UHGV virus genome: UHGV-0135234 | Reading direction: 5' to 3' (one strand) | From: a virus | DNA length: 36,533 nucleotides | Shown: positions 1 through 36,533 of the stretch, in pieces | How positions within the stretch are numbered: position 1 is the stretch's first letter | Layout: each line of letters starts with the position of its first letter | Translations under genes and position numbers: made by a program | Notes under the pieces: model-generated | What the model was told of the DNA's origin: nothing | The model's input: the letters and a program-made list of their open reading frames with translations, nothing else | The model's database searches: none

Positions 1-49
1 ATGTTTGCAGTTTCAAGGCATTTCCTTAAATCTGCTGGCGATGCCCTGT

Positions 50-700
50 TCATGCTGCACGCTCCCGCCCCTGGTTGTCTGTTGGTGACAGCGGAGCATT
101 GCTGAATGCATTTGTTAATCCGGCAATATCCAACGCGTATCCAGGGTGTAGTTGCACTGCCGGGTCTTCGCACTGATTACCCCAAACATCGAAGCCATGA
201 GACGTCTGGCGGGCGAACAGTTCAATGCGAGAAACATCGCCTAACAATTGCACAAGTTTTTCACGAACAATATCTGGTTTTCTTGAATGCTCAAGCCGCG
301 GTGCGGTAAATGACTGAACGATCCCTGCATTAATGCGCGTAGGTAGTTTTCCCTTTACTGCAAACAGGCAATCTTCACTATTGGCGCGAGTCATGTGTCC
401 CATACCCATAACCAGTTTATCTGGTTGTCGACTACCACATTTTATCCACGTGAAGCCCTTCATGGTCATCAGACGGAATCCCCAGGCTTCAACAACTTTT
501 AGTGCTTCGAGTGGTTGTGTTGGCACCCACCACATGGCCAACAGACAGTTTTCATCGGCCAAATCCCACACAGGAAGGCGGCAGATATCCAGCACACTCA
601 TAACCGGATATTTAAAACCGGCACCGCGATTACCATCTGCGGCTTTGTCCCGGTATACCCAGGGTGGATCTGCATAGATTAGTGTGTATTTCTTAGTCAT
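50..700 (-). CDS. DNA N6-adenine methyltransferase (MT-A70/Dam-like, orphan)
   Basis: ORF 50..712; first ATG at 700 preceded by GGGGTGG SD (712 is GTG). DPPW catalytic motif near N-terminus (YADPPWVY). No adjacent restriction endonuclease gene. Confidence 0.8.
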   Translation of the reverse strand: MTKKYTLIYADPPWVYRDKAADGNRGAGFKYPVMSVLDICRLPVWDLADENCLLAMWWVPTQPLEALKVVEAWGFRLMTMKGFTWIKCGSRQPDKLVMGMGHMTRANSEDCLFAVKGKLPTRINAGIVQSFTAPRLEHSRKPDIVREKLVQLLGDVSRIELFARQTSHGFDVWGNQCEDPAVQLHPGYALDIAGLTNAFSNAPLSPTDNQGRERAA

Positions 701-959
701 AAACCACCCCACAACATCCTATGCCGCTATAGTCGCCACGGCGAAGGCCGTTACCTTTTGTGATACATTGGTCCCTGCGAACCGCGATCCTTGCACGCTC
801 AACATCACCAGAAGCAACATCCATACACTGAAGCCAAAGGTGGGCGGCAATGCGGAACTGCCCTTTTTTCTCTCTTTCAATCGCGCGTTTTTCGATCTCT
901 ATCGCCGCAGGAGTAACGGCAACAACCTTTGAAGGGCTGCGCATTGAAACCTTGTTCAT
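693..959 (-). CDS. hypothetical protein
   Basis: ORF 693..992 (GTG at 992, first ATG at 959); no clear SD; fills the gap between AlpA-like gene and methylase in the same operon. Weak. Confidence 0.3.
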   Translation of the reverse strand: MNKVSMRSPSKVVAVTPAAIEIEKRAIEREKKGQFRIAAHLWLQCMDVASGDVERARIAVRRDQCITKGNGLRRGDYSGIGCCGVVYD

Positions 960-1101
960 GTGATATTTTTCAAGTCGGCTTAACTTTCTCACTTAATCCA
1001 ACCCTATCTGAAAATTAATGCCAGCAGATAAAGCCATGCTGAAACAGAGGCCAGGAATAAGTACCATCCTGACCATTTGCTCCAGTGCCTTAGCAGCGCA
1101 C

Positions 1102-1350
1102 TCATGCAGCGTTGCTCACAGGACGATATACACGTTGCTGAACAGGAGGTTTTTTACCCTGGAACTCTGCCGGGCTTGCTGCCTGACGTTCATCAAGCCA
1201 ACGCTCAACTTCATCACGGTTCCATGCGCAGCGTTTATCGGTGATATACCAGCGTTTAGGAAATTCCCCTGCGCGCTCCATACGGTCGATAGTGCTCCAT
1301 GACAGTGGCACCACCGCCAGGAGTTCCTTCTTACCTAATGCACCTTTCAT
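1102..1350 (-). CDS. AlpA-family phage transcriptional regulator (HTH)
   Basis: 82 aa; KKELLAVVPLSWSTIDRMERAGEFPKRWYITDKRCAWNRDEVERWL matches AlpA-type HTH pattern; GAGAGG SD upstream of ATG 1350. Confidence 0.75.
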   Translation of the reverse strand: MKGALGKKELLAVVPLSWSTIDRMERAGEFPKRWYITDKRCAWNRDEVERWLDERQAASPAEFQGKKPPVQQRVYRPVSNAA

Positions 1351-1399
1351 AAATACCTCTCTTGGTTGCAGTGCGGCGCGCGTGGCGCCGCGGTGGTGG

Positions 1400-2341
1400 T
1401 TACATAGATGTTTCGTTTAATTCTTCCCGACGAACGCTGTAAACGTCGGTGGCTTTTGCCAGCAGTTCGTCATCATCTGAAAGTTTTTGTGCAATGTATT
1501 TGTAAGCCTTATCCAGTTCGGAGACAGTGCTGTAATTCATCGCTGCGCTGGTAAAGGCCATCAGCATTTCTTCTGGATCACGGCTATCCGCTTTACGCGT
1601 TTGCTCATCAGGCTTTTTCACTGGTTTAGCGTTGATCAGACTGTTCATTCCCGCAGCAGTGGTCGTTTGCGGAGTAATGTCTCGCTCAACGCGCGGTGCC
1701 GTTTCCTGTAATTCGTCTGGTGTGTAGACGCCCATGATTACGTCAGGACAGTGCAAGCGAGACCAGCGTTTTGTCGCAAGGTATGCGAGTTGTTGTTTCG
1801 GATCACTGGCCCAAAGTGTGGAGTTTCTTACCTGTGCTTGAGACAGCATTAACTCAAGCACTCGAGGTTGATCCTCGCCCTTCATGGTTGCCCATACGCG
1901 AACACCGCAGCCTTCTTCGTCTTTTAGAGTCCAGCCTGGTGCGATATATGGATTGCCGTTTTTGGATGTTTTCTCAACAAACTTACCGATCACGCGTTCC
2001 CACGGCCCGAACCACTCGTAGTTGATGCGATCTTTTGTTGGCGACATCGTTGAGATAACTGCGTTTACTAATTGGGCTTCATAACCTAGCGTGCCGTTCA
2101 CAACATGGGTTTTCTGAGCCACGGCAAACGGGTTCATTCCCCACTGCGCAGCCTGCATTGCCACGGCCATGCAATCAGCTGGTTTCCCGGCGAGGTGCGC
2201 CGGTACCGTTACGCGGCTTTGCGCCATTACCTCGGCGAATTTCATCAGTTGGTTCAAGCCGTCTGGGCTGAAAATAGTTGCAGCAGTTCCAGCGATTGCT
2301 GTGTCTACTGGTGCGTTGATGTTTACGATGTCGTTGCTCAT
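1400..2341 (-). CDS. recT: RecT-family single-strand annealing recombinase
   Basis: ORF 1400..2368; ATG at 2341 overlaps upstream stop in an ATGA junction. Sequence pattern typical of RecT family. Confidence 0.88.
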   Translation of the reverse strand: MSNDIVNINAPVDTAIAGTAATIFSPDGLNQLMKFAEVMAQSRVTVPAHLAGKPADCMAVAMQAAQWGMNPFAVAQKTHVVNGTLGYEAQLVNAVISTMSPTKDRINYEWFGPWERVIGKFVEKTSKNGNPYIAPGWTLKDEEGCGVRVWATMKGEDQPRVLELMLSQAQVRNSTLWASDPKQQLAYLATKRWSRLHCPDVIMGVYTPDELQETAPRVERDITPQTTTAAGMNSLINAKPVKKPDEQTRKADSRDPEEMLMAFTSAAMNYSTVSELDKAYKYIAQKLSDDDELLAKATDVYSVRREELNETSM

Positions 2342-3159
2342 ATGTACATATCCTGTTTGCGTGCCCACTCATGGCGTTTAATGATTTCCACACCGCCCCA
2401 TTCATCATTGATGCGGCATTCGTGATAGGTATTCAGATCCCGGCGGAACAGAGCGTGCCCGGCATCGACATCCTGCGCATCCAGCTCGAACACGCGTACC
2501 GGATAGCGACCACAATCAATGCTTTCGCTCACGGCAAGAAAGAAAAAACCATGCGGCTGACCAGTAACCCTCATTGCGCCTTCGCGGTACATTGCGTCCT
2601 GCACGTGGTAGCGGAATTCCTCGATGTGGCGTGCAAAACGGTCCATATCTGCAACCTTTTTCACGTCGACGATCACGTTGTGCTCGTTCAGCCATTTGTC
2701 TGGACGAATTCGGCACAACTCACCCGTCTCTTCATCGTTCCAGTACATTGATGCTTCGCAGTAACCAGGTGCTTCCAACATCCAGCGTGCCGCCGGATGA
2801 GCCATTGCGCTATCACGCATCAGCTCCAGTTTCCGCCACTGCTCGGCATCAAGTACCGTAATCCCCATATCCGCCACATCACGAAGAAATGCCTCTTCGT
2901 CAGCTTTACCTTGTTTCGTCCGACGATCGAATTTCGGTGAAACAATGAAGCGTTTGTCGAACTCTCCAGGCTCCAGAAGCAGACAGTGCAATGCGGTTCC
3001 CATATCCAGTGCAGACTTTTTCTCTTCGTCTTCTGGTGCTGCCTGAACCCATTTAAGAAGCGCCGGATTCTTGGCAACCATGTCCAGTTGCGACTTACTC
3101 ACGCCGTCACCGGCGTGGTAGTCTTCGTTGCTGATGTCGAAATAAATTCCCGGTTTCAT
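2338..3159 (-). CDS. RecE-like exonuclease (PD-(D/E)XK, exodeoxyribonuclease VIII C-terminal-type domain)
   Basis: 273 aa, immediately upstream of and translationally coupled to recT; resembles the short RecE nuclease-domain proteins of lambdoid and Rac-like prophages. Confidence 0.75.
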   Translation of the reverse strand: MKPGIYFDISNEDYHAGDGVSKSQLDMVAKNPALLKWVQAAPEDEEKKSALDMGTALHCLLLEPGEFDKRFIVSPKFDRRTKQGKADEEAFLRDVADMGITVLDAEQWRKLELMRDSAMAHPAARWMLEAPGYCEASMYWNDEETGELCRIRPDKWLNEHNVIVDVKKVADMDRFARHIEEFRYHVQDAMYREGAMRVTGQPHGFFFLAVSESIDCGRYPVRVFELDAQDVDAGHALFRRDLNTYHECRINDEWGGVEIIKRHEWARKQDMYI

Positions 3160-3455
3160 GCCGCGTCCCTCTGTCCATCAAGCTGATCCGCCAGATCCCA
3201 GCGGGCGATAATTGCCATTGCCTCTCGCCGATAGGCATCCATCAGTTCTTCGAACTCAGGGCTGTCTTTAGCAGCCTCCAGTACTTCCTGACGAACGCCT
3301 TTGCCTGTTACAACGTCGAAAGTTGAGGACAGTTGATGAAGTCGGATGCTCTCAATCAGTTCAACTTGTCGGTCATATAGCTGTTCTGACAGGCGGTAGT
3401 CCTTGTCGAATGCCAGCATGATTTTTTGAAGATTTTTCTGCTGATTAACGTTCAT
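3156..3455 (-). CDS. hypothetical early protein (racC/gam position)
   Basis: ORF 3156..3470; ATG at 3455 has GGGAGG SD; stop overlaps RecE start (ATGA). No recognisable domain. Confidence 0.5.
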   Translation of the reverse strand: MNVNQQKNLQKIMLAFDKDYRLSEQLYDRQVELIESIRLHQLSSTFDVVTGKGVRQEVLEAAKDSPEFEELMDAYRREAMAIIARWDLADQLDGQRDAA

Positions 3456-3457
3456 TA

Positions 3458-3610
3458 TCAGCCCTCCCATATCTCGTTATCGTTGGCCACATCGCGAGCT
3501 TCTTTGCTGACGAAAGCCCACTTGATGCCTTCCTGTAAGGTGCGGAACTTCCAGCTCATGAATCCGCATGCAGTAACGCAGTACCAACCGTTGATGATTT
3601 TCCACTGCAT
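3458..3610 (-). CDS. small Cys-containing protein, first gene of leftward early operon (kil-like position)
   Basis: 50 aa MQWKIINGWYCVTACGFMSWKFRTLQEGIKWAFVSKEARDVANDNEIWEG; below the 60-aa ORF-track cutoff; GAGGT SD 8 nt upstream; operator 3630..3644 directly upstream. Confidence 0.4.
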   Translation of the reverse strand: MQWKIINGWYCVTACGFMSWKFRTLQEGIKWAFVSKEARDVANDNEIWEG

Positions 3611-3629
3611 AACTTGTTACCTCGGTCTG

Positions 3630-3644
3630 TTACCGTTGAGGTAA
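3630..3644. promoter_or_regulatory. operator palindrome TTACC-N5-GGTAA (OL-proximal)
   Basis: ttaccgttgaggtaa; overlaps predicted -10/+1 of leftward promoter. Confidence 0.6.
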
Positions 3645-3672
3645 TGATTATGCGTATTTGGTTTGATGTCAA
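3644..3672 (-). promoter_or_regulatory. putative leftward early promoter (pL-like)
   Basis: Minus strand -35 TTGACA (3667..3672), 17-bp spacer, -10 AATCAT; flanked by two operator palindromes. Confidence 0.4.
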
Positions 3673-3691
3673 TAGATATGAGTTAAAAAAA

Positions 3692-3706
3692 TTACCCGTT
3701 AGGTAA
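3692..3706. promoter_or_regulatory. operator palindrome TTACC-N5-GGTAA (OL-distal)
   Basis: ttacccgttaggtaa, perfect inverted repeat. Confidence 0.6.
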
Positions 3707-3719
3707 TCAAATAAGCAAT

Positions 3720-3742
3720 AAAAAAGCCGCCAGAAGGCGGCT
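3720..3742 (-). terminator. rho-independent terminator downstream of repressor gene
   Basis: Minus strand hairpin gccgcc-ttct-ggcggc followed by TTTTT. Confidence 0.6.
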
Positions 3743-3763
3743 TACTTACTGAAAAATATGATT

Positions 3764-4348
3764 TTATTGTTTATTTTTTTCGTTCTGGTTGATGACAAAT
3801 TCAATGTAACTTTCGATCTTTGCCTTCTCTGTTTCAGGTAACAATGCGTAGCGCGAGCGGTCATAGTTGATAGTCGCGGGGTCGTGCGGGTGAATCAGTA
3901 ATTCATATCCGTGACGCCCAAATGCGGATGCAACATTCTCCAGGGTGGAAATGGAAACGCTGACCTCATTGTTTAACAGGCGGCTGATTGTTACCTGGGC
4001 GACGCCGGATGCGCGGTGAAGTTTTCCCTGCGTTGAAAGGTCGCGGCTTTCGCTCATCCAGCGTTCCAGGTTGTGAGCCGCCAGTTGACCAATGTCGCTT
4101 GGTCCGACAGGCTGAAAACCTTCCTGAGAAAGCGAGCGATCGATATCAAGCCAGTTACGGGGTTTATTGGCGGCAGCTTCAATTTTTCGCGCAACCTGGT
4201 CGCCGATAACCTTCTTGCCAAGAGCCCAGCGGTTTACCAGATTTGCCTGAGTTCCAAGTTTTTCAGCCATCCGCGTCTGAACACCATTGAATTCACGGTC
4301 GATCAAGTCGTTGAGATTTTGCCTGCGGACGTCCTGGATACTTTTCAT
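3764..4348 (-). CDS. phage immunity repressor (CI-like, two HTH domains, no S24 peptidase domain)
   Basis: 194 aa; N-terminal HTH (QTRMAEKLGTQANLVNRWALGKK) and second HTH (RASGVAQVTISRLLNNEVSVSISTLENVA); no LexA-like autocleavage domain; divergent from Cro-like gene with operators between. Confidence 0.75.
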   Translation of the reverse strand: MKSIQDVRRQNLNDLIDREFNGVQTRMAEKLGTQANLVNRWALGKKVIGDQVARKIEAAANKPRNWLDIDRSLSQEGFQPVGPSDIGQLAAHNLERWMSESRDLSTQGKLHRASGVAQVTISRLLNNEVSVSISTLENVASAFGRHGYELLIHPHDPATINYDRSRYALLPETEKAKIESYIEFVINQNEKNKQ

Positions 4349-4403
4349 TTTCTGGAAAATCGCCTCATATCTGAATCAGAAGATGATTCAATTTAAAGCA
4401 ATA

Positions 4404-4418
4404 TTACCCAACAGGTAA
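4404..4418. promoter_or_regulatory. operator palindrome TTACC-N5-GGTAA (OR region)
   Basis: ttacccaacaggtaa in divergent repressor/cro intergenic region. Confidence 0.6.
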
Positions 4419-4451
4419 ATGCACCTCATGGGTAACTATCCTTGATTTTTG

Positions 4452-4466
4452 TTACCTTATAGGTGA
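4452..4466. promoter_or_regulatory. operator palindrome, imperfect (TTACC-N5-GGTGA) (OR region)
   Basis: ttaccttataggtga; lies in spacer of putative pR (-35 TTGATT 4442..4447). Confidence 0.45.
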
Positions 4467-4502
4467 ATATTTATTATCTGAAATAAATATCAGGCAATAG
4501 CT

Positions 4503-4733
4503 ATGAGCGATAACGGACATTTCGATTTCAAAAAGCACTGGCTTGCACTTACTCCGGATGAGCGTGAAGCCTTCGCACAGGAAGCCGGAACGACGAGTCA
4601 CTATATCCAGACTCACTTAACAGGTAAGCGCAAAATGCCAGGTAAGGTATTGATGAATGGGCTTTTTAAAGCCTGTAAATCAAGACAATGGCTGCGCTCA
4701 AAAGCAGAACTGGCATACTTCTTCTACTCATGA
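4503..4733 (+). CDS. Cro-like HTH regulator
   Basis: 76 aa, first rightward gene from immunity region; HTH around EREAFAQEAGTTSHYIQTHL. Confidence 0.6.
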   Translation: MSDNGHFDFKKHWLALTPDEREAFAQEAGTTSHYIQTHLTGKRKMPGKVLMNGLFKACKSRQWLRSKAELAYFFYS

Positions 4734-4755
4734 TATCCAGCCGCAACCCTCTGTA

Positions 4756-4780
4756 GACCGCCATCCGGCGGTCTTTTCAT
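4756..4780 (+). terminator. rho-independent terminator (tR1-like) after cro-like gene
   Basis: gaccgcc-atcc-ggcggtc 7-bp stem followed by TTTTC. Confidence 0.6.
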
Positions 4781-4883
4781 ATCTATTCGCACCTCAAAGG
4801 TAATAAAAAACCAAATCTGGTTGATCTTTTTTTTGTGTCAGCACAAAATGACCGTAATCCCAATACTAATAACAGGGCTTACC

Positions 4884-5084
4884 ATGGAAATCATTACACG
4901 TATTGATGCCGCAAAGCGCGGACTTAAACGCTACTACACCGGAAAACCATGTAAGCACGGACATGACAGTGAACGCTGGGTTTACAACGGACACTGCGTT
5001 GAGTGCACCATGGAATCAAACCGTCGCATCAGGGCAGAGATTAAGCAGATCATGATTAATTCCTCCCCACAACATTCAAGCTGA
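4884..5084 (+). CDS. small zinc-ribbon protein (C-x-H-x-H...C-x2-C)
   Basis: ORF 4821..5084; ATG at 4884 (MEIITRIDAAKRGLKRYYTGKPCKHGHDSERWVYNGHCVEC...); function unknown. Confidence 0.5.
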   Translation: MEIITRIDAAKRGLKRYYTGKPCKHGHDSERWVYNGHCVECTMESNRRIRAEIKQIMINSSPQHSS

Positions 5085-5099
5085 TAGCGGAGATTAATC

Positions 5100-5915
5100 A
5101 TGAGCAGACATGCAACAGATTGGGCCTGGGAGACAGATCCAGGTAGCTCGTCATTAAAGCTCATACTGCTTTCGATGGCTGACAGAGCCGATGAATATAA
5201 CCTCTGCTATCCCAGCATAGAACGCCTCGTTAAAGACACTTGCCTGAATAAAAAAACCGTACAGGCCGGGCTTATATCGCTCATGAAAATGGGGCTTATT
5301 TCAGATACCGGAGAGAGAAAGGGAGCGACGAAAAGAGTGCGGGTTTTCTCTCTTAATATAACCAAAAACGGGAACATTAAAGGCAACCGGGAGGGGGGCA
5401 ATGAACCCGAAAACGGTAATGTTACCGAAAACGGGAATATACCCAAAAACGGGATGTTGAATGATCCCAAAAACGGGATGTTGAATGATCCCAAAAACGG
5501 GATCCAGAACCAGTCATATAACCAGTCATTTAACCAAGAGAGGGAGAGCAGGACAAAAAACGGGGATTCTGTGCATCATGACCCCAGCGCAAACAACGCC
5601 GTGATGAATAACTTTGTTCCTCCTGGTGGGCCAGGGCAATTAGGCAAATTTGTCATGCATGAACAATGGCAGCCATCAGATGACTTTCTTCGGAAAAGCT
5701 CATTGCAGGGGATCTACCTGGACAGTCTGCCAACGGCACAGGAACTTGCAGAGTTCAGAATTTACTGGATGGCTGAGGGTAAGGCATACCATCAGGCACA
5801 GTGGGAGCAGAAGCTGGCAAGGCGGCTGCAGATTAGCAGACAGAAGCAATCAACATTACCTGATAACAACGTTCCGCACTGGAACAGCCCTGAAGCATGG
5901 GAGGATTTCTTGTGA
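5100..5915 (+). CDS. replication initiator, lambda O-like (HTH N-domain, iteron-encoded linker)
   Basis: 271 aa; N-terminal winged-HTH-like region; central (K/E)NG repeats encoded by DNA iterons; directly precedes P-like gene. Confidence 0.7.
   Translation: MSRHATDWAWETDPGSSSLKLILLSMADRADEYNLCYPSIERLVKDTCLNKKTVQAGLISLMKMGLISDTGERKGATKRVRVFSLNITKNGNIKGNREGGNEPENGNVTENGNIPKNGMLNDPKNGMLNDPKNGIQNQSYNQSFNQERESRTKNGDSVHHDPSANNAVMNNFVPPGGPGQLGKFVMHEQWQPSDDFLRKSSLQGIYLDSLPTAQELAEFRIYWMAEGKAYHQAQWEQKLARRLQISRQKQSTLPDNNVPHWNSPEAWEDFL
5361..5565. repeat. origin-like iterons inside O-like gene (about 7 copies, core AAAACGGGA)
   Basis: Core at 5365, 5410 (variant), 5428, 5446, 5470, 5494, 5557; two perfect 24-bp copies cccaaaaacgggatgttgaatgat at 5442..5465 and 5466..5489. 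Confidence 0.65.
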
Positions 5916-6697
5916 ACAACGTTTTTACCGCGATACAAAACCGTGACGGAGAAGCCCTTTCTCGCATGTCAGGTTATGAGCATCAGTACACCAACAATGA
6001 CAACGTGGTGAACATGTCAGCAGAGAGGCTTGTTGATGCCCTTTTCAAACAGCTGAAACAACTGTTTCCGGCGGCAGTGGTAACCAACCTGAAGACGCCA
6101 GAGCAGGAAGTCGCTGCAAAACAGCAGTGGATTGCTGCGTTTGCCGAAGGTGGGATCCGAACCCGTGAACAGGTTTCTGCTGGTATGCGCCACGCCCGCG
6201 CCAGTGAATCTCCGTTCTGGCCGTCTCCAGGGCAATTTATCAAGTGGTGCAAAGACAGCAAGATGGTTCTTGGCGTCACCATTGACGATGTGATGGCGGA
6301 GTTTCACCGGTACAGCAAGGAAAAAAGTTTATATCCTGGTGGTCCCGAAAGATTCCCGTGGCGGCATCCGGTTATGTACTGGGTCGTATGTGATACCCGC
6401 CGTGCAATGTATCAGCGCCAGCTTAGCGAGATTGAGGTTGAGAAACACGCACGCAGGCTGCTCGATGATTGGGCGAAAAAGGTGGCTTCCGGACAGCAGA
6501 TACCCGATCCGGTGATCAGCATACAGGCAAAGCCAGAGCCCATGAGTACACCTCCGGACACAGGGAGAGACGTTTACCATCCACCAGGGCGAAGTTTCGG
6601 GTGCATGCCTAACGCCGCCACCCTTGGGGGAATAACACCGGCGCAGTGGCTGATGGAGGAATACAGGCGGGGAAAGGCGGCAGGATTTATCAAGTAA
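5897..6697 (+). CDS. replication protein P-like (helicase loader)
   Basis: Clear similarity to lambda P core (FPAAVVTNL...QQWIAAFAEGGIRTREQVSAGMRHARASESPFWPSPGQFIKWCKD vs lambda FPASLANRD...RRQWVLAFRENGITTMEQVNAGMRVARRQNRPFLPSPGQFVAWCRE). Alternative GTG start at 5912 with GGGAGG SD. Confidence 0.85.
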   Translation: MGGFLVNNVFTAIQNRDGEALSRMSGYEHQYTNNDNVVNMSAERLVDALFKQLKQLFPAAVVTNLKTPEQEVAAKQQWIAAFAEGGIRTREQVSAGMRHARASESPFWPSPGQFIKWCKDSKMVLGVTIDDVMAEFHRYSKEKSLYPGGPERFPWRHPVMYWVVCDTRRAMYQRQLSEIEVEKHARRLLDDWAKKVASGQQIPDPVISIQAKPEPMSTPPDTGRDVYHPPGRSFGCMPNAATLGGITPAQWLMEEYRRGKAAGFIK

Positions 6698-6702
6698 TAC
6701 CA

Positions 6703-6722
6703 GCGCGATAGCGCATTTTTTT
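6703..6722 (+). terminator. weak terminator-like hairpin after P-like gene
   Basis: gcgc-gata-gcgc followed by ATTTTTTT. Confidence 0.35.
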
Positions 6723-6734
6723 ACGCCTCAATAA

Positions 6735-6749
6735 TTACCTGTTAGGTAA
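6735..6749. promoter_or_regulatory. operator palindrome TTACC-N5-GGTAA
   Basis: ttacctgttaggtaa upstream of internal promoter. Confidence 0.55.
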
Positions 6750-6768
6750 TAAAATATTCTAAACTCTA

Positions 6769-6797
6769 TTGATTTCGTGTCTTATGTGGTTTTTAAT
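6769..6797 (+). promoter_or_regulatory. putative internal promoter for nin-like operon
   Basis: -35 TTGATT (6769..6774), 17-bp spacer, -10 TTTAAT (6792..6797), directly followed by operator. Confidence 0.4.
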
Positions 6798-6811
6798 TAC
6801 CTCAGAGGTAA
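6797..6811. promoter_or_regulatory. operator palindrome TTACC-N5-GGTAA overlapping SD of downstream gene
   Basis: ttacctcagaggtaa; ends 4 nt before ATG 6815. Confidence 0.55.
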
Positions 6812-6814
6812 ATC

Positions 6815-7159
6815 ATGAGAAAACAGATACAGGCTCTTGGTCGACTCAAAACAGGCCAGATGAACAAAACAGAATCTGCGTATTGCCAGCACCTTGAGCA
6901 GCGTAAACGTGCAGGGGAAATAGCCTGGTATCGATTCGAGGGTATCAAGCTGCGGTTAGCTGACAACACGTTCTATACGCCAGATTTCGCTGTGATGCTC
7001 GCCACCGGCGAGATGGAACTGCACGAAGTGAAAGGTTTCTGGACCGACGACGCCAGGGTGAAAACCAAAGTCGCCGCAGATCAGTATCCGTTCCGAATCA
7101 TCGGGGTAACGGTTAAGCCAAAGAAAGCAGGTGGTGGCTGGAAAATCGAAGAGTTCTGA
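6815..7159 (+). CDS. DUF1064-like PD-(D/E)XK nuclease-fold protein
   Basis: 114 aa; FYTPDF...ELHEVKG motif pattern. Confidence 0.6.
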   Translation: MRKQIQALGRLKTGQMNKTESAYCQHLEQRKRAGEIAWYRFEGIKLRLADNTFYTPDFAVMLATGEMELHEVKGFWTDDARVKTKVAADQYPFRIIGVTVKPKKAGGGWKIEEF

Positions 7160-7220
7160 ATCGACGATCTTTTTAGTTATCAATGTAATCAATAAGTTAT
7201 GTGGATAAGCGAGGGTAAAG

Positions 7221-7778
7221 ATGGAAAGTAATATCAAAGGGTTAGTTGCCGCCGGGCATGAGATGGCTTCGGAACTGAAAGCAGAATGTGGTGCCGTTGA
7301 TATGCGCAGTGTGGCAAAGCTGATCAGCGATTTGGCAACGCAACTGGAAGTGCAACTGGTGCGTGCTAATGCGCTGGCCGAAGACCAGCAGAAAGCGATT
7401 GAGTCAATTAAGCAGGCTGATGCAGCTGTTAAGTTGGCACACGAGAAGTTTTCAGCGCTTGCGGCGGAGAATGCGGGGCTAAAGGCGATATGTGATGACC
7501 GTCGCAGATTCATCATGAATGGGGTGCAGATGGGTTATATCAAGGTGCCAGCAGCGGAAACAGATCCAGACCTTGAGACAATTCGCATTGCTATATCACC
7601 ACAAAAGCCCATTCCAGCCACCGATGCTTTCCTGACTGAAATTGAACGCAAAGCAATCCGAAAGTTCATTAACAGCATTGAACACATCCTGCGTGACAAG
7701 CTGTCTCCGTATGACACCGAAGAGATGCTTGAGGCTATTCGTATTTTTCTGGAAGAACAGAGTGGTGAGCAAAAATGA
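7221..7778 (+). CDS. hypothetical phage protein (coiled-coil)
   Basis: 185 aa; GAGGGT SD; stop overlaps next start (ATGA). Confidence 0.6.
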   Translation: MESNIKGLVAAGHEMASELKAECGAVDMRSVAKLISDLATQLEVQLVRANALAEDQQKAIESIKQADAAVKLAHEKFSALAAENAGLKAICDDRRRFIMNGVQMGYIKVPAAETDPDLETIRIAISPQKPIPATDAFLTEIERKAIRKFINSIEHILRDKLSPYDTEEMLEAIRIFLEEQSGEQK

Positions 7779-8890
7779 CGATCACAAAACAACGGGTAGA
7801 AGAAATCATATCCCGCATTGAAATGTATGGGCATGGTGCAGGGTATACCGCCGAAGAGGTTTATGACCTGGCTGTACTGGCGATGAATTTATCAAATATC
7901 GCAAACCTGAAGCGATACGAGCTTGATATGGAAGGTTGCGACTCGTGCGGTCAGGATTGTGGCGCTGACATGACTGAAGATTCTGATGGCGATTATGTCC
8001 TGTTTGATGACGTGGTTAAGTTGTTTGATTTTGATACAACCACTCAGAAGTTAGAAAGCCCAGCAAAGGAGGCAACCAGGGAGCAAGATGATTATCAGGC
8101 ACTGCGTGCTAAGGCAGAAAAAGCAACGTGTGGTGAGTGGTCGCTCGAATATGGAAAGGGCCGATTTGATGGTGATGATGCGCTAATTCATCGTGAAGTT
8201 GCTGGATATATTCCCATTTGCAGAATTGAAGGAGCGCATCCTGAAAGCGGTTTCGATGAAGATTTCCAAACTGAACAGCAGGCCAATGCTGAATTCATCG
8301 CCGCAGCCAATCCGGCTACTGTGCTGGCGCTTCTGGATGAACGGGAAAGAAACCAGCAATACATCAAACGCCGCGACCAGGAGAACGAGGAAATTGCGCT
8401 AACGGTAGGGAAGCTGCGTGTTGAGCTGGAAGCAGCAAATAAGCGCATAGCAGAACTGGAAGCCGAACCTGTAAGCCAAGCTTACAACTTGGCAGAATTA
8501 ATCGAAGGCATGGAAGTTTCCATTGATGTAAGCACTTGTGATGCTGATTTAGGTAATCGCTATTTCGGCACCGTCACTGAGGCGTTAGAACTTGATACGG
8601 CCAAGAATGGTTACATCCTCCTGGTTCAGGACGCAGAGCCAAACTTCGATGTAAATGGCAACTATCCGGTAACTCCGGATGGTTGGATAAGCTGTAGTGA
8701 TCTAATGCCGGAAGACACCAAAATGTTACTGGCATTTAGTCAAGGTGAAATCGTGGCAGCATATTGGAACTGGGTTGTAAATCCAATTGATTACAAAAAA
8801 TATAGAGCTTTCACGTATTTATCAGGAAATATCTTGGATGACGTAACTCACTGGATGCCGCTACCAGAGCCGCCGCAGGAGGCGAAATGA
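7775..8890 (+). CDS. Ead/Ea22-like protein with C-terminal DUF551-like region
   Basis: 371 aa; central block (EWSLEYGKGRFDGDDALIHREVAGYIPICRIEG...ANPATVLALLDERERNQQYIKRRDQENEEIA) typical of Ea22-like proteins; C-terminus ...WMPLPEPP. Confidence 0.65.
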   Translation: MTITKQRVEEIISRIEMYGHGAGYTAEEVYDLAVLAMNLSNIANLKRYELDMEGCDSCGQDCGADMTEDSDGDYVLFDDVVKLFDFDTTTQKLESPAKEATREQDDYQALRAKAEKATCGEWSLEYGKGRFDGDDALIHREVAGYIPICRIEGAHPESGFDEDFQTEQQANAEFIAAANPATVLALLDERERNQQYIKRRDQENEEIALTVGKLRVELEAANKRIAELEAEPVSQAYNLAELIEGMEVSIDVSTCDADLGNRYFGTVTEALELDTAKNGYILLVQDAEPNFDVNGNYPVTPDGWISCSDLMPEDTKMLLAFSQGEIVAAYWNWVVNPIDYKKYRAFTYLSGNILDDVTHWMPLPEPPQEAK

Positions 8891-9081
8891 TGGATGTAAA
8901 AGAGAAGGTTTTGCAGGTGATGCGTTCCCGGGCAGCCCTGCAAGATAAAGCTCTCGGCGGGGAATATCCATTCAGGATGGCAACCTGGAATTTGCGGTTG
9001 GCAATGGAGAAGGAATTTCCTGATGAAGAATGGCGTTCGGCAGATTTGCGCAAAATTCTTATGGAGCTGGCTAAAGACTGA
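8887..9081 (+). CDS. hypothetical phage protein
   Basis: 64 aa; ATGA-coupled to upstream gene; GGAGG SD. Confidence 0.5.
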   Translation: MMDVKEKVLQVMRSRAALQDKALGGEYPFRMATWNLRLAMEKEFPDEEWRSADLRKILMELAKD

Positions 9082-9146
9082 GCAGTATCCAAAGATACCT
9101 ATGCCAGCCGGATTGGTCAGGCGGTATGGAGACTGGAGGTGCGGTA

Positions 9147-9428
9147 ATGGCTAACCTGCAACTTGCAGTCAAAGGTGAATACTTCGATGCCATGATTCGC
9201 GGAGAGAAAACGGAAGAGTATCGCTTGTGTAATGACTACTGGAATAAGCGCCTCGTTAACCGTAAGTATGACCGCCTGATTATCACAAAGGGATATCCGA
9301 AGCGCGACGATTCCAGTCGTAGAATAGACGCCCCGTATGAAGGGTATGAAATCAAGACAATCACACATCCGCACTTCGGCGATAAACCGGTAAATGTGTT
9401 CGCGATAAAGGTAAATATTGATGGCTAA
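9147..9428 (+). CDS. ASCH-domain protein
   Basis: ORF 9126..9428; ATG at 9147 with GGAGGT SD; LAVKGEYFDAMIRGEKTEEYR matches ASCH hallmark. Confidence 0.6.
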   Translation: MANLQLAVKGEYFDAMIRGEKTEEYRLCNDYWNKRLVNRKYDRLIITKGYPKRDDSSRRIDAPYEGYEIKTITHPHFGDKPVNVFAIKVNIDG

Positions 9429-9759
9429 ATCAGCAGCAGAGCGCAAAGCCGCTCAGAGAGCCAGACAAGCTGCATCTGGTGTGCGTAAGCTGGAAATTGT
9501 GCTTGATGCTCAGGAAATTGAAATGCTGGAGCGTAACTGTGCCACGCGTCGCCCCGGGCGTGCGCCTTACGAATTTGGTGAGTATATAGCGTTATTGATC
9601 CGCCAGGATGATGCACGCGTGCACGGGCGTATAAAATCGATCAGCAGAAAACGTTGCGGTAAGTGCGGCGAGAGAGTTCCAGTTAATTCATGCCCGTGTA
9701 ATGGTGACTCGCAATGCTGGGTGACTAAAGGCTGGCATGAAACGAAATTAATAGTGTGA
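9421..9759 (+). CDS. Cys-rich small protein (possible zinc-binding regulator)
   Basis: 112 aa; C-terminal CGKCGERVPVNSCPCNG; last gene before packaging operon. Confidence 0.5.
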   Translation: MAKSAAERKAAQRARQAASGVRKLEIVLDAQEIEMLERNCATRRPGRAPYEFGEYIALLIRQDDARVHGRIKSISRKRCGKCGERVPVNSCPCNGDSQCWVTKGWHETKLIV

Positions 9760-9808
9760 CATGTTACGAGTAGATTATGCATGATGAATTTGATGGGTTT
9801 TGAATACT

Positions 9809-9834
9809 GCCGCCAACTATGGCGGCTTTATTTT
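9809..9834 (+). terminator. rho-independent terminator upstream of terS
   Basis: gccgcc-aactat-ggcggc followed by TTTATTTT. Confidence 0.65.
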
Positions 9835-9845
9835 GCATGGTACTA

Positions 9846-9860
9846 TTACCACAACGGTAA
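9846..9860. promoter_or_regulatory. operator palindrome TTACC-N5-GGTAA upstream of terS
   Basis: ttaccacaacggtaa; preceded by TACTAT -10-like hexamer; direct repeat CTATTACCAC at 9843 and 9861. Confidence 0.55.
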
Positions 9861-9877
9861 CTATTACCACGGTGGTT

Positions 9878-10474
9878 ATGATGCCTGCTGAACCTAAAAC
9901 CTATAAACGCAAATCAACGCAATTTAAGCCGCTCACAGCAATGCAGGAGGCTTATTGCCAGTCATACATCAAAACGCCTGAAAACCAGACTCAGGCAGCG
10001 ATTAACGCAGGATTCTCCCCAAATACAGCGGCAGTTAAAGCCAGTGTCATGATGCGCGATGAACGCATTCAAAAACGGATTGCCGAGTTGATGGAGGAGC
10101 GCAACAAACGAATGCGCGTCAGTGCTGATTACGTTCTCATGCGCCTGGTGGAGATCGACCAGATGGACGTGATCGACATCCTCAACGACGATGGTAGCCT
10201 TAAGCCAATCCGCGAGTGGCCGAAAATCTGGCGCACTACGCTTAGTGGCTTTGATCTGTCATCGACCATCATGAACATGAACGAGGATTCGATAGAGACA
10301 ATCCTCAAAAAAATTAAATGGCCTGACAAGGTGAAGAACCTCGAACTGATTGGTAAGCACGTCGACGTCAACGCATTCAAAGAACGCCTGGATGTTAATG
10401 TGAATGTGACAATTGCTGATCGCATAGCGGCAGCCAGGAAGAGACTGAAAGAACGTCAGGATGGCAATCAGTGA
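9878..10474 (+). CDS. terminase small subunit
   Basis: ORF 9800..10474; ATG at 9878 or 9881 (upstream part contains the terminator); pattern resembles small-terminase family (QEAYCQSYIKTPENQTQAAINAGFSPNTAAVKASVMMRDERIQKRI). Confidence 0.75.
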   Translation: MMPAEPKTYKRKSTQFKPLTAMQEAYCQSYIKTPENQTQAAINAGFSPNTAAVKASVMMRDERIQKRIAELMEERNKRMRVSADYVLMRLVEIDQMDVIDILNDDGSLKPIREWPKIWRTTLSGFDLSSTIMNMNEDSIETILKKIKWPDKVKNLELIGKHVDVNAFKERLDVNVNVTIADRIAAARKRLKERQDGNQ

Positions 10475-11946
10475 CAGATACAGCGTTATCTCCTGAAGAG
10501 CAGTTAATCGAGGATATTGCAGGGTTCACTCACGATCCGCTTGGCTATGCCCTCTATGCGTTCCCGTGGGGGGAAGAGGGTACTGAACTGGCACATGCCA
10601 CCGGTCCACGTCAGTGGCAGGCCGATGCGTTCCGAGAGATACGTGATCACCTGCAGAATCCAGAGACGCGATATCAGCCGCTTATGCTGGCACGCGCTTC
10701 TGGTCACGGTATTGGTAAATCCGCATTCATCTCAATGCTGATCAACTGGGGCATGTCCACTTGCGAGGATTGTAAGGTCGTGGTGACCGCCAACACCGAC
10801 AACCAGCTACGAACGAAGACCTGGCCGGAAATTATCAAGTGGTCGAACCTTGCCATCACGAAAGACTGGTTTACCTGTACCGCTACCGCGATGTACAGCA
10901 ATGATCCTGGGCACGACAAGCGGTGGCGAGCTGACGCAATCCCCTGGTCTGAGCACAACACTGAGGCATTCGCCGGACTACACAACGAGCGCAAACGCAT
11001 CATCGTGGTTTTCGACGAAGCATCCAACATTGCCGATCTGGTGTGGGAGGTAGCAGAGGGTGCGCTGACGGACGAAGACACCGAAATCATCTGGGTGGCG
11101 TTCGGGAACCCGACGCGTAATACCGGGCGTTTCCGCGAATGTTTCCGCAAATATAAACACCGCTGGAAGTGTGCGCAGATTGACAGCCGGACGGTGGAAG
11201 GCACTAACAAACAGCAGTTGCAGAAATGGGTTGATGACTACGGGGAAGACAGCGACTTCGTTAAAATCCGTGTGCGCGGCATATTCCCTGATGCATCTGA
11301 ATTGCAGTTTATCCCTACCGGTCTTACTGATGAGGCAATGAAACGGGTGGTAACCGCTGCGCAGGTGGCGCATGCTCCGGTGATAATCGGTGTTGACCCG
11401 GCATATTCAGGCGTTGATGACGCGGTGATATACCTGCGGCAGGGGCTACACAGTAAGGTGCTGTGGACTGGCAACAAGACTACCGACGATCTGATTATGG
11501 CGAAGCGTATCGCTGACTTTGAAGACCAGTATCAGGCTGACGCGGTGTTCATCGACTTCGGTTACGGAACCGGTTTGAAGTCAATCGGTGATGGCTGGGG
11601 GCGTACATGGCAACTTGTTCCGTTCGGCGGTGCGTCCACTGACCCGCAGATGCTTAACAAGCGTGGGGAGATGTTCAACTCATGTAAGACATGGCTGAGG
11701 CTGGGCGGCATGCTGGATGACCAGGAAACTGCAGACGACCTGTCGGCGGCAGAGTACAAAGTTCGCGTGGACGGTAAAATCGTTATCGAACCGAAGGAGG
11801 ATATCAAGGAGCGGCTTGGGCGTTCGCCGGGTAAAGGCGATGCGCTACTGCTGACGTTTGCGTTCCCTGTGTCGAAGCGTCTGCGAATTCCCGGGCAGCA
11901 GAACCAGCAAGGCAAGGCCATCACAGATTACGATCCCTATGCTTAA
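10471..11946 (+). CDS. terminase large subunit
   Basis: 491 aa; GTG start overlapping terS stop (GTGA); Walker A-like ASGHGIGKS; position and size. Confidence 0.85.
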   Translation: MTDTALSPEEQLIEDIAGFTHDPLGYALYAFPWGEEGTELAHATGPRQWQADAFREIRDHLQNPETRYQPLMLARASGHGIGKSAFISMLINWGMSTCEDCKVVVTANTDNQLRTKTWPEIIKWSNLAITKDWFTCTATAMYSNDPGHDKRWRADAIPWSEHNTEAFAGLHNERKRIIVVFDEASNIADLVWEVAEGALTDEDTEIIWVAFGNPTRNTGRFRECFRKYKHRWKCAQIDSRTVEGTNKQQLQKWVDDYGEDSDFVKIRVRGIFPDASELQFIPTGLTDEAMKRVVTAAQVAHAPVIIGVDPAYSGVDDAVIYLRQGLHSKVLWTGNKTTDDLIMAKRIADFEDQYQADAVFIDFGYGTGLKSIGDGWGRTWQLVPFGGASTDPQMLNKRGEMFNSCKTWLRLGGMLDDQETADDLSAAEYKVRVDGKIVIEPKEDIKERLGRSPGKGDALLLTFAFPVSKRLRIPGQQNQQGKAITDYDPYA

Positions 11947-11997
11947 TCCGCTGGTGGGGATAATGTCGTTGATATCCTCTGGTGAGGATAAAACAAA

Positions 11998-12023
11998 GCC
12001 AGCTCATAGGCTGGCTGTTTGTG
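11998..12023. terminator. bidirectional terminator between convergent terL and Gp49-like gene
   Basis: gccagc-tcatag-gctggc hairpin; T-rich on minus side (TTTGTTTT). Confidence 0.5.
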
Positions 12024-12032
12024 ACATGTCAC
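12021..12032. repeat. 12-bp palindrome GTGACATGTCAC (copy 1)
   Basis: Perfect palindrome abutting terminator and stop of Gp49-like gene; identical copy at 29532..29543; near copy at 9756..9767. Confidence 0.6.
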
Positions 12033-12036
12033 GGTG

Positions 12037-12417
12037 TTATTGCTCGCTTAGCTTCTGCTTCAGCAAGTAACCTTCGAGCATCCAGATTTTGTTTACAGCA
12101 TTCTGCCGGGCAATCTTCCGACCAATTTCTGCATCAAAGTTTTCCGGGCTTGCACAGGCGCTCTCTCCGGTGACGGTGAAGCCATTCTTCAGCACCAGTA
12201 CGCAGAAAGTGAGCAACTTCAATGGTGATAAATCACGATCGCCTTCTTCTGGTTTTTCCCTGCCACAATATTCGTTGCTGGAAATGGCACCATTACGTCC
12301 ATCATAAGCAGTAAAGTAATGCTCGCTTTTAATCACGTCTTCGATGTGCTGCGGAGTGATTCTCGGAGCGGTTTTGCCTTTCTCAACGATTTCTTTTTCG
12401 ATTTGCTGGTCGTTCAT
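12037..12417 (-). CDS. Gp49-like phage protein (unknown function)
   Basis: 126 aa; AAGGTG SD; reverse-oriented inside late region; conserved block LTFCVLVLKNGFTVTGESACASPENFDAEIGRKIA. Confidence 0.55.
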   Translation of the reverse strand: MNDQQIEKEIVEKGKTAPRITPQHIEDVIKSEHYFTAYDGRNGAISSNEYCGREKPEEGDRDLSPLKLLTFCVLVLKNGFTVTGESACASPENFDAEIGRKIARQNAVNKIWMLEGYLLKQKLSEQ

Positions 12418-12615
12418 AATCTCACCTTAAAAAAATGCCCGGCGAACCGGGCGAACTGGAAGCAATGAGTTATGCCTTCCGTGGCTGTACGGGTTTACAG
12501 CATGAAGTCATCGCAATGGCGTCCTGCTGTAAAAAGGGCGGTGATAGTCCTTCAAGGGAAACCATCACCGCCAAGCACCTGGAACTTCTGGCATCACGGT
12601 CCTTAGGCGTGATTC

Positions 12616-12692
12616 TGGCGTGGCATGCAGGATTCGAACCTGCGACCAACCGCTTAGAAGGCGGTTGCTCTGTCCAACTGAGCTAATGCCAC
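12616..12692 (-). tRNA. tRNA-Arg (anticodon UCU)
   Basis: 77 nt GTGGCATTAGCTCAGTTGGACAGAGCAACCGCCTTCTAAGCGGTTGGTCGCAGGTTCGAATCCTGCATGCCACGCCA; 7-bp acceptor stem, D-arm GCTC/GAGC, anticodon loop CTTCTAA, T-loop TTCGAAT, encoded CCA. Confidence 0.9.
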
Positions 12693-13021
12693 AACGCTGA
12701 GAGCACTGGTTTGGCTCGATATCAGGTAGGGTGGAACAGCCCGCTAATATCCAATGCTCTCATCGTTGTACCCTCGTCTCTTCCGAGGCGTCACACCGAA
12801 TCGCCGGGATGGTGAATCCCCGTGCGCGGAATAAAACCGCTCGACTTGCACATTCCGGCTACCTGGTTCGTTTGCCCGAGCAAGGGAGGGTGCCCCTTAA
12901 ACGTATCCAGACCGCTATCGGCGCATGTGCCATACGCCGTACTGCTCAAAATAAAAGCTCACTCCACCTGTTCAATTTAACGACAAGCCAGTCAGGTTAG
13001 TAACCGGAATGAACTCTTTGG

Positions 13022-13036
13022 TTACCTGAAAGGTAA
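13022..13036. promoter_or_regulatory. operator palindrome TTACC-N5-GGTAA upstream of head operon
   Basis: ttacctgaaaggtaa. Confidence 0.55.
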
Positions 13037-13126
13037 TAATTTGTGCGTTAAATGTCAACTATCTACGATAAATAAATCATATGTGGTTAAATTGGTAATA
13101 ATTTAATTGCGTACGGAGTCATTGAT

Positions 13127-13333
13127 ATGTGCATGGGTAGCTCACCATCAGTGCCTGCAACACCAGAAGTTCAGGCAGCACCACAGGAGCAGGATGCCGC
13201 CGTTGTTGATGCCCGCGACGAAGAAACTCGTCGCCGTCGCGCTGCTGCTGGTCGTAGTTCTACGCTGCTTACCGGTTCTCAGGGCGACACATCAACCGCT
13301 AATACCAGCGGTAAAACGCTACTTGGTCAGTAA
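13127..13333 (+). CDS. hypothetical small protein preceding portal
   Basis: 68 aa; same initiation context (cggagtcattga + ATG) as the portal gene. Confidence 0.4.
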   Translation: MCMGSSPSVPATPEVQAAPQEQDAAVVDARDEETRRRRAAAGRSSTLLTGSQGDTSTANTSGKTLLGQ

Positions 13334-13347
13334 CCGGAGTCATTGAA

Positions 13348-15027
13348 ATGGCGGAAACAACTAAAGAGCGATTGAACAAACAGTTCGCACAACTTGAAAG
13401 CGAGCGTCAGTCGTTCGAGCCGCACTGGCGCGAGTTGAGTGATTACATCAACCCGCGTGGTTCCCGCTTTCTGACTTCTGAGGTCAACCGTAACGATCGA
13501 CGCAATACACGTATTATTGATTCGACCGGGACTATGGCGGCGCGCACTCTCGCCAGCGGCATGATGTCAGGCATCACAAGCCCCGCGCGTCCGTGGTTTC
13601 GCCTGGCTACGCCAGATCCTGAAATGATGGATTATGGCCCTGTTAAGTTGTGGCTTGAGGCGGTGCAGAACCGCATGAACGATATGTTCAATAAGTCGAA
13701 TCTCTACCAGTCTCTTCCGCAGTTATACGGAAGCCTCGGCACATACAGCACCGGTGCAATGGCGGTACTGGAGGATGACGAGGACATCATTCGCACAATG
13801 CCATTCCCGATAGGCAGTTACTACCTGGCTAACTCACCTCGTGGCAGTGTGGACACCTGTTTTCGCAAGTTCTCTATGACTGTTCGTCAGCTTGTTCAGG
13901 AGTTCGGGCTAAATAACGTCAGCGAATCTGTAAAAAGCATGTGGGAAAGCGGCACCTACGAGAAGTGGATTGAAGTGATGCATTCGGTTTACCCGAACAT
14001 TGACCGCGATACATCGAAGCTGGATAGCAAGAACAAGCCATTCAAATCGGTTTATTACGAGGTTGGCGGCGATAACGACAAGTTGTTGCGTGAGTCCGGA
14101 TTCGATGAGTTTCCAATTATGGCTCCGCGCTGGGAAGTTAACGGCGAAGATGTTTATGGATCATCGTGCCCGGGTATGCTGGCGCTTGGACCTGTTAAGG
14201 CATTGCAGCTTCTCCAGAAGCGCAAGTCGCAGTTGATTGATAAAGCCACCAATCCGCCGATGGTTGCTCCGACTTCCCTCAAGAATCAGCGCGCCTCCCT
14301 TCTTCCTGGCGACATCACGTATATCGATCAGATTACTGGTCAGGATGGCTTCAGGCCTGCTTATCTGGTTAACCCCAGTACAGCAGATTTGGTGGCAGAC
14401 ATTCAGGACACTCGTCAAATCATTAACAGCGCCTACTTTGTCGATCTGTTCATGATGTTGCAGAACATCAATACCCGCTCGATGCCTGTTGAAGCGGTGA
14501 TCGAAATGAAAGAAGAAAAACTTCTGATGTTGGGGCCGGTTCTGGAGCGTCTGAACGACGAATGTCTTAATCCTCTCATTGACCGCGCTTTCTCGATGAT
14601 GGTGCGTAAAAACATGCTGCCGCCACCGCCTGACGCGATGGAAGGCATGCCCCTGAAGGTCGAATACATTTCCGTCATGGCTCAGGCGCAGAAGTCTATC
14701 GGCCTGTCCAGTCTGGCGTCCACGGTTAACTTCATTGGTCAACTTGCGCAAGCGAAACCAGAAGCTCTCGACAAACTCAACGTTGATCAGGCGATCGATG
14801 CATTCGCTGATATGTCCGGAGTGTCTCCAACCGTCATTGTTCCGCAGGAACAGGTTGAGCAGGCTCGCCAGCAACGGGCACAGCAGCAACAGCAGCAACA
14901 AATGATGGCGATGGGGATGGCGGCGGCACAGGGTGCCAAGACGCTAAGCGAAGCTAAAACTTCGGATCCGAGTGTTTTGTCAGCTATGGCGAATGCAGTT
15001 AGTGGTCAGGGTGGGCAATCACAATGA
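13348..15027 (+). CDS. portal protein (T7 gp8-like head-to-tail connector)
   Basis: 559 aa; C-terminal Gln/Met/Ala-rich tail (QQRAQQQQQQQMMAMGMAAAQG) like the T7 portal C-terminus; position after terminase. Confidence 0.85.
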   Translation: MAETTKERLNKQFAQLESERQSFEPHWRELSDYINPRGSRFLTSEVNRNDRRNTRIIDSTGTMAARTLASGMMSGITSPARPWFRLATPDPEMMDYGPVKLWLEAVQNRMNDMFNKSNLYQSLPQLYGSLGTYSTGAMAVLEDDEDIIRTMPFPIGSYYLANSPRGSVDTCFRKFSMTVRQLVQEFGLNNVSESVKSMWESGTYEKWIEVMHSVYPNIDRDTSKLDSKNKPFKSVYYEVGGDNDKLLRESGFDEFPIMAPRWEVNGEDVYGSSCPGMLALGPVKALQLLQKRKSQLIDKATNPPMVAPTSLKNQRASLLPGDITYIDQITGQDGFRPAYLVNPSTADLVADIQDTRQIINSAYFVDLFMMLQNINTRSMPVEAVIEMKEEKLLMLGPVLERLNDECLNPLIDRAFSMMVRKNMLPPPPDAMEGMPLKVEYISVMAQAQKSIGLSSLASTVNFIGQLAQAKPEALDKLNVDQAIDAFADMSGVSPTVIVPQEQVEQARQQRAQQQQQQQMMAMGMAAAQGAKTLSEAKTSDPSVLSAMANAVSGQGGQSQ

Positions 15028-15320
15028 CAGATTACGAAGACGATAAACTGAAAGAAGAAAACGCCCGTAAGCAACGTGACATGGCGCAGCGTGAAATTGA
15101 TGACATTCGCTTTGTCATGAGCAGTGAACAGGGGCGTCGCGTTGTCTGGTCGGTGCTGGAGAAAGGCCGTGTGTTTTCCGCTATCTCACCGATGGACGCT
15201 ATGGCAATGGCATTTAATGAGGGGCAACGCAATCTGGCGCTGGAACTGTTTCAGCGCGTTATGGCGCATTGCCCTGAACAGTATTTGAAGATGGCCAAAG
15301 AGGCCAGTGAACAGGAGTGA
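15024..15320 (+). CDS. hypothetical head-assembly protein
   Basis: 98 aa; ATGA-coupled between portal and scaffold. Confidence 0.55.
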   Translation: MTDYEDDKLKEENARKQRDMAQREIDDIRFVMSSEQGRRVVWSVLEKGRVFSAISPMDAMAMAFNEGQRNLALELFQRVMAHCPEQYLKMAKEASEQE

Positions 15321-15322
15321 TC

Positions 15323-16018
15323 ATGAATTTATTTGAGCGTTTGCTGTATCGCCGTCTTTGCAATGAGCAACCAGTCGATGGTGGAGCAGCTCCGGCTGCG
15401 TCAGAACCGTCAGCGCCTGCAGGTGATAACCCTGCTCCAGTTGGTGATCCATCACAACAGGAAGGTGATAAGCCACAACCTGTTGCTGATGGCGATAAAC
15501 CTGCTGATGACAAAAAGCCTGAAAACGATAAGCAGGATGAAAAAAAGGACGGCGATAAACCAGAGGGTGCGCCTGAGAAGTACGAGTTTCAGGCAGCCGA
15601 AGGCGTAGAGCTGGATACAGAAGCGTTGAAGGAATTCGAGCCGGTGGCGCGAGAACTTAACCTGACCAACGAGCAAGCGCAAAAGCTGGTTGATGCTTAT
15701 CCGAAGATTCTGGCAGGTGTTCAGCAGCGCCAGGCAGAAGCCTGGCAGAAAACAACCGAGCAGTGGGCTGCGGATGTAAAAGCTGACAAAGAAATCGGTG
15801 GCGACAAGTTGATTTCTAACCTTAGCGCCGCACAGCGTGCGCTTGACCAGTTCGGGACACCTGAACTCAAAGAATATCTGAACACCACCGGGCTGGGTAA
15901 TCACCCTGATCTGGTCAAAACGTTCGTGAAAATTGGAAAGGCGATGTCTGAAGATGGCATGGTCACCGGTGGTAATGAAGGCCAGCGTAGTGCGGCCGAA
16001 GTGCTCTATGGCAAATAA
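15323..16018 (+). CDS. scaffolding protein (putative)
   Basis: ORF 15317..16018 (GTG); ATG at 15323 with AGGAG SD; acidic, low-complexity Pro/Asp/Lys-rich N-region; directly precedes capsid gene. Confidence 0.65.
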   Translation: MNLFERLLYRRLCNEQPVDGGAAPAASEPSAPAGDNPAPVGDPSQQEGDKPQPVADGDKPADDKKPENDKQDEKKDGDKPEGAPEKYEFQAAEGVELDTEALKEFEPVARELNLTNEQAQKLVDAYPKILAGVQQRQAEAWQKTTEQWAADVKADKEIGGDKLISNLSAAQRALDQFGTPELKEYLNTTGLGNHPDLVKTFVKIGKAMSEDGMVTGGNEGQRSAAEVLYGK

Positions 16019-16026
16019 GAGAGGAA

Positions 16027-17019
16027 ATGACAATGGCTGTTAAAGGCTTAACTGCGCTAACGCTGGCTGACTGGGGTAAGCGCGTCGATCCAAACGGGAA
16101 AGTCGATAAGATTATCGAGCTTCTCGGTCAAACTAACCCGATCCTTCAGGATATGCCTTTTGTCGAAGGGAACCTTCCTACCGGACACCGAACCACCATT
16201 CGTTCTGGTTTACCTTCAGCTACCTGGCGTTTGCTGAACTATGGCGTACAGCCAAGCAAATCAACCACAGTGCAGGTAACCGATTACGTTGGCATGCTGG
16301 AAACCTATGCTGAAGTCGATAAGTCACTGGCTGATCTGAACGGCAATACCGCCGAATTCCGCCTGTCTGAAGACCGCGCATTTATTGAAGCGATGAATCA
16401 GCAGATGGCGCAGACGCTGTTTTATGGTGATTCCAGCGTTAACCCTCAGCAGTTTATGGGACTGTCCTCCCGCTATTCCAGCCTGTCTGCGGGTAATGCT
16501 CAGAACATCATTGATGCTGGTGGCACGGGTACAGATAACACCTCAATCTGGTTAGTGGTGTGGGGCGAAAACACCGTGCATGGCATCTTCCCGAAAGGGC
16601 AGAAGGCTGGCATTCAGATGGAAGATAAAGGCCAGGTGACACTGGAAGATGCTAATGGCGGCAAGTACGAAGGCTACCGTACCCATTACAAATGGGACAA
16701 CGGACTTGCTCTGCGTGACTGGCGTTATGTTGTTCGCATTGCAAACATCGATGTCAGCAATCTTTCAGAACCTTCCTCTGCCGCAAATATTGCGAAGTTG
16801 ATGGTTAAAGCACTGCATCGCATTCCAAATCGTGGCATGGGTCGCCCGGTGTTCTACATGAACCGCACTGTAGGCCAGGCTCTTGATCTGCAATCTCTGG
16901 AGAAAACATCTCTGGCGATCAGCGTAAAAGAGACAGAAGGCGAGTGGTGGACTTCATTCCGTGGTGTACCAATCCGTGAAACTGATGCGCTTCTGGAAAC
17001 AGAAGCCCGCGTGGTGTAA
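16027..17019 (+). CDS. major capsid protein
   Basis: 330 aa; strong SD GAGAGG; follows scaffold; followed by stem-loop 17036..17055. Confidence 0.8.
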   Translation: MTMAVKGLTALTLADWGKRVDPNGKVDKIIELLGQTNPILQDMPFVEGNLPTGHRTTIRSGLPSATWRLLNYGVQPSKSTTVQVTDYVGMLETYAEVDKSLADLNGNTAEFRLSEDRAFIEAMNQQMAQTLFYGDSSVNPQQFMGLSSRYSSLSAGNAQNIIDAGGTGTDNTSIWLVVWGENTVHGIFPKGQKAGIQMEDKGQVTLEDANGGKYEGYRTHYKWDNGLALRDWRYVVRIANIDVSNLSEPSSAANIAKLMVKALHRIPNRGMGRPVFYMNRTVGQALDLQSLEKTSLAISVKETEGEWWTSFRGVPIRETDALLETEARVV

Positions 17020-17070
17020 CGCCTGTTATTAACCTGTGGGTCGTAACAGACCCACTAATGGAGAAAGAAG

Positions 17071-17508
17071 ATGATCACCGACAAACTGTTGATGTTCTCC
17101 GAAGCTCAGGCGGTTACGAATACCGCGGCTTCTACTGACGTAATCGATCTCGGTCCAATTGACGGAAAACGTCGTGATATTGGCGTTGGTTACCCGCTTG
17201 AGTTTTGGGTGCTGGTTAACGAAGCCGCCACGGCAAGTGGTGAGGCAACTGTAAACATCCAGTTGCAGACGAGTGAGAATAACAGCTCTTGGACCACTAT
17301 TTATGATAGTGGTGCGTTGGCAAAGGCCACCCTGACAGCAGGTAAGCGAGTTGTTTCTGCAAAGGTGCCAGCCGGTGTTCAGCGATATCTGCGTGTTAAC
17401 TACTCCGTCGCAACTGGCCCACTAACGGCCGGCAAATTCACTGCGGGTATCAGTCTGGATGTTGATGCCAATACGCCGTATCCGATCCGCTCAAAAGTAA
17501 CTGGTTAA
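17071..17508 (+). CDS. putative capsid-associated structural protein
   Basis: 145 aa, Thr/Ala/Val-rich beta-type sequence; GGAGAAAG SD. Confidence 0.55.
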   Translation: MITDKLLMFSEAQAVTNTAASTDVIDLGPIDGKRRDIGVGYPLEFWVLVNEAATASGEATVNIQLQTSENNSSWTTIYDSGALAKATLTAGKRVVSAKVPAGVQRYLRVNYSVATGPLTAGKFTAGISLDVDANTPYPIRSKVTG

Positions 17509-17518
17509 GGTGATATCG

Positions 17519-17854
17519 ATGTCAGGTGAGAAACCAAGATACCGCGTTCTGCGCCTCTCTCATATCCATAACACTCTGTGGCCGGAGGGGGCAGAAATCG
17601 AATACGAAGGTGAGCCTGGTAGCGCACTGGAACCTGTTAACGATGCAGCCAGACAGGCAAAAGCAAAAGTTGCAGGAAAGGTGTCAATGGCAGCAACCAG
17701 CACCAAAATCATCAACGATGTGTCAGATGATGGTGAACTGGATAAGCTCCGTGAAGAGTACGAATTGCTCTTTAACGAGAAGCCACACCATAACGCTAAA
17801 GCCGAAACGCTCCGCGAGAAGATCGCAGATAAGCGTAAAGAACTGGGCGTGTAA
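17519..17854 (+). CDS. hypothetical virion-module protein
   Basis: ORF 17510..17854 (GTG); ATG at 17519 with AAGGTGA SD. Confidence 0.5.
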   Translation: MSGEKPRYRVLRLSHIHNTLWPEGAEIEYEGEPGSALEPVNDAARQAKAKVAGKVSMAATSTKIINDVSDDGELDKLREEYELLFNEKPHHNAKAETLREKIADKRKELGV

Positions 17855-17872
17855 GCCTCGCGAATCAGACAA

Positions 17873-17892
17873 GGGGCTTCGGCCCCTTTATT
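17873..17892 (+). terminator. terminator-like hairpin
   Basis: ggggc-ttcg-gcccc followed by TTTATT. Confidence 0.45.
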
Positions 17893-17904
17893 GCAGGAGT
17901 GTAT

Positions 17905-18228
17905 ATGGAACTCGTAAACCTTAAAACCGGCACTGACAGCTACCAGGATGAGAGCGGAGAAACCAGAACTCGCGATGAATACCCGTGGGGGCTGTGCATC
18001 ACTCTTAATAACGACACATTGAATAAGCTGAAGGCGCAACCTCAGGGCGTCGGAACAGAAGTGATGATAACGGCAAAGGCTGTTATTCGAGGCCTGTCTG
18101 CCAGAGAAACTGACGATGGTGTTAATCGCAGCGCCGATCTGCAGATCACTGATATGGCGATCGCTCCTGTTTCCGGGGATGTAGAAAAATCAGCGGCTGA
18201 AACTCTGTACGGCAATGGGGGGGAGTAA
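17905..18228 (+). CDS. hypothetical virion-module protein
   Basis: ORF 17899..18228; ATG at 17905 with CAGGAG SD. Confidence 0.5.
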   Translation: MELVNLKTGTDSYQDESGETRTRDEYPWGLCITLNNDTLNKLKAQPQGVGTEVMITAKAVIRGLSARETDDGVNRSADLQITDMAIAPVSGDVEKSAAETLYGNGGE

Positions 18229-18833
18229 TGGCCTCTGTAGTAGAGATCTGCAATCGTGCGTTGTCCAATATTGGCAACAGCCGCAGCATTAACAGCCTGA
18301 CGGAAGCCAGCAAGGAAGCGGGGGAATGTTCGCTGCACTTTGAGGCCTGCCGTGATGCTGTTCTTTCTGATTTTGACTGGAACTTTGCTACCAAACGCGT
18401 GGCGCTTGCAGATACGAGCAATCCACCGCCTGACTGGGAATACGCGTACCAGTACCCGTCAGATTGTCTGCGCATTACTGAAATTATGCTTCCTGGTGTA
18501 CGCAATCCAACAGCAGCAATGCGCGTTCAGTACGAAGTTGGTGCAGACACCAACGGAACAGGAAAGTTGATCTACACAGACCAGCCTCAGGCATGGCTCA
18601 AGTATGTCTCTCGCGTTACAGATGTGAACATGTTTGATGCCATTTTTATGGAGGCGTTGGCCTGGCGTCTTGCGGCAGCCATTAACATGGCGCTGACTGG
18701 GAATGCAGACCTCGGTACGTTTGCCCTCAATATGTACAATCGCGTGATTCTTAGTGCTGGCTCGCATAGCCAGAATGAATCACAGGAACCACAGCCACCG
18801 GTTGACGAGTTTACCATTGCGAGGTTGTCCTGA
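18228..18833 (+). CDS. tail tubular protein A-like (T7 gp11-like adaptor)
   Basis: 201 aa (T7 gp11 is 196 aa); N-terminal pattern resembles gp11; precedes a gp12-sized gene. Confidence 0.5.
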   Translation: MASVVEICNRALSNIGNSRSINSLTEASKEAGECSLHFEACRDAVLSDFDWNFATKRVALADTSNPPPDWEYAYQYPSDCLRITEIMLPGVRNPTAAMRVQYEVGADTNGTGKLIYTDQPQAWLKYVSRVTDVNMFDAIFMEALAWRLAAAINMALTGNADLGTFALNMYNRVILSAGSHSQNESQEPQPPVDEFTIARLS

Positions 18834-21304
18834 TGGCTATCAGTTGGATCCAGCCCAGCTTTGCCGGTGGTGAGATTGGACCGTCGTTGTACGGTCGTAT
18901 CGACATGGCGAAGTACCAGGTGGCATTGCGCAAGTGCGATAACTTTATCGTGCGGCAGTATGGCGGCGTTGAGAATCGACCTGGTACGCGTTTTGTCGGT
19001 GCCGCCAAATACCCAAATCGGAAATGCCGCCTGATCCCGTTCCAGTTCTCGACGGTTCAGACCTATGCTCTGGAGTTCGGACACCAGTACATGCGCGTTA
19101 TCAAAGATGGTGCGTTGGTGCTGAACAGCAGCAATGTTATTTATGAAATTGCCACGCCATATACTGAAGCTGATCTGTTCCGAATTAAATTCACGCAAAG
19201 CGCCGACGTGCTTACGCTGGTTCACCCGGCATACCCGCCGAAAGAGTTGCGCCGATATGCTCATGACAACTGGCAACTGGTTGATGTGGTAACGAAGAAC
19301 GGGCCATTTGAAGATATCAATATTGACGAGTCAGTGACGGTTTATGCCAGCGCCAGCACCGGGACAATTACGTTAACGGCAAGCGCCTCTATTTTTGGCG
19401 CGGAGCAGGTAGGCAAATTGTTCTATCTGGAACAGCCTGCAGTGGATTCAGTGCCGGTATGGGAAACCAGTAAGAGTACGTCGATTGGCGATATTCGCCG
19501 TGCAGACAGTAACTACTATCGCGCCGTTACAGCAGGCAAAACAGGTACTTTGCGCCCTTCGCATACAGAAGGCACATCATGGGATGGCTGGGGCGGATCC
19601 GGTGATGATGATACTGGCATTGAGTGGGAATATCTGCACAGTGGTTTTGGCATTGCCCGTATCACTGCTGCAAATGGAACTACTGCAACTGCCGAGGTGA
19701 TTTCCTATATCCCTTCGCAGGTAGTTGGCGAGGATAATGCCAGCTATAAATGGGCTAAATATGCCTGGAACAGTGTTAATGGTTATCCTGGCACTGTTGT
19801 TTATTATCAACAACGTCTTTACTTCGCCGCATCGACTGCGTTCCCTCAGACTATCTGGGCCAGCCGTACCGGGGATTATAAGGATTTTGGCAAAAGCAAT
19901 CCTACGCAGGATGACGACAGAATTATCTACACCTATGCCGGGCGTCAGGTTAATGAGATCCGCCACCTGATTGATGTCGGTTCGCTGGTGGCACTGACTT
20001 CCGGAGGTGAGTACGTCATCACCGGCGACCAGAACAAAGTGTTAACCCCATCATCATTTGCATTCAGCTCTCAGGGATCAAATGGCTCTAGCAATGTCCC
20101 ACCAATTGCCGTGGCGAATATTGCTCTGTTCGTCCAGGAGAAAGGCAGTGTTGTCCGTGATCTGGCCTACTCATTCGATGTTGACGGCTATCAGGGGAAC
20201 GACCTGACCATCCTTGCCAATCATCTTTTTCAGAAGCACAGCATTGTTGACTGGTGCTTCTCTATTGTCCCTTACTCCAGCGCCTTCTGCATTCGTGATG
20301 ACGGTAAATTACTGGTGATGACCTATTTGCGTGATCAGCAGGTTTTTGCATGGGCACCACAATCCAGTACCGGAAAATATGAAAGCACATGCAGTATCAG
20401 CGAAGGAAATGAAGATGCGGTGTATTTCGTCGTTAACCGAACCGTTAACGGGCAAACAGTGAGATACATCGAGCGACTGTCCAGCCGTTTATTTACCAGC
20501 GATGAAGATGCTTTCTTTGTTGATTCTGGCCTTAGCTATGATGGAAGAAATACGTCTGACAGAACGATGACCATCACTGGTGGTTCTGGCGAATGGGATT
20601 ACCGCGCGGAATATACAATCAGTATTTCTGGTGGTGCGTACTTCACCAGTAGTGATGTCGGTGCGCAACTACAGTTCCCTTATACCGGAACTGATCCTGA
20701 TACTGGCGATGAAGTGTCAAAAGAATTACGTTGCGACATTATTTCTGTAACCAGCAACACCGCTGTAGTGGTTCGTGCTAACAGGAACGTCCCGCCATCC
20801 CTCAGGAATGTGGCCACCACGAACTGGCAGATGGCGCGCCGGGCATTTGGCGGCTTGTCTCATCTTGAAGGTCAGACCGTAAACATCCTCTCTGATGCGA
20901 ACGTGGAACCACAGAAAGTAGTTTCCGGAGGTGCCGTCACGCTGGAATCACCGGGGGCTGTAGTGCACATCGGCCTGCCAATAACTGCTGAATTCGAAAC
21001 ACTGGATATCAACATTAACGGACAGGAAACGCTGCTGGACAAAAAACAGGTGATCCCATCCGTTACTCTGGTTGTGAATGCCAGCCGCGGCATCTGGGCG
21101 ACTACGCCCGGCGGTAAATGGTACGAATATCCACAGCGTGAATTCGAGTTCTACGATGATCCTGTTGATGACGCTACCGGAAAAGTAGAAGTGAAACTGG
21201 ACAGTAACTGGGGCAAAAACGGACGTGTAAGAATCCGTCAGCTTGACCCGTTGCCGCTGTCTGTTCTTGCCGTTATTCCTCGTCTTACTGTTGGGGGATT
21301 CTGA
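18833..21304 (+). CDS. tail tube/nozzle protein (T7 gp12-like by size and synteny)
   Basis: 823 aa (T7 gp12 794 aa); ATGA-coupled to upstream gene. Confidence 0.6.
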   Translation: MAISWIQPSFAGGEIGPSLYGRIDMAKYQVALRKCDNFIVRQYGGVENRPGTRFVGAAKYPNRKCRLIPFQFSTVQTYALEFGHQYMRVIKDGALVLNSSNVIYEIATPYTEADLFRIKFTQSADVLTLVHPAYPPKELRRYAHDNWQLVDVVTKNGPFEDINIDESVTVYASASTGTITLTASASIFGAEQVGKLFYLEQPAVDSVPVWETSKSTSIGDIRRADSNYYRAVTAGKTGTLRPSHTEGTSWDGWGGSGDDDTGIEWEYLHSGFGIARITAANGTTATAEVISYIPSQVVGEDNASYKWAKYAWNSVNGYPGTVVYYQQRLYFAASTAFPQTIWASRTGDYKDFGKSNPTQDDDRIIYTYAGRQVNEIRHLIDVGSLVALTSGGEYVITGDQNKVLTPSSFAFSSQGSNGSSNVPPIAVANIALFVQEKGSVVRDLAYSFDVDGYQGNDLTILANHLFQKHSIVDWCFSIVPYSSAFCIRDDGKLLVMTYLRDQQVFAWAPQSSTGKYESTCSISEGNEDAVYFVVNRTVNGQTVRYIERLSSRLFTSDEDAFFVDSGLSYDGRNTSDRTMTITGGSGEWDYRAEYTISISGGAYFTSSDVGAQLQFPYTGTDPDTGDEVSKELRCDIISVTSNTAVVVRANRNVPPSLRNVATTNWQMARRAFGGLSHLEGQTVNILSDANVEPQKVVSGGAVTLESPGAVVHIGLPITAEFETLDININGQETLLDKKQVIPSVTLVVNASRGIWATTPGGKWYEYPQREFEFYDDPVDDATGKVEVKLDSNWGKNGRVRIRQLDPLPLSVLAVIPRLTVGGF

Positions 21305-21768
21305 TGATCGATGTTCAAATTATTCCCGCCACCGAAGAGCATCTTCAGATGATTTTGCCGGATGTTCGTCAGGCTGATATTGACGAACTGTATGCGGTAT
21401 CGCTGATGACTACCGAAGATGCGCTGCGTGTTGGTCTTCGCACTGCGACTATGGCCTGGTCAGGATTTGCGAACGGAGAACTGGTAACCATGTTTGGCGT
21501 ATCTCCGGCGTCAATGATCGGTGGCAATGGTACGCCCTGGCTGGTAGGAACCAGCCGTATTGAAAAATATCAGAAGACATTTCTGCGCCACTGCCGCCCT
21601 GTATTGCAGCAGATGCTGGCAGTTTATCCGCGCCTGGAAAACTACGTCGACGAGCGAAACCATGTTGCCAAAGCATGGCTGCACTGGCTTGGATTCAGGC
21701 TTGAAGAAGCCGCGCCTTATGGTGCTCTTGGTCTTAATTTCCACAGATTTCACATGGAGAGAAAATAA
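21304..21768 (+). CDS. internal virion protein (gp13 position)
   Basis: 154 aa; synteny only. Confidence 0.5.
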   Translation: MIDVQIIPATEEHLQMILPDVRQADIDELYAVSLMTTEDALRVGLRTATMAWSGFANGELVTMFGVSPASMIGGNGTPWLVGTSRIEKYQKTFLRHCRPVLQQMLAVYPRLENYVDERNHVAKAWLHWLGFRLEEAAPYGALGLNFHRFHMERK

Positions 21769-22313
21769 TGTGCGATCCGGTTATTGCTGGTGGCGCAATG
21801 CTCGCCATGAGTGGCATTCAGGCATACACCCAGTACCAACAGGGAAAGTATGCCTCGAAGGTTGCAGAAGCGAACGCAGATATAGCCACAGCTCAGGCAA
21901 ATGATGCAATAAACAGAGGTAACGCTGAAGCTGAGCAACGGCGCAGAGAGACCCGACAGCGGCTTGGTACACAGGCGGCGACAATGGGGGCTACCGGCGC
22001 TGATTTATCTACAGGTAACGCGCTGGATATATTTGGCGACACTGCCCAGTTTGGCGCTCTTGATTCTCTGACGACGGTGAATAACGCGCAACGCGAGGCT
22101 TACGGTTATCAGGTTCAGGCTGCCAACTATAAAGCAGAAGCCAGTTCAGCCCGTAAACAGGGGAATGTGGGAGCAGCAACAACATTGCTCACTGCGCCTC
22201 TGAAGGCATACGGTGCGTACCAGATGTTTGGTGGGACGTGGAGTCCGTTTACTCAAAGCACCCCTGCGCCAATCGGAGCAGCAGCAGGAACCAGATTACC
22301 CGGAGGATTATAA
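21768..22313 (+). CDS. internal virion protein (gp14 position)
   Basis: 181 aa; Ala/Gly/Gln-rich. Confidence 0.55.
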   Translation: MCDPVIAGGAMLAMSGIQAYTQYQQGKYASKVAEANADIATAQANDAINRGNAEAEQRRRETRQRLGTQAATMGATGADLSTGNALDIFGDTAQFGALDSLTTVNNAQREAYGYQVQAANYKAEASSARKQGNVGAATTLLTAPLKAYGAYQMFGGTWSPFTQSTPAPIGAAAGTRLPGGL

Positions 22314-24826
22314 TGCCAGTCGTACCAACAGTATCCGGACGTCAGGTTGAGAGCCGTGGAGTTCAGTCAGCAGGCTTGCAGACGTTTTCTCAGCCAGGTA
22401 TTGGTGATGCTTTTGTTCGGGCAGGGGCAGAGGCAATTGATGTTTTGGGGCAGGCAAAACAGCGTGCCAATATTGCCTTGGCTCAGGAGGCATCTCTTAA
22501 CCTCAGTCAGATAAGCAGTGATTTGCTGAATAATCCTGAAACAGGATTGCTTAACCTGAAAGGGAAAAATGCTATTGGAAAAGGCCATGAGTATACGCAG
22601 CAGTTTGATGCTCAGGTCGAACAATTGGCTATGTCGCTGCCGGATGAACAGGCTCGTAATGCTTTCATGCAGCAGGCGCAGCAGCAGCGCATTCAGTTCA
22701 CTACGCAGGCCGGGCGACACGAGATAGGGCAAATTAATGCCTACGAAGAAGGCCAGTTTCAGGCGACACTGCTGAACAATGGTAAAAATGCCGCAGCATT
22801 GTATGGCGACAACGCCGCATACGTATTGGCTAACAAACAAACTTTCCAGCAAATTGAGGAGTACGGTGTTGCACATGGCTGGAGCAACGAGCAAATCCAG
22901 GCCAAGAAAATCGAGTTTAAAGAGAAGGTTGCTGATGCTGCATTGTCCCAGTGGTCGGCAAACAATGCGACCGCATTCATCCAAAGTAATGGCGAGTTAA
23001 GTGATACTGCTGCTGGAGCTCGCCGTGCTGTAGCAGATAGTGACTCTTCCGAGCGTGCCCGTGGCATACGCAACAATAACCCAGGAAATCTCGAATACAG
23101 CAAAACTAATCCGTGGGTAGGCCAGACCGGTGATGATGGTCGATTTGCTAAATTCGAAACACCTGAACACGGGATTCGTGCATTAGGGCGGAACCTGATG
23201 TCGTATCAGAGGCAGGGTATTGATACCGTCAGCGAGATAATTAATCGCTGGGCACCGCCTGCTGATAAAAATGACACTATGTCGTATATCAAAGCAGTGT
23301 GCGAACAACTTGGCGTTTCTGCTGATGAGCCTCTCGATGCATCTAATCCTGATACCCTGAAGGCGCTTTGTGCAGCCATTATCCATCATGAGAACGGTAG
23401 CCAGCCATACAGTGATCAGCAGTTAACTGCTGGTGTCAGTGCAGCACTTGGTTTATCAACAATTCCAACCAACACCAAACGCTATACCGGTAATGCAGCA
23501 TTCGATGCGGCATCTCCTGAGGCGCAGGCAAGTTTTATGCGACAGGCGGATCAACTGCGTCGGCAGCAGCAGGCTGAATATAAAACGATGATTGACAGCC
23601 AGGTTCGCGATGCGACAGCTGCGTATATGCGTGGCGTTGAATTTCCTAACCCACCTGGTGAGGCTGATTTTATTGCAGCTTATGGAGTAAGAGAAGGAAA
23701 CCTGCGATATACCGAGTTCAGAAATACGCAAATCGCCGGACAGTATATAGGCTCTTTCCGCAACATGCCGACAAGCAGCATTACAGCATATGTTGAGCAA
23801 TTACGCCCGGATACTGGTGAGACAGGGGAGGGTTATGCGGCACGAGCCGCTCTTTATGACAACGTTGTGTCGGCTGCAAGTCAGGTGATAAAGCAGCGAC
23901 AGGCTGATCCTGTACAGTTCTCTCTTGCCGCCGGACAGACAAAGCCTATCGACATGAGCAATAAGGATAACTTTGGACAGAGCGTTGCCTTGCGTGCTGC
24001 TCAGGTCAGTGACCTTGCTAAGTCATATGGCACTCCACTGACGTTCTTTTCCAAAGACGAGGCCAATCAGATCGGTGTTTTCTTTCGTGATGCGCCCGTT
24101 TCCCAACAGGCAGCATATCTCGATACCATCAGGCAGAGCACTGGTGGTGGGCAGGTGTATATGTCAGCACTACAGCAGATCAGTGCCAACGCTCCATCTG
24201 CTGCCGTTGCCGGGATACTGATGGATAAGCCAGGTGGTATTTTGGCAGAAAAAAACTGGTTTAATCCGGATGTTTCCGTGTCTCCTGAAACCGCTGCGCA
24301 GACAATTCTTGCTGGAGCGGCGGCTCGTAAAGGTACTGATGATGCGAAAGGTATTCCGATGCCTAAAGATGCTGATCTTCGCCTTGAGTTTTCTGACATG
24401 GTGAAGGATGCATTTGCTGGTGACGCTCAGGGGGCATCAATGGCATACGAGATCGCAAAGGATTATTACGCTGGTGTGATGGCGAAAAAAGGCGTGGTAT
24501 CAGGCGAAATTGACAATGATGTCTGGAAACAGGCTGTTAACGTAGCTACAGGTGGCGTGCATGACTATAACGGAATGGGGAATGTCCTTTTGCCGTGGGG
24601 AATGTCTGCAGAGCAATTCGATAAGCAGGTTAATCAGGCTTGGAATGAACAAGTTGTCGGCTCCGGGATAAAAACACCGCCTGGTCAGTATGGTTTGCAA
24701 AGTTACGGCGATAGTCAGTACCTGGTGAAACTTGGTACTGGTTATCTGCTGAAAGATGATGGTTCTCCCGTTGTTCTTAATCTGACACAGAAACGTCAGA
24801 GATTCTCCGGAGATATTCCGCAATGA
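22313..24826 (+). CDS. large internal virion/ejection protein
   Basis: ORF 22238..24826; ATG at 22313 with GGAGG SD overlapping upstream stop; 837 aa; conserved block GIRNNNPGNLEY...WVGQ...RFAKF...GIRALGRNLMSYQRQG. Confidence 0.65.
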   Translation: MPVVPTVSGRQVESRGVQSAGLQTFSQPGIGDAFVRAGAEAIDVLGQAKQRANIALAQEASLNLSQISSDLLNNPETGLLNLKGKNAIGKGHEYTQQFDAQVEQLAMSLPDEQARNAFMQQAQQQRIQFTTQAGRHEIGQINAYEEGQFQATLLNNGKNAAALYGDNAAYVLANKQTFQQIEEYGVAHGWSNEQIQAKKIEFKEKVADAALSQWSANNATAFIQSNGELSDTAAGARRAVADSDSSERARGIRNNNPGNLEYSKTNPWVGQTGDDGRFAKFETPEHGIRALGRNLMSYQRQGIDTVSEIINRWAPPADKNDTMSYIKAVCEQLGVSADEPLDASNPDTLKALCAAIIHHENGSQPYSDQQLTAGVSAALGLSTIPTNTKRYTGNAAFDAASPEAQASFMRQADQLRRQQQAEYKTMIDSQVRDATAAYMRGVEFPNPPGEADFIAAYGVREGNLRYTEFRNTQIAGQYIGSFRNMPTSSITAYVEQLRPDTGETGEGYAARAALYDNVVSAASQVIKQRQADPVQFSLAAGQTKPIDMSNKDNFGQSVALRAAQVSDLAKSYGTPLTFFSKDEANQIGVFFRDAPVSQQAAYLDTIRQSTGGGQVYMSALQQISANAPSAAVAGILMDKPGGILAEKNWFNPDVSVSPETAAQTILAGAAARKGTDDAKGIPMPKDADLRLEFSDMVKDAFAGDAQGASMAYEIAKDYYAGVMAKKGVVSGEIDNDVWKQAVNVATGGVHDYNGMGNVLLPWGMSAEQFDKQVNQAWNEQVVGSGIKTPPGQYGLQSYGDSQYLVKLGTGYLLKDDGSPVVLNLTQKRQRFSGDIPQ

Positions 24827-26625
24827 GTTACTTTGGCCTTAATCCAGTAAACCAGAATCAGCAGCTTGACGAAGCAGCATCAAATCCAGCTGGCTTTAAC
24901 AGCGATGTTGGTTTTTTCGACAATGCTGTAGGAGCGGCATTGTCTGGTTTGTACTCCGGGCTGGTGGCAAAGCCAGATCAGTTGCTATGGGCAGGGATGG
25001 ATAAAATCGTATCCCCGATTGCTCAGTTTGTTAACGAAAACACCTCGCTCAATGATACTTCAGTTTCATACATTGCCGAGCAGAGAAAACTAGCAGAGCA
25101 GCAGGTTAAGCGGCTGACGCCTGATGCCGCGACAACTGGAACCGCTGGGCAGGTTCTTTATGGGTTGTTCGATATGGGCGGGCAGGCTGTTGTTGGTACA
25201 ACGCTCGGTGGTCCGGTCGGAGGTGCTGCGGCGGTAACTTCGCTACAGGGTTTTTCTGAGTTTGAACGGCTGACAGCACAGGGTGTTGATTTCAGGACGG
25301 CGCAGGAAGCGGGATTAGTGCAGGGCATTACTGCTGGTGCCGGAACGCTGATCCCTATAAGCCTCGGGTTACGTGCTGGTGGTGCGCTGGCGGAAGGTGT
25401 GGCGGCTCAGCTTGCACGGACGGGTGAAAGTTCAGTGCGACGCGCCGCAGCAACAGCAGTACGTGCAACGCCAGATATTGCCTATGCCGCAGGTACAAAT
25501 ATTGCGTTCGGTATGGCACAGCGTGGGCTTACTGCAAAAACGCTTCGTGATGGTGGCTATAGCGAAATGGCTAATCAGTATGATGTGTTGGATCGACAGG
25601 CAATTGCTATTGATGCTGTTCTTGGAGTGGCGTTTGGTGGTGTCGGCAGATTTATTAACTCTCGCGGCGAGTCTACAAGCGCACCAAATTTTTCACCAGT
25701 TGATGTCGATGCTGCACTGGCGGCGAATGCCGCTCATCATGCTGAAATTGATATTGCTCCCGGTGTGCCGATCAACGTGCTTTCGCGTAATTCGCACATT
25801 CAGGCTCTGCGAAAAGCCATGTCTGATGTTAGCCAGGGGAGACCTGTAGACGTTGCCAGCATTGTTGAGTCTGCATCTTTCAGTGAAATTCCTGGGCGCA
25901 AGAGTCTGCTTTCTCAGGCAGTTAATGAGGCTCTGTCATCTGTAGATGATGGAGTAACGGCGCGCGCTATAGAAAATCGGTTGCTTGAAGAACAGGCCGC
26001 GCAGCTTTTGCCGCGTGGCGATAGACAGGTTTACCAGTCTGAAATCGCTAATAGCCAACGAATTATTGAAAATCTCACTGAACAGCGCGCACAAATTCTT
26101 GCAGAAGAGCCAACCGGTAGCGGTAAAGCTTTGTCTCGTGCTCGATCAGATAAACAGGCCAGACTTCGCGATATTGATCAACGAATCCGGCAGGCACAAG
26201 AACGCCTGGAGTTTTCCCGTAACGCGTTGGCACCGCACGAGCCTGGCGGTCAGTTTTTTGAAGCTCGAGCAGAACTGGCACGACGACAGCAGGCAGAAAG
26301 TGAACTTAATGCTCAGGCTGTTTCATTCTATAAAACAGCAGAGGTCAGGACGCCAGACGAAGTAGCTCCTTTTGAGCCCGGTAAGATATTGCAACAGACA
26401 GAACAAAAAATGATGGCAGATCCGGCAGGAGATATTGATCTGCGTATAGCTGAAGACTCGCTGCTTGAATCTCCGGACATGATAATCACCGTGCTGGATG
26501 ATGATGGTAATCCACAATCGCGCAGTGCGCGTGAAGTACTGGATGAAGCGAACAGGGAAAGTGAGCAGGCAATACAGGATTCCAGCCTGTTTGATGTTGC
26601 TGTGGCGTGTTTCTTGAGAGGTTAA
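24823..26625 (+). CDS. large internal virion/ejection protein
   Basis: 600 aa; Gly/Ala-rich hydrophobic segments; ATGA-coupled. Confidence 0.65.
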   Translation: MSYFGLNPVNQNQQLDEAASNPAGFNSDVGFFDNAVGAALSGLYSGLVAKPDQLLWAGMDKIVSPIAQFVNENTSLNDTSVSYIAEQRKLAEQQVKRLTPDAATTGTAGQVLYGLFDMGGQAVVGTTLGGPVGGAAAVTSLQGFSEFERLTAQGVDFRTAQEAGLVQGITAGAGTLIPISLGLRAGGALAEGVAAQLARTGESSVRRAAATAVRATPDIAYAAGTNIAFGMAQRGLTAKTLRDGGYSEMANQYDVLDRQAIAIDAVLGVAFGGVGRFINSRGESTSAPNFSPVDVDAALAANAAHHAEIDIAPGVPINVLSRNSHIQALRKAMSDVSQGRPVDVASIVESASFSEIPGRKSLLSQAVNEALSSVDDGVTARAIENRLLEEQAAQLLPRGDRQVYQSEIANSQRIIENLTEQRAQILAEEPTGSGKALSRARSDKQARLRDIDQRIRQAQERLEFSRNALAPHEPGGQFFEARAELARRQQAESELNAQAVSFYKTAEVRTPDEVAPFEPGKILQQTEQKMMADPAGDIDLRIAEDSLLESPDMIITVLDDDGNPQSRSAREVLDEANRESEQAIQDSSLFDVAVACFLRG

Positions 26626-26630
26626 ATTAA

Positions 26631-29105
26631 ATGAGACAGGAATGTATACAAGCGGTCCAGCAGGCGGCGCAGCGCACGTTAACGGCGCGAGAAATACAGA
26701 ACATTGAAGACCGCATTTATCGAAATATGCGCTCCATTGCTCGTGATGACCCGATGTCGTGGCGACAACTTTCCGAATCAGAACGGTTGTATCGTGCAGC
26801 ACAATTGGCATCTGAAGAATTACAGCGAGAAGCGGCATTAAAGAAACGTCGTGTGGCCCTCACTATAGCCGCACGTCAGAGATTGGATAAATTTATCAAT
26901 AGCTATCAAGGGGCTGATGGGAAACTTGGCGCTCTTAACCGTACTATTGCTTTTAATGCAGACGGTAAATCGAATTTCCTCTCTGTTGAATCCAGAACAA
27001 AAGCCACCCGTGATTATGCATTGAGTCAATTGCAGGAGGCATTCGAAGCAGTTGATCCTCGCTTTTTTGGTCTGTTTGAAGATGAAGCGGGCGTACGTGA
27101 CCTGGTATATGAAATGCGGGGGCAAAATACTGGCAATGCTAAAGCAAGAAAAGGTGCTAAGGCGTGGAGAGAAGTTACAGAGCTGCTGCGCCGCCGGTTT
27201 AATGATGCTGGTGGGGACATTGGCTATCTCGAAAACTGGGGGATCCCTCAACATCATTCTATGGAAAAGGTTGGGGCGGTATCAAAGGATAAGTGGGTTA
27301 GCGATGTTATAGGTAAGCTGGATCGCAAATATTATACCCGAGCCGATGGACAACTGATGAACGATGCCGAGTTGTCTGAATTTCTTGGAGAGGCTTATAA
27401 CACGATCGCTACTGGTGGGCTGAATAAGCTTACTGATACCGGAATGCGAATTTCCGGCGCACGTGCTAACCGTGGTAATGCATCACGACAGATACATTTC
27501 AAAGATGCAGATTCCTATCTGCAATATCAGCAACTTTATGGCGATCGCTCTCTATGGGAAATCATGGTCGGTCACCTGGAAGGTATCAGTAAAGATATTG
27601 CGCTGGTGGAAACATATGGCCCAAACCCCGATCATGTTTTCCGCTCCCTTCTTGATCAGGTTAAGGCAGAAACGGCAACAGCTAACCCGAGTAAAACCGG
27701 TAGCGTCGAGCGTCTGGCGAACAAAACAGAGAACTTGTACAACTTTATTTCCGGAAAAACACAGCCTGTAGCGAATCCGCACATCGCGCGATGGTCTGAC
27801 AATATCCGCAACTGGCTGGTTGCCAGCAGACTCGGATCCGCGTTGCTGTCATCGTTCTCTGATCTTGGAACCATGTATCTGTCTGCGAAGGTTACCAACC
27901 TTCCAATGAACCAGTTATTTCGCAACCAGCTTGAAGCTATGGACCCAACGAACCGTACAGAACTTGCGCGGGCGCGCCGCGCTGGCCTGGCGATGGAATC
28001 TCTACTTGGCAGCGTTAACCGCTGGGCGATGGATAATATGGGGCCGTCTGTGTCTCGTTGGGCGGCAACGGCGGTAATGCGTGCCAGTGGGCTTACAGCA
28101 TGGTCAGATGCGCACAAGCGCGCCTATGGCGTAACCATGATGGGAAGCCTGGGAGAAGTAGTGTCACGGACACCAGACCTTCGTAGCCTCGATGACTCTG
28201 ATTTTCGTATCCTGAAAAGCAAAGGGATTACTGACACAGACTGGAGCGTATGGAAGCTGGCGCAACAGGAGGACTGGGGGAACGGTAATAATACGATGCT
28301 GACACCGGAAAGCATTATGCGTATCCCTGATTCAGCAGTTAAACATCTTGGTGAGCCTGAACGCGTGAAATTTGAGGCAATGCGTAAACTGCTCGGTGCC
28401 GTAACTGAAGAAGTTGATATGGCTGTTATTACACCGGGCGCACGTGAACAGATGTTCGTAGGGTCTGGTCTTCAGCGTGGAACATGGAAAGGTGAATTAA
28501 CGAGAAGTGTTTTCCTGTTTAAATCGTTCCCTATCTCGGTAGTTATGCGTCACTGGCATAGAGCTATGGGGATGCCGTCTGCTGGTGGGCGTGCGGCATA
28601 TATAGCAACGTTTTTAGCAAGCACAACCATGCTTGGTGCTCTTTCCATGCAGATTACTGATCTTATTAATGGGAGAAATCCAAAAGAAATGACCGGTGAC
28701 AACATGGTTAAATTCTGGATAAATGCATTTTTAAAAGGTGGTGGGGCAGGGTTGTATGGTGATTTTCTTTTCTCTGACCACACCAGGTACGGGAGCGGCG
28801 CACTAGCGTCGATGCTTGGCCCGGTAGCTGGTCTGGTTGATGACGTAGTGAAGATTGCTCAGGGCATACCGTTAAATGCTGTGGAAGGGAAGAATGAGCA
28901 GACTGGTGGTGATCTGGTTAAGCTTGGGAAAGGTTTGATGCCTGGTGCGAATCTCTGGTACTTGAAGGCGGCTCTCGATCACATGATCTTTAATCAGATG
29001 CAGGAGTATTTTTCACCAGGCTATTTGCGTAAAATGGAGCAACGTTCGAAGAAAGAGTTTAACCAGACATACTGGTGGCGACCTCAGGATGTCACTCCGC
29101 AATAA
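26631..29105 (+). CDS. large internal virion/ejection protein
   Basis: 824 aa; last large protein of virion block. Confidence 0.65.
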   Translation: MRQECIQAVQQAAQRTLTAREIQNIEDRIYRNMRSIARDDPMSWRQLSESERLYRAAQLASEELQREAALKKRRVALTIAARQRLDKFINSYQGADGKLGALNRTIAFNADGKSNFLSVESRTKATRDYALSQLQEAFEAVDPRFFGLFEDEAGVRDLVYEMRGQNTGNAKARKGAKAWREVTELLRRRFNDAGGDIGYLENWGIPQHHSMEKVGAVSKDKWVSDVIGKLDRKYYTRADGQLMNDAELSEFLGEAYNTIATGGLNKLTDTGMRISGARANRGNASRQIHFKDADSYLQYQQLYGDRSLWEIMVGHLEGISKDIALVETYGPNPDHVFRSLLDQVKAETATANPSKTGSVERLANKTENLYNFISGKTQPVANPHIARWSDNIRNWLVASRLGSALLSSFSDLGTMYLSAKVTNLPMNQLFRNQLEAMDPTNRTELARARRAGLAMESLLGSVNRWAMDNMGPSVSRWAATAVMRASGLTAWSDAHKRAYGVTMMGSLGEVVSRTPDLRSLDDSDFRILKSKGITDTDWSVWKLAQQEDWGNGNNTMLTPESIMRIPDSAVKHLGEPERVKFEAMRKLLGAVTEEVDMAVITPGAREQMFVGSGLQRGTWKGELTRSVFLFKSFPISVVMRHWHRAMGMPSAGGRAAYIATFLASTTMLGALSMQITDLINGRNPKEMTGDNMVKFWINAFLKGGGAGLYGDFLFSDHTRYGSGALASMLGPVAGLVDDVVKIAQGIPLNAVEGKNEQTGGDLVKLGKGLMPGANLWYLKAALDHMIFNQMQEYFSPGYLRKMEQRSKKEFNQTYWWRPQDVTPQ

Positions 29106-29114
29106 GGAACAACA

Positions 29115-29528
29115 ATGAAGGAATTATTGCTGTTATCGGTATTTTTGATATCCGCTTGCTCGACATCCTATGATGTTTATGACGGTGTTGATAAGGCATA
29201 TTGCGACAAAGTTAAAATGGATTTTTCTCTTGCCAAGACGGCGAAGGATAGTTGTATTGATCACTACGTCAAGACTTATACCAAGCCAGCCTCATCGGCA
29301 TCTGATATTGCTGAAGGTGCTGTGTTTGAGTGTAACAAGGTGATATCCATCGCAGCGAGTTCTTCATACGATGCTGCTGTATGTGCAATGGCTGAAAGAA
29401 ACGGCATGTCAGTGCAAAAAATTAATAGCATGATAAGCAGTAATGACGAAGCCAAAATAAGAACTGATATCAGCTCGGTGAAAAAAGATGCCATGAACAG
29501 AGTTGTAAAATATCAGTCATCTTTATAA
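29115..29528 (+). CDS. lipoprotein (candidate superinfection-exclusion moron)
   Basis: 137 aa; signal peptide MKELLLLSVFLISAC with lipobox ISAC, Ser at +2; AT-rich; followed by palindrome and terminator. Confidence 0.6.
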   Translation: MKELLLLSVFLISACSTSYDVYDGVDKAYCDKVKMDFSLAKTAKDSCIDHYVKTYTKPASSASDIAEGAVFECNKVISIAASSSYDAAVCAMAERNGMSVQKINSMISSNDEAKIRTDISSVKKDAMNRVVKYQSSL

Positions 29529-29531
29529 GTC

Positions 29532-29543
29532 GTGACATGTCAC
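29532..29543. repeat. 12-bp palindrome GTGACATGTCAC (copy 2)
   Basis: Identical to 12021..12032; abuts terminator 29545..29568. Confidence 0.6.
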
Positions 29544-29544
29544 A

Positions 29545-29568
29545 GGCCGCTTTCGCGGCCTTGTTTTT
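29545..29568 (+). terminator. rho-independent terminator
   Basis: ggccgc-tttc-gcggcc followed by TTGTTTTT. Confidence 0.65.
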
Positions 29569-29728
29569 AACGAATGCCACCGCCACCCGGGCGGGAATCC
29601 GCAGAACGCCCACCGCAGCGGGAGCCGTCAGCAGCAGTGTCGCTGTCGTGCTGACAACGACCGGCAAAGGCCTGAGTTGAAGCTACCAGAGACAACAAAA
29701 CGAACAGTGCAGCAAATGCTTTTTTCAT
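29567..29728 (-). CDS. small secreted peptide (Sec signal peptide, 2 Cys, Gly-rich C-terminus)
   Basis: ORF 29567..29800; ATG at 29728 gives 53 aa MKKAFAALFVLLSLVASTQAFA|GRCQHDSDTAADGSRCGGRSADSRPGGGGIR; weak SD. Confidence 0.35.
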   Translation of the reverse strand: MKKAFAALFVLLSLVASTQAFAGRCQHDSDTAADGSRCGGRSADSRPGGGGIR

Positions 29729-29800
29729 TGTGAAATTTCCATCTATAAGCCACCTCAATGTGGCGTCAATGAGTGTAGCACTGACTTTTGTTTCGCCCAC

Positions 29801-29821
29801 AAAAAAGCCCGCAGCGCGGGC
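29801..29821 (-). terminator. rho-independent terminator after cargo gene B
   Basis: Minus strand gcccgc-gct-gcgggc followed by TTTTTT. Confidence 0.6.
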
Positions 29822-30261
29822 TATTCTTCTTCATCATTAAAAAGCGGATTGTTGTTTCCATCTGATGAAAGGAAAGGTATGTGTTCTCTTGAAAATCCAA
29901 CAATGACAATTTCATTATCATTTTTTGCATAATGAATGCATTCATTAGAATGCCTTCCGCCAGGGTTGAAATTTAAGTTAATGGTATAATTCTTAAATGT
30001 GTTTGGATACCATGTTGGCCCACAATGATAATGCCAATAATTCTCTTGCTCATAATTGTCTGAGCCGGGAATTTTATCATGGTTATCATCAACCCACGAG
30101 GGCTTGTTTTTTCCAACAAGCGCCCTTCCATTGGCAACATCCTCTAAAAAACTTTGTATGATTTTTATTTCATCATCAGTAAGGAAAGGTCCGTCTACAG
30201 CGAAAGGGGTGTTGCTTTCCCCATGTAGAAAACTATTAGATATTCTAATGTTAAACTTCAA
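29821..30261 (-). CDS. AT-rich cargo protein of unknown function (gene B)
   Basis: ORF 29821..30402 has no internal Met; CAGGAG SD + 6 nt + TTG at 30261 gives 146 aa (MKFNIRISNSFLHGESNTPFAVDGPFLTDDEIKIIQ...NYWHYHCGPTWYP...FNDEEE); upstream 47 codons of the long ORF use rare codons and overlap gene A. Start uncertain. Confidence 0.4.
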   Translation of the reverse strand: MKFNIRISNSFLHGESNTPFAVDGPFLTDDEIKIIQSFLEDVANGRALVGKNKPSWVDDNHDKIPGSDNYEQENYWHYHCGPTWYPNTFKNYTINLNFNPGGRHSNECIHYAKNDNEIVIVGFSREHIPFLSSDGNNNPLFNDEEE

Positions 30262-30281
30262 GGAAAACTCCTGATGTGCTT

Positions 30282-30449
30282 CTATTTGGAGCGAAATGCC
30301 GCCTTGAAGTCGCTGAAAGATGTTCCTGTCTGGTAAACCATATCCTTGTCGCGCTCTTTGCTTGCGCGGCCAAGCATAACTTTTCCAATGACATCCCAGC
30401 ATTGCTTGGCTTGTTCATTGTGCTGAGTACGATTTTTCAACGCTGTCAT
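30282..30449 (-). CDS. small protein (gene A), first gene of operator-controlled cargo operon
   Basis: 55 aa MTALKNRTQHNEQAKQCWDVIGKVMLGRASKERDKDMVYQTGTSFSDFKAAFRSK; AGGAGG SD 6 nt before ATG; host-like codon usage; not in ORF track (<60 aa). Confidence 0.4.
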   Translation of the reverse strand: MTALKNRTQHNEQAKQCWDVIGKVMLGRASKERDKDMVYQTGTSFSDFKAAFRSK

Positions 30450-30461
30450 ATCGCGCCTCCT

Positions 30462-30476
30462 TTACCTTTAAGGTAA
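30462..30476. promoter_or_regulatory. operator palindrome TTACC-N5-GGTAA between promoter and gene A
   Basis: ttacctttaaggtaa immediately upstream of SD. Confidence 0.55.
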
Positions 30477-30504
30477 TAGTACGCTATTCACCCACAGTCT
30501 GCAA
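30476..30504 (-). promoter_or_regulatory. putative promoter of cargo operon
   Basis: Minus strand -35 TTGCAG (30499..30504), 17 bp, -10 TACTAT (30476..30481), then operator. Confidence 0.45.
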
Positions 30505-30513
30505 TCTGTACAG

Positions 30514-30540
30514 AATTATTTAAAGGCACATCCCTGTGCC
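30514..30540 (-). terminator. terminator-like hairpin after Bro-N gene
   Basis: Minus strand ggcaca-ggga-tgtgcc followed by TTTAAATAATT. Confidence 0.4.
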
Positions 30541-30548
30541 GCCGCCCG

Positions 30549-31235
30549 TCAGAAGAACCCAGCCTTGTCGTTGATGTACTCCGCGTGGGTCTGGATATCA
30601 CGCAGGCATTTGCTCACACCAACAATGTAGCAGAACATGGTGGTCAGCTCCGCCGCCGCGCCCGATACGTCGTGCCCGTCTTCCTGTAACTGGTTCAGCA
30701 GATTCATCAGCAGTGAGTTCTCCGTCAGGCCGAGAACACCAGACGGAGAATGAATCAGGCTGCGGTAGCCGGGCTTCAGTGGGGCACTGTAGGTTTTGTT
30801 CTCTATCTTCATTGCCTGCATCACTGCTGATGCTGTGGCGTTGGCTACCTGGTCGGCAACTATCTTTATGCGTTCTTCCTGCGGGAGCGAGTTTTTAATG
30901 TAACTTCCGGTGCGGCGGATCTGAGGAAGAACCTCACCTGTAACCCATTTACGAAAGCGGTAGGGGATAGTGCCTGGTGTCACTGCGTCGCGGCAGCGGA
31001 GGATCAGTGTGTAGAGGCCTGACTCGTTGATAATATTGGTTTCACCTTGACGGCCTAAGTTAAATTTAGCCCTTTCATCATCATCAAGAGATTTTATTGA
31101 CATAGTGGGGTTTGTCAGTTGAAGAGCTTTAATAACGTCTTTGGCAACAAACCAAGGATTTCCATCAATAACAATGGCTCGAATGGTGGCTTCTGATTCA
31201 AAATGAAAAACAGATGGGGTTACGTTAGCAGTCAT
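30549..31235 (-). CDS. Bro-N domain antirepressor-like protein
   Basis: ORF 30549..31388; ATG at 31235 (MTANVTPSVFHFESEATIRAIVIDGNPWFVAKDVIKALQL... classic Bro-N N-terminus); AAGGTGA SD; upstream extension is a structured leader. Confidence 0.8.
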   Translation of the reverse strand: MTANVTPSVFHFESEATIRAIVIDGNPWFVAKDVIKALQLTNPTMSIKSLDDDERAKFNLGRQGETNIINESGLYTLILRCRDAVTPGTIPYRFRKWVTGEVLPQIRRTGSYIKNSLPQEERIKIVADQVANATASAVMQAMKIENKTYSAPLKPGYRSLIHSPSGVLGLTENSLLMNLLNQLQEDGHDVSGAAAELTTMFCYIVGVSKCLRDIQTHAEYINDKAGFF

Positions 31236-31388
31236 AGTGATCACCTTTGTAGTTAGGTTAATCACCACTACCGACGCCAATCGGTTGGTGGTGAACTGTG
31301 CAGGGTTGGCGTAACCGGCTACAAAGGACCCGGCGCACCTTTCGGTGCCCCCACACAGCCCACCATAGAATAGGTGCGCTTTACACAT

Positions 31389-31408
31389 AAAAAAACCGCT
31401 TATGCGGC
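31389..31408 (-). terminator. intrinsic terminator/attenuator in Bro leader
   Basis: Minus strand gccgc-ataa-gcggu followed by seven U. Confidence 0.45.
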
Positions 31409-31501
31409 ATATGTGCCTCTGTAGTAACCCGGGACGCCAATCCCGGCACTGGATTTTGCCAGTGCCCGATTACTATGGCACAAGAGGAGTGCGATGTAAA
31501 T

Positions 31502-31516
31502 TTACCGAAAAGGTAA
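31502..31516. promoter_or_regulatory. operator palindrome TTACC-N5-GGTAA
   Basis: ttaccgaaaaggtaa directly downstream of putative Bro promoter. Confidence 0.55.
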
Positions 31517-31544
31517 TAATAAACACTCTACTTGGTAATTGCAA
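31516..31544 (-). promoter_or_regulatory. putative promoter for Bro-N gene
   Basis: Minus strand -35 TTGCAA (31539..31544), 17 bp, -10 TATTAT (31516..31521); same architecture as gene A promoter. Confidence 0.4.
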
Positions 31545-31547
31545 ACC

Positions 31548-31805
31548 TTATCTGGTTTGTTTTCGTAATTGTTCGGCACAATAGTCGAGATGTGTTTGCA
31601 GATCCCGCATAGACATCTGTGAGCTGGTGACGTAGTTAATCAGTGCAGTCAGTTCGGCAAGTGGGCCATCGACATTAAATCCATCCTTATCGAGATCCCG
31701 GAGTAATTTCATCAAGTGCGATCCCTCCACCAGTGACCTGACGCCTCCCGGCGTGTGAATCCTTTCGGTAAATCCGTCTTCCAGTGGATAGTGATACTGC
31801 TGCAT
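31548..31805 (-). CDS. small antirepressor-domain protein, paralog of Bro C-terminal domain; LexA-box controlled
   Basis: ORF 31548..31823 (TTG); ATG at 31805 gives 85 aa with GGAG SD; aligns with C-terminus of 30549..31235 protein (IH(S/T)P.GV..L.E.S.LM.LL..L..DG..V.G..AELT...RD.QTH..Y). Confidence 0.55.
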   Translation of the reverse strand: MQQYHYPLEDGFTERIHTPGGVRSLVEGSHLMKLLRDLDKDGFNVDGPLAELTALINYVTSSQMSMRDLQTHLDYCAEQLRKQTR

Positions 31806-31826
31806 CTTATCTTCTCCATGCAATAA

Positions 31827-31842
31827 CTGTATATTTATACAG
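31827..31842. promoter_or_regulatory. LexA box (SOS operator) CTGTATATTTATACAG
   Basis: Perfect CTGT-N8-ACAG with AT-rich spacer; 10 nt upstream of SD of the 85-aa gene. Confidence 0.75.
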
Positions 31843-31881
31843 TATCAAATAATTTGTTTGCTATCCAGCACGTTTTGCAAA

Positions 31882-31896
31882 TTACCCGAAAGGTAA
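31882..31896. promoter_or_regulatory. operator palindrome TTACC-N5-GGTAA
   Basis: ttacccgaaaggtaa between 85-aa gene and divergent tailspike. Confidence 0.55.
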
Positions 31897-32000
31897 TATC
31901 TATTCGTATTTACAGTCTTTCTATCCATATGTGGTTTTTCAGGTAATAGAATAACCAGATATGCGGCGCAACGGGTGCTGCGACTATCTGGAGATTTAAC

Positions 32001-34190
32001 ATGACGGTCTCAACCGAAGTTGACCACAACGAATACACCGGTAACGGCGTTACGACATCATTTCCGTATACCTTCCGTATTTTCAAAAAAACCGACCTGG
32101 TTGTTCAGGTGTCTGACCTGAACGGGAACGTAACAGAATTGGTTCTGGATACCGGTTATAAGGTAACTGGAGCGGGCACTTATAGTGGCGGTGAAGTGGT
32201 TCTCCCGTCGCCGCTTGCTGCTGGCTGGCGAATTACGATAGAGCGTGTGCTTGATGTGGTGCAGGAGACTGATCTTCGCAATCAGGGAAAATTTTTCCCC
32301 GAAGTTCATGAAGATGCATTTGACTACCTGACGATGCTGATCCAGCGATGTTTTGGGTGGTTCAGACGTGCATTGATGAAACCATCTTTGCTTGCAAAAT
32401 ATTACGATGCAAAGCAAAACAAAATTTCTAACCTTGCAGATCCATCATTTGAGCAGGACGCTGTAAATAATCGCTCAATGCGTAATTATGTCGATGCTGC
32501 AATCGCCGGGGTTGTTGGTGGTTTTGGTTGGTTTATACCGTCAGGAAGCGGGGCAAGACAACGAACATTTCAAAGCAAAATGAGGGATATAATTTCTCCT
32601 TGTGATTACGAAGATAATATTTTTATGATTAAGGAGTTGATATCCAAAGGCAAAAATGCCGCTGTTTTTAACTCATATTATACTTTTGTTATTACTGTTG
32701 GCGAATGGGGTGATTTCCCTACACTCAAAGATGCAATCATTGCAGCCCAGTCAATGAGACCTATGTGGGATGGTGGTAATGCTTTCTGCGAAATAAGAAT
32801 TAAGACCGGGCATATTATCAACTATCAAATTGAATTCAGTTCAGGTGTTGATTTGTCTTGGATTAAAATAACATCAGAAGACTCAGTGGTTTTCTCTGAC
32901 ACTCGTTTGTTTACTAAAATCGTTAGAACGTATTACGAATACAAGTATTTATTTTACATTTGCGATGCAGCAAAAAGTCCTGTATTTGCTATTCAGATCG
33001 AAGAAAATAGAGATGATAGCGATGTTTGTGCATTTATTGTAACTCAAAAAGCTGAACTTAATTTCTATCCGTATTCAGGTGCTCGAAAGTTCTACGTTGG
33101 AATTCATGGTAGTTTTGGTGCAAAAATTAGTGCATATCATACCGGATGTGCTCCTGATGAGGAAAGTGTTGCTGCATATATGCCAGAAGGGTATTACGTA
33201 TGTGATTTTTCTTATAGCAGATACTCTTCCCTGCAACTGGTAAATAATGTCAAGGCATCAATGCCTGTAAGCAAGTTTGAACGGTGCACAGAGAGTACGG
33301 TTGCGTCAGTTAATTGTATTTATAATGTTAAAGCAGATTTTCAGGGGTCAAGTGCAAGCTATTGTTATATAGGATGGAATGTAAGAGATGGTTCAAATGT
33401 TAATATACGCGACCATAAAACTATACATTGCTCATATCGTGGATTAACCTGCATTCATACAGCATATGTTGATGCAAGACGACATGACGTTGAAGAAAGT
33501 GATGCAGAAACAAGTGGTAAAGTCCTTGAACCAAATATTGAAAAAGGTTTTTATGGATGTGCACTTGGTGTGCGTATTGATGGTGCGGGTTGCGTTGATG
33601 TTGCTGGTAATGATATGCGCAATTGTGGAACAGCCGTTAATGCAGACACTGGTGCTGTTATTTCAGGAAAGGCTGTAGATATCTCAGGGGCTGAGCTGGG
33701 ATTTGATTGCCATGCAGGAGCATCTGTTAATTTTCCAAGGCTATGGGGTACAGATATAAAAAAATTAATGCACCTCCAAGATGGTGTAAGGTTTAACTCT
33801 AATATTTGTCATGTATTTGGTGCAAATCCCACAAAAGATATTAGATGGATTGATGTAGAGAGATCTGAAGCTTCTTTTATGAATGCAACGCTGGATGCAG
33901 ATTCAGGATTTATTGCCGACTGTGGTAGTAGGATAACCATTGAAGGAAGTAAAGTTAAAAACCAAACAATAAGAAGTTTTTTTGGATCATATGTGGCTAT
34001 AAATAATACTGTTGCTGACAGAACTTATTCAGATATAGCCGATGTTCCGCAGTTGACTATTAGTGGAGGATCTTTTATTTCTGCTACAGGATATTCTAAT
34101 TCTGACTCCAGCCCTCTGAGGTTGAGCACAACACGAAATACACTTGGCGTTGGAGGAGCCATATTTTCAACCAATGGGGAAGTTTCATGA
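32001..34190 (+). CDS. tailspike/tail fiber with T7 gp17-like N-terminal adaptor and AT-rich C-terminal receptor-binding domain
   Basis: 729 aa; N-terminal about 130 aa matches podovirus tail-fibre N-domain pattern; composition becomes AT-rich from about 32450. Confidence 0.8.
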   Translation: MTVSTEVDHNEYTGNGVTTSFPYTFRIFKKTDLVVQVSDLNGNVTELVLDTGYKVTGAGTYSGGEVVLPSPLAAGWRITIERVLDVVQETDLRNQGKFFPEVHEDAFDYLTMLIQRCFGWFRRALMKPSLLAKYYDAKQNKISNLADPSFEQDAVNNRSMRNYVDAAIAGVVGGFGWFIPSGSGARQRTFQSKMRDIISPCDYEDNIFMIKELISKGKNAAVFNSYYTFVITVGEWGDFPTLKDAIIAAQSMRPMWDGGNAFCEIRIKTGHIINYQIEFSSGVDLSWIKITSEDSVVFSDTRLFTKIVRTYYEYKYLFYICDAAKSPVFAIQIEENRDDSDVCAFIVTQKAELNFYPYSGARKFYVGIHGSFGAKISAYHTGCAPDEESVAAYMPEGYYVCDFSYSRYSSLQLVNNVKASMPVSKFERCTESTVASVNCIYNVKADFQGSSASYCYIGWNVRDGSNVNIRDHKTIHCSYRGLTCIHTAYVDARRHDVEESDAETSGKVLEPNIEKGFYGCALGVRIDGAGCVDVAGNDMRNCGTAVNADTGAVISGKAVDISGAELGFDCHAGASVNFPRLWGTDIKKLMHLQDGVRFNSNICHVFGANPTKDIRWIDVERSEASFMNATLDADSGFIADCGSRITIEGSKVKNQTIRSFFGSYVAINNTVADRTYSDIADVPQLTISGGSFISATGYSNSDSSPLRLSTTRNTLGVGGAIFSTNGEVS

Positions 34191-34483
34191 TTAAGAGCAT
34201 TGATGTCACTCCATTTCTTCACTCGCTTTGCGCTTTTGTGGCTCAGGTACTGGTTGGTATTTTTACCGGAAACTGGGCTTACGGTGCGATAGCCGGTTGT
34301 ACGTTCTTCATTGCGCGTGAACACACCCAGGCAGAATATCGCTGGATAGAAAAGTTTGGGAAAGGGAAACGTATCAACATGCCGTGGTGGGGAGGTTTTG
34401 ATCCACGCGTGTGGGATGTGGGAAGTCTGTTGGATTTTGCTGTTCCTGTTGTTTTTTGTTTTTGTGTTTATTTCTCTATTTGA
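34187..34483 (+). CDS. small membrane protein (2 predicted TM segments)
   Basis: 98 aa; ATGA-coupled to tailspike stop; hydrophobic segments near both ends. Confidence 0.45.
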   Translation: MIKSIDVTPFLHSLCAFVAQVLVGIFTGNWAYGAIAGCTFFIAREHTQAEYRWIEKFGKGKRINMPWWGGFDPRVWDVGSLLDFAVPVVFCFCVYFSI

Positions 34484-34685
34484 CTGCTACCGCGCCATTA
34501 AATGGTGCGGTATTCAACCTGCTCTTCACTGTTTGTTTCTTCAGAGTCATGTAAAAGGTGAGCTTTATTCTCGGCATGAAAAACAGGGAATTGACGATGT
34601 TAAAGTAACAAAAAACCATAAATGGTTTATTATGCGTAATGCTTTACTGTTCAGGAGGTTGTTATGCATATAAACGGTGGAAAAC

Positions 34686-35090
34686 ATGTCAGCTCAACTA
34701 ACCAGTGAAACTTTAAATCAGTGGCTTAGCATGAGTTCTCTGGCGGCGGTGATAGCAGGAGTTCCTCCTGAGGTTGCTTTGGGTGCTTTGGCTGGAGCGG
34801 TAATTTTTGTTACCTCTGCAGTAGAGTACCCCATCCGTCGCCGGGTGCTCCTGTCGATGCTCAGCTTTCTTTGCGGCCTTCTCTTTTACAAACCAGCAGC
34901 ATCAATTCTTATCGGCATAGCCAGCCTGATCCCTACCATCACGCAGGACTCTTTTGAAAAAGGGATTGTTTTCTCTGCAGGCGCATTCGTGTCAGCAATT
35001 GTCGCTGTGCGTATTGGTATATGGCTCTATCACCGTTCCGATAATCCACGCGAGTTAATTCCGGGGAGAAAAGACGATGGTAACGCATGA
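34686..35090 (+). CDS. holin-like membrane protein
   Basis: ORF 34677..35090 (GTG); ATG at 34686 with GGTGG SD; 3-4 predicted TM segments. Confidence 0.5.
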   Translation: MSAQLTSETLNQWLSMSSLAAVIAGVPPEVALGALAGAVIFVTSAVEYPIRRRVLLSMLSFLCGLLFYKPAASILIGIASLIPTITQDSFEKGIVFSAGAFVSAIVAVRIGIWLYHRSDNPRELIPGRKDDGNA

Positions 35091-35385
35091 GTTTTTTTTG
35101 CTTATCACCAATGCAGTTATTTGCACTGGCATAGCAATTCGCGTTGTCACATTCCGGCGTAACGGCTCTCAACACCGAAGGTGGGGAGGATGGCTTGCTT
35201 ATTTCCTGATTGTTGCTGCGGCCAGTATTCCTGTTCGTGTCGCCTATGCAATCTGGTTACGTACGCCAATGGCTGTGGATTTATCTGAGGTCATTATCAA
35301 CGCTGTCATGCTAGCTGCGGTTATTAAAACGCGCGGTAACGTCGTTCAAATTTTCAAAGTATCGAGGTCTAAACATGGAGATTAA
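35077..35385 (+). CDS. holin/antiholin-like membrane protein
   Basis: 102 aa, about 3 TM segments; overlaps neighbours; directly precedes endolysin. Confidence 0.5.
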
Positions 35386-36004
35386 ACAATTCCAGCGAGC
35401 TGCTGGTATCAGCGAGGCACTGGCCGCACGCTGGTTCTCGCATATAACTTCTGCGATGAAAGAGTTTGGTATCAGCAAACCAGAAGATCAGGCTATGTTT
35501 ATTGCTCAGGTCGGGCATGAGTCTGGAGGCTTCACCCGGTTGCAGGAGAATTTCAACTACAGCGTCAGCGGACTGGCTAACTTTGTTCGGGCTGGGCGTC
35601 TCACTCAGGGACAGGCCAACGCATTGGGGCGACGTGCAGGCGAACCACCATTGCCACTTGAGCGCCAGAGAGCGATTGCCAATCTGGTGTACAGCAAACG
35701 CATGGGGAACAATGCCCCTGGTGATGGCTGGAACTACCGTGGGCGCGGGCTTATCCAGGTTACCGGTTTGAATAACTATCGTGACTGTGGAAACGGTCTT
35801 AAGGTTGACCTGCTGGAGAGTCCTGAACTGCTGGCGCAGGACGAATACGCGGCTCGTAGCGCGGCGTGGTTCTTTGCCAGCAAAGGATGCATGAAGTATA
35901 CCGGCGATATTGCACGTGTAACTCTGATTATCAATGGTGGCCGGAACGGCATCGACGACCGGCGCGCGCGATACATCAATGCCAGTAAGGTGCTGGCGGT
36001 ATGA
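35375..36004 (+). CDS. endolysin, glycoside hydrolase family 19 (chitinase-like)
   Basis: 209 aa; motifs [28 protein letters not shown] typical of GH19 phage endolysins. Confidence 0.85.
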
Positions 36005-36483
36005 TCTTGGCATTCGTAAAAGCATACCGGAAACAGTTGATTATCATGGCGGTGCTTGCTGTTCTGGTCATATCAGGAGTTGTTGCCTGGAGTGTACACG
36101 GCAGTCGTCAGTACGACGCCGGGTATGCGCAGGCGAAAGAAGACCGCAAAACCGAAGATGAGAGAATTCGTCAGCACTACGAACAGGAGAAAGCGATCAA
36201 TGAACGTGAAGCGCAGCAGAGGATCGACCAGGCGCGCAATGATGCTCTTGATGCTGCCGCTCGCGCTGGCAGGTTGCAGCAACAGCTCGTTGCCATCCGT
36301 GAGCAGCTCAGGCAGTATAACGCCATTGTCGGCGCTGGGACGTCAGCCGCAGACACCGGAGTTTTGCTTGCCGACGTGCTCAGTAAATCTCTCGAGAGAA
36401 ACAGACAACTGGCAGAGTATGCTGACCGGGCAGCCGAAGCCGGAAGAGTCTGTGAAAAACAGTACGACACCCTGACCAGATAG
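36001..36483 (+). CDS. Rz: i-spanin (Rz-like)
   Basis: 160 aa; N-terminal TM ([18 protein letters not shown]), coiled-coil periplasmic domain; ATGA-coupled to endolysin. Confidence 0.75.
36200..36475 (+). CDS. Rz1: o-spanin (Rz1-like) embedded in +1 frame of Rz
   Basis: Start ATG 36200 gives lipoprotein signal [26 protein letters not shown] (lipobox LAGC); Pro/Ser-rich mature part; start uncertain (alt ATG 36239). Confidence 0.55.
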   Translation: MNVKRSRGSTRRAMMLLMLPLALAGCSNSSLPSVSSSGSITPLSALGRQPQTPEFCLPTCSVNLSRETDNWQSMLTGQPKPEESVKNSTTP

Positions 36484-36533
36484 CATGGCATTTTTCATGG
36501 TACTGATTTCCGGTGACGGTATATAAAACGGTA

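Follow-up and report, generated by a model that had tools for sequence, protein, structure and literature searches.

The interval between the tRNA-Arg gene and the head operon of this prophage is not empty. Positions 12693..13126 of the window, by which the whole analysed stretch of 36,533 nucleotides (UHGV virus genome UHGV-0135234) is meant, hold a putative promoter, an operator, and one member of a widespread, modular family of structured RNAs. The interval very probably encodes a structured RNA that is transcribed leftward. The family matched no Rfam family, and no published description of it was found. The features of the locus are collected in Table 1.

Table 1. Features of the RNA locus and its surroundings, in order of position in the window.
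Feature	Position	Strand	Basis and remarks
Phage_gp49_66 family gene of the leftward unit	12037..12417	-	Pfam PF13876, E = 3.4e-35
Second intrinsic terminator, GCCCGGUUCGCCGGGC + U7	12437..12452	-	Consensus scan; abuts the upstream side of the next gene's ribosome-binding site; relatives have it too
Intrinsic-terminator-like hairpin + U tract	12537..12572	-	Consensus scan
Hairpin AUCACG...CGUGAU after the tRNA	12593..12613	-	Sequence comparison; common to BUCT708-type leaders
tRNA-Arg (anticodon UCU)	12616..12692	-	ARAGORN; Rfam tRNA, 73.3 bits; abuts P6, same orientation
Helix P6	5' strand 12770..12751, 3' strand 12709..12690	-	Helix search; 20 bp
Cassette inside P6, 41 nt	12750..12710	-	Swappable between phages
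Conserved pseudoknotted RNA core, 176 nt	12766..12941	-	Covariance-model match
P5, loop GAAGAGA	12788..12772	-	Core helix, 5 bp in the family model
P4, 4 bp, loop UUCACCA	12820..12806	-	Core helix
Pseudoknot	12814..12811 with 12797..12794	-	P4 loop with GGUG
P2, CGGUCUG with CAG-GUA-GCCG, variable insert	12914..12856	-	Core helix
P1, 9 bp, GCA loop	12939..12919	-	Core helix
5' leader of the leftward transcript	12942..13021	-	By-eye comparison with BUCT708-type sequences
Palindromic operator TTACCTGAAAGGTAA	13022..13036		One of 12 exact TTACC-N5-GGTAA copies in the window
Candidate -10 hexamer TACCTT	13030..13035	-	Sequence inference; 17 nt from the -35 hexamer, inside the operator
-35 hexamer TTGACA of the leftward promoter	13053..13058	-	Read from the sequence
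38-nt block containing TATGTGG	13069..13106		Identical in six related phages; between the divergent promoter and the head-operon start

The window represents a phiV10/epsilon15-type prophage (Uetakevirus), in which positions 12400..13350 are 95-99% identical to phiV10, TL-2011b, EC.W1-9, and related phages. The gap is flanked on one side by the large terminase gene and a small leftward gene and on the other side by the portal gene. No gene is annotated in 12693..13126 in the related phage records that were inspected. Every item that the initial annotation of this interval had listed was found where it had been placed, and the start of the gap at 12693 is correct because the minus-strand tRNA-Arg(UCU) gene occupies 12616..12692. 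The GC-rich hairpin quoted in that annotation, cgtctcttccgaggcg (12775..12790), is real and corresponds to helix P5 of the RNA. The interval had been viewed there on the plus strand as a region with isolated GC-rich hairpins, and this view missed the minus strand, the extent of the element, and the family.

The earlier conclusion that the gap carries no supported coding frame was borne out. The 89-amino acid ORF at 12731..13000 on the plus strand gave zero matches to Pfam and zero matches to PHROG, and its frame is not kept in the relatives. The ORF over the homologous DNA of phage cdtI shows a change of frame half-way; its segment LHIPATWFVCP, which lies over a conserved block, is in the frame of another ORF of the window (12822..12980). 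Indels and length differences among the homologues are mostly not multiples of 3. A protein-coding gene was therefore rejected on the basis of the frame switch between the window and cdtI, the non-triplet indels, and the missing Pfam and PHROG matches. The idea that the interval could be the remnant of a lost protein gene was likewise abandoned, given that no frame is conserved and that 98% of the predicted base pairs are retained. Comparison with related phages, which had been proposed as a check, thus revealed a conserved RNA fold instead of a conserved protein-coding gene.

The structure of the family was proposed from 26 diverse copies aligned on the minus strand, in which conserved blocks alternate with variable hairpins. 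In the family consensus, P2 consists of CGGU-CYG paired with CRG-GUA-GCCG around a variable insert, and a pseudoknot joins the P4 loop (YUMACCA) to GGUG. The core measures ~150-180 nt across the copies. Its invariant single-stranded stretches are GGAAUGUGCAAG, GGCGAUNCGGUGUGAC, and the loops UUCACCA and GAAGAGA. Standard pairs occupy 98.1% of the paired cells in this first alignment, compared with 30-46% when the partners are slid, and double changes are detected in 10 of the 29 pairs. The covariation score of the alignment is higher than that of every one of 500 shuffles. The pseudoknot also covaries, with CACC/GGUG replaced by AACC/GGUU in cdtI-type copies. About 90 of the 753 paired cells (~12%) are G-U pairs; each of these would be an A-C mismatch on the opposite strand, and the minus strand is therefore the strand that folds.

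A covariance model was built from the 26-copy alignment and applied to the window, where it gave a single match at 12766..12941 on the minus strand with a score of 149 bits (E = 8e-45); the next best match scored 6.9 bits. Scores of 125-164 bits were obtained for 24 copies that had been gathered by a different pattern and were outside the training set (20 from genome assemblies and 4 variants from viral contigs), and scores of 40-46 bits for two distant variants and the remnant in epsilon15. When aligned to the model, these 27 matches gave 98.4% standard paired cells and double changes in 13 of 25 pairs, although this alignment was fitted to the structure of the model and its pair counts lean towards it. 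Over the two alignments, 29-46% of the cells pair in the slid controls. The folding energy of the single sequence is only modestly better than that of shuffles (z = -1.8). The suggestion of a small RNA in the interval was correct with respect to an RNA, which is supported by covariation; the molecule is, however, neither small nor simple, with a core of ~176 nt and a cassette hairpin of ~80 nt. Two further pairings were considered and are not claimed. Helix P3 (GUGC with GCAC) is found in most types rather than in all of them, and the pairing of GCACAU in the P1 loop region with AUGUGC involves invariant bases and is broken in variant L150.

The distribution of the core was determined by several searches. 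A sensitive DNA search showed an identity of ~79% between 12753..12940 and stretches that lack annotation in phages of widely differing kinds. The core appears between trnI and ban in P1, P7, D6, SJ46, and RCS47, and between cI and the first early-left gene (the pL leader) in the lambdoid phages cdtI, mEp460, and 2H10 and in several Stx2 phages. Further carriers are found among Klebsiella, Enterobacter, and Salmonella phages. In total, 103 deposited phage records contain the core, including those of P1, P7, D6, SJ46, cdtI, mEp460, Stx2 phages, phiV10, and SPN1S, with one copy per phage. The invariant 19-mer GGTAGCCGGAATGTGCAAG matched at least 120 viral contigs of IMG/VR, and a second, degenerate pattern recovered further variants. 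Distant variants are located in the late leader, directly before a terminator and the lysis genes.

Among bacterial genomes, 1840 of the 5426 complete E. coli genomes carry the core, in every case without an annotation. It was also detected in 20 species-representative genome assemblies, 19 of which are from Enterobacterales (Kosakonia, Phytobacter, Citrobacter, Kluyvera, Klebsiella, Enterobacter, Erwinia, Pseudescherichia, and others); the remaining copy is on a 1.8-kb contig labelled as a Bacillota MAG. Phage lambda, used as a control, has no copy of the core in its pL or late leaders. Epsilon15 retains only a truncated remnant of the core, without the tRNA, and the element is therefore accessory.

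The core, the P6/cassette unit, and the tRNA or cloverleaf slot are separable modules. The pairing of P6 (~20 bp) is retained in at least six different sequence versions; this support is a list of versions that keep the pairing, and the helix registers differ among the types. Cassettes of 4 to 170 nt are enclosed by P6 in the family, and they contain no ORFs. The window and phiV10 have wholly different cassettes between flanks that are 96-99% identical, and the cassette of phiV10 is that of cdtI and mEp460. The cassette of the window is also found in the Klebsiella phages ZX1, RCIP0103, ZX4, and BUCT610. The P6 that encloses it in RCIP0103 is another version; there, the inner stem of the cassette has compensatory changes and the loops are identical. 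The conserved cassette loops are CUGUUCCA and CGAGCCAAA. Phage P1 has the core without P6, whereas in the early leaders of LLS and of RCIP0103, P6 occurs with a cassette and the cloverleaf domain but without the core.

The element is linked to tRNA genes on the same strand. A tRNA gene lies within a few hundred bases in 51 of the 144 distinct copies and has the orientation of the core in all 51. The neighbour is tRNA-Arg(UCU) downstream in 30 copies and a CAU tRNA upstream in 19. In the window, the last 3 nt of P6 are the first 3 nt of tRNA-Arg. The core of P1 starts 14 nt past the end of tRNA-Ile, and a CAU tRNA directly precedes the core in P1 and its relatives and in one distant variant from a late leader. 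Copies without a tRNA have a cloverleaf-like domain in the tRNA slot with the layout GUUGUGGUGAAU-GCGCAGGCUGAUGCGC-[variable]-GCCGGAGAUCAGCACCGGCCACCACAAC. The ends of this domain pair as a 9-bp helix, and the version from SopranoGao folds as a cloverleaf. At the locus itself, ARAGORN and Rfam identify 12616..12692 as the only tRNA, and neither program assigns the core, the cassettes, or the cloverleaf-like slot domains to tRNA. The cassettes were also considered as tRNAs, since T-arm-like motifs such as GGUUCGAUUCC appear in some of them and copy L108 has a tRNA-like cassette of 74 nt, but this assignment was rejected because none is called by ARAGORN or Rfam.

The exchange of cassettes and tRNA genes at conserved junctions, between elements that are otherwise diverged, could be taken to reflect a function at the level of DNA. 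The element would then lack any function as an RNA and be a linker for recombination and mosaic exchange, or a folded single-strand site, whose stems CAAC...GUUG only offer homology, or a site for recognition, when phages swap cassettes and tRNA genes. Some cassettes contain what looks like the 3' half of a tRNA, a feature that is often seen in attachment sites. The core sites of integron attC elements are RYYYAAC and GTTRRRY, which the junctions GYRCAAC and GUUGUGG loosely resemble; attC sites were rejected because each junction departs from this consensus at 1-2 positions. No integron integrase or other recombinase is found beside the element in the annotated neighbourhoods that were inspected. 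The compensatory changes, the 12% of G-U pairs, and the tRNA co-orientation of 51 copies versus 0 argue for a transcribed RNA, and homology at the junctions would not require a core of 176 nt with loops in which every nucleotide is conserved. Exchange at the DNA level as the sole role of the element is consequently considered very improbable. The genes annotated next to the element in twelve phages include no reverse transcriptase, which a retron would have at its side.

Transcription of the RNA would start from the leftward promoter in Table 1. The initial annotation had raised the possibility of a tRNA promoter in the gap, and the sequence supports this: a perfect TTGACA is read at 13058..13053 on the minus strand, 17 nt from a candidate TACCTT within the operator. 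An alignment shows this TTGACA to be invariant in six relatives, including phiV10, SPN9TCW, a Klebsiella phage, epsilon15, and Tyrion. The predicted -10 hexamer is weak. It retains A2 and T6 of TATAAT and fits the consensus at only 3 of 6 positions, which explains why the leftward promoter was not called by the consensus promoter scan. The operator had been recognized correctly as well. The window contains 38 TTACC-N5-GGTAA sites with up to 2 mismatches compared with 10 expected, a number that is reached in none of 100 shuffles, and a repressor site is annotated at the homologous place in the epsilon15 record. The arrangement of TTGACA and of TACCTT within the operator points to repressor-controlled leftward transcription that would start near 13023.

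The leader of the predicted transcript varies in length and content among the related phages, from 24 nt in SPN9TCW to ~190 nt in epsilon15. By eye, the leader of the window may weakly resemble a degenerate BUCT708-type P6/cassette unit that is followed by a boxA-like GAGCUUUUA. The TATGTGG element that had been noted near 13080 is present and lies inside the invariant 38-nt block, but its recurrence in the window does not exceed chance. The block is probably part of the control region for rightward (head) transcription.

The arrangement of the modules leads us to favour, tentatively and at slightly less than an even chance, a discrete RNA that is cut out by tRNA-processing enzymes and acts in trans. 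No particular function of the RNA is rated above this level. Once the prophage repressor leaves the operator, leftward transcription from near 13023 would produce a short leader, the core, P6 with its exchangeable 41-nt cassette, and tRNA-Arg(UCU), in that order. Cleavage by RNase P at the 5' end of the tRNA would then give an RNA of ~330 nt, of which core and P6 make up ~250 nt, with its 3' end protected by P6. A further cut, within the long helix, may be made by RNase III. For the copies with an upstream tRNA, release could be accomplished by 3' processing of that tRNA. The released RNA would act in trans by binding a conserved host or phage component through the invariant single-stranded stretches of the core, and the cassette would provide a second, variable specificity.

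A discrete processed RNA is favoured because of the same-strand link to tRNA genes, the exact junctions, the tRNA-like domain where the tRNA is absent, the terminal protective helix, the terminator of its own in many copies, and the exchange of structured cassettes. A strong terminator that belongs to the unit often lies just after it. P1 lacks P6, and so a 3' end set by P6 or RNase P cannot be a general feature of the family. In a search for targets within the window, the cassette and the core showed chance-level complementarity only, with matches of up to 11 nt. A broader form of the same proposal is rather unlikely. According to this form, the element represents a new modular class of phage RNA, in which the core is a chassis with plug-in slots for a P6 hairpin cassette and for a tRNA or tRNA-like cloverleaf. 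Freed by tRNA-processing enzymes, the RNA would bind a conserved host machine and put it out of action or redirect it; such a machine could be, for example, a defence that targets tRNAs or senses RNA, or the apparatus of transcription or translation. Release would take place within the first minutes of induction or infection, and the cassettes would be specificity modules in an arms race.

The position of the element fits a cis-acting leader equally well as a trans-acting RNA, since the core lies 30-80 nt past early promoters under repressor control, with terminators and genes of the same strand downstream. In the window, the next gene past the two terminators encodes the Phage_gp49_66 family protein, whose homologue in a Klebsiella phage is annotated as DUF2829. 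Tad2, a Thoeris anti-defence protein, contains DUF2829 (bioRxiv 10.1101/2023.05.01.538930). The core could be a leader for processive antitermination, comparable to HK022 put or to the boxA systems of rrn operons and lambda. Together with a boxA-like sequence in or after P6 and with Nus factors, it would render the polymerase resistant to Rho and intrinsic terminators, and long untranslated transcripts would thereby reach the Tad2-family gene of the window, ban of P1, and the early-left genes of N-less lambdoid phages. We regard this reading, the main rival of the processed RNA, as unlikely. Several observations are in its favour.

The core of cdtI lies after the cI terminator and ~30 nt past a pL-type promoter (TTGACA, 17 nt, ATAATG), which has a palindrome resembling an operator. 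The first ORF downstream of it has no Pfam match, belongs only to PHROG families of unknown function, and shows no visible arginine-rich motif. In the window, the core lies ~80 nt past the operator-controlled promoter, with two terminators before the next gene. Of 130 copies, 48 have the boxA core GCTCTT[TA] no more than 300 nt downstream, at ~6 times the background rate and ~20 times the upstream rate, and copy L093 has a perfect rrn-type boxA, TGCTCTTTAACAA. The place of the distant variants in late leaders, just before the terminator and lysis genes, also counts in favour of antitermination. A 2025 survey describes LLS-type lambdoid phages without a homologue of N, and its authors guess at a put-like RNA (PMC12315714).

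Other results do not agree with antitermination. The N-less phage LLS lacks the core, and its leader contains only P6, the cloverleaf domain, and terminators; the core is therefore not a general substitute for N. A terminator is found downstream of the element in 48 of 105 loci, which is no excess over the upstream side or the opposite strand. Most 3' strands of P6 read GCUCUCAGC, which is a poor boxA and is base-paired. The single copy per phage leaves the rightward operon uncovered, and antitermination offers no explanation for the cassettes and the tRNAs. The known RNA antiterminators are smaller and have neither an exchangeable cassette nor a flanking tRNA; the put RNA of HK022 is ~70 nt with two stem-loops (PMC9378689).

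The likeness to put consists of a phage RNA just downstream of repressor-controlled early promoters in N-less lambdoid phages, and the core occupies the position of putL in phages of the cdtI/mEp460 type. In contrast to the two stem-loops and triplex of put, the core has five structural elements, including the pseudoknot, within 150-180 nt, and it is associated with a cassette hairpin and with tRNAs, so that on size and architecture, by which relatedness was judged, the two RNAs differ. The core is present in a single copy, at pL and not at pR in cdtI-type phages, and unlike put it also appears outside early leaders (the ban operon of P1, late leaders, and Uetakevirus), while it is lacking in the N-less LLS. 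With the boxA/Nus leaders of rrn and lambda nut, the element shares the enrichment of GCUCUU(U/A) motifs just 3' of the core, a hairpin adjoining the motif, a perfect rrn boxA in some copies, and the setting of a long untranslated RNA or tRNA transcript. It differs from them in that boxA is absent or poor in most copies, with the GCUCUCAGC of the window paired within P6, in that no N-like protein accompanies it, and in that nut and rrn leaders have no counterpart of the large core. A lambda-type nut site, with boxA, a boxB hairpin, and an N protein encoded downstream, was rejected on the basis of the poor, base-paired boxA-like stretch of the window, of the first downstream ORF of cdtI described above, and of the missing N homologue in related LLS-type phages.

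The core could also be a leader of the riboswitch or attenuator type, which senses a metabolite, a second messenger, a tRNA, or a protein and sets the passage of downstream terminators accordingly. Early phage gene expression would then be tied to the state of the host. The size of the core, its pseudoknot, and its many invariant unpaired nucleotides recall large aptamers, and the core occurs in 5' leaders before terminators. Mutually exclusive pairings are conceivable: AUGUGC may pair with GCACAU of the P1 helix, and GUUG may pair with CAAC upstream or with CCACAAC downstream. These alternative pairings use invariant bases, however, and so have no covariation support, and the sequence AAUAUGC in variant L150 disrupts AUGUGC/GCACAU without compensation. 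No conserved terminator/anti-terminator alternative is found beside the core. The downstream context varies widely, from P6 to a plain hairpin to nothing in P1, where the core is located mid-operon after a tRNA. A sensor of this kind is thus judged quite improbable, and the discrete RNA released by tRNA processing is kept as the preferred reading.

The element was compared with the known structured RNAs. A covariance-model search against Rfam, which the initial annotation had proposed, found only the tRNA in the interval when the whole window was searched with Rfam 15 at gathering scores, and returned no family for the core. At E values up to 10, positions 12400..13200 gave no minus-strand match over the core or P6; the only two matches in the interval are low-scoring and on the plus strand (12896..13034 and 12971..13033). 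For 18 related loci, the Rfam matches were limited to tRNA, C4, isrK, and int-alpA. A full-text literature search for the characteristic sequences, for antiterminators of the put/HK639 type, and for RNAs of the P1 ban/trnI region gave no description of the element.

GOLLD, ROOL, and the T4 species 1 and 2 RNAs are structured phage RNAs whose function is unknown and which are encoded beside or among tRNA genes. Their hosts or phage groups are different ones, and the lengths of GOLLD and ROOL are ~600-800 nt. The present RNA is likewise a phage RNA next to tRNAs, but GOLLD and ROOL are far larger and Rfam reports no match to these families here. A second parallel is provided by RNAs that are matured by RNase P (C4 of P1 and P7, CI of P4, and MALAT1-mascRNA); here, too, a tRNA or cloverleaf-like domain lies after the RNA and could set its 3' end. 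The processing of the core is predicted only, and the core has no similarity to C4, for which a match (RF01695) is obtained elsewhere in the window. Homology to RNase P RNA (specificity domain) was considered because of the shared GUGCAAC..GAGAGCA, GGGUAG, and UGGCAC, and was rejected when an nhmmer search with the family profile gave no match to E. coli rnpB. Only chance 6-8-mers are shared between the core and rnpB in a BLAST comparison. The element thus belongs to none of the known systems with which it was compared.

If the finding is real, a large RNA with covariation support has been overlooked in well-studied phages such as P1 and in Shiga-toxin prophages, and about one in three sequenced E. 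coli have it in their prophages. Its position at the start of early operons and within phage tRNA clusters implies that the RNA should rank among the first molecules made. Either of the two leading functions would be of consequence, as the element bears on how N-less lambdoid phages pass early terminators, on why phages carry tRNA islands, and on what else these islands encode. The question is directly testable, since P1, phiV10, SPN1S, and mEp460 are laboratory phages. The results also call for a correction of the record, as several deposited phage records place hypothetical proteins over the RNA and the tRNA. In the phiV10 record, the only annotation is an ORF that overlaps the tRNA.

The C4 antisense RNA and the isrK RNA adjoin one another in the window and constitute a P1/P7-style RNA immunity module within a Uetakevirus-like prophage. 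The same pair is found in Stx2a_WGPS2 (L007 4793..4981). The coordinates of these RNAs and of the other features described here are collected in the table. Palindromes of the form TTACC-N5-GGTAA are spread throughout the prophage. A scan of the window located 12 exact copies and, with two or fewer mismatches allowed, 38 copies versus 10 expected. Their scattered arrangement recalls the layout of the dispersed C1 operators of P1.

Features in the window and in related phages
Feature	Location	Strand	Remark
C4 antisense RNA	window 31284..31370	-	79.5 bits
isrK RNA	window 31389..31465	-	74.7 bits
TTACC-N5-GGTAA operator-like palindromes	window 3630, 3692, 4404, 6735, 6797, 9846, 13022, 30462, 31502, 31882, plus others		
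Invariant 38-nt block	window 13069..13106		TTAAATTATTACCAATTTAACCACATATGATTTATTTA on minus strand; six-phage comparison
Phage_gp49_66 family gene	window 12037..12417	-	Pfam PF13876, E = 3.4e-35; downstream of RNA-tRNA unit
83-aa ORF	window 12435..12686	+	
14-codon ORF between core and ban	P1, L005 about 2400..2500	-	
int-alpA RNA	Tyrion, L014 450..514	-	RF02996, 44 bits
Early leader: P6, cassette and cloverleaf-like domain, without core	LLS, L173 31900..32200	-	
Early leader: P6, cassette and cloverleaf-like domain, without core	RCIP0103, L012 2390..2580	-	

The 38-nt block is identical in all six phages, although their flanking sequence diverges, and it probably belongs to the head-operon control region. 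An IHF site is annotated near the corresponding place in the record of epsilon15.

The ribosome-binding site of the Phage_gp49_66 family gene is immediately abutted by a terminator. A Klebsiella homologue of this gene is labelled DUF2829 in its record, which is the domain of Tad2, an anti-Thoeris sponge (bioRxiv 10.1101/2023.05.01.538930). The records of phiV10 (PhiV10p04) and TL-2011b list the 83-aa ORF as a hypothetical protein. This annotation is probably spurious, because the opposite strand carries the tRNA and two terminators overlapping the ORF, and a family search with the ORF returned no match.

In P1, the 14-codon ORF has a good Shine-Dalgarno sequence and its stop codon overlaps the start codon of ban (TAATG). 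As read from the sequence, this overlap suggests that the two frames are translationally coupled. The int-alpA RNA of Tyrion lies approximately 1 kb downstream of the element (the pseudoknotted core RNA with its downstream modules), within the same leftward gene cluster.

The cassette enclosed by P6, the helix 3' of the core, takes several forms in relatives. At loci L136 and L160 the core is followed by two tandem CAAC...GUUG P6-type cassette hairpins and then by the cloverleaf domain, which suggests that RNA cassettes can form arrays. T-arm-like hairpins (CUGGUUCAAUUCCAG and GUCCGUUCGAUUCGGAC) are present inside some P6 cassettes (those of L003 and L007), and the 74-nt cassette of L108 resembles a tRNA whose anticodon loop has 5 nt; none of these cassettes was called by tRNA finders. 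A tRNA model match of 39.9 bits spans 126 nt immediately 3' of P6 in L151 (1116..1241, plus strand); it may represent a tRNA interrupted by a long insertion.

In the early leader of LLS, a conserved GCUGUGUGUAGUCUUUGCC motif and a terminator come after the P6, cassette, and cloverleaf modules. The same motif and terminator are found at the end of BUCT708-type units, and the late-leader unit L148 ends in a variant form of them.

Follow-up and report, generated by a model that had tools for sequence, protein, structure and literature searches.

A T7-like virion gene order in a probable phiV10-like prophage of Escherichia coli

The 36,533-nucleotide virus genome UHGV-0135234 (the window, meaning the whole stretch analysed) carries virion genes in a T7-like order beside early genes of lambda/Rac type, and a preliminary description called it a mosaic temperate short-tailed phage. 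We asked whether it is a new mosaic or a member of a known group. Block 13348-29105 matched phiV10 (genus Uetakevirus, epsilon15 group) at 97.7% nucleotide identity over its full length, an identity observed directly. Identities to phiV10, ZX5, phiv142-3 and PAS61 were 97.7-97.9% at 100% coverage; with HEMP4 included the range was 97.2-97.9% over the whole block, in the same gene order. The block is 98.8% identical to E. coli prophages, and a survey of 5426 complete E. coli genomes found it in 570. All 15 proteins between 13127 and 29105 share 96.5-100% identity with phiV10 p06-p20 and, with the order kept, 27-88% with epsilon15 gp3-gp17. The early and right arms also match Uetakevirus. Judged from sequence, the block is almost certainly the late (virion) operon of a phiV10-like Uetakevirus, a genus of temperate podophages of Enterobacteriaceae, and the element is most likely a prophage in the E. 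coli chromosome. The terminase, structural and tailspike features are as follows.

9800..10474, + strand: terminase small subunit (Pfam Terminase_2, E 1.4e-29)
10471..11946, + strand: terminase large subunit (TerL), 491 aa, intact
12616..12692, - strand: tRNA-Arg(TCT) (ARAGORN)
13127..13333, + strand: 68-aa protein, homologue of epsilon15 gp3 and Carin-1 gp47
13348..15027, + strand: portal, 559 aa, T7 gp8 family (PF12236, E 1.6e-187)
15024..15320, + strand: 98-aa Bbp19-like protein without T7 counterpart (PF25181, E 2.8e-17)
15323 (or 15317)..16018, + strand: 231-aa (or 233-aa) protein in the scaffold position (PHROG 458 'protease')
16033 (or 16027)..17019, + strand: major capsid protein, epsilon15 gp7 family, 328 (or 330) aa (PF20911, E 5.4e-149)
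17071..17508, + strand: Bbp16-family capsid cement protein, 145 aa (PF21190, E 5.9e-49)
17519..17854, + strand: 111-aa protein, epsilon15 gp9 homologue (PHROG 590; 100% identical to phiV10 p12)
17905..18228, + strand: capsid staple protein, epsilon15 gp10 family, 107 aa (PF21628, E 1.1e-51)
18228..18833, + strand: head-to-tail adaptor, 201 aa, predicted T7 gp11 fold (AF2 model and Foldseek)
18833..21304, + strand: tail nozzle, 823 aa, T7 gp12 position (PDB sequence matches)
21304..21768, + strand: gp13-like internal virion protein, 154 aa (hhalign against T7 gp13)
21768..22313, + strand: gp14-like ejection (core) protein, 181 aa (PF24072 T7_gp14)
22313 (ATG)..24826, + strand: ejection protein, 837 aa, gp15 position (lysozyme-like domain)
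24823..26625, + strand: ejection protein, 600 aa, N-terminal module of the gp16-position protein (giant-protein comparison)
26631..29105, + strand: ejection protein, 824 aa, homologue of the T7 gp16 C-terminal half (hhalign)
29115..29528, + strand: putative lipoprotein, 137 aa, accessory and last operon gene (signal peptide with lipobox LISAC; PHROG 8691)
29544..29561, + strand: terminator-like hairpin closing the structural operon (seven-pair GC-rich stem, then a T-run)
32001..34190, + strand: tailspike with gp17-like N-terminal anchoring domain (~1-170) and swapped receptor-binding part

All ORFs named in the preliminary description lie on the + strand at the positions and lengths it gave. 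The genes at 17905-26625 overlap by 1-4 bases and thus form a single tightly packed operon. As in T7, the portal is followed by scaffold position, capsid, adaptor, nozzle, gp13, gp14, the large ejection proteins and a fibre or spike whose N-domain is of gp17 type, and sizes run in parallel (window/T7, in aa: 559/536, 231/307, 328/345, 201/196, 823/794, 154/138, 181/196, 837/747 and 600+824=1424/1318). However, BLASTP of the window proteins against T7 gp8-gp17 gave no significant pairwise match. Profile comparison by hhalign gave moderate probabilities (52-81%) for gp16 and gp13 and no signal for the pairs 201-gp11, 823-gp12, 181-gp14, 231-gp9 and 837-gp15, nor for the 600-aa protein against T7; these links are made by fold search, by Pfam, through solved relatives or by position. 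The parallel fails for the terminase, whose genes lie before the portal gene, in contrast to T7 (gp18 for the small subunit); TerL is 99.4% identical to that of phiV10, 95% to epsilon15 and 53% to Carin-1, and no similarity to T7 gp19 was found. The 68-aa protein is likewise shared (100% identical to phiV10 p06, 88% to epsilon15 gp3, 46% to Carin-1 gp47).

The portal is 99.1% identical to phiV10 p07 and matches the Carin-1 portal 8ck0_A at 5.7e-179. Its C-terminus had been described as T7-like and Q/M/A-rich, and it is (window ...QQRAQQQQQQQMMAMGMAAAQGA..., T7 gp8 ...QKQQKMAQQSMQMGMDNGAAALAQGMAAQ...); in local hhalign this tail is the sole part that aligns with gp8. The preliminary description then had scaffold and capsid in succession. 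The capsid gene is borne out by its family match, but four further head genes had been omitted, of 98 aa between portal and scaffold position and of 145, 111 and 107 aa between capsid and adaptor. The 231-aa protein, 48% identical to Carin-1 gp44, is labelled 'protease' in databases, and no peptidase family was found for it in Pfam or NCBIfam; we regard it as a putative scaffold because of its position and because the 328-aa capsid protein is taken as too short for a scaffolding domain of its own. The cement protein is 46% identical to Carin-1 cement protein gp42.

The correspondence claimed for gp11 to gp14 holds by different kinds of evidence. An AF2 model of the 201-aa protein (pLDDT 85.7) matched 8ck1_E (1.2e-16), LME-1 (3.8e-9) and T7 gp11 7box_M (1.7e-6) in Foldseek, and by this modelled fold it is a gp11-type adaptor. 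In PDB sequence searches the 823-aa protein matched the Carin-1 'Tail Nozzle' 8ck1_A (2.9e-217) and the LME-1 orf18 nozzle (1.3e-15), and its link to T7 gp12 is transitive, through these solved nozzles (PMC12407071). The 154-aa protein gave a weak profile signal to T7 gp13, at 52% probability (E 1.5e-4, top of its row), and Pfam T7_Gp13 fell under the cut-off (E 0.088); its Carin-1 homologue matches T7 gp13 at 8.7e-4. The 181-aa protein scored 31.2 bits against PF24072 (cut-off 27), and PGAP names its orthologue 'virion core protein, T7 gp14 family'.

The last three genes, of 837, 600 and 824 aa, do not map one-to-one onto T7 gp15 and gp16 as had been proposed, although gp16 modules are present in two of them. 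The 837-aa protein is placed at gp15 by position alone; its residues ~249-398 form a lysozyme-like, peptidoglycan-cutting domain (PDB 9vvp_L, 6e-38; endolysin 7q47, 2.9e-17), and residues 249-364 align with the N-terminal domain of the T7 gp16 family (hhalign probability 81%, E 1.3e-5). The gp16-type lytic domain thus sits here. The 824-aa family (5141 cluster representatives) matched the gp16 family profile (78.4%, E 1.7e-5), with residues 275-671 aligned to gp16 758-1150 and an FKSF motif common to both. The N-terminus of the 600-aa protein resembles that of giant proteins of 1707-2913 aa, whose C-terminus resembles the 824-aa protein. Related phages thus have single giant proteins as the equivalent of the 600- and 824-aa pair.

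The tailspike does have the gp17-like N-terminal domain, but it does not directly follow the ejection genes: it lies outside the block, 2.9 kb downstream of the 824-aa gene, beyond the 137-aa ORF, the hairpin and a reverse-strand block. Some homologues of its N-domain bear the database name 'head-binding protein', a P22 term. Our spike resembles that of phiV10 in its first 166 residues only (67%); the receptor-binding part matches that of HEMP4 (98.4% nucleotide identity). Compared with phiV10, the window lacks the O-acetyltransferase gene after the spike and has the lipoprotein ORF in place of p21 (46-aa membrane protein). phiV10 and its close relatives share the early region, the tRNA-Arg (at 2853-2929 in phiV10) and the lysis cassette with the window.

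The early region is lambda/Rac-like, as had been reported:

1400..3159, - strand: RecT and RecE-like PD-(D/E)XK nuclease genes (PF03837, E 2.1e-44; PF12684, E 1.1e-22)
3764-4348, - strand: repressor (HTH_3, E 1.2e-9)
4503-4733, + strand: divergent 76-aa ORF in cro position (ORF list)
5100..6697, + strand: O-like initiator (HTH_36 and DnaT domains), then lambda P family loader (Pfam)

The repressor and cro-position pair (3764..4733) is arranged as phiV10 p40/p41, and the O-like initiator has six iterons at 5354-5564, repeats of CCCAAAAACGGGA. No integrase or att site was found within the window because it ends about 1.7 kb short, so temperate status is taken from the repressor and from the near-identical relatives, which are proven temperate podophages; ZX5 has a short tail and integrates at guaA (PMC9782041).

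A fresh mosaic, in which a lytic T7-like virion module recently recombined with a lambdoid early region, would account for T7-type virion parts beside RecT, repressor, O-like initiator and lambda P genes, but we consider it very improbable. The same early and late pairing occurs at 96-98% identity in phiV10, ZX5, PAS61, phiv142-3 and HEMP4, with a more distant instance in epsilon15; Carin-1 too joins such a virion module to RecT and exonuclease genes. Sequence similarity to T7 is absent, and the relationship is therefore ancient; a phage RNA polymerase is lacking, and the terminase is in the lambda/P22 position. GC content is fairly even along the window, so base composition speaks neither for nor against a recent junction. 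Somewhat less improbable, yet still unlikely, is a defective remnant that no longer makes particles: in the closely related prophage NZ_CP033635 the terminase is frameshifted and there are pseudogenes, and the integrase end is missing from the window, but all structural genes, TerL included, are full length and match those of phiV10, which forms plaques, at 96.5-100% identity, and the lysis genes are intact.

The least probable reading, which we give almost no weight, takes the module as P22-like or as that of some other non-T7 podovirus, or takes the phage as long-tailed, with its tail genes outside the window. The 'head-binding protein' names, a PHROG 'tape measure' match of the 837-aa protein and a review that clusters epsilon15 ejection proteins with P22 (PMC8954989) speak for it. 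However, the portal falls in the Pfam family of T7 gp8 and not in that of P22, T7-type podophages top the fold searches for both adaptor and spike N-domain, and the epsilon15 row sizes in that review disagree with the epsilon15 record. The 'tape measure' match, the only one, is confined to the lysozyme-like domain (residues 193-421), and Pfam and PHROG searches from terminase to lysis genes found no family of tape measure, tube or sheath proteins, in line with the absence first noted. Since the early region matches the same phages as the virion block, this is the standing layout of a known genus.

This layout extends to more distant phages. Epsilon15 (Salmonella phage, type member and cryo-EM model of the group) is collinear gene-for-gene from gp3 to gp17, with identities of 81% (portal), 85% (adaptor), 88% (nozzle), 78% (gp14-like) and 70% (spike N-domain), but just 36-43% for capsid, cement and staple; the proteins that correspond to those of 600 and 824 aa are longer (634/918 aa) and 32%/28% identical, and its spike and serotype-conversion genes differ. 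Carin-1 (Cobetia phage; virion solved, PDB 8CK0/8CK1) shares the gene order: terminase, portal, Bbp19-like, 246-aa protein, capsid, cement, connector, nozzle, 139 aa, 185 aa, lysozyme protein, giant protein and spike. Its recognisable proteins are 33-51% identical to ours. It has one 2854-aa protein in place of the 600- and 824-aa pair, a spike directly 3' of it and head-spike genes; its descriptions in the texts covered do not mention a temperate lifestyle. LME-1 (Legionella phage; PDB 9EFK) is a temperate element whose portal, adaptor, nozzle and fibre N-domain are of T7 type and whose genes follow a T7-like order with no sequence similarity to T7; it and Carin-1 were called T7-like by structure and gene order (PMC12407071). 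Its adaptor and nozzle match ours directly (3.3e-5 and 1.3e-15), but it is far more distant (18-25% identity in structural alignments), with another host, capsid decoration and early genes. Against T7 itself, gp8, gp11, gp13, gp14, gp16 and the gp17 N-domain are backed by family, fold search or profile, and gp12 transitively only. The window differs in its four additional head genes, the lytic domain of gp16 type in the gp15-position gene, the remaining gp16 as two genes, the spike apart from the operon, the upstream terminase, the lack of a phage RNA polymerase and a temperate lifestyle.

The core, hub and portal of epsilon15 have been visualised (PMC12391199 and work cited there). The operon is predicted to build a capsid of epsilon15 type from gp7-family coat protein, gp10-type staple and Bbp16-type cement, with a portal of T7 type, a ring of gp11-type adaptors, a gp12-position nozzle, tailspikes held by the gp17-type N-terminal domain, and an internal core of the 181-, 837-, 600- and 824-aa ejection proteins; stoichiometries and ejection order are presumed. 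By analogy with T7 and with cryo-EM/ET work on epsilon15, the variable C-terminal part of the spike would bind, and probably cleave, O-antigen, after which the nozzle would open and the core proteins be ejected. The gp14-like protein would then enter the outer membrane, the lysozyme-like domain of the 837-aa protein would cut peptidoglycan, and the 600- and 824-aa proteins, jointly the equivalent of T7 gp16, would finish the envelope-spanning DNA channel. As compared by sequence, this architecture is an ordinary, already described one, the standing layout of temperate, short-tailed Uetakevirus phages and not a new mosaic.

We found that the virion block was 97.7% identical in nucleotide sequence to phiV10 over 100% of its length, and that the relatives vB_EcoP_ZX5, phiv142-3 and PAS61 fell with phiV10 in a range of 97.7–97.9% across the full block. 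Identity was 81.5% with Enterobacter phage Tyrion and about 75%, over part of the block, with epsilon15. Of 5426 complete E. coli genomes, 570 also carry the block, with identity reaching 98.8%. Protein by protein, the virion products were 96.5–100% identical to phiV10 p06–p20, and they were collinear with epsilon15 gp3–gp17, each having a counterpart there at 27–88% identity. The left (early) arm showed 97.9% identity over the matching 62% of the arm; the right arm was 90.7% identical to phiV10 over the matching 45%, and 98.4% identical to HEMP4 over 91%. Both phiV10 and epsilon15 are classified in Uetakevirus, and by its sequence the phage is assigned to this known genus (the phiV10/epsilon15 group) in its usual form. 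As a phage it is already known, being a copy about 98% identical to isolated phages.

All genes named in the preliminary description are present, on the plus strand and at the lengths it gave.

Features of the virion block and its surroundings (portal to 824-aa genes from the ORF list)
12616–12692, minus strand: tRNA-Arg(TCT), between the terminase and portal genes
13348–15027, plus strand: portal, 559 aa
15323–16018, plus strand: 231/233-aa protein in the scaffold position
16033–17019, plus strand: capsid, 328/330 aa
after the capsid, ending at 29105, plus strand: genes for proteins of 201, 823, 154, 181, 837, 600 and 824 aa, in that order
29544–29561: terminator-like hairpin after the 137-aa ORF, which itself lies 3' of the 824-aa gene
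32001–34190, plus strand: tailspike with a gp17-type N-terminal anchoring domain

Four small genes had been missed: one of 98 aa in the gap between the portal gene and the presumed scaffold gene and, after the capsid gene and before the 201-aa gene, three of 145, 111 and 107 aa. From 17905 to 26625 neighbouring genes share 1–4 bases and so make up a single tightly packed operon. The structural operon is closed by the 137-aa ORF (29115–29528), which has a signal peptide and the lipobox LISAC; its product may be a lipoprotein with an accessory or exclusion role. In phiV10 a 46-aa membrane protein is encoded in its place. The tRNA-Arg(TCT) is also present in phiV10 (2853–2929), where the record annotates CDS p04 (2672–2923) over it and no tRNA, whereas epsilon15 lacks it. 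We observed that 64 Synechococcus phage records match the left arm, possibly via this tRNA.

The portal belongs to the T7 gp8 (Head-tail_con) family, matching PF12236 with an E-value of 1.6e-187 over model positions 2–488 of 489, and its C-terminus is rich in Q, M and A as in T7 gp8, just as first described. In contrast to T7, the head region also encodes a Bbp19-like protein, a Bbp16-type cement protein, the 111-aa protein and a gp10-type staple. A further difference is that T7 carries its terminase genes gp18 and gp19 after the fibre gene, while here the terminase is upstream of the portal and unrelated to gp18/gp19. The 231-aa protein is labelled a protease in PHROGs and RefSeq, but matched no peptidase family in Pfam or NCBIfam. 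Its gene occupies the T7 scaffold position and adjoins the capsid gene. From this position, and with the capsid taken as too short to hold its own scaffolding domain, it is plausible that the 231-aa protein is the scaffold. Against NCBIfam, ten of the virion proteins gave no significant family and one chance match far under its cut-off.

When all virion proteins were compared with T7 gp8–gp17 by pairwise BLASTP nothing significant was found. Any relationship must thus be old, and profile and fold tests were needed. An AlphaFold2 model of the 201-aa protein (pLDDT 85.7) matched the connector of Cobetia phage Carin-1 (Foldseek E-value 1.2e-16), the adaptor of the temperate Legionella phage LME-1 (3.8e-9) and T7 gp11 chains (1.7e-6 to 4e-5, TM-score 0.53–0.59); every match at an E-value of 0.001 or better was a podophage adaptor. 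The family alignment was shallow (Neff 2), and T7 gp11 was found neither by hhalign nor by a PDB profile search. The gp11 link is therefore owed to the fold search, the sequence profiles being silent. As modelled, the 201-aa protein, encoded directly after the head genes, is an adaptor with the gp11 fold.

The 823-aa protein matched the Carin-1 "Tail Nozzle" chain at 2.9e-217 and LME-1 orf18 at 1.3e-15 in a sequence search of PDB chains, whereas direct hhalign of its family with T7 gp12 was negative. It has been reported that the portal, adaptor, nozzle and fibre N-domain of LME-1 and Carin-1 are T7-like in structure and gene order without sequence similarity (PMC12407071). The putative likeness of the 823-aa protein to gp12 is transitive, by way of that statement on the Carin-1 and LME-1 nozzles. 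The 154-aa protein matched T7 gp13 best in its row (hhalign probability 52%, E-value 1.5e-4), its Pfam score was under the cut-off, and its Carin-1 homologue matched gp13 at 8.7e-4. It is probably gp13-like. The 181-aa protein is gp14-like: it scored 31.2 bits with PF24072, for which the cut-off is 27, and bears the same T7 gp14-family name from PGAP.

We then compared all virion families with all T7 virion proteins in an hhalign matrix. Only cognate pairs reached a probability of 50% or more, namely 154-aa with gp13 and the 837- and 824-aa families each with the gp16 family. Portal with gp8 and spike with gp17 were weakly best in their own rows, the capsid scored equally with gp10A and gp13, and no cognate signal was seen for the 201-, 823-, 181-, 231- and 600-aa families. 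Together these data support the T7-like reading of the virion module. In the preliminary description the seven genes from 201 to 824 aa closely follow T7 gp11–gp16 in size and order. This correspondence held for gp11 and gp14, probably for gp13 and only transitively for gp12, but the three large genes map otherwise.

The 837-aa protein, which had been read as gp15, resembles it in position and size only (hhalign probability 0.5%). Its sole recognisable domain is lysozyme-like, at residues ~249–398 (PDB matches 9vvp_L and 7q47), and residues 249–364 aligned with residues 4–97 of the T7 gp16 family, the N-terminal lytic domain, at a moderate probability of 81% (E-value 1.3e-5). A search for homologues of this protein found none below 95% identity, and so gave no useful profile. 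Most of its database relatives in E. coli (P0391–P0510) are 935-aa variants, 98–100% identical over about 70% of the query in the best local alignment. This suggests from sequence a common insertion of ~98 aa among the E. coli relatives.

The 824-aa family, with 5141 cluster representatives, yielded a 61-sequence profile that we compared by hhalign with a nine-member gp16 profile from diverse Autographiviridae. Residues 275–671 aligned with gp16 758–1150 at a moderate probability of 78% (E-value 1.7e-5), with an FKSF motif in both; against T7 gp16 alone the values were 20% and 1.1e-3. Both the lytic and the C-terminal modules of a gp16 homologue thus appear to be present, on two different proteins of 837 and 824 aa. 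Searched against PDB sequences, neither the 600- nor the 824-aa protein found a match, and the 824-aa family, run as a profile against the PDB, picked up noise only.

Several members of the 824-aa family are single proteins of 1707–2913 aa whose N-terminus is like the 600-aa protein and whose C-terminus is like the 824-aa protein, and Carin-1 has one 2854-aa gene in place of the two. The 600- and 824-aa genes therefore represent, in two pieces, a single protein at the gp16 position. By BLASTP neither matched Carin-1 gp32, to which they are joined indirectly via the giant protein P0313. In the giants P0261, P0263, P0269, P0313 and P0362 long, mutually dissimilar middles lie between conserved 600-like and 824-like ends. 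Transglycosylase-like and HExxH metalloprotease-like motifs were noted in these middles by eye, and the middle sections may be ejected enzymes or effectors. We offer only tentatively, as a rather doubtful reading, that the ejection apparatus of epsilon15, Carin-1 and LME-1 is a rearranged T7 ejectosome. The gp16 lytic domain would sit at the gp15 position, and the rest of gp16 would be modular, either one giant of 1700–2900 aa with assorted enzyme domains or split as 600 + 824 aa here. Such a mapping may be absent from the literature so far.

Lambda/Rac-like early genes had been proposed, and these were borne out. Pfam identified RecT, a RecE-like DUF3799 PD-(D/E)XK nuclease, an HTH_3 repressor with a divergent 76-aa ORF, and a lambda P family protein. 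The O-like initiator combines HTH_36 and DnaT domains and lies outside the lambda O Pfam family. Within its gene, at 5354–5564, are six iterons with the core CCCAAAAACGGGA, spaced 18–63 bp apart; they encode a repeated "NG..PKNG" peptide. The window holds the repressor and early genes, while the integrase and att sites lie beyond its ends; in an orthologous prophage, which borders yfgI, the integrase is at the end missing from the window. ZX5, the best phage match, is short-tailed by electron microscopy, lysogenises at the guaA 3' end and is spontaneously induced (PMC9782041).

Other assignments of this phage were weighed. Despite the T7-type virion we rejected Autographiviridae: the window has no phage single-subunit RNA polymerase (its largest early ORF, of 371 aa, is Ead/Ea22 plus DUF551), the terminase is upstream of the portal, and a repressor is present. 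The repressor and the recombination genes are further differences from T7. A long-tailed phage would carry a tape measure gene, but the sole PHROG candidate spans the lytic domain alone, and we rejected that reading also. A P22-type module was likewise rejected. Table 1 of a review (PMC8954989) lists, in its "Epsilon 15" row, gp11, gp12 and gp13 of 229, 499 and 708 aa as gp14/15/16-like proteins, but in the epsilon15 RefSeq record these are 201, 825 and 154 aa. The row's sizes resemble those of a P22-like phage, and its epsilon15 conclusions may be based on another genome. The preliminary term, a mosaic temperate short-tailed phage, stands in that a T7-type virion is joined to lambdoid early genes. 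However, both arms match one set of phages, so that the pairing seen here is the norm for Uetakevirus, and a recent chimera was rejected.

The tailspike and its gp17-type N-domain are present as described, but beyond 29105 and separated from the virion genes by reverse-strand genes. This reverse-strand block (29567–31823) has ORFs of 77, 193, 279 and 91 aa, the 279-aa product being a BRO-N domain protein in the anti-repressor position. A hairpin resembling a bidirectional terminator flanks the block at 29806–29822, and the content of the block differs between relatives. The spike N-domain is 70% identical to that of epsilon15, and the spike is common to phiV10 and epsilon15 in residues 1–166 only; the remainder is common to HEMP4 (98.4% nucleotide identity). 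Its C-terminal part matched no solved structure among PDB sequences. Unlike phiV10, the window lacks an O-acetyltransferase gene and has instead, after the spike, a 98-aa membrane-like ORF (34187–34483) with no Pfam family match. The swapped receptor-binding part predicts an O-antigen specificity other than the O157 of phiV10.

By analogy, the virion would be of T7 type, short-tailed and with a core inside; in epsilon15 a portal, a core and a hexameric hub are seen by cryo-EM (PMC12391199). The spike would bind O-antigen via its exchangeable C-terminal part, and the core proteins would then be ejected to form a channel across the envelope, as in T7 (PMC8954989). Sequences, images and a classification of Uetakevirus have existed for some twenty years. 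As a discovery this carries little weight, and the only modest addition to a known genus is that the ejection proteins were mapped module by module. In E. coli genomes the label "hypothetical" still stands on most of these genes, which can be named as adaptor, nozzle, gp13-like, gp14-like and gp16-type ejection proteins.

Follow-up and report, generated by a model that had tools for sequence, protein, structure and literature searches.

A putative peptidoglycan glycosidase domain of the Enc34/M4Lys/PM2 P5 family within an 837-aa virion protein of a phiV10/epsilon15-like podophage

The central region of an 837-aa virion protein of a phiV10/epsilon15-like (Uetakevirus) podophage is a well-conserved putative cell-wall-cutting enzyme of an already described family, which was largely anticipated by existing annotation. 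Its sequence places the region from about aa 249 to aa 381 in the family of Enc34 ORF39, BSPM4 M4Lys and PM2 P5 (PHA02564 in NCBI CDD). We consider it likely, with a probability of roughly 0.8, that this region is a peptidoglycan-cleaving glycosidase, placed after a flexible linker between the two helical modules of an ejection protein located at the position of T7 gp15. The phage would most likely use this 837-aa protein to open the bacterial wall while injecting its DNA.

The gene and its neighborhood

The window, that is the whole 36,533-nucleotide stretch of DNA that was analyzed, contains the gene of the 837-aa protein together with the following features.

21304..21768, plus strand: gene of an internal virion protein, 154 aa, in the place of T7 gp13 (PHROG 308; synteny with Kayfunavirus IMM-002)
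21768..22313, plus strand: 181-aa upstream gene of the T7 gp14 family (Pfam PF24072 T7_gp14, 31.2 bits at a cut-off of 27; PHROG 418 'internal virion protein')
22302..22307, plus strand: GGAGGA ribosome-binding site (read directly from the sequence)
22313..24826, plus strand: virion/ejection protein gene, 837 aa (translation as a single open frame of 837 codons plus stop)
24823..26625, plus strand: 600-aa downstream gene at the T7 gp16 position (PHROG 1145; same order in the SLT-variant locus L004)
26631..29105, plus strand: 824-aa virion structural protein, counterpart of epsilon15 gp17 (PHROG 684; phiV10 and epsilon15 annotation)
35375..36004: GH19 endolysin, member of the lysis cassette

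The start codon of the gene overlaps with the upstream stop (TAATG), which indicates its translational coupling to the T7_gp14-family gene, and its own stop overlaps with the next start (ATGA). The product is identified as the orthologue of phiV10 gp18, to which the gene has 99% nucleotide identity, and of epsilon15 gp15, with about 75% across the initial 61% of the gene; it is also matched over its full length by PHROG 992. The counterpart in phiV10 is labeled 'head protein' in RefSeq. The GenBank note on phiV10 already cites similarity to PM2 P5, and epsilon15 gp15 is labeled 'putative lytic transglycosylase' in GenBank, based on an HHpred match to SltB.

The gene module is colinear with T7 gp11–gp16 and with the module of Kayfunavirus IMM-002 (tail-tubular A/B, gp13, gp14, gp15 and gp16). 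The upstream 201-aa and 823-aa genes match tail (tubular) protein PHROGs and are located at the positions of T7 gp11 and gp12. The 600-aa protein encoded downstream contains several hydrophobic segments, with Kyte-Doolittle maxima of 1.2–1.7, and may be an inner-membrane ejection protein. A separate lysis cassette at 34677–36483 consists of two holin-family genes, the GH19 endolysin and an Rz spanin; one of the holins, the endolysin and the spanin fall within 35077–36483.

Family, extent and conserved residues of the central domain

To search for homologs of the central region, aa 242–400 were used as a query at a threshold of E ≤ 1e-5 in a database clustered at 90%. The data showed that 1743 database proteins matched this query, several of which bear the source name 'structural protein P5'. 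When the PDB was searched with phmmer, chain 9vvp_L (Gp29) was matched with an E-value of 6e-38, and 7q47_A (the Enc34 endolysin's catalytic domain) with an E-value of 2.9e-17; in a profile search the corresponding values were 8e-53 and 1e-42. The E-values of these homology searches rule out a chance motif and, together with an entropy scan, a low-complexity artefact. Hence, the conserved motif block with GIRNNNPGNLEY, WVGQ and GIRA, which the first-pass annotation had noticed inside this protein, is real, as judged by the 1743 database matches and those in the PDB. That annotation had looked to a Pfam search of aa 230–380 for the family of the block. Neither this region nor the whole 837-aa protein matched any Pfam-A family even at E ≤ 1, while the predicted fold did match the enzyme 7Q47. 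A search of NCBIfam also gave no model matching the block.

The homology span, the AF2 pLDDT above 90 across this span, and the predicted disordered linker at aa 229–245 just upstream together define the domain as extending over about aa 249–381. The range of aa 255–340 originally given to the block did point to a distinct domain, but it was too short, and the motifs RWAPP (aa 312–316) and HHENGS (aa 358–363), as well as the putative catalytic Glu360, were missed. The description of the remaining protein as low-complexity did not hold, because SEG-like low-entropy windows cover just 40 of the 837 residues. The flanks are rich in Ala, Gly, Gln and Ser, yet they consist of conserved, mostly helical modules whose fold is predicted with confidence and which have homologs of their own. 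The modules and proposed functional residues of the protein are as follows.

22418..22996, plus strand: N-terminal helical module, aa ~36–228 (full-length AF2 model, helices with pLDDT 80–92)
22997..23056, plus strand: flexible linker, aa 229–248, module boundary (pLDDT <50 for aa 229–245)
23057..23455, plus strand: predicted peptidoglycan glycosidase domain of the Enc34/M4Lys/PM2-P5 type (PHA02564), aa 249–381 (PDB matches, AF2, Foldseek, 1743 homologs)
23063..23098, plus strand: GIRNNNPGNLEY loop motif, aa 251–262, N-terminal signature of the family (30-sequence alignment)
23249..23251, plus strand: Trp313, corresponding to Enc34 Trp79, proposed substrate-positioning aromatic residue (alignment to 7q47)
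23285..23287, plus strand: Tyr325, corresponding to Enc34 Tyr95 (alignment to 7q47; invariant in the 30-sequence alignment)
23390..23392, plus strand: Glu360 in HHENGS, corresponding to Enc34 Glu131, the proposed catalytic residue (alignment to 7q47; invariant in the 30-sequence alignment)
23495..24790, plus strand: C-terminal, mostly helical module with a small beta-rich end, aa ~395–826 (representative search, module mapping, AF2)

In the loop motif, G251, N256, G258 and N259 are invariant among the 30 aligned sequences, and R253, N254, N255 and P257 are at least 90% conserved; the residues of this motif are also nearly invariant across 187 homologs. The WVGQ and GIRA motifs follow at aa 268–271 and aa 287–290. 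The proposed functional residues are similarly well preserved: position 313 is aromatic in 63 of 64 large and in 123 of 123 small homologs, Tyr325 is kept in 57 of 64 large and 122 of 123 small ones, and Glu360 is present in all 185 sequences counted (64/64 large and 121/121 aligned small homologs). In Enc34, structural superposition and not mutagenesis was the basis for assigning catalytic roles to Glu131, Trp79 and Tyr95 (PMC8943055).

The AF2 model of the domain, with a pLDDT of 88, consists of five long helices and a short N-terminal helix, and has a loop with a beta-hairpin. This predicted structure fits the fold of the family, which is all-helical and similar to the alpha-lobe of lysozyme, with about six helices and a long alpha1–alpha2 loop. 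When the domain model was compared with the PDB using Foldseek, 7q47 was the sole significant match (E 3e-11, TM 0.75–0.76). The same comparison with BFVD returned many virion proteins of 500–1300 aa, among them an 'Internal virion protein D'.

Two members of the family are able to degrade peptidoglycan in vitro. The Enc34 domain (ORF39deltaC) lyses outer-membrane-permeabilized cells of E. coli, P. aeruginosa and H. alvei (PMC8943055), while M4Lys (M4LysdeltaTMD) degrades purified peptidoglycan with release of GlcNAc (PMC7143992), which indicates an N-acetylglucosaminidase activity. The suggestion that the block could be a peptidoglycan-active domain in a virion protein is thus supported by the family, by the predicted fold, by the conserved residues, and by the SLT and GH108 domains that take the equivalent slot in related proteins.

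Exchange of the central domain and alternative explanations

To compare the contents of this slot, 121 representatives of at least 600 aa were used. The P5-type domain was present in 59 of them, while the other 62 share the C-terminal module without it; in these, the same position contains an SLT domain in 29 and a GH108 domain in 16 proteins, both of which pass the Pfam thresholds. One SLT variant (P0254, locus L004) is encoded in an identical gene order. The N-terminal module is also common to other PHROGs and to representatives with other central domains, and the C-terminal module (pLDDT mostly 85–94) is a conserved scaffold that recurs in the relatives with SLT or GH108 domains. When the PDB was searched with a profile of the full-length alignment, no solved structure related to either module was matched. 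The protein starts with a predicted disordered segment (aa 1–42 in AF2), and many orthologs in E. coli prophages have an additional insertion of about 104 aa at the linker boundary, which in the 935-aa variant P0121 is placed between aa 242 and 249; this insertion had no sequence match in Pfam or the PDB. The central slot is interchangeable with other muralytic domains. The retention of the glutamate in 64 of 64 large proteins, and the presence of SLT or GH108 domains in the same slot, suggest that selection acts on enzymatic function and not on one particular shape. More tentatively, the domain could be a virion-delivered N-acetylglucosaminidase in a slot that serves as a freely exchangeable cassette for a P5-type glucosaminidase, an SLT lytic transglycosylase or a GH108 muramidase, in which case phages that are close relatives would use chemically distinct cuts to get through the same wall. 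To our knowledge, no podophage ejection protein has been shown to have N-acetylglucosaminidase bond specificity.

The closest biochemically characterized homologs of the domain, Enc34 ORF39 and M4Lys, are lysis-cassette endolysins, and several PHROGs that match the 837-aa protein are named 'endolysin', so that the domain could be considered as a first or second lysis endolysin acting from within late in infection. This explanation is very improbable. The domain is an internal part of an 837-aa protein in which no hydrophobic segment of transmembrane strength and no signal segment was found, and it is devoid of the C-terminal transmembrane domain that the ~230-aa Enc34-type endolysins have. Its gene belongs to the tail/ejection operon, in which it is coupled to the T7_gp14-family gene, and the phage has a complete separate lysis cassette with its own GH19 enzyme. 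A canonical lysis-cassette endolysin was rejected on this gene context, i.e., a structural operon with the cassette elsewhere. Alternatively, the block could be a catalytically inactive relic that is only structural, for example an anchor that binds peptidoglycan or a 'wing' on a periplasmic conduit, by comparison with the N-domain of T7 gp16, which decorates the gp15 tunnel and whose catalytic glutamate is reportedly dispensable under standard conditions. The conservation of the proposed catalytic glutamate in every one of the large virion proteins, the near invariance of the groove residues, and the use of the same slot by SLT or GH108 domains in relatives make such a relic improbable.

The remaining two alternatives concern the chemistry of the reaction and the location of the protein. 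A GH23/SLT-type lytic transglycosylase, which would produce 1,6-anhydro-MurNAc ends, is what the GenBank annotation of epsilon15 gp15 gives; it is also consistent with the distant similarity of the Enc34 structure to phiKZ gp144 and MltC (PMC8943055), and with the true SLT domains found in the slot of relatives. It is nevertheless unlikely here, because there was no Pfam SLT match at E ≤ 1, no GH23 structure was matched by the domain model in the PDB with Foldseek at E < 0.5, and M4Lys released GlcNAc. Additionally, the fold of Enc34 has a permuted order of helices, lacks the beta-lobe, and has a GH73 glucosaminidase as its nearest structural relative (PMC8943055). As to the location, the 837-aa protein could be a tail-hub or central-tube part of the adsorption apparatus, with the enzyme acting from the tail tip. 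Two publications are consistent with this: epsilon15 gp15 and gp17/16 belong to the packaging/injection device according to Guichard 2013, as cited in PMC12391199, and gp17 is the sole core protein of epsilon15 according to PMC5850374. We regard this location as doubtful, because the 201-aa and 823-aa genes, which match tail PHROGs at the T7 gp11/gp12 positions, are likelier to encode the hub, and because the gene directly follows the T7_gp14-family gene. The best non-enzyme PDB matches of the full-length AF2 model, which come after 7q47, point weakly to a T7 gp15-like protein. These matches, 7k5c_A with an E-value of 4e-4 (prob 0.99) and 6yt5_A with one of 1.5e-3, which we took as T7 gp15 from the entry titles and chain lengths, are weak similarities between all-helical proteins (TM 0.15–0.18, rmsd ~29 Å). 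Because the placements of epsilon15 gp15 in secondary citations vary between tail hub or central tube and core, we infer rather than observe that the protein is 'internal' and 'ejected'. A location in the tail hub would leave the putative enzymatic role intact.

Proposed role and comparison with known systems

For the 837-aa protein, we infer its enzymatic activity, its ejection, which bond it cleaves and when each step occurs, and we propose the following course of events. The protein would be packaged in the virion and, on adsorption, leave through the tail once the gp14-like outer-membrane protein has done so. The enzyme domain would then cut the glycan strands of murein locally, with Glu360 as the acid catalyst and with Trp313 and Tyr325 positioning the sugar for cleavage; by analogy to M4Lys, the bond cleaved is probably GlcNAc-MurNAc. 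The helical modules, together with the hydrophobic 600-aa protein encoded downstream, would subsequently form a trans-envelope conduit for DNA.

For annotation, the evidence favors a muralytic domain of the Enc34/P5 type over the 'head protein' label of phiV10 gp18 and the SLT label of epsilon15 gp15. The domain is very widespread (1743 matches at 90% clustering), and the searched copies of Pfam-A and NCBIfam contained no model for it. The natural series of P5-type, SLT and GH108 domains on one scaffold could serve to ask if genome delivery depends on how the wall is cut chemically. The practical benefit is small; a compact lysin family active against Gram-negative bacteria may interest enzybiotic work.

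The domain shares with Enc34 ORF39 (7Q47) and M4Lys a predicted all-helical fold, with 36% identity in the structural alignment, as well as the RNNNPGN loop, the RWAPP and HENG motifs, and the Trp/Tyr/Glu groove. These enzymes are encoded in lysis cassettes, have ~230 aa and carry a transmembrane domain at the C-terminus; in contrast, the domain described here is internal to an 837-aa structural protein, unanchored, and encoded in an ejection operon. The closest solved homolog is Kayfunavirus Gp29, whose IMM-002 ortholog is 51% identical to the 837-aa protein over 136 aa. As suggested by tblastn, Gp29 (9VVP chain L, 1295 aa) is the N-terminus of internal virion protein D, the Kayfunavirus equivalent of T7 gp16; a literature search found no paper mentioning PDB 9VVP. 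Both phages have the domain in a podophage ejection protein, but in Kayfunavirus it forms the very N-terminus of the protein at the gp16 position, while here it is internal to the gp15-position protein. In BLASTP comparisons, the similarity of the 837-aa protein to Kayfunavirus gp16 was confined to the enzyme domain, and none was found to gp15 of IMM-002 (best E 0.45); gp15 homologs are usually recognized just from size and synteny (PMC8954989).

The same domain family includes P5 of PM2 and its homologs in Vinavirales ('structural protein P5'), and P5 was modeled on 7Q47 with the same W/Y/E residues (Yutin et al.). These are small proteins of tailless membrane-containing phages, while here the domain is placed inside an ejection protein of a podophage. 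The logic is shared with T7, in which a muralytic domain is also delivered with the ejection proteins and the operon order after gp14 is alike, but the T7 enzyme is a GH23/SLT domain on gp16, while here it is a P5-type domain on the gp15-position protein. The activity of T7 gp16 is reportedly needed only with highly cross-linked murein; by likeness to T7 gp16, the domain described here may be conditionally dispensable. Mutants in the transglycosylase of T7 gp16 are reported to be delayed at 20 °C and on stationary-phase cells. A precedent for muralytic activity on a gp15-like rather than a gp16-like protein is gp35 of K1E and K1-5, which is described as an SP6-like gp15-position protein with lysozyme activity (PMC8954989).

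The P5-type domain of the 837-aa virion protein

Translation showed that 22313-24826 (+) is one open frame of 837 codons and a stop. Both ends overlap the neighboring genes: the start codon shares bases with the upstream stop (TAATG), and the stop codon with the next start (ATGA). The gene is 99% identical at the DNA level to gp18 of Escherichia phage phiV10 (Uetakevirus), and about 75% identical to epsilon15 gp15 across the first 61% of the gene. The phiV10 protein is labeled in RefSeq as a "head protein" with a note of its likeness to structural protein P5 of phage PM2, and the epsilon15 protein is labeled in GenBank, from HHpred, as a "putative lytic transglycosylase." The whole window protein matches phrog_992, and its central part also matches PHROGs labeled endolysin, tape-measure protein, and "tail injection transglycosylase." Among E. 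coli prophages, near-identical copies are frequent, with 4311 member sequences in one 837-aa cluster.

The motif block noticed in the first-pass annotation (GIRNNNPGNLEY, WVGQ, and GIRA) was confirmed in the translated frame, which also contains two further conserved motifs:

22302-22307 (+), ribosome-binding site GGAGGA, read from the sequence
aa 251-262, motif GIRNNNPGNLEY
aa 268-271, motif WVGQ
aa 287-290, motif GIRA
aa 312-316, motif RWAPP, further conserved motif
aa 358-363, motif HHENGS, further conserved motif

The limits of the block, previously set at aa 255-340, had to be revised, because the domain spans aa ~249-381. The description of the protein as otherwise of low complexity did not hold, as SEG-like low-entropy windows cover only 40 of the 837 residues, and the flanks are conserved, confidently modeled helical modules. 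No segment of transmembrane strength was found in the protein.

The Pfam check that had been proposed for the block gave no matching model in the Pfam-A and NCBIfam copies searched, even at E≤1. In the PDB sequence search, residues 249-398 matched 9vvp_L, "Gp29" (E 6e-38), and residues 249-367 matched 7q47_A, which is the Enc34 endolysin's catalytic domain (E 2.9e-17). For the AlphaFold2 model of aa 242-400 (mean pLDDT 88), 7q47 was the only significant PDB match (E 3e-11, TM 0.75), the next one having an E of 0.57. In a viral structure library the domain model matched the corresponding part of many virion proteins of 500-1300 aa, including an "Internal virion protein D." The purified Enc34 domain lyses outer-membrane-permeabilized E. 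coli, P. aeruginosa, and H. alvei, and Glu131 was proposed from superposition as its catalytic residue, with help from Trp79 and Tyr95 (PMC8943055). Published models of PM2 P5 and its Vinavirales relatives, built on 7Q47, have these three residues too (bioRxiv 10.1101/2022.07.18.500477). Their equivalents in the window protein, by alignment, are Glu360, Trp313, and Tyr325, respectively; E360 and Y325 do not vary in a 30-sequence alignment, where W313 is at least 90% conserved. Among 187 homologues, this Glu is present in 64 of 64 proteins of at least 500 aa and in all 121 aligned small proteins.

Two bond chemistries can be considered for this domain. The homologous BSPM4 endolysin M4Lys degrades purified peptidoglycan with release of GlcNAc, which suggests N-acetylglucosaminidase activity (PMC7143992), and by analogy the window domain could be a glucosaminidase. 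The epsilon15 annotation suggests a lytic transglycosylase as the other candidate.

The P5/Enc34-type domain is very widespread, mostly as stand-alone proteins of 135-150 aa in bacterial genomes and metagenomes, and still lacks a model in the Pfam-A and NCBIfam copies searched. Other occurrences are in records of Microviridae-like and Vinavirales type, in Pseudomonas phages of the D3112/JBD type, and reportedly in a T6SS effector (PMC13340143).

Exchange of muralytic domains within one scaffold

A search of 1.84 billion representatives yielded 12,662 relatives and revealed three modules that can be separated (N, aa 1-245; enzyme, aa 249-385; C, aa 395-830), which were mapped locally onto the best 150 relatives. 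Among the 121 of these best 150 that were at least 600 aa long, 59 contained the P5-type domain, and 62 had the C module without it. In a Pfam scan of these 62, 29 had an SLT lytic transglycosylase domain and 16 had a GH108 lysozyme domain; one more matched "Transglycosylas," and the rest, several of them shorter proteins, had no recognized domain. Wherever positions were reported, the SLT and GH108 domains shared one location, aa ~235-385, just upstream of the C module. The gene order around the SLT variant P0254 was identical to that of the window:

P0254 locus: capsid, 88, 141, 207, 894, 123, 206, 860 aa with SLT, 602, 824, 101, tailspike

That positional orthologues have the block independently replaced by two unrelated, well-established muralytic domains argues strongly, from context, that it serves to cut peptidoglycan. 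Together with the family membership, predicted fold, conserved groove residues, and operon position, this exchange supports the earlier proposal of a wall-degrading domain in a podophage virion protein.

Many E. coli prophage orthologues are 935 aa long, with an insertion exactly at the linker before the enzyme domain, and the inserted sequence matched nothing in Pfam or among PDB sequences:

23036-23057, between aa 242 and 249, site of the ~104-aa insertion (aa 243-346 of the 935-aa variant P0121), which ends in YYVKGG

Operon position and putative role at genome entry

In Pfam, the upstream 181-aa gene scored above threshold for T7 gp14, a family of internal virion proteins, and further upstream lie genes with matches to PHROG tail (tubular) proteins and to an internal virion protein. 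Downstream of the 837-aa gene come a gene for a 600-aa protein that has several hydrophobic segments and one for an 824-aa virion structural protein. This order is colinear with gp11-gp12-gp13-gp14-gp15-gp16 of T7/Kayfunavirus, which places the 837-aa gene at the gp15 position. The gene at the gp13 position (21304-21768) had the PHROG "internal virion protein" match and no Pfam match was found for it; its epsilon15 counterpart, gp13, is labeled a GNAT acetyltransferase in GenBank, from HHpred.

In the full-length AlphaFold2 model (pLDDT 82.6, pTM 0.50), the N-terminus (aa 1-42) is disordered, and a disordered linker (aa 229-245) joins a helical N module to the enzyme domain; the large C module that follows is also helical and has a small beta-rich end. 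After 7q47, the next PDB matches of this model were 7k5c_A, chain A of the T7 periplasmic tunnel (E 4e-4, probability 0.99), and 6yt5_A, chain A of the T7 gp15-gp16 core intermediate (E 1.5e-3), with low TM-scores of 0.15-0.18. BLASTP against a Kayfunavirus gp15 gave no match. A gp15-like scaffold is suggested by synteny and may be weakly supported by the modeled structure. Secondary citations differ on whether the epsilon15 protein belongs to the internal core or to the hub/tube (PMC12391199, PMC5850374).

The window has a separate, complete lysis cassette at 34677-36483 (holin-family genes, GH19 endolysin, and Rz spanin), and so the domain is not needed as a lysis enzyme. The tandem holin-family genes preceding the GH19 endolysin and Rz spanin could be a holin/antiholin or dual-holin arrangement:

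34677-35090, Phage_holin_8 gene
35077-35385, Phage_holin_3_7 gene

Following the T7 paradigm (PMC8954989), the window protein would be packaged in the virion and would follow the gp14-like protein out through the tail. The enzyme domain could then cut glycan strands locally, which would clear the way for a conduit through the periplasm and inner membrane, made up of the helical modules and the hydrophobic 600-aa protein. Moak and Molineux (2000) reportedly found the T7 gp16 activity to be conditionally dispensable, and the same may hold for the window domain.

The structural genes of the window are ~99% phiV10-like, but the tailspike region (29100-35100) is not, its best match being Escherichia phage HEMP4 (98% over 89%). 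This divergence, and the apparent absence of the phiV10 O-acetyltransferase gene (oac) from the corresponding place, suggest a mosaic relative that differs in O-antigen specificity. Between the ejection operon and the tailspike (last entry) are two genes on the minus strand:

29821-30402 (-), 193 aa, at the place of the annotated Bro-N gene of phiV10, no Pfam match
30549-31388 (-), 279 aa, with a Bro-N domain, typical of anti-repressor-like proteins
32001-34190, tailspike, 729 aa, no Pfam match

Comparison with known ejection proteins

The feature is an ordinary virion-associated putative peptidoglycan hydrolase domain of a described family, and orthologues of the protein already carry annotations of this kind. 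The analysis adds a closer assignment (Enc34/P5 type, not SLT), a probable ejection protein at the gp15 position instead of a "head protein," and a record of three cassette types exchanged within a single ejection-protein scaffold. A review of podophage ejection proteins has already pointed out that muralytic activity is swapped among gp15-like and gp16-like proteins, with K1E gp35 as an example (PMC8954989).

The aligned segment of 9VVP Gp29 is 95-99% identical by tblastn to genes of Kayfunavirus (T7-like, Autographiviridae), annotated as internal virion protein, internal (core) protein, or "internal virion protein with endolysin domain." In Kayfunavirus IMM-002 this segment forms the N-terminus of the product of a 1296-aa gene, which follows gp14 and a 760-aa gp15 and is thus the equivalent of T7 gp16. 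The 1296-aa protein is 51% identical to the window protein across 136 aa and unrelated to it elsewhere. This placement and homology indicate that the P5-type family already holds, in a T7-like phage, the place of the T7 gp16 lytic transglycosylase.

Follow-up and report, generated by a model that had tools for sequence, protein, structure and literature searches.

The closest described counterpart of the gene reported here is sieA of phage P22, found in the P22 genome after ejection gene 16, the last of its block, and before tailspike gene 9. SieA blocks the gp20/gp16 ejection conduit; roughly one in three P22-like phages carries the gene, of which there are three barely related types, and it is upregulated on induction. 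[quoted passage not shown] The placements of sieA, HK97 gene 15, and T5 llp suggest that exclusion genes tend to adjoin the delivery genes that they counter.

The window, by which we mean the whole stretch of 36,533 nucleotides that was analyzed (UHGV virus genome UHGV-0135234), is by its sequence a Uetakevirus (phiV10/epsilon15-like) prophage, and a lipoprotein gene follows its ejection genes directly. DNA matches around this ORF, to phiv142-3, HEMP4, phiV10, the O157 typing phages, and the Salmonella epsilon15-like phages SPN1S and 65FD, span the flanks only and not the ORF itself. The features of the region are as follows, with positions counted from the first nucleotide of the window.

21304 to 26625, plus strand: other internal-virion/ejection genes, for proteins of 154 aa (phrog_308), 181 aa (phrog_418), 862 aa (transglycosylase domain), and 600 aa, from PHROG matches
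26631 to 29105, plus strand: gene for an 824-aa virion protein, homolog of phiV10p20 and last of the ejection block, from PHROG 684 (virion structural protein) and the phiV10 annotation
29104 to 29108, plus strand: Shine-Dalgarno sequence AAGGA, overlapping the upstream stop codon; left edge of the swappable cassette
29115 to 29528, plus strand: lipoprotein gene, 137-aa precursor, stop codon included; ATG-started ORF with a dN/dS of ~0.05
29115 to 29159, plus strand: signal peptide and lipobox, from a pattern check on the window protein and nine family members and from alignments
29160 to 29525, plus strand: predicted mature periplasmic domain, ~122 aa, all-helical, from an AF2 model and invariant cysteines
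29544 to 29569, plus strand: intrinsic terminator, hairpin AGGCCGC-TTTC-GCGGCCT (29544 to 29561) followed by TGTTTTT, from a terminator scan and the phiV10 annotation
29567 to 31823, minus strand: block of genes for a 55-aa secreted peptide, a 193-aa low-GC ORF, a Bro-N antirepressor, and a 91-aa ORF, from the ORF listing and profile searches
32001 to 34190, plus strand: tailspike gene, 729 aa, PHROG 5662
36001 to 36483, plus strand: Rz-like i-spanin gene with an embedded Rz1 o-spanin (~36200 to 36475, lipobox LAGC, Pro-rich)

The 181-aa protein is T7 gp14-like in relatives, and Pfam T7_gp14 and SLT were matched on the syntenic genes of one related locus, L005. Holins and a GH19 endolysin are also encoded downstream of the tailspike gene.

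The likeness to sieA begins with position. The gene occupies a slot after the last ejection gene and before an antirepressor region and the tailspike gene, and the minus-strand block can be compared with the immI/ant region downstream of P22 sieA. Like sieA, the gene is present in only some relatives, the slot accommodates several unrelated sequence types, and the product is predicted to be an envelope protein. However, SieA spans the inner membrane several times and has a dedicated promoter, PsieA, whereas the protein here would be a soluble helical domain on a lipid anchor, and exclusion, which has been demonstrated for SieA, is here a candidate function for a gene with no private promoter found. 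The lipoprotein lacks the SieA motif FxRYPxEAxxFNK and the transmembrane helices, and the two have no sequence similarity. The original prediction had placed the gene after the ejection-protein genes, at the end of the virion core genes and before the tailspike. The first part is correct, as 9 nt separate the start codon from the stop of the 824-aa gene, with which it is in frame, but four minus-strand genes intervene before the tailspike gene, which is 2.5 kb away.

The likeness to HK97 gene 15 is that of an AT-shifted insertion in a late virion operon, beside a DNA-delivery gene and encoding an envelope protein, and gp15 blocks DNA entry without touching the receptor. It differs in that gp15 is a small inner-membrane protein related to YebO and has its own promoter in the prophage. 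Llp and the Cor proteins of T1, phi80, N15, and HK022, which exclude FhuA-dependent phages by inactivating FhuA in the case of Cor, are likewise phage lipoproteins that face the periplasm from the outer membrane and are encoded beside virion or host-recognition genes, and the mature part of Llp is disulfide-constrained. The lipoprotein had been predicted to resemble Cor and Llp, but this resemblance does not amount to homology: in hhalign comparisons of the family profile, only 20 signal-peptide columns aligned with T1 Cor and only 17 with T5 Llp, no Cor-annotated PHROG was matched, and the mature part, of 122 to 123 aa, is larger than the ~57 to 62 aa of Cor and Llp and is predicted to be helical. 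In addition, llp is paired with a receptor-binding gene, whereas the present gene follows an ejection gene and is unlinked to the receptor-binding protein, and its carriers are O-antigen-specific podophages rather than FhuA-dependent siphophages. Rz1 is also a phage-encoded outer-membrane lipoprotein, but the protein here is not Pro-rich, is not in or near the i-spanin gene, and is replaceable by non-lipoproteins. An identity as an o-spanin (Rz1) was rejected, given a single Pro in 123 residues and a distance of 6.5 kb from a lysis cassette with its own Rz/Rz1; the presence of this pair means that the phage already has its own lysis lipoprotein.

The lipoprotein gene and its export signal

It is clear that the ORF is a real gene and not a chance reading frame, as judged from the pattern of substitutions and from what its homologs retain. 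Comparison with copies encoding 95 to 96% identical proteins in more distant phages revealed 18 to 31 synonymous and 5 to 8 non-synonymous differences, giving a dN/dS of 0.05 to 0.06, and the lipobox and four further cysteines are kept in homologs down to 26% identity. These values indicate that the gene is under strong purifying selection. The precursor aligns end to end with PHROG 8691, annotated as of unknown function, and the identical protein is present on at least 1000 public contigs, where it is named only "hypothetical protein" or "Lipoprotein." A literature search on Uetakevirus lipoproteins or WP_000661385 found no paper that mentions the protein.

Lipoproteins were recognized by a charged n-region, a hydrophobic core, and a lipobox of the form [LVI][ASTVI][GAS]C with the cysteine at position 15 to 35. 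The N-terminus, MKELLLLSVFLISAC, fits this PROSITE-type pattern, with Lys2 in the n-region, a hydrophobic core, and LISA|C15 followed by Ser at +2, as the original prediction of a 137-aa protein with the lipobox LISAC had proposed. Residues 1 to 14, MKELLLLSVFLISA, constitute the signal peptide, and Cys15 is the predicted lipidated residue. The residues after it, Ser16-Thr17-Ser18, include no Asp, for which the Lol "+2 rule" predicts sorting to the outer membrane. The pattern was matched by all nine family members checked, and the +2 residue is Ser, Thr, or Gly in every homolog. At the level of the signal, the designation as an outer-membrane-type lipoprotein is thus upheld. The gene is also AT-rich, as had been noted, with a GC content of 39.4% compared to 49.1% for the window and 48.9% for the upstream gene, which puts it within the lowest 4% of 414-nt windows of the stretch.

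A narrow protein family in several genomic contexts

A word-indexed search recovered 17 clusters from E. coli, Enterobacter, Citrobacter, and Cedecea, all of 137 aa except for one 78-aa fragment, and when 1.84 billion representatives were searched exhaustively with a profile, only four further, more distant proteins, of 137 to 142 aa, came to light. The family is tiny, comprising ~6 clusters among the 1.84 billion representatives. No match was found by tblastn of the lipoprotein against 50,697 phage records, the gene being known only from prophages and IMG/VR contigs, and genome contigs scanned with the close-family alignment yielded no relative. For the lipoprotein, no Pfam, NCBIfam, or PADLOC model scored above threshold; sub-threshold matches to linker histone and CC_3452 are noise. 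Neither the AF2 model nor the sequence searches uncovered a fold or sequence relative of known function.

All members have a lipobox, a small uncharged +2 residue, and four cysteines at a fixed spacing, CX16C…CX16C, and the invariant alignment columns are M1, C15, D26, C30, C47, C73, C90, and S99. The AF2 model is a confident all-helical bundle (pLDDT 85) with helices at residues 24-55, 62-72, 74-96, 100-106, 109-115, and 119-136, in which helix 24-55 packs against 62-96 as a long hairpin. The mature part is soluble (GRAVY -0.28), with 1 Pro in 123 residues and no transmembrane segment past the signal peptide. Two disulfides, C47-C73 and C30-C90, probably staple this antiparallel helical hairpin; the pairing was deduced from the equal 17-residue cysteine spacing on both arms and from the geometry of the helices, and was not read from the model. 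Conserved cysteines in an exported protein would fit with a disulfide-bonded periplasmic domain.

Members of the family lie downstream of the last ejection gene in four divergent podophage lineages, those of the window, a Cedecea prophage, the L013/L014 loci, and the L008 locus. In the Cedecea prophage, a 55% identical lipoprotein begins 3 nt past the last ejection gene, and the neighboring 848-aa protein is only 24% identical. The L013/L014 loci represent another epsilon15-like phage, with a 27% identical member in the same region after one extra gene, and in L008 a 44% identical member stands behind the C-terminus of a T7-gp16-like internal virion protein and ahead of an antirepressor. The Providencia/Morganella member P0020, for which the NCBI name is "lipoprotein," is not found in podophages. 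In three Morganellaceae genomes, it resides within integrase/AlpA/DUF3987/YfjJ islands, where its neighbors are a DruE-like (Druantia-like) helicase, GajB (Gabija-like), and type I or type III restriction-modification. A scan of genome contigs with P0020 matched one Providencia genome, and in a lambdoid prophage of Providencia sp. PAZ2 the gene lies on the opposite strand with antiterminator Q on one side and the holin gene on the other, near an AbiTii gene. Its presence in a lambdoid prophage and in islands shows that the ejection machinery of the carrier itself is not the target. Taken together, these contexts identify the family as a portable, single-gene accessory that recurs after ejection genes and among defense genes, and the protein of the window as a member of a new, narrowly distributed family of outer-membrane-type lipoproteins by its predicted signals, encoded in a sieA-like slot.

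A replaceable cassette in a polymorphic slot

The edges of the cassette are sharp. In alignments of the window with phiV10, phiv142-3, and the E. coli prophage DSM103246, similarity is lost directly after TAAGGA and returns at CGTGACATGTCAC, around position 29531 and just 5' of the terminator, and the ribosome-binding site and the terminator are common to all cassette types in the relatives. The last ~280 nt of the 824-aa gene, which are 97 to 99% identical between cassette types, are likely the recombination anchor. The terminator hairpin has a folding energy of -17.7 kcal/mol (z = -2.4). The original prediction had assigned this terminator to the lipoprotein gene itself, but it sits in the flank shared by phiV10 and relatives with different cassettes and is annotated as a terminator in phiV10; by this comparison, it is the shared end of the whole late operon. 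Upstream, the intergenic gap is 9 nt, and no plus-strand sigma-70-like site of at least 9/12 was found in 28800 to 29114, the nearest plus-strand match being inside the lipoprotein ORF, although the upstream gene may contain a weak promoter. It follows from the shared ribosome-binding site and this lack of an upstream match that transcription of the late operon, at least, includes the gene. Around the stand-alone homologs, promoter scans scored no better than on shuffled sequence.

To define what else the slot can hold, 80 related IMG/VR viral loci were collected with the C-terminus of the 824-aa protein, of which 74 could be classified and 6 could not. The lipoprotein was found in 21 loci, a 57-aa protein with two transmembrane helices together with a 98-aa multi-pass protein in 30, the 46-aa two-transmembrane-helix protein of phiV10 in 15, and an unrelated 126-aa lipoprotein in 8 (alone in 2 and behind a small membrane protein in 6). 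Every alternative content is thus an envelope protein, and in phages that are 96 to 99% identical in the flanks, four other cassettes take the place of the lipoprotein cassette. Of 5,426 complete E. coli genomes, 547 (~10%) carry the flanks of the slot and 22 carry the lipoprotein cassette, the carriers including pathogenic and commensal isolates from pigs, chickens, and humans.

The history of the gene differs from that of its neighbors. For the same phage pairs used to estimate selection, dS is 0.25 to 0.49 in the lipoprotein gene compared to more than 1.7 (saturated) in the adjacent 824-aa gene, and protein identity is 95 to 96% for the lipoprotein, 91 to 92% for the 824-aa protein, and 76 to 83% for the products of the two genes before it. 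A dS so far below that of the flanking gene implies that the cassette moved between phages more recently than the flanks diverged, and these comparisons support its being a horizontally acquired, replaceable cassette. The proposal that the gene is a moron stands in part. Its GC content is deviant, its boundaries are sharp, and it is present in some close relatives and replaced in others, but the terminator is shared, and on one point, a promoter of its own, which our scan did not find, it appears to depart from the strict (Juhala/Hendrix) definition.

Two possible partners of the cassette were considered and rejected. Co-variation with the tailspike does not hold, since only 3 of the 21 lipoprotein-carrying loci share the receptor-binding domain of the window; the cassette occurs with many tailspikes, and two different types of N-terminal tailspike adaptor are represented among these loci. 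Co-variation with the variable patch of the 824-aa protein fails in both directions, as a different patch accompanies the same lipoprotein in the Enterobacter/Citrobacter-type loci, and the window-type 824-aa protein is found in three type-B slot loci. The lack of linkage to tailspike type speaks against a blocker matched to the receptor that the phage itself uses.

Candidate functions of the lipoprotein

Our preferred reading, to which we would assign a probability of roughly 0.45, is that the protein is a superinfection-exclusion factor in the periplasm, tethered to the outer membrane, and that its gene is the positional analog of P22 sieA; in this altered form, the functional idea of the original prediction is reasonable. 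The precursor would be exported via Sec, lipidated at Cys15, and sorted by the Lol system to the inner leaflet of the outer membrane, with the disulfide-stapled helical domain facing the periplasm, and exclusion would take place at the envelope-crossing step. One route, which we slightly favor, is obstruction of the trans-envelope conduit built by podophage ejection proteins; the other is that the protein may block an outer-membrane protein at its periplasmic face, in the way that T5 Llp acts on FhuA. The recurrence of the family after ejection genes in four lineages, the polymorphic slot of envelope proteins, the sieA-like position, the family-wide lipoprotein signals and cysteines, and the mobility of the cassette under strong selection are all consistent with exclusion, as is, through guilt by association, the location of P0020 beside defense genes in Morganellaceae islands. 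Other observations count against it. The copies in a lambdoid prophage and in islands show that the carrier's ejection genes do not supply the target. No homology to a known exclusion or defense protein was detected in Pfam, PHROGs, NCBIfam, or PADLOC, and no promoter was found that would serve expression from the repressed prophage. Classic exclusion needs such expression, which we only presume here for the lysogen, and with late-operon transcription the protein would act during lytic growth too.

This last point leads to the alternative that the protein is a helper of the lytic cycle only, made late to alter the envelope of the dying cell, where it would spare progeny from losing DNA to debris and vesicles or tune lysis, with no role in the lysogen. 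A second role of this kind, protecting progeny from losing DNA to debris and vesicles, has been proposed for T5 Llp. Co-transcription with the late structural genes, with a shared ribosome-binding site and terminator and a start 9 nt past the upstream stop, would be expected of such a helper, and equally tight packing is seen in Cedecea (3 nt) and other phages. P22 sieA, too, is upregulated on induction, in line with this alternative. We nevertheless regard it as unlikely, as the phage has a complete Rz/Rz1 spanin pair and holins elsewhere, the gene is dispensable, as shown by its replacement in close relatives, and a protein facing the periplasm cannot mask the O-antigen, which is the primary receptor of the carrier phages. 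Nor can late transcription drive the stand-alone homologs in non-phage islands or the copy on the opposite strand of the lambdoid prophage. Those same homologs would suit a lysogenic-conversion or host-fitness lipoprotein with no part in phage defense, conferring serum resistance like lambda Bor, envelope robustness, adhesion, or stress tolerance. An outer-membrane-type lipoprotein in a prophage accessory slot, portable among prophages, islands, and the lambdoid Q-holin slot that is a classic place of conversion genes, under strong purifying selection and carried by pathogenic and commensal isolates from pigs, chickens, and humans, is what this explanation would predict. However, no similarity to Bor, TraT, Lom, or another characterized family was found, the neighbors in the islands are defense systems, and the alternative cassettes of the slot are tiny membrane proteins of a kind known from exclusion systems. 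Moreover, a gene welded to a podophage late operon without a visible promoter would be poorly designed for a trait expressed by the lysogen, and we consider a pure fitness role a little less probable again than a lytic one.

A blocker in the strict sense of Llp and Cor, directed at one outer-membrane receptor that the carrier phage uses, was part of the original prediction and is not favored by our results. The gene lies near virion genes, as cor and llp do, but only the signal peptide aligns with Cor and Llp, the protein is twice their size and helical in the model, and the cassette accompanies many tailspikes, with 3 of 21 loci sharing the receptor-binding domain. The carrier phages recognize O-antigen, and we know of no protein receptor for phiV10/epsilon15-like O-antigen phages. 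We rate such a blocker as improbable, below both the lytic and the fitness roles; this estimate overlaps with the second route of the exclusion reading, such that the probabilities are not strictly additive. It is far less probable still that the hydrophobic N-terminus is incidental and that the protein stays in the cytoplasm as an assembly or ejection accessory of the neighboring virion protein. The gene does abut the last ejection gene in the same reading frame, and this synteny recurs in four lineages, but the lipobox, the Ser, Thr, or Gly at +2, and the four cysteines are kept family-wide while the rest diverges to 26% identity, close relatives lack the gene, and homologs occur without virion genes nearby.

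A broader form of the exclusion reading may also be entertained, more tentatively than the reading itself. The family might represent a new group of helical lipoproteins, tethered to the outer membrane and stapled by disulfides, that block the delivery of phage DNA while facing the periplasm, where they could prevent assembly of the podophage conduit beneath the outer membrane, and that have been recruited as a stand-alone defense gene in Morganellaceae islands and lambdoid prophages. In that case, temperate podophages would have a general exclusion hot spot behind their last ejection gene.

To our knowledge, few anti-phage functions are as poorly catalogued as exclusion at the cell envelope, whose proteins are small and diverse and have no entries in defense-system databases. 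If the lipoprotein does exclude phages, it would be an outer-membrane/periplasmic counterpart of P22 SieA and would offer a way to study the passage of podophage ejection proteins through the periplasm, and if it does so by blocking the conduit, this would be a new exclusion mechanism, complementary to that of the inner-membrane SieA. Exclusion would also make the slot after the last ejection gene, in which at least five unrelated envelope cassettes alternate, a predictable place that could be mined for more such factors. As ~10% of complete E. coli genomes have the slot, its cassettes could affect phage typing, phage therapy, and the use of reporter phages such as phiV10, and the lipoprotein described here is a good candidate for a new means of excluding rival phages.

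Alternative cassettes behind the ejection-gene block

Near-identical phages (related loci L042-L119) differ in what they carry immediately downstream of the last ejection gene (29107..29531 in the window). At least five cassettes alternate in this slot, as follows.

46-aa protein with two transmembrane segments (PHROG 7892)
57-aa and 98-aa membrane proteins together (PHROG 3075)
126-aa lipoprotein, alone or alongside a small membrane protein (PHROG 3716)
137-aa lipoprotein, as in the window

The 126-aa lipoprotein family is unrelated to the 137-aa family and has a lipobox of the form LAGC or LVGC with Gln at +2. It is encoded in related loci L067 (~4972-5352) and L086 (~6790-7206), and also in podophages of Klebsiella, Pseudomonas, Burkholderia, and Rhizobium. 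The temperate Pseudomonas phage YA3 has a gene of this family (L122, 5995-6405) between those for its last large internal protein and its tail fibre, and the product is annotated there as a 'putative outer membrane protein assembly factor'.

Homologues of the 137-aa lipoprotein outside the phage group

A conserved hairpin, 7 nt past the stop codon, accompanies the gene for the Morganellaceae homologue (L009-L011, 8001-8420; L041, 10001-10420). The defence cargo beside this gene varies: DruE-like with NERD/UvrD genes, Gabija, SIR2, and restriction-modification genes of type I or type III. One genome has the homologue in a lambdoid prophage, with AbiTii and a Ser/Thr kinase/PP2C pair close by. 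The protein cluster that includes the window protein (P0038) also holds one 121-aa member deposited as Enterococcus faecalis (WP_433580853.1), which most likely reflects assembly contamination, as this would place a Gram-negative lipoprotein in Enterococcus faecalis.

Downstream genes, tailspike, and lysis region

The following genes lie downstream of the cassette in the window.

29567..29734 (-), 55-aa ORF, PHROG 14503, 'membrane associated protein', moron category
29821..30402 (-), 193-aa ORF, 38.7% GC, PHROG 5954
34187..34483 (+), 98-aa multi-pass membrane protein, PHROG 1443
36001..36483, Rz-like i-spanin, containing an embedded Rz1
~36200..36475, +1 frame inside the Rz-like gene, Rz1 o-spanin, with 25 residues before the Cys (|C), Pro-rich

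The 55-aa ORF convergently approaches the same terminator as the lipoprotein cassette, and encodes a signal peptide that looks cleavable (…STQAFA|GRC…), followed by a mature part that is rich in Gly and Arg and has two Cys. Many relatives, though not all, have this ORF; phiV10 lacks it. The 193-aa ORF, followed by a bidirectional-looking hairpin (29806..29822), is present in only 4 of 26 lipoprotein-carrying loci and is probably a further accessory insertion. In the tailspike gene, the region for the C-terminal, receptor-binding part (32601..34190) has a GC content of 37.8%, compared with 46% for the N-terminal adaptor. Of 21 loci that are near-identical elsewhere, only 3 share this region, a typical module swap. 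The tailspike stop codon is overlapped by the 98-aa membrane protein gene, and the window has no O-antigen acyltransferase gene after the tailspike gene, unlike phiV10 and the Cedecea prophage, where one is found 3' of the tailspike gene.

A mosaic patch in the last ejection protein

The last ejection protein (824 aa) contains a mosaic patch at aa 591-730 (28401..28820), within which hydrophobic, transmembrane-like segments fall. Nucleotide identity drops to 65-67% in the patch core, compared with 97-99% in the flanks on either side, and dS is 0.77-2.8 in the patch versus 0.08-0.17 in the N-terminal 590 codons. In P22, mutations that escape the superinfection-exclusion protein SieA map to the C-terminal regions of gp16 and gp20, and the patch of the 824-aa protein recalls these regions.

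Follow-up and report, generated by a model that had tools for sequence, protein, structure and literature searches.

A protein-coding moron in the classical sense lies at positions 29567–29728 on the minus strand of a Uetakevirus-like (epsilon15/phiV10-like) E. coli prophage; its 53-codon frame is under strong purifying selection and its product is predicted to be a small soluble peptide of the periplasm. We consider it very probable that the gene is both real and exported. Positions are those of the window, the whole stretch of 36,533 nucleotides that was analysed. The coding sequence runs from an ATG at 29728–29726 to a TAA at 29569–29567 and translates as MKKAFAALFVLLSLVASTQAFAGRCQHDSDTAADGSRCGGRSADSRPGGGGIR; the initial annotation had placed a 53-aa ORF here, on the strand opposite to the late operon, and the translation bears out both the coordinates and the strand. 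Several complete genomes (e.g. NZ_CP033635) contain the gene region with 100% identity, and phages phiv142-3 and HEMP4 with 99%. The encoded protein is 100% identical to WP_000708858.1, a "hypothetical protein" in RefSeq that is elsewhere called "transmembrane anchored protein", and is also on record as UniProt A0A0A1A7U0, TL-2011b AEW24557.1 and phiv142-3 Orf11 QGF19617.1; its exact sequence occurs on at least 1000 contigs. The ORF is already annotated and hence no discovery, and the family is uncharacterised: searching the literature for its name, motif and accession yielded no paper on the peptide, and the papers on phiv142-3 and ZX5 leave the gene untreated.

Given that an ORF length of 53 codons is not significant by itself, the evidence for coding is conservation. 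The 25 core codons, from C25 to G49, differ between the window and Buttiauxella at 15 synonymous positions and at no non-synonymous one. For most loci of the Enterobacterales, pS in the core is 0.64–1.0 versus a pN of 0–0.07; pN rises to as much as 0.17 in the two gammaproteobacterial loci that diverge most. The core, C-x12-C-G-G-R-S-A-D-S-R-P-G-G, is nearly invariant as protein among 87 distinct homologous DNA sequences, in which every synonymous codon family is in use at the invariant residues. These include CCA, CCT, CCG and CCC at Pro47; CGC, CGT, CGG, CGA and AGA at Arg37; and TCN together with AGT at Ser36, such that both serine families (TCN and AGY) occur at one invariant position. In protein alignments the N-terminal hydrophobic part is free to vary and C25–G49 is almost constant, with C25, C38, R41, R46 and G49 invariant, and this near-invariance spans the Enterobacterales, Pseudomonas, Tolumonas and the Alphaproteobacteria. 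Conservation of the frame in related prophages, the test set beforehand in the initial annotation, thus gave a decisive result in favour of the gene. Saturated synonymous sites combined with constant amino acids and mixed serine codons are explicable only by selection on the translated product of the peptide frame, and the chance that this is instead a fortuitous frame over a conserved non-coding element (terminator or regulatory) is negligible: the shortness of the ORF, the weak Shine-Dalgarno element and the hairpins on both sides would fit such an element, but the codon analysis rules it out, and a scan of positions 29000–30600 against Rfam gave no family above threshold, only sub-threshold chance matches.

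The ORF list gives the gene as a 77-aa ORF with a GTG start (29567–29800). This start was rejected, as the in-frame upstream stretch is unrelated or interrupted by stop codons among the homologues, and the ATG is taken as the start because the N-terminal extension to 29800 is not conserved. The sole Shine-Dalgarno-like element for the peptide gene is a weak GGA core (29738–29740, minus strand) positioned 9 nt from the ATG, as weak as the initial annotation had described it, and homologues carry GG(A/T)AA or AGGA at the equivalent place. Further upstream on the same strand, a putative −10 hexamer TACACT (29777–29772) is preceded by an extended TG (29780–29779), the element as a whole occupying 29772–29780. 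Its second-position A and sixth-position T are kept in divergent homologues (TACAAT, TACACT, TAAACT or TAAGAT), and its distance to the downstream hairpin is fixed. A weak −35-like hexamer, TGGGCG (29794–29799, minus strand; TGGACG in most E. coli copies), can tentatively be read across a 16-nt spacer. A consensus promoter scan did not report the TACACT site and the −35 matches at three of six bases, so the promoter call rests on conservation and not on score. A second candidate, TTGACG-16-TATAGA next to the ATG, was dropped as it is not conserved in homologues, whereas the upstream TG and TACACT are.

Between the putative promoter and the start codon lies a 5-bp inverted repeat, GCCAC-N6-GTGGC (29749–29764, minus strand), where the mRNA is predicted to begin; the site occurs once in the window. 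In the homologues 97.4% of its cells are paired, versus 19–57% in slid controls, and three of the five pairs show changes on both sides. The repeat may be either a 5'-terminal RNA stem or an operator. Directly after it comes a conserved box, TTATAGA (29742–29748, minus strand), which alignment of the upstream regions shows as CTACACA in most relatives. In a global minimum-free-energy fold of the predicted transcript, the 5' arm is paired to coding sequence, and the fold is uninformative on the local hairpin. The initial annotation had doubted expression on account of the weak Shine-Dalgarno element; that element is indeed weak, but the conserved putative promoter would largely remove the doubt.

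The gene is positioned between two terminators, as first described, and these delimit a conserved cassette of about 290 bp (29531–29822, minus strand) made up of terminator, putative promoter, 5' UTR, coding sequence and terminator. On the promoter side, a hairpin followed by a T-run (29806–29822, minus strand) ends an upstream 193-aa ORF, insulates the peptide gene and forms the upstream boundary. On the other side, a GC-rich terminator-like hairpin, GGCCGC-N4-GCGGCC (29544–29561), serves both the plus-strand lipoprotein gene and the peptide gene; nearly all homologues have a hairpin directly 3' of the stop codon. Abutting this terminator, and marking the downstream boundary with breakpoints at 29530–29542, is a 12-bp perfect palindrome, GTGACATGTCAC (29532–29543), which is kept in the Klebsiella and Buttiauxella loci and has a second perfect copy at 12021–12032, likewise beside a terminator. 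Among 80 IMG/VR prophage loci encoding the identical peptide, the homology block usually ends at 29530–29542 and at 29806–29844, that is, at the two terminator hairpins. Beyond them, 75 loci show at least 10 unrelated flanking clusters on the promoter side and at least 8 on the terminator side, in more than 40 combinations. Because homology breaks at the two hairpins and the flanks beyond are swapped, the constant unit is the stretch of about 290 bp between them. The G+C content is 57% in the peptide coding sequence versus 39% in its neighbours.

Phage morons, as described by Hendrix and colleagues, are extra genes with their own promoter and terminator, exemplified by bor and lom of phage lambda, which encode a lipoprotein and an outer-membrane protein, respectively. 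The label of moron, given in the initial annotation, fits the present gene. Phage phiV10 has the same terminator and then passes straight to the BRO-N gene without the peptide gene, and the cassette elsewhere sits between ever-changing neighbours; presence and absence among collinear relatives is thus accompanied by mosaic boundaries at the cassette ends. As with bor and lom, a cassette with deviant GC content and a presumptively envelope-targeted product is inserted between conserved phage genes, in this case with a predicted promoter. In contrast to Bor and Lom, to which it is not homologous, the peptide would be soluble and of about 3 kDa, and its expression from the prophage is deduced from the promoter.

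The pre-peptide reads MKKAFAALFVLLSLVASTQAFA up to the predicted cleavage site and GRCQHDSDTAADGSRCGGRSADSRPGGGGIR after it. Residues 1–22 (29663–29728, minus strand) show the n-h-c layout of a signal peptide, with a basic n-region (MKK), a hydrophobic core of about 13 residues (AFAALFVLLSLVA) and a polar c-region (STQAFA). Among 81 family members, position −3 is A, S or V in 78, position −1 is A, S or G in 80 and position +1 is G in 76, and the signal is 19–29 aa long (median 22). Its sequence drifts across the homologues, yet the −3/−1 rule is kept. From this pattern we infer, with good support, that the precursor carries a Sec signal peptide to be cut by signal peptidase I after AFA22, in agreement with the earlier proposal. 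The mature peptide (residues 23–53; 29570–29662, minus strand) comprises the 31 aa of GRCQHDSDTAADGSRCGGRSADSRPGGGGIR, with a mass of 3060 Da in reduced form and a pI of about 8. It includes the near-invariant core C25 to G49 and, as anticipated, two cysteines and a Gly-rich tail, both cysteines being invariant. Cys25 and Cys38 are predicted to form a disulfide in the periplasm, closing a 12-residue loop, and the product would be a soluble periplasmic peptide. A lipoprotein processed by signal peptidase II was rejected: the sequence F-A-G-R-C is without the lipobox L-[AS]-[GA]-C, a residue separating the Gly from the Cys, and in the family position +2 is N, R or S in 72 of 81 members, with Cys directly after a small residue in only four.

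An AlphaFold2 model built from the 81-sequence alignment (pLDDT 76 overall) places the signal in a helix over residues 2–20, followed by a mature part that is compact and mostly irregular coil (pLDDT 73–83). A profile search of the PDB with the mature-domain alignment gave 0 matches at E ≤ 10, and Foldseek of the model against the PDB likewise gave 0 matches. The N-terminal stretch could alternatively be an uncleaved signal-anchor displaying the 28–31 C-terminal residues on the periplasmic face of the inner membrane, as implied by names of the type "transmembrane anchored protein" in RefSeq, UniProt and PHROG. The single helix of the model and the tethering of the homologous segment to the membrane by fusion in other family members would be compatible with this arrangement. 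It is nevertheless quite unlikely, since the hydrophobic region has merely about 13 residues, the polar c-region with its small −3 and −1 residues and Gly at +1 is the pattern of a cleaved signal, and the hydrophobic part is free to change in evolution, which a functional anchor would not be. Cleavage is preferred because its site is conserved while the surrounding sequence diverges. The peptide belongs to PHROG 14503 and the RefSeq "transmembrane anchored protein" family by full-length match (phrog_14503, E = 2.3e-40, residues 1–53 of 53; phrog_3117, E = 4e-36), and the hydrophobic N-terminus and C-x12-C-G-x-R...R-P-G-G core of that PHROG are present in the alignments. PHROG 14503 is named "membrane associated protein" and placed in the category moron; the name implies an anchor, but the pattern of the sequence speaks for a signal peptide that is cleaved off, and "transmembrane anchored protein" is probably a misnomer, one that is correctable.

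Pfam contains no family matching the peptide at E ≤ 1, and neither a structure nor a domain model was found for it. In NCBIfam, MarB and HxsA3 matches were sub-threshold and mainly over the signal peptide, and PADLOC gave no match; the three resources together returned nothing informative for the peptide, its neighbours and ten fused relatives. Similarity to known exclusion or anti-phage proteins was sought through PADLOC, Pfam, NCBIfam, PDB sequence and fold searches, with none found. A weak T4_Spackle match in Pfam comes from the adjacent 137-aa lipoprotein and does not concern the peptide.

When 1.84 billion cluster representatives were searched with a profile, 604 clusters were recovered at E ≤ 1e-3, and the 90%-identity collection gave 1238. 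In these the conserved segment appears as a mini-domain in diverse architectures, including stand-alone peptides of 46–55 aa; proteins composed of a signal peptide, the mini-domain, one transmembrane helix and a cytoplasmic domain of about 150 aa (P0151, P0155, P0163 and others); proteins in which a signal peptide and the mini-domain are joined by a PPPEY linker to a beta-rich domain; lipoproteins with the mini-domain at the C-terminus, among them proteins of Mesorhizobium whose genes adjoin recombinase, RepB and nuclease genes; tandem copies; and a 4-Cys variant (CPCPY...). Since the architectures are many and none of those scanned (ten fused relatives) contains a Pfam domain, the mini-domain behaves as an extracytoplasmic unit that is portable and independent. 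A CpaD-like identity was considered for the N-terminal part of the Mesorhizobium fusions, but it found no backing in Pfam and was set aside. Puzzlingly, for fusions having a lipobox or signal peptide and one further hydrophobic stretch, simple topology rules would put the module in the cytoplasm. The genomic context of two fused relatives consists of unannotated small genes only.

The cassette is widespread in E. coli. A query of coding sequence plus promoter region matches 498 of 5426 complete genomes, 422 of them over at least 80% of its length, giving carriage of about 1 in 13 (~8%), pathogens such as IHE3034 included; the ejection-protein allele of the window is found in fewer (319–322 complete E. 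coli genomes). About 8% of the carrier genomes hold two or three copies, with three places per genome as the maximum, indicating that the peptide is no bar to elements carrying it. Relatives within the Enterobacterales occur in E. coli, Shigella, Klebsiella, Citrobacter, Cronobacter, Franconibacter, Salmonella, Pectobacterium, Dickeya, Rahnella, Rouxiella, Buttiauxella and Enterobacter, and outside the order in Tolumonas, Pseudomonas, Methylobacterium and Mesorhizobium. The commonest location is the podophage slot bordered by the last ejection-protein gene on one side and the BRO/tailspike genes on the other, which is occupied in E. coli, Klebsiella, Buttiauxella, Rahnella and Pseudomonas and is shared even where the ejection protein is only 24–28% identical. 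A homologue of the 824-aa ejection protein of the window is present in 146 of 241 loci, within 1.5 kb of the peptide gene in 140 of these, and 46 further loci have the tailspike N-terminus and BRO only. In Pseudomonas alloputida, where the ejection protein is about 27% identical, the peptide gene is on the strand of the structural genes; late expression is therefore possible in these Pseudomonas prophages.

In an unrelated phage the gene lies between a 2197-aa polyvalent virion protein and a tailspike. Other temperate-phage slots are also used: in Enterobacter and Franconibacter it follows endolysin-Rz and precedes terminase; in Rouxiella it follows the Q antiterminator; and in Tolumonas it is beside a CI-type repressor. 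In an IncFII/IncR plasmid it is flanked by IS26 copies, and it is the sole non-mob coding sequence listed for a mobilisable ColE1-type plasmid of 3,360 bp from Klebsiella. Plainly chromosomal stand-alone copies are found at bacA-ffh, at greA-carB and next to efp. The neighbouring cargo is often a periplasmic protector or lipoprotein (Rap1a-like, LprI-like and the lipoprotein of the window), and the phiV10 superinfection-immunity gene oac is in the same general region. A consistently linked partner gene was sought in all prophage, plasmid and chromosomal contexts examined, and none was present.

Our overall explanation, an autonomous exported-peptide moron with a protective role in the periplasm, is one to which we give about even odds. 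Transcription of the gene would start at a sigma-70 promoter of its own, with the extended −10 TGcTACACT and a weak −35, and would not depend on the opposing late operon; the gene is thus probably expressed in the lysogen. The mRNA would open with a small 5' stem-loop and be translated from the weak Shine-Dalgarno element into the 53-aa precursor, which Sec export, signal peptidase I and disulfide formation would convert into a soluble periplasmic peptide of about 3.06 kDa. The mature peptide is envisaged to act alone on a widely conserved component of the envelope or of an incoming element, using as its binding surface the invariant Arg/Ser/Gly-rich face DGSRCGGRS..SRPGG. Its target could be the entry of a superinfecting phage at the periplasmic stage, or a lytic enzyme acting in the periplasm. 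That the peptide is specifically a protective inhibitor or exclusion factor of the lysogen is a guess, and a tentative one. It is favoured because temperate phages and plasmids carry the gene as cargo without a partner gene; because its commonest home is a lysogenic-conversion region beside ejection and receptor-binding genes; because the cargo neighbours are often periplasmic protectors; and because an Arg/Ser/Gly face suits a conserved anionic or enzymatic target. The housekeeping-gene neighbours of the chromosomal copies and the fusions to larger proteins speak against protection and point to a more general role; the absence of similarity to known defence or exclusion proteins and the genomes with several copies also count against it.

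A more far-reaching possibility is that the peptide is the free form, borne by mobile elements, of a disulfide-loop mini-domain that is ultra-conserved and as yet undescribed. This mini-domain of about 25 residues (C-x12-C-G-G/D-R-S/A-x-x-S-R-P-G-G), spread through the Proteobacteria as stand-alone periplasmic peptides and within lipoproteins and single-pass membrane proteins, would recognise one universal envelope ligand or protein, and phages and plasmids would have captured it to tamper with or shield that target. This proposal is speculative and we think it rather doubtful; if true, it would define a new class of periplasmic effector peptide present in about 8% of E. coli genomes, an upside that hinges on the mini-domain having a specific and general target.

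The main rival to protection, itself unlikely, is a host modulator that binds an envelope protein of the host and so changes the stress, serum or surface phenotype of the lysogen instead of blocking invaders; the anchor, a late function and a toxin come after it. The protein bound could be an enzyme of the cell wall or of LPS, or else a two-component kinase, contacted at its sensor domain as small proteins such as MgrB do. Modulation is suggested by the layout of single-pass proteins in which the mini-domain is the extracytoplasmic N-terminus, as expected for sensing or binding, and by the chromosomal stand-alone copies outside mobile elements. Prophage phiv142-3, which carries an identical copy of the peptide, improves serum survival with a contribution from the adjacent orf10; in that study, however, orf11 (the peptide gene) is absent from the 14 serum-induced genes listed and was not mutated, so the expression screen does not single it out. 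Also counting against modulation are the lack of linkage to any partner or regulator gene and the lack of similarity to a known regulator peptide in Pfam and NCBIfam.

A role in the phage life cycle, in which a peptide made late would modulate lysis, keep progeny off debris or condition the envelope for release, draws on the tight positional link to ejection-protein and tailspike genes in distant podophages and on the late-gene strand in Pseudomonas. We regard it as very unlikely, given that the Enterobacterales copy is on the opposite strand, insulated by terminators and provided with its own predicted promoter; that close relatives such as phiV10 are viable without the gene; and that copies reside on plasmids and chromosomes. 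An exported toxin, bacteriocin-like or signalling peptide released to other cells, for which a small secreted Cys/Gly peptide carried on a small ColE1-type plasmid might be taken, is highly improbable, as there is no immunity, lysis or export gene nearby, Sec export in Gram-negatives reaches only the periplasm, and the peptide is neither hydrophobic nor amphipathic.

As a moron encoding a small exported envelope protein the gene is of a familiar kind. Small proteins are the least understood phage cargo, and this one combines several unusual features: a near-absolute 25-residue core across bacterial classes, a self-contained cassette and carriage by several prophage types and by plasmids down to 3.4 kb. 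At 31 aa the mature peptide is small enough for synthesis and NMR.

For the protective role, the closest comparison is with small Sec-exported, disulfide-containing periplasmic proteins without a partner gene, namely T4 Spackle, which inhibits the gp5 lysozyme, P1 Sim and lysozyme or transglycosylase inhibitors of the Ivy, PliC, MliC and LprI types; such proteins target an incoming or lytic enzyme. The peptide resembles these in its small size, predicted Sec export and disulfide, and lack of a partner gene, and Rap1a-like and LprI-like genes adjoin its homologues; it differs in having no sequence or fold similarity to them and in being 3–5 times smaller. For the mini-domain, the comparison is with Excalibur (PF05901) and DUF3761, small Cys-containing extracytoplasmic mini-domains of about 30 residues with a DG motif, found either by themselves after a signal peptide or attached to larger envelope proteins. 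The peptide shares with these its length of about 30 residues, a DG-containing motif, conserved cysteines and occurrence alone or in larger envelope proteins; unlike them, it is without a Pfam match at E ≤ 1 and has a distinct Cys spacing and the invariant CGGRS..SRPGG. A distant 4-Cys relative (P0237) gives a sub-threshold match to DUF6719 (E = 0.034; 14.5 bits versus a cut-off of 27).

Outside the prophages, a homologue that is 72% identical is found in a 3,360-bp Klebsiella plasmid (NZ_CP138754.1, positions 2104–2265; locus L256). This tiny plasmid is of the mobilisable ColE1 type, and the homologue adjoins MobC and MbeD. Because the homologue is the only non-mobilisation CDS listed for the plasmid in the PLSDB gene table, which may be incomplete, the arrangement suggests that the peptide gene is selectable by itself. 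In E. coli, a genome search with the coding sequence and promoter gave matches at 543 places in 498 genomes, with a maximum of three per genome, and the well-studied strains IHE3034 and PCN033 are among the matches. Three of these places lie in plasmid records of ~40 kb, apparently phage-plasmids or phage genomes that had not integrated.

At two other loci, the homologue adjoins a gene for another putative periplasmic protector. The first of these genes, in a Klebsiella prophage (L033, 6711–7094), is Rap1a-like (T6SS amidase immunity, PF18602), and the other, at an Enterobacter locus (L010, 4943–5884), encodes an LprI lysozyme-inhibitor domain, matched at 26 bits against a cut-off of 22. The mini-domain, the two-Cys core of the mature peptide, is also found fused to larger proteins. 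In Mesorhizobium loci (L015–L022), it makes up the C-terminal end of a ~112-residue lipoprotein. At L015 (5572–6153), the one locus of this set in which the neighbours were scanned, there is an overlap between the fusion gene and the 5' end of a staphylococcal-nuclease-like gene, and the fusion gene is surrounded by genes for a serine recombinase, RepB, an OMP beta-barrel and a UvrD-like helicase, a mobile-element setting. In five further family proteins (P0187, P0189, P0210, P0154 and P0185), a short segment comes after the lipobox or signal peptide, and then one additional hydrophobic stretch, a Gly-rich linker and the mini-domain. Simple topology rules predict a cytoplasmic two-Cys module in these five proteins, which is at odds with the reading of the stand-alone peptides as exported.

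In the window, the ORF that immediately precedes the peptide gene on its 5' side (29821–30402, minus strand) includes orf10 of phiv142-3, the phage that carries an identical copy of the peptide. Deletion of orf10 in APEC DE142 reduced survival in serum as well as the expression of K1 capsule genes (PMC7724020). The annotated length varies with the record, from 52 residues in phiv142-3 to 146 in the PGAP annotation and 193 for the longest ORF. The upstream ORF matches phrog_5954, and a Pfam scan returned no match for it. Between this ORF and the peptide gene, a conserved 5-bp inverted repeat (29749–29764, minus strand) lies at the predicted 5' end of the mRNA, with compensatory changes in three of its five pairs, and is followed by a conserved box, CTACACA/TTATAGA (29742–29748, minus strand). 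On the other side, the neighbouring gene (29115–29528, plus strand) encodes a 137-residue member of phrog_8691, whose N-terminus, MKELLLLSVFLISAC|S, is a lipoprotein signal that includes a lipobox; most other carriers of the cassette have unrelated genes in its place.

The cassette's mosaic breakpoint coincides with a perfect 12-bp palindrome, GTGACATGTCAC (29532–29543). A second perfect copy is present at 12021–12032 and a third, with one mismatch, at 9756–9767. Both perfect copies abut a rho-independent terminator hairpin shortly 3' of a gene's stop codon, and the palindrome also lies 3' of the peptide-gene terminator in prophage loci of Klebsiella, Buttiauxella and others. It may serve as an operator, or as punctuation or a recombination linker. 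The copy at 12021–12032, with its terminator, marks the end of a 126-residue ORF (12037–12417, minus strand), which is followed by a tRNA-Arg(tct) gene (12616–12692, minus strand). Together, these two genes constitute a second opposite-strand insertion, within the late region, and they look like another moron-type cargo block.

Follow-up and report, generated by a model that had tools for sequence, protein, structure and literature searches.

A module of the antisense RNA C4 and the small RNA IsrK is already known from c4 of the phages P1 and P7, from IsrK of Gifsy-1 and from Rfam families and their clan CL00128, and the order isrK-C4-Bro-N is annotated in APSE phages. The record of P1 lists a C1 operator, two promoters, the sites a1 and b1, the 77-nt c4, then a2 and b2 at the ribosome-binding site of icd, followed by icd and ant1/ant2. 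C4 of P1 is reportedly processed from a precursor by RNase P into a stable RNA of ~77 nt, a finding ascribed to Hartmann et al. in 1995, and the Schuster laboratory is said to have described for P1 both the processing of C4 and a Rho-dependent polarity, i.e., premature transcription termination downstream. The APSE paper mentioned a match to the sequence preceding the BRO-N gene. For the isrK-orf45 (STnc1160)-anrP region of Gifsy-1 in Salmonella a leaky IsrK terminator and a stable processed RNA downstream of it, STnc1160, were described (PMC4825925). There, an excess of short IsrK trans-activates translation of the antirepressor, and this activation was explained by alternative mRNA structures and the upstream ORF (uORF) orf45, not by titration of C4; the published model contains no explicit C4-type pairing (PMC4825925). 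Binding of Hfq and trans-activation of antirepressor translation by IsrK are known from Salmonella experiments only. The CI RNA of phage P4 was cited as structural homologue in the Gifsy-1 paper (PMC4825925).

Here, we analyzed the leader of a Bro-N gene in a stretch of 36,533 nucleotides from the virus genome UHGV-0135234, called the window in the following. The window is a phiV10/epsilon15-like (Uetakevirus) prophage of E. coli, and the region under study shares 97% identity with phage Phi05_1387 B and 87-93% with phiV10. Three E. coli chromosomes contain the leader with 100% identity, and among 5426 complete E. coli genomes it was found in 941. The interval 31236-31547 is non-coding and extends from the stop of an upstream minus-strand ORF (31548) to the Bro start codon, with 31236 being the base before the ATG. 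The Bro-N gene (31235..30549, minus strand, ATG at 31235..31233) is intact and encodes a 228-aa antirepressor-type protein, which matched Pfam Bro-N (5.4e-20) and PHROG 130 “anti-repressor Ant” (1e-55). Downstream of it follows a 193-aa ORF (29821-30402, minus strand), for which no Pfam family was matched. Very probably, the leader is an ordinary copy of the phage P1-type module of C4 antisense RNA and IsrK decoy/terminator in front of a Bro-N antirepressor gene, and the antirepressor would stay untranslated in the lysogen.

The region 30000-33000 was searched against Rfam (E<=1), and the whole window was searched as well. C4 antisense RNA (RF01695) was matched in full length (model 1-87 of 87) at 31370..31284 of the minus strand with 79.5 bits at a gathering score of 45. 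Full-length isrK (RF01394) was found at 31465..31389 of the same strand with 74.7 bits at a gathering score of 50. The family c4-a1b1 (RF03163; 31478..31426, minus strand) reached 44.1 bits, just below its gathering score of 46.7, and isrK over the same bases passes. C4 is located upstream of a gene of an antirepressor family (Bro-N/PHROG 130). In the isrK match, an intrinsic terminator follows two 5' hairpins, and a promoter of its own is predicted. Besides C4 and isrK, only a tRNA scored above the gathering score in the whole window; a tRNA-Arg gene (anticodon TCT) is located within the prophage at 12616-12692 on the minus strand. No isrJ was found by the whole-window Rfam search. In Salmonella phage SW-37, the isrK-C4-antirepressor unit is followed downstream by an isrJ sRNA (2017-2091 of locus L009, 101.7 bits), an order also seen in Gifsy-1. 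A 32-aa ORF with GTG start (31356..31258, minus strand) lies inside C4, matched no Pfam family and was treated as not being a gene.

In all of 16 further loci, among them those of four Uetakeviruses, APSE-8, several Stx phages and phages of Salmonella, Yersinia and Actinobacillus, isrK and C4 were found in tandem upstream of an Ant/Rha/Bro-type gene. For comparative analyses 18 leaders, including those of P1, APSE, Stx phages and phiV10, were aligned (alignment A1), and base pairs were counted for the Rfam structures of IsrK and C4 plus the a'-a2 pseudoknot. In total, 97.2% of the cells were paired and 24 of 50 pairs had changed on both sides; none of 500 shuffles was as good, and slid controls reached 35-42%. 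The features exceed chance expectation, as judged from the z-score of the folded leader against shuffles, the compensatory changes in 18 loci, the invariant U-tract of the terminator and the excess of the operator-like palindrome, all given below.

The 288-nt leader folds with a minimum free energy (MFE) of -121.8 kcal/mol, compared to -91.2 +/- 4.9 kcal/mol for dinucleotide shuffles (z -6.24; equaled by 0 of 200 shuffles). All hairpins listed by the initial annotation, including the one followed by seven U, were found where it had placed them, on the minus strand and hence the strand of Bro-N, and its description of a structured leader was borne out by the folding and by hairpins conserved with compensatory changes in the 18 loci. 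A reading of these hairpins as a stack of attenuator elements had to be given up: two of them belong to the IsrK/a1b1 element, one lies inside C4 and one presents a2. The hairpin ggcactgg...ccagtgcc (GCACUGG/CCAGUGC; 31465..31446, minus strand, as are all RNA elements of the leader) is the first IsrK hairpin; the second one (31445..31430) carries a1 in its loop. In the alignment the IsrK hairpins were paired in 95.6% of the cells and showed covariation. The terminator GCCGC-AUAA-GCGG with U7 (31408..31389), also found by a consensus scan, forms the 3' end of IsrK, and its U-tract is invariant among the 18 leaders. As a terminator-like hairpin it is therefore real and conserved, however, it does not act as the stand-alone attenuator initially considered but ends a short RNA, IsrK, which is a known sRNA.

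Folding C4 to its MFE (-45.2 kcal/mol, z -3.6) reproduces the Rfam structure. Judged by alignment to the 77-nt C4 of P1, the mature RNA would extend from ~31364 to ~31287 (~78 nt, minus strand). A long closing stem of 17 bp, 99.7% paired with 8 covarying pairs, surrounds two hairpins; pairing in helices 4-6 of C4 amounted to 96.6-100%, and in 13 pairs both partners had changed. The GNRA hairpin gcacc-GAAA-ggtgc (31348..31335) is one of the elements inside C4. The hairpin caccac...gtggtg (31293..31263), with a2 in its loop, was paired in 94.4% of the cells and 5 of its 10 pairs covary. Its 5' arm is at the same time the 3' arm of the C4 closing stem. Because of this common arm the hairpin and the C4 fold are mutually exclusive, the hairpin being an alternative in the unprocessed precursor. 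For the C4 3' arm UCACCACC there are two possible partners, the C4 5' arm (GGUGGG..., 31353-31364) and GGUGGUG further downstream (within 31263-31293). At position 192 of alignment A1, covariation with both of them was observed, which suggests that the precursor may alternate between the C4 fold and the hairpin presenting a2.

Two further helices were considered. A helix bridging the terminator (GCACAUA at 31416..31410 with UAUGUGU at 31389..31383) is predicted in the window and would form in read-through transcripts only. The complementarity was seen by eye in most relatives, with the register shifting between the sequences; counted column by column, 68% of the cells were paired and 17 of 500 shuffles were as good, a count affected by these register shifts. 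For most relatives, a hairpin sequestering the Shine-Dalgarno sequence was predicted as well, in which GGUGGUGA would pair with the bases preceding the AUG and b2 would form part of the loop. It was paired in 81% of the cells, controls slid by +/-3 reached 66-71%, and its comparative support is only modest.

The recognition elements a and b were assigned by aligning C4 of the window to the annotated P1 record. C4 carries b' (CCUUUGUAG, 31327..31319) in a hairpin loop and a' (ACGCCAA, 31312..31306) in a single-stranded junction. Both find their complements on the same strand downstream, with a2 (UUGGCGU, 31280..31274) in the loop of the caccac...gtggtg hairpin and b2 (CUACAAAGG, 31252..31244), which forms 9 perfect base pairs with the b' loop. 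A second set of targets is located upstream of C4, namely a1 (UUGGCGU, 31440..31434) in the loop of the second IsrK hairpin and b1 (CUACAGAGG, 31424..31416), which forms 9 base pairs with b' including one G-U. The complementarities a'-a1 and a'-a2 are perfect over 7 bp. The site b2 lies at the ribosome-binding site, overlapping the Shine-Dalgarno sequence AAGGUGA (31247..31241) ahead of the Bro ATG.

These complementarities are maintained while the sequences themselves change. In the 18 loci a'-a2 was paired in 98.3% and a1-a' in 96% of the cells, in both cases with 4 of 7 positions covarying. Six distinct a' heptamers were found, each matching its own a1 and a2, and at least 10 distinct b' loops, each matching its own b1 and b2. 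The b' loops pair with their own b2 at -11.6 kcal/mol and with their own b1 at -10.7 kcal/mol, compared to -5.9 and -3.6 kcal/mol for foreign loops, and none of 20000 permutations was as good. In 17 of the 18 loci b2 overlaps the AUG or precedes it within ~21 nt; for PhiR26_1 the best b2 match is located directly behind the start codon. The window and phiV10 differ by a 1-nt deletion common to b', b1 and b2. The window has the same a as phiV10 and the same b as Tyrion; from their sequences, the specificity elements a and b look as if they were exchanged independently. The pattern of shared a and b elements predicts which phages would be immune to which.

The initial annotation had placed promoter and operator about 270 nt upstream of the Bro start. 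Both are present in the sequence, however, a second and better-placed predicted promoter would give a leader of ~230 nt. The upstream promoter, TTGCAA-17-TATTAT (31544..31516, minus strand), is a sigma-70-like site predicted by consensus scan; both hexamers are conserved in phiV10, ZX5, phiv142-3 and Tyrion, and by analogy it is a possible counterpart of P2c4/P51a of P1. The downstream promoter, TTTACA-17-CATAGT with an extended -10 region (TGcCATAGT; 31500..31472, minus strand), was predicted by the same scan and is invariant in 5 Uetakevirus relatives. Its predicted start at ~31465 coincides with position 1 of the isrK model. Between the upstream -10 and the downstream -35 region, ~270 nt upstream of the ATG, lies the operator-like palindrome TTACCGAAAAGGTAA (31502..31516). 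In 5 relatives, including phiV10, ZX5, phiv142-3 and the 78%-identical Tyrion, its half-sites are conserved and its spacer varies. In P1, the C1 repressor controls the upstream c4 promoter, and an operator between tandem predicted promoters parallels this arrangement.

In the window, 12 copies of the palindrome TTACC-N5-GGTAA were found (10 of them perfect), compared to 0.67 copies expected. The copies are located at 3630-3644, 3692-3706, 4404-4418, 4452-4466, 6735-6749, 6797-6811, 9846-9860, 9864-9878, 13022-13036, 30462-30476, 31502-31516 and 31882-31896. They frequently occur as pairs and flank a gene (3767-4348) for a repressor-like HTH_3 protein of 194 aa, in which no S24 peptidase domain was detected. 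By sequence, the arrangement resembles that of a repressor with numerous dispersed operators, as known for C1 of P1. The copy at 30462-30476 sits between the Bro stop codon and the 193-aa ORF.

Based on the P1 system the following course of events is proposed. Transcription would start at one or both of the two tandem promoters around the repressor operator. The first 77 nt would constitute IsrK, carrying a1 and b1 and ending at the intrinsic terminator, and the fraction of transcripts reading through would contain C4 (~78 nt) with its long closing stem, GNRA hairpin, b' loop and a' junction. By analogy with P1, C4 would be cut out of this precursor and accumulate. Its a' and b' would then pair with a2 and b2 in the same mRNA species, and since b2 covers the Shine-Dalgarno sequence, the antirepressor is proposed to remain untranslated. 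The sites a1/b1, especially those on the short terminated IsrK RNA, would compete for C4, from which we infer a role of IsrK as C4 competitor. As the a and b sequences differ between phages, they would set the specificity of immunity. The polarity step of P1 may not apply in the window, since the target here is the antirepressor gene itself and not an intervening icd.

The surroundings of the module hold a further regulatory element. Immediately upstream of the leader lies an 85-aa ORF (31805..31548, minus strand; PHROG 450), preceded at a distance of 22 nt by the LexA-box-like sequence CTGTATAAATATACAG (31842..31827, minus strand). Its product is 41% identical to Bro residues 147-224, i.e., the C-terminal 78 residues (E 2e-16). 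LexA-like box and ORF are conserved in 5 relatives, including phiV10, ZX5, phiv142-3 and Tyrion, and judged by these sequences the ORF probably encodes a small Gifsy-type antirepressor under SOS control (PMC3121763). A scan for intrinsic terminators between the 85-aa ORF and the leader found none, so that SOS-driven transcripts would read into IsrK-C4-bro, which suggests a link between SOS and the C4 circuit. Taken further, the locus might be an induction switch with two inputs: the HTH_3 repressor would be inactivated either by the LexA-box-controlled 85-aa protein or by the operator- and C4-controlled Bro-N fusion, two proteins with a common C-terminal domain, and SOS read-through could titrate the pool of C4 already present. 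Each SOS transcript would bring a1b1 and a2b2 per C4, plus extra terminated IsrK decoys. We consider this extension rather unlikely. If true, DNA damage would be coupled to the release of a second antirepressor, and the long-unexplained a1/b1 sites as well as the leader terminator would gain a quantitative role as C4 sponge.

Several other explanations for the leader were weighed against the C4/IsrK module. Following the Gifsy-1 model, translation of Bro would require an orf45-like ORF which IsrK would open and whose start is a conserved AUG in the 5' end of C4. Gifsy-1 experiments showed that translation of orf45 is needed for AnrP synthesis (PMC4825925), and the AUG in UAUGGUGGG is conserved in 18 of 18 loci. 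However, with 15 codons the ORF of the window already terminates within the b' loop, leaving 83 nt to the Bro ATG and making translational coupling implausible; among the relatives its length varies from 3 to >166 codons, its frame relative to the gene varies as well, and the sequence is conserved as RNA, with compensatory changes in the stem. Coupling of the orf45 type was rejected for this phage and is, in our view, very improbable.

Plain attenuation, in which a regulated or leaky hairpin-U7 element at 31408..31389 would be the sole limit on Bro transcription, its efficiency merely being modulated by the other hairpins, profits from the presence of a real and conserved terminator, the U-tract of which does not vary, and from the finding that the equivalent terminator of Gifsy-1 is read through by only a fraction of the transcripts (PMC4825925). 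Nevertheless, it leaves unexplained why a full-length C4 homologue follows downstream and why a' and b' covary three ways with sites on either side of the terminator. No riboswitch or other leader family was matched in 30000-33000 (Rfam, E<=1), and the terminator is best seen as part of the module, forming the 3' end of IsrK. There is thus little room for attenuation as sole principle. The post-initiation control postulated by the initial annotation survives in the form of an antisense RNA which would act in addition to the operator controlling an antirepressor-type gene.

Decay is frequent in prophage regions, and the C4/IsrK homologue could be a relic no longer functional in this prophage. 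Against such a decay, all elements are of full length, a'-a1, a'-a2 and b'-b2 are perfect and b'-b1 contains a single G-U, both predicted promoters and the operator are retained, the 228-aa gene is intact, and the leader is identical in the three E. coli chromosomes and common in others; we see barely a chance for it. The suggested analogy to P22 sar, by which a plus-strand small RNA within the leader would pair with the bro mRNA, draws on the P22 immI antirepressor region and on the position of the Bro-N gene next to a tailspike gene, like that of P22 ant, but was rejected as practically negligible, as C4 lies on the same strand inside the leader, the scan of 31236-31547 gave neither a plus-strand promoter-like site nor a terminator, no sar was matched by Rfam (30000-33000, E<=1), and the minus strand accounts for all conserved structure.

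No RNA gene is annotated at the locus in the inspected RefSeq/GenBank records (phiV10, relatives, E. coli prophages); phiV10 has a bare “terminator” only. In ZX5, a GenBank CDS for an “ash family protein” (1400-1513 of locus L003) runs across C4 and is probably spurious; its counterpart in the window is the 32-aa ORF mentioned above. In several records of Stx and Salmonella phages long CDSs (“peptidase”, “transcriptional regulator”) cross isrK and C4. The CDSs over isrK/C4 are likely miscalled ORFs on an RNA gene. The value of these observations for annotation is minor. The P1-type C4/IsrK module probably also guards the antirepressor of Uetakevirus prophages, which leaves the current understanding of the system unchanged; the remaining interest lies in the surroundings, with the scattered TTACC-N5-GGTAA operator and the LexA-box-controlled 85-aa paralogue of the Bro C-terminus.

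Comparing the locus with the described systems, differences and similarities became visible. In sar/ant of P22, an antisense RNA limits antirepressor synthesis and immI lies beside the tailspike gene, however, sar is encoded on the opposite strand, unlike C4 of the window. The CI RNA of P4 (seqA/seqC) is, like C4, a processed RNA from an untranslated leader which pairs with sites upstream and downstream of itself, but the outcome in P4 is premature transcription termination of the replication genes, compared to the occlusion of the antirepressor ribosome-binding site proposed for the window. Gifsy-1 shares with the window a short terminated IsrK and complementarity of IsrK to the downstream RNA, and the read-through into a processed stable RNA and the antirepressor gene is predicted for the window, too; the orf45 frame is not conserved in the window, and the context of isrJ or antQ is missing there. 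The APSE phages of Hamiltonella show the identical order of isrK, C4 and Bro-N gene, and their records annotate isrK, C4 and the a'/b' regions; the leader is ~69% identical, the a and b elements of APSE are UUCGCAU and CUAAACAGG, and phage lineage and host differ. To immI of P1/P7 (c4-icd-ant1/ant2) the window aligns element by element: on one strand, both carry tandem promoters with an operator, a1, b1, a terminator-like hairpin (with U-run between b1 and c4 also in P1), C4, a2, and b2 at a ribosome-binding site. The C4 fold is the same, a comprises 7 nt in both, b comprises 8 nt in P1 and 9 nt in the window, and the sequences are UUGACAG and GUUAGUG in P1 versus UUGGCGU and CUACAAAGG in the window. 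P1 is a plasmid prophage, whereas the window is an integrated Uetakevirus of the podovirus type. The regulated product is an antirepressor in both cases, Ant1/Ant2 in P1 and a Bro-N fusion in the window; in P1, translation of the intervening icd is the direct target, while the window is devoid of icd and b2 lies on the Shine-Dalgarno sequence of the antirepressor gene itself.

Follow-up and report, generated by a model that had tools for sequence, protein, structure and literature searches.

A predicted LexA-controlled antirepressor of the SPC32H type, paired with a repressor lacking an S24 domain, in an epsilon15-like Escherichia coli phage

The window analyzed here, a stretch of 36,533 nucleotides (UHGV virus genome UHGV-0135234), comes from an epsilon15-like E. 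coli phage (Uetakevirus, phiV10-type). One of its loci is, with a probability that we place at roughly 0.88, the induction arm of a lysis-lysogeny switch of the epsilon15/SPC32H type, in which a LexA-controlled antirepressor (Ant) disables a non-cleavable repressor (Rep). The two proteins are orthologous to the crystallized SPC32H pair, the LexA box is of high quality and is conserved, and Rep has no S24 domain. By analogy with SPC32H, LexA control, Ant-Rep binding, and disassembly of the Rep tetramer are likely to hold for the E. coli pair as well. The core of the original prediction, an SOS-derepressed antirepressor set against a non-cleavable repressor, stands on this orthology and on the conserved box. 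It was presented as new, however, and the circuit has already been characterized genetically and structurally in Salmonella phage SPC32H (Kim and Ryu, J Virol 2013; Kim et al., PNAS 2016; PDB 5D50 and 5D4Z). The ant region contains the following elements, where A1 is an alignment of the region upstream of ant.

31548..31805, minus strand: ant, encoding the 85-aa antirepressor, an ortholog of SPC32H Ant (tblastn, PDB match, phrog_450)
31813..31817, minus strand: Shine-Dalgarno sequence GGAGA of ant, kept in most phages of A1
31825..31844, no strand assigned: LexA box, 18/20 consensus match, 27.3 bits, kept in 9 Uetakeviruses
31839..31867, minus strand: candidate ant promoter found by eye, with -35 TGGATA (31867..31862), a 17-nt spacer, and -10 TACTGT (31844..31839)
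31881..31897, no strand assigned: predicted Rep operator upstream of the ant promoter, a 17-bp palindrome (ATTACC-N5-GGTAAT) that is invariant in A1

The ant reading frame runs on the minus strand from an ATG at 31805..31803 to a stop codon at 31550..31548. Its product is 86.7% identical to SPC32H Ant by tblastn (KC911856, SPC32H_020), matches chain E of PDB 5D50 over residues 2-84 (E=1.4e-46), and is assigned to phrog_450. A Pfam scan of this protein (E<=0.1) yields no family, and a sub-threshold match to DUF724 was put down to chance. All Uetakeviruses examined carry the small ant gene, and Rep and Ant occur in largely coinciding sets of 35-37 phage records, almost all of them Uetakevirus. 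The best 120 matches in a wide protein search with Ant comprise only stand-alone enterobacterial proteins of ~85-127 aa; fused forms are absent from these 120 and came from tblastn and alignment. The circuit had originally been assigned to the Tum/Gifsy type. In the 85-aa protein, Pfam detects neither a DinI nor a Tum-type domain, and none of the PHROG families matched is labeled as belonging to Gifsy antirepressors. The family is that of SPC32H Ant, and the resemblance to Tum, and probably that to Gifsy, is functional only.

A second, larger antirepressor gene lies beyond ant on the same strand and is preceded by an RNA cassette that the original prediction had missed. A3 is the alignment of six such cassettes.

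31502..31516, no strand assigned: operator-like palindrome before the cassette, kept in the 6 cassettes of A3
31472..31500, minus strand: promoter-like site TTTACA-17-CATAGT with an upstream TG and a predicted start at ~31465
31389..31465, minus strand: IsrK-type small RNA with decoy targets a1 (31440..31434) and b1 (31424..31416), ending in an intrinsic terminator (31408..31395) and a U-run
31284..31370, minus strand: C4 antisense RNA with loop b' CCTTTGTAG (31327..31319) and loop a' ACGCCAA (31312..31306)
31244..31280, minus strand: C4 targets a2 (31280..31274) and b2 (31252..31244)
30549..31235, minus strand: large antirepressor, 228 aa, with a Bro-N domain (residues 18-104) and an Ant-like C-terminal domain (residues 147-224)

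The large gene is correctly read from a start at 31235. Its N-terminal domain is Bro-N (PF02498, E=5.4e-20, 72 bits against a cut-off of 25.6 in Pfam), and its Ant-like domain (coordinates 30564..30797) is 41% identical to the 85-aa protein (E=2e-16), which bears out the proposed paralogy between the two. The C-terminus of the Bro-N protein also matches 5D50_E (E=1e-13). PADLOC assigns no defence system to Ant, the Bro-N protein, or three neighboring small ORFs. The large gene is an accessory module that is missing from SPC32H, epsilon15, and BUCT554, and its N-terminal domain is swappable. The notion that the circuit is split between a short paralog and a full Bro-N protein therefore does not hold, since only ant is present in every Uetakevirus examined.

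Judging from these predicted elements, the Bro-N gene is under separate control through an operator-like palindrome, a promoter, and two RNAs, one IsrK-like and the other of the C4 antisense type. The palindrome abuts the -35 element of the IsrK-type promoter and the -10 element of an upstream promoter-like site, and TTGTGCCATAGT within the promoter-like site at 31472..31500 is invariant in A3. The IsrK-type RNA scores 74.7 bits against Rfam RF01394 (gathering score 50), and RF03163 (c4-a1b1) reaches 44.1 bits, slightly below its gathering score of 46.7. A terminator scan places the intrinsic terminator at the end of this RNA and finds none between ant and the cassette. The C4 RNA matches the full RF01695 model (1-87) with 79.5 bits (gathering score 45). 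In the window, a' and a2 form 7/7 Watson-Crick pairs and b' and b2 form 9/9, and b2 covers the Shine-Dalgarno sequence AAGGTGA (31247..31241) of the large antirepressor gene. Three-way compensatory changes link a1/a'/a2 and b1/b'/b2, such that all six phage cassettes are 100% paired even though they carry three a-types and three b-types. These pairs were counted by script, as the MAFFT alignment A3 misplaced one gap in the b elements of phiv142-3.

Among the window ORFs, there is no icd-like separate gene with its own stop codon between the C4 RNA and the Bro-N gene. The frame is open from an ATG at 31388 into the Bro-N gene, which gives a 51-codon in-frame extension upstream of the 31235 start. 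Both this extension and a CDS annotated as 'ash family protein' in phage ZX5 overlap the C4 RNA, and Pfam returns nothing for either. They probably represent an over-annotated RNA gene, and an upstream ORF like orf45 is possible.

The existence of a second protein with an Ant-like domain raises the alternative that the inducer in this E. coli lineage is a protein other than the small Ant. The Bro-N/Ant-C protein would then be the working antirepressor, and the 85-aa protein would be a modulator, for example through mixed oligomers with the Ant-like domain, or would target the repressors of other resident prophages. Mixed assemblies are conceivable because Ant is reported to be tetrameric (PMC9638917), and trans-acting antirepressors are known in Gifsy phages (PMC7380047). 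Rep has diverged to 42% identity with SPC32H Rep, to which it is homologous over its full length, whereas Ant has stayed at 87%, so that conservation of the interface is an assumption. The lineage's only experiment also concerns the Bro-N protein. The 'anti-repressor' ORF4 of E. coli phage vB_EcoP_ZX5 is 83% identical to the Bro-N protein of the window and has the same C-terminus, and passages of the ZX5 paper (PMC9782041) describe how its overexpression shifts the phage toward lysis, with less lysogeny and a drop in prophage titres from 10^9 to 10^6. We nevertheless regard this alternative as unlikely. The Rep of the window is 100% identical to the repressors of phiV10 and ZX5, yet in phiV10 the large gene is truncated within the Ant-like domain while ant and its LexA box are intact. 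Genus-wide, ant and rep occur together and the large gene is often missing. Finally, a weight-matrix scan of the window finds no LexA box between ant and the Bro-N gene, which leaves ant alone with such a box, and the ZX5 lysogen is mitomycin-C inducible, with 10^7 to 10^9 PFU/mL (PMC9782041).

The target of Ant under the preferred SPC32H-type reading is the immunity repressor, which lies far from ant together with several of the palindromes.

3764..4348, minus strand: rep, encoding the immunity repressor (194 aa), which has two HTH-type domains but lacks an S24 domain (Pfam, PDB)
3630..3706, no strand assigned: a pair of operator palindromes at 3630..3644 and 3692..3706 (62 bp apart), lying downstream of rep and ahead of the leftward early genes
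4404..4466, no strand assigned: operator palindromes in the rep/cro intergenic region, of which 4404..4418 is perfect and 4452..4466 has one mismatch
30462..30476, no strand assigned: third operator-like palindrome, just upstream of the RBS of a 55-aa ORF
30282..30449, minus strand: the 55-aa ORF, whose RBS lies just downstream of this palindrome

As originally stated, the repressor has HTH domains and lacks an S24 peptidase. Pfam reports only HTH families in Rep, with HTH_3 in two stretches (best residues 106-147) and a YdaS-type HTH at residues 21-61, and it does not find Peptidase_S24. Rep matches chain A of PDB 5D50, which is SPC32H Rep, over residues 1-190 (E=4e-42), and its residues 89-190 match 5D4Z, the crystallized tetramerization and Ant-binding domain. 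It is consequently very unlikely that Rep is inactivated by RecA-stimulated self-cleavage in the manner of lambda, with Ant as an accessory anti-immunity function in the manner of P22. SPC32H Rep is reportedly not cleaved. The missing S24 domain and a C-terminal half that is HTH-type and homologous to 5D4Z argue against cleavage here too, even though the case of P22, which has an antirepressor and yet is SOS-inducible without it, gives the idea some precedent (PMC7380047).

The ATTACC-N5-GGTAAT palindrome is predicted to be the Rep operator on the basis of GenBank annotation and its distribution. The window contains 10 copies of TTACC-N5-GGTAA against 0.03 expected. SPC32H also has 10 copies of the palindrome, mostly at syntenic places, and the window copies at 3630..3644 and 3692..3706 are syntenic with SPC32H 33528/33604/33666. 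Sites at the corresponding places in epsilon15 (GenBank AY150271.2) are annotated as 'protein_bind: repressor'. Next to the third operator-like palindrome, a candidate promoter (TTGCAG-17-TACTAT at 30504..30476) can be made out by eye.

The sequence CTGTATATTTATACAG at 31827..31842 forms the CTGT-N8-ACAG core of a LexA (SOS) box, just as the original prediction described it. The 20-mer at 31825..31844, AACTGTATATTTATACAGTA, agrees with the E. coli LexA consensus TACTGTATATATATACAGTA at 18/20 positions. Potential LexA sites in the window were ranked by a weight matrix derived from 18 E. coli SOS boxes. The box scores 27.3 bits, which is more than any training site (maximum 26.4), and the second-ranked site in the window has 13.9 bits. 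The top score among 200 shuffles of the window is 20.4 bits, or ~7 bits lower. CTGT-N8-ACAG occurs three times in the window against 0.49 expected. The copies at 12485 and 17034, which have GC-rich spacers, were dropped as LexA sites on their weight-matrix scores (9.9 bits for one, and below the top ten sites for the other).

In A1, the box is kept at the same position in 9 Uetakeviruses, and across hosts its position and sequence are conserved while the flanks vary; its left half-site is degenerate (ATGT) in the Klebsiella relatives. The boxes of the window and SPC32H align column for column. Within the ant region, SPC32N differs from SPC32H by one base, a C to A change in the right half-site of the box (CAG to AAG) that alters a consensus base, and this mutation is said to make Ant constitutive. 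An AT-rich, promoter-like spacer, the three matches in the window, and the degenerate Klebsiella half-site could suggest that the palindrome is an AT-rich inverted repeat that arose by chance, or simply part of a promoter, and that the 85-aa ORF is SOS-independent, but the score relative to training sites and shuffles, the conservation of the box between variable flanks, and the position of the SPC32H/SPC32N difference make this exceedingly improbable.

The -10 hexamer of the candidate ant promoter overlaps the LexA box, as judged by eye, and TGCTGGATAG and TACTGT are conserved blocks of A1. A sigma-70 consensus scan of the window does not call this promoter, whose hexamers are weak, and their assignment here is putative and drawn from conservation. 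The GGAGA at 31817..31813 follows the box by ~9 nt, which agrees with the original placement of the box just upstream of the Shine-Dalgarno sequence of this minus-strand gene.

If the circuit operates as in SPC32H, then Rep would keep the phage promoters shut in the lysogen by way of the ATTACC-N5-GGTAAT operators, and host LexA would occupy the SOS box at 31825..31844, which overlaps the ant promoter at its -10 element and start region. Once DNA damage had activated RecA, LexA would cleave itself, and ant would be transcribed. The 85-aa Ant would then bind the C-terminal domain of Rep and break up the DNA-binding Rep tetramer with Rep remaining uncleaved, so that the operators would be vacated and the lytic genes turned on. 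This order of events matches a review that cites Kim and Ryu 2013 among others, in which SOS and LexA self-cleavage lead to production of an antirepressor that inhibits the repressor (PMC7380047), and the disassembly of the Rep tetramer by tetrameric Ant has been described (PMC9638917).

The Bro-N/Ant-C gene may be transcribed from the promoter that adjoins the Rep-type operator. The C4 RNA could pair with the RBS of this gene and block its translation, in the manner of P1 immI and the isrK locus of Gifsy-1. The Bro-N/Ant-C protein presumably targets the same Rep, either after Rep control has been lifted or on infection. With no terminator between ant and the cassette, some transcription from the LexA-controlled ant promoter could also run on into the Bro-N module.

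A tentative extension of this model is that E. coli and Enterobacter Uetakeviruses possess a two-stage switch, in which two antirepressors with one shared Rep-binding (Ant) domain respond to different inputs. We consider this possible rather than probable. The small Ant would be gated by LexA and would start induction, and the large protein, with an exchangeable N-domain (Bro-N or another), would be gated by the Rep operator and by a C4 RNA whose pairing type is specific to each phage. If this is true, then the large protein might provide a positive-feedback lock once the first Rep molecules are gone or serve as an anti-immunity weapon on superinfection, and the stages could be connected by read-through that carries transcripts of the ant promoter into the a1/b1 decoy region.

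The mechanism is of a known kind and opens nothing new in principle. There is modest novelty in two antirepressors that share one repressor-binding domain, the larger of which is under a C4 antisense RNA, and an Ant-like domain behind a covarying IsrK/C4 cassette and an operator may interest researchers of prophage cross-talk and switch design. The practical value lies in annotating the 85-aa gene as an SPC32H-type Ant. It is a 'hypothetical protein' in the RefSeq E. coli matches listed and in most of the phage records listed, and the locus is present in at least 234 of 5,426 complete E. coli genomes. An SPC32H-type Ant with a top-grade LexA box would explain how phiV10-like prophages are mitomycin-inducible despite a repressor that is unable to cut itself.

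Among known systems, SPC32H is also a Uetakevirus, and its LexA box is equally far from ant. SPC32H and epsilon15 share the gene order of the window, with an injection-protein gene, ant on the opposite strand, and the tailspike gene, and SPC32H likewise has ATTACC-N5-GGTAAT upstream of ant and at early promoters. In SPC32H, a hairpin and a convergent membrane-protein gene directly follow ant and there is no second antirepressor, whereas in the window, from an E. coli phage, ant is followed by the IsrK/C4 cassette and the Bro-N/Ant-C gene with no terminator between. ZX5 is closer still, with an Ant 98.8% identical to that of the window, and its record annotates the small ant gene as hypothetical. 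The searched passages of the ZX5 paper (PMC9782041) do not mention LexA or SPC32H.

The antirepressors Tum of coliphage 186 and Fels-2, GfoA/GfhA of the Gifsy phages, and AntC of N15 share the logic of a LexA box on the antirepressor promoter, an uncleaved repressor, and inactivation by protein-protein contact (PMC7380047; PMC3121763). The Pfam and PHROG matches of the Ant of the window reveal no sequence relationship to them. SPC32H Ant is said to be structurally distinct from the Tum, Gifsy, and AntC antirepressors. The isrK-orf45-anrP locus of Gifsy-1 resembles the cassette in having an IsrK-type RNA and terminator upstream of an antirepressor-like gene, and its mRNA consists of transcripts that read through the IsrK terminator (Hershko-Shalev et al. 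2016, PMC4825925). In Gifsy-1, however, the short IsrK activates translation via a 45-codon upstream ORF, and the window lacks a distinct upstream ORF that is closed by a stop codon.

The immI region of P22 (ant, mnt, arc, and sar RNA) similarly places an antirepressor region just before the tailspike gene and under partial antisense-RNA control. The P22 repressor C2 is RecA-cleavable. No Mnt or Arc homologs were seen in the window, and its antisense RNA is of the C4 type, unlike the sar RNA of P22. The P1/P7 immI operon (c4, icd, ant) has a C4 RNA whose a' and b' loops pair with upstream a1/b1 and downstream a2/b2, with b2 over an RBS and with pairing specificities that covary between phages, as they do here. 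The cassette promoter of P1 has an operator for the primary repressor, Op51, to which the operator-like palindrome of the window is comparable. In contrast to P1 and P7, the window has no icd-like gene, and b2 covers the RBS of the antirepressor itself. This antirepressor combines Bro-N with an Ant-like domain, in place of the Ant1/2 of P1, and a LexA-controlled antirepressor adjoins it.

The sequence upstream of ant contains an unusually strong LexA site. As the original prediction had it, CTGTATATTTATACAG sits at 31827..31842, and the 20-mer that encloses it (31825..31844) agrees with the LexA consensus TACTGTATATATATACAGTA in 18 of its 20 bases. With a weight matrix trained on 18 E. coli SOS boxes, this box scores 27.3 bits, higher than all of the training sites. 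The second-best site in the window reaches 13.9 bits, and the best score in 200 shuffles was 20.4. Two other CTGT-N8-ACAG sequences, at 12485 and 17034, have low matrix scores and are rejected as chance matches. The 85-aa gene claimed to lie behind the box (ant) is present on the minus strand, with its ATG at 31805, its stop at 31548 and a GGAGA 9 nt past the box.

Alignment A1 compares the stretch ahead of ant in nine phages, whose hosts are E. coli, Salmonella, Enterobacter and Klebsiella. In it the box (TAC-TGTAT....ATACAGT) keeps its position and its flanking bases are variable. The left half-site is weaker in both Klebsiella phages, and SPC32N differs from SPC32H by a CAG to AAG change in the right half-site. 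Kim and Ryu are said to have found in 2013 that Ant is constitutive in SPC32N owing to one altered base within the LexA site. Further conserved blocks are TGCTGGATAG and, 17 nt on, TACTGT. These are candidate -35 and -10 elements of an ant promoter in which the -10 would overlap the LexA box; a simple consensus promoter scan did not call an ant promoter.

Ant is 86.7% identical in tblastn to the gene of the Salmonella phages SPC32H and SPC32N annotated 'ant: anti-repressor protein', and it matches PDB 5D50 chain E ('Anti-repressor protein') with E=1.4e-46. The repressor gene rep (3764..4348), likewise encoded on the minus strand, diverges from a cro-like gene. Pfam places HTH_3 (two stretches) and a YdaS-type HTH (residues 21-61) in Rep and finds no S24 peptidase, in agreement with the proposed two-HTH repressor without that domain. 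The SOS response reportedly left SPC32H Rep uncleaved in the 2013 work of Kim and Ryu. Full-length Rep of the window matches 5D50 chain A ('Repressor', E=4e-42), and its C-terminal half also matches 5D4Z; it shares 42% identity with SPC32H Rep. Homologues of Rep and of Ant turn up in nearly identical sets of 35-37 phage records, almost all from Uetakevirus. The system is the one described by Kim and Ryu (J Virol 2013) and by Kim et al. (PNAS 2016). An antirepressor of this kind is made after SOS induction and LexA self-cleavage and inactivates the repressor through protein-protein contact (PMC7380047). Tetrameric Ant breaks the DNA-bound Rep tetramer by engaging two Rep dimers (PMC9638917).

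Rep and Ant diverge at very unequal rates between host groups. Identities to the window proteins are 42% (Rep) and 83-87% (Ant) in Salmonella phages, 45% and 60-64% in Klebsiella phages, and 75-78% and 78-86% in Enterobacter phages. Either a small conserved Ant-contact patch on Rep or reassortment of both loci could explain this pattern. With Rep at 42% and Ant at 87% between the window and Salmonella, conservation of the contact surface is consequently an assumption.

The region of the finding is 93-97% identical in DNA sequence to epsilon15-like podophages (genus Uetakevirus), including phiV10, TL-2011b, phiv142-3, vB_EcoP_ZX5 and HEMP4. Its genes are arranged as in phiV10 and SPC32H, with the gene for a large injection-type protein followed by opposite-strand genes and then the tailspike. 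At least 80% of 30549..31900 is present in at least 234 of 5,426 complete E. coli genomes. A tRNA-Arg gene (anticodon TCT; 12616..12692, minus strand) has a counterpart at the same position in SPC32H.

The palindrome TTACC-N5-GGTAA is a predicted Rep operator. The window holds 10 exact copies (0.03 expected), or 12 when one mismatch is allowed (0.67 expected).

Copies of TTACC-N5-GGTAA in the window, with up to one mismatch: 3630, 3692, 4404, 4452, 6735, 6797, 9846, 9864, 13022, 30462, 31502, 31882

These sites fall between rep and cro, downstream of rep, ahead of the endonuclease gene of the replication region, and ahead of the terminase and portal genes; three (31882, 31502 and 30462) are in the ant region. 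SPC32H has 10 copies, most of them syntenic and one upstream of ant, and the GenBank record of epsilon15 annotates the corresponding places as 'protein_bind: repressor'. This distribution, the SPC32H synteny and the epsilon15 annotation suggest direct repressor control of the whole genome, late genes included. A palindrome stands before nearly every transcription unit, terminase and portal among them, and two pairs (3630/3692 and 6735/6797) have a spacing of exactly 62 bp. Toward the tailspike, the ant control region has an invariant block, GGTAATAGAAT (31940..31960; A1 columns 9-38), made up of an operator half-site followed by a -10-like hexamer, TAGAAT. The region also has a conserved CATATA..GGTT motif, and epsilon15 carries an annotated IHF site there. 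This region may contain a tailspike promoter under repressor or IHF control.

The neighboring 228-aa Bro-N protein starts at 31235, not at the first ATG of its ORF, and has a clear Bro-N domain. Its C-terminal domain is a paralog of Ant, as proposed: Ant aligns to residues 147-224 with 41% identity (E=2e-16), and the C-terminal ~80 residues match 5D50_E (E=1e-13). All factual elements of the original prediction (box, ant, paralogy and repressor) are thus confirmed from sequence, matrix, alignment and Pfam. The Ant-like C-terminal domain also occurs in two other Bro-N proteins, ZX5 ORF4 and Tyrion gp20. In phiv142-3 Orf8 (1850..2506 of locus L010) it is attached to an unrelated N-terminal domain, and the phiv142-3 RNA cassette is of another C4 pairing type (a = TTGGTCT, b = CTAAGTGG). 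Judged by these comparisons, the large-antirepressor module is built from exchangeable parts. In the phiV10 copy (PhiV10p23, 2607..3191 of locus L001) a frameshift midway through the Ant-like domain shortens the protein; the gene's upstream IsrK/C4 cassette is intact. The module is wholly absent from SPC32H, epsilon15 and BUCT554, which makes the small ant the fixed component across the genus and the large gene an accessory. The predicted antirepressor circuit therefore stands insofar as the LexA box, Ant and Rep match the SPC32H system, but not as a function split between the two genes.

ZX5 has a Rep identical to that of the window, and its record lists the small ant as 'hypothetical'. The passages of the ZX5 paper that were searched (PMC9782041) report that overexpression of ORF4 lowers prophage titres from 10^9 to 10^6 and that the lysogen is mitomycin-C inducible (10^7 to 10^9 PFU/mL), and these passages mention neither LexA nor SPC32H.

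The 313 bases that separate ant from the Bro-N gene contain two Rfam families above their gathering scores.

IsrK/C4 cassette
31465..31389, minus strand: IsrK-type RNA (Rfam, 74.7 bits)
31408..31395, minus strand: intrinsic terminator ending the IsrK-type RNA
31370..31284, minus strand: C4 antisense RNA (Rfam, 79.5 bits)

A c4-a1b1 target motif scores slightly below its Rfam threshold. C4 loop b' (CCTTTGTAG) has its full complement, CTACAAAGG, at 31252..31244, a site covering the Shine-Dalgarno sequence of the Bro-N gene, and loop a' (ACGCCAA) has its complement, TTGGCGT, at 31280..31274. Both targets are duplicated upstream, within the IsrK-like RNA. The three element sets covary in six phages (three a-types and three b-types) with all duplexes 100% paired, and one b-type has a one-base deletion shared by all three copies. 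Covariation with complete pairing argues strongly, on comparative grounds, for a functional antisense interaction. Ahead of the cassette stands an invariant promoter-like site, TTTACA-17-CATAGT, which abuts the operator palindrome at 31502..31516. More than 200 phage records, chiefly of Stx phages and also of APSE, hold the cassette at ~75% identity without that operator. The weight-matrix scan found no LexA-like site between ant and the Bro-N gene, and so gives no sign of LexA control over the latter. No terminator was found between the ant stop and the cassette, so a fraction of transcription from the ant promoter may run on into it.

The Bro-N frame is open for 51 codons further upstream, across the C4 RNA to an ATG at 31388 (31236..31388, minus strand), and ZX5 has a 37-aa 'ash family protein' annotated over its C4 RNA (1779..1892 of locus L012, minus strand). 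Neither has a Pfam match. Here an RNA gene has probably been mistaken for a coding sequence, or else this is an upstream ORF resembling orf45 or icd.

Beyond the Bro-N gene is a low-GC stretch (0.37-0.40) at 29821..30449 on the minus strand.

ORFs of the low-GC stretch
within 29821..30449, minus strand: 55-aa ORF, phrog_8607
within 29821..30449, minus strand: overlapping ORF of up to 193 aa, phrog_5954 at residues 49-189

The stretch is equipped with an operator-like palindrome (30462..30476) and a terminator (29822..29806) of its own, and its ORFs have no Pfam or PADLOC match. It resembles a moron that varies from one related phage to another. A 137-aa ORF at 29115..29528 on the plus strand (phrog_8691), with a lipoprotein-like N-terminus (LISAC), replaces the small membrane protein gene of phiV10 and SPC32H.

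If the SPC32H mechanism carries over by orthology, LexA would keep ant shut until its removal upon DNA damage. Ant would then bind the C-terminal domain of Rep and draw the Rep tetramer off its operators, and the lytic promoters would open. We infer that the cassette promoter, if it is Rep-controlled, would open as well, with C4 limiting translation of the large antirepressor. The pairing of ant with a C4-controlled antirepressor that carries a paralogous Ant domain is not described in the literature searched; its parts are known. The cassette resembles the immI c4-icd-ant operon of P1 and the isrK-orf45-anrP locus of Gifsy-1 (PMC4825925), and the circuit, with an ant still annotated as hypothetical, is an E. 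coli relative of the known SPC32H system, which has a crystal structure.
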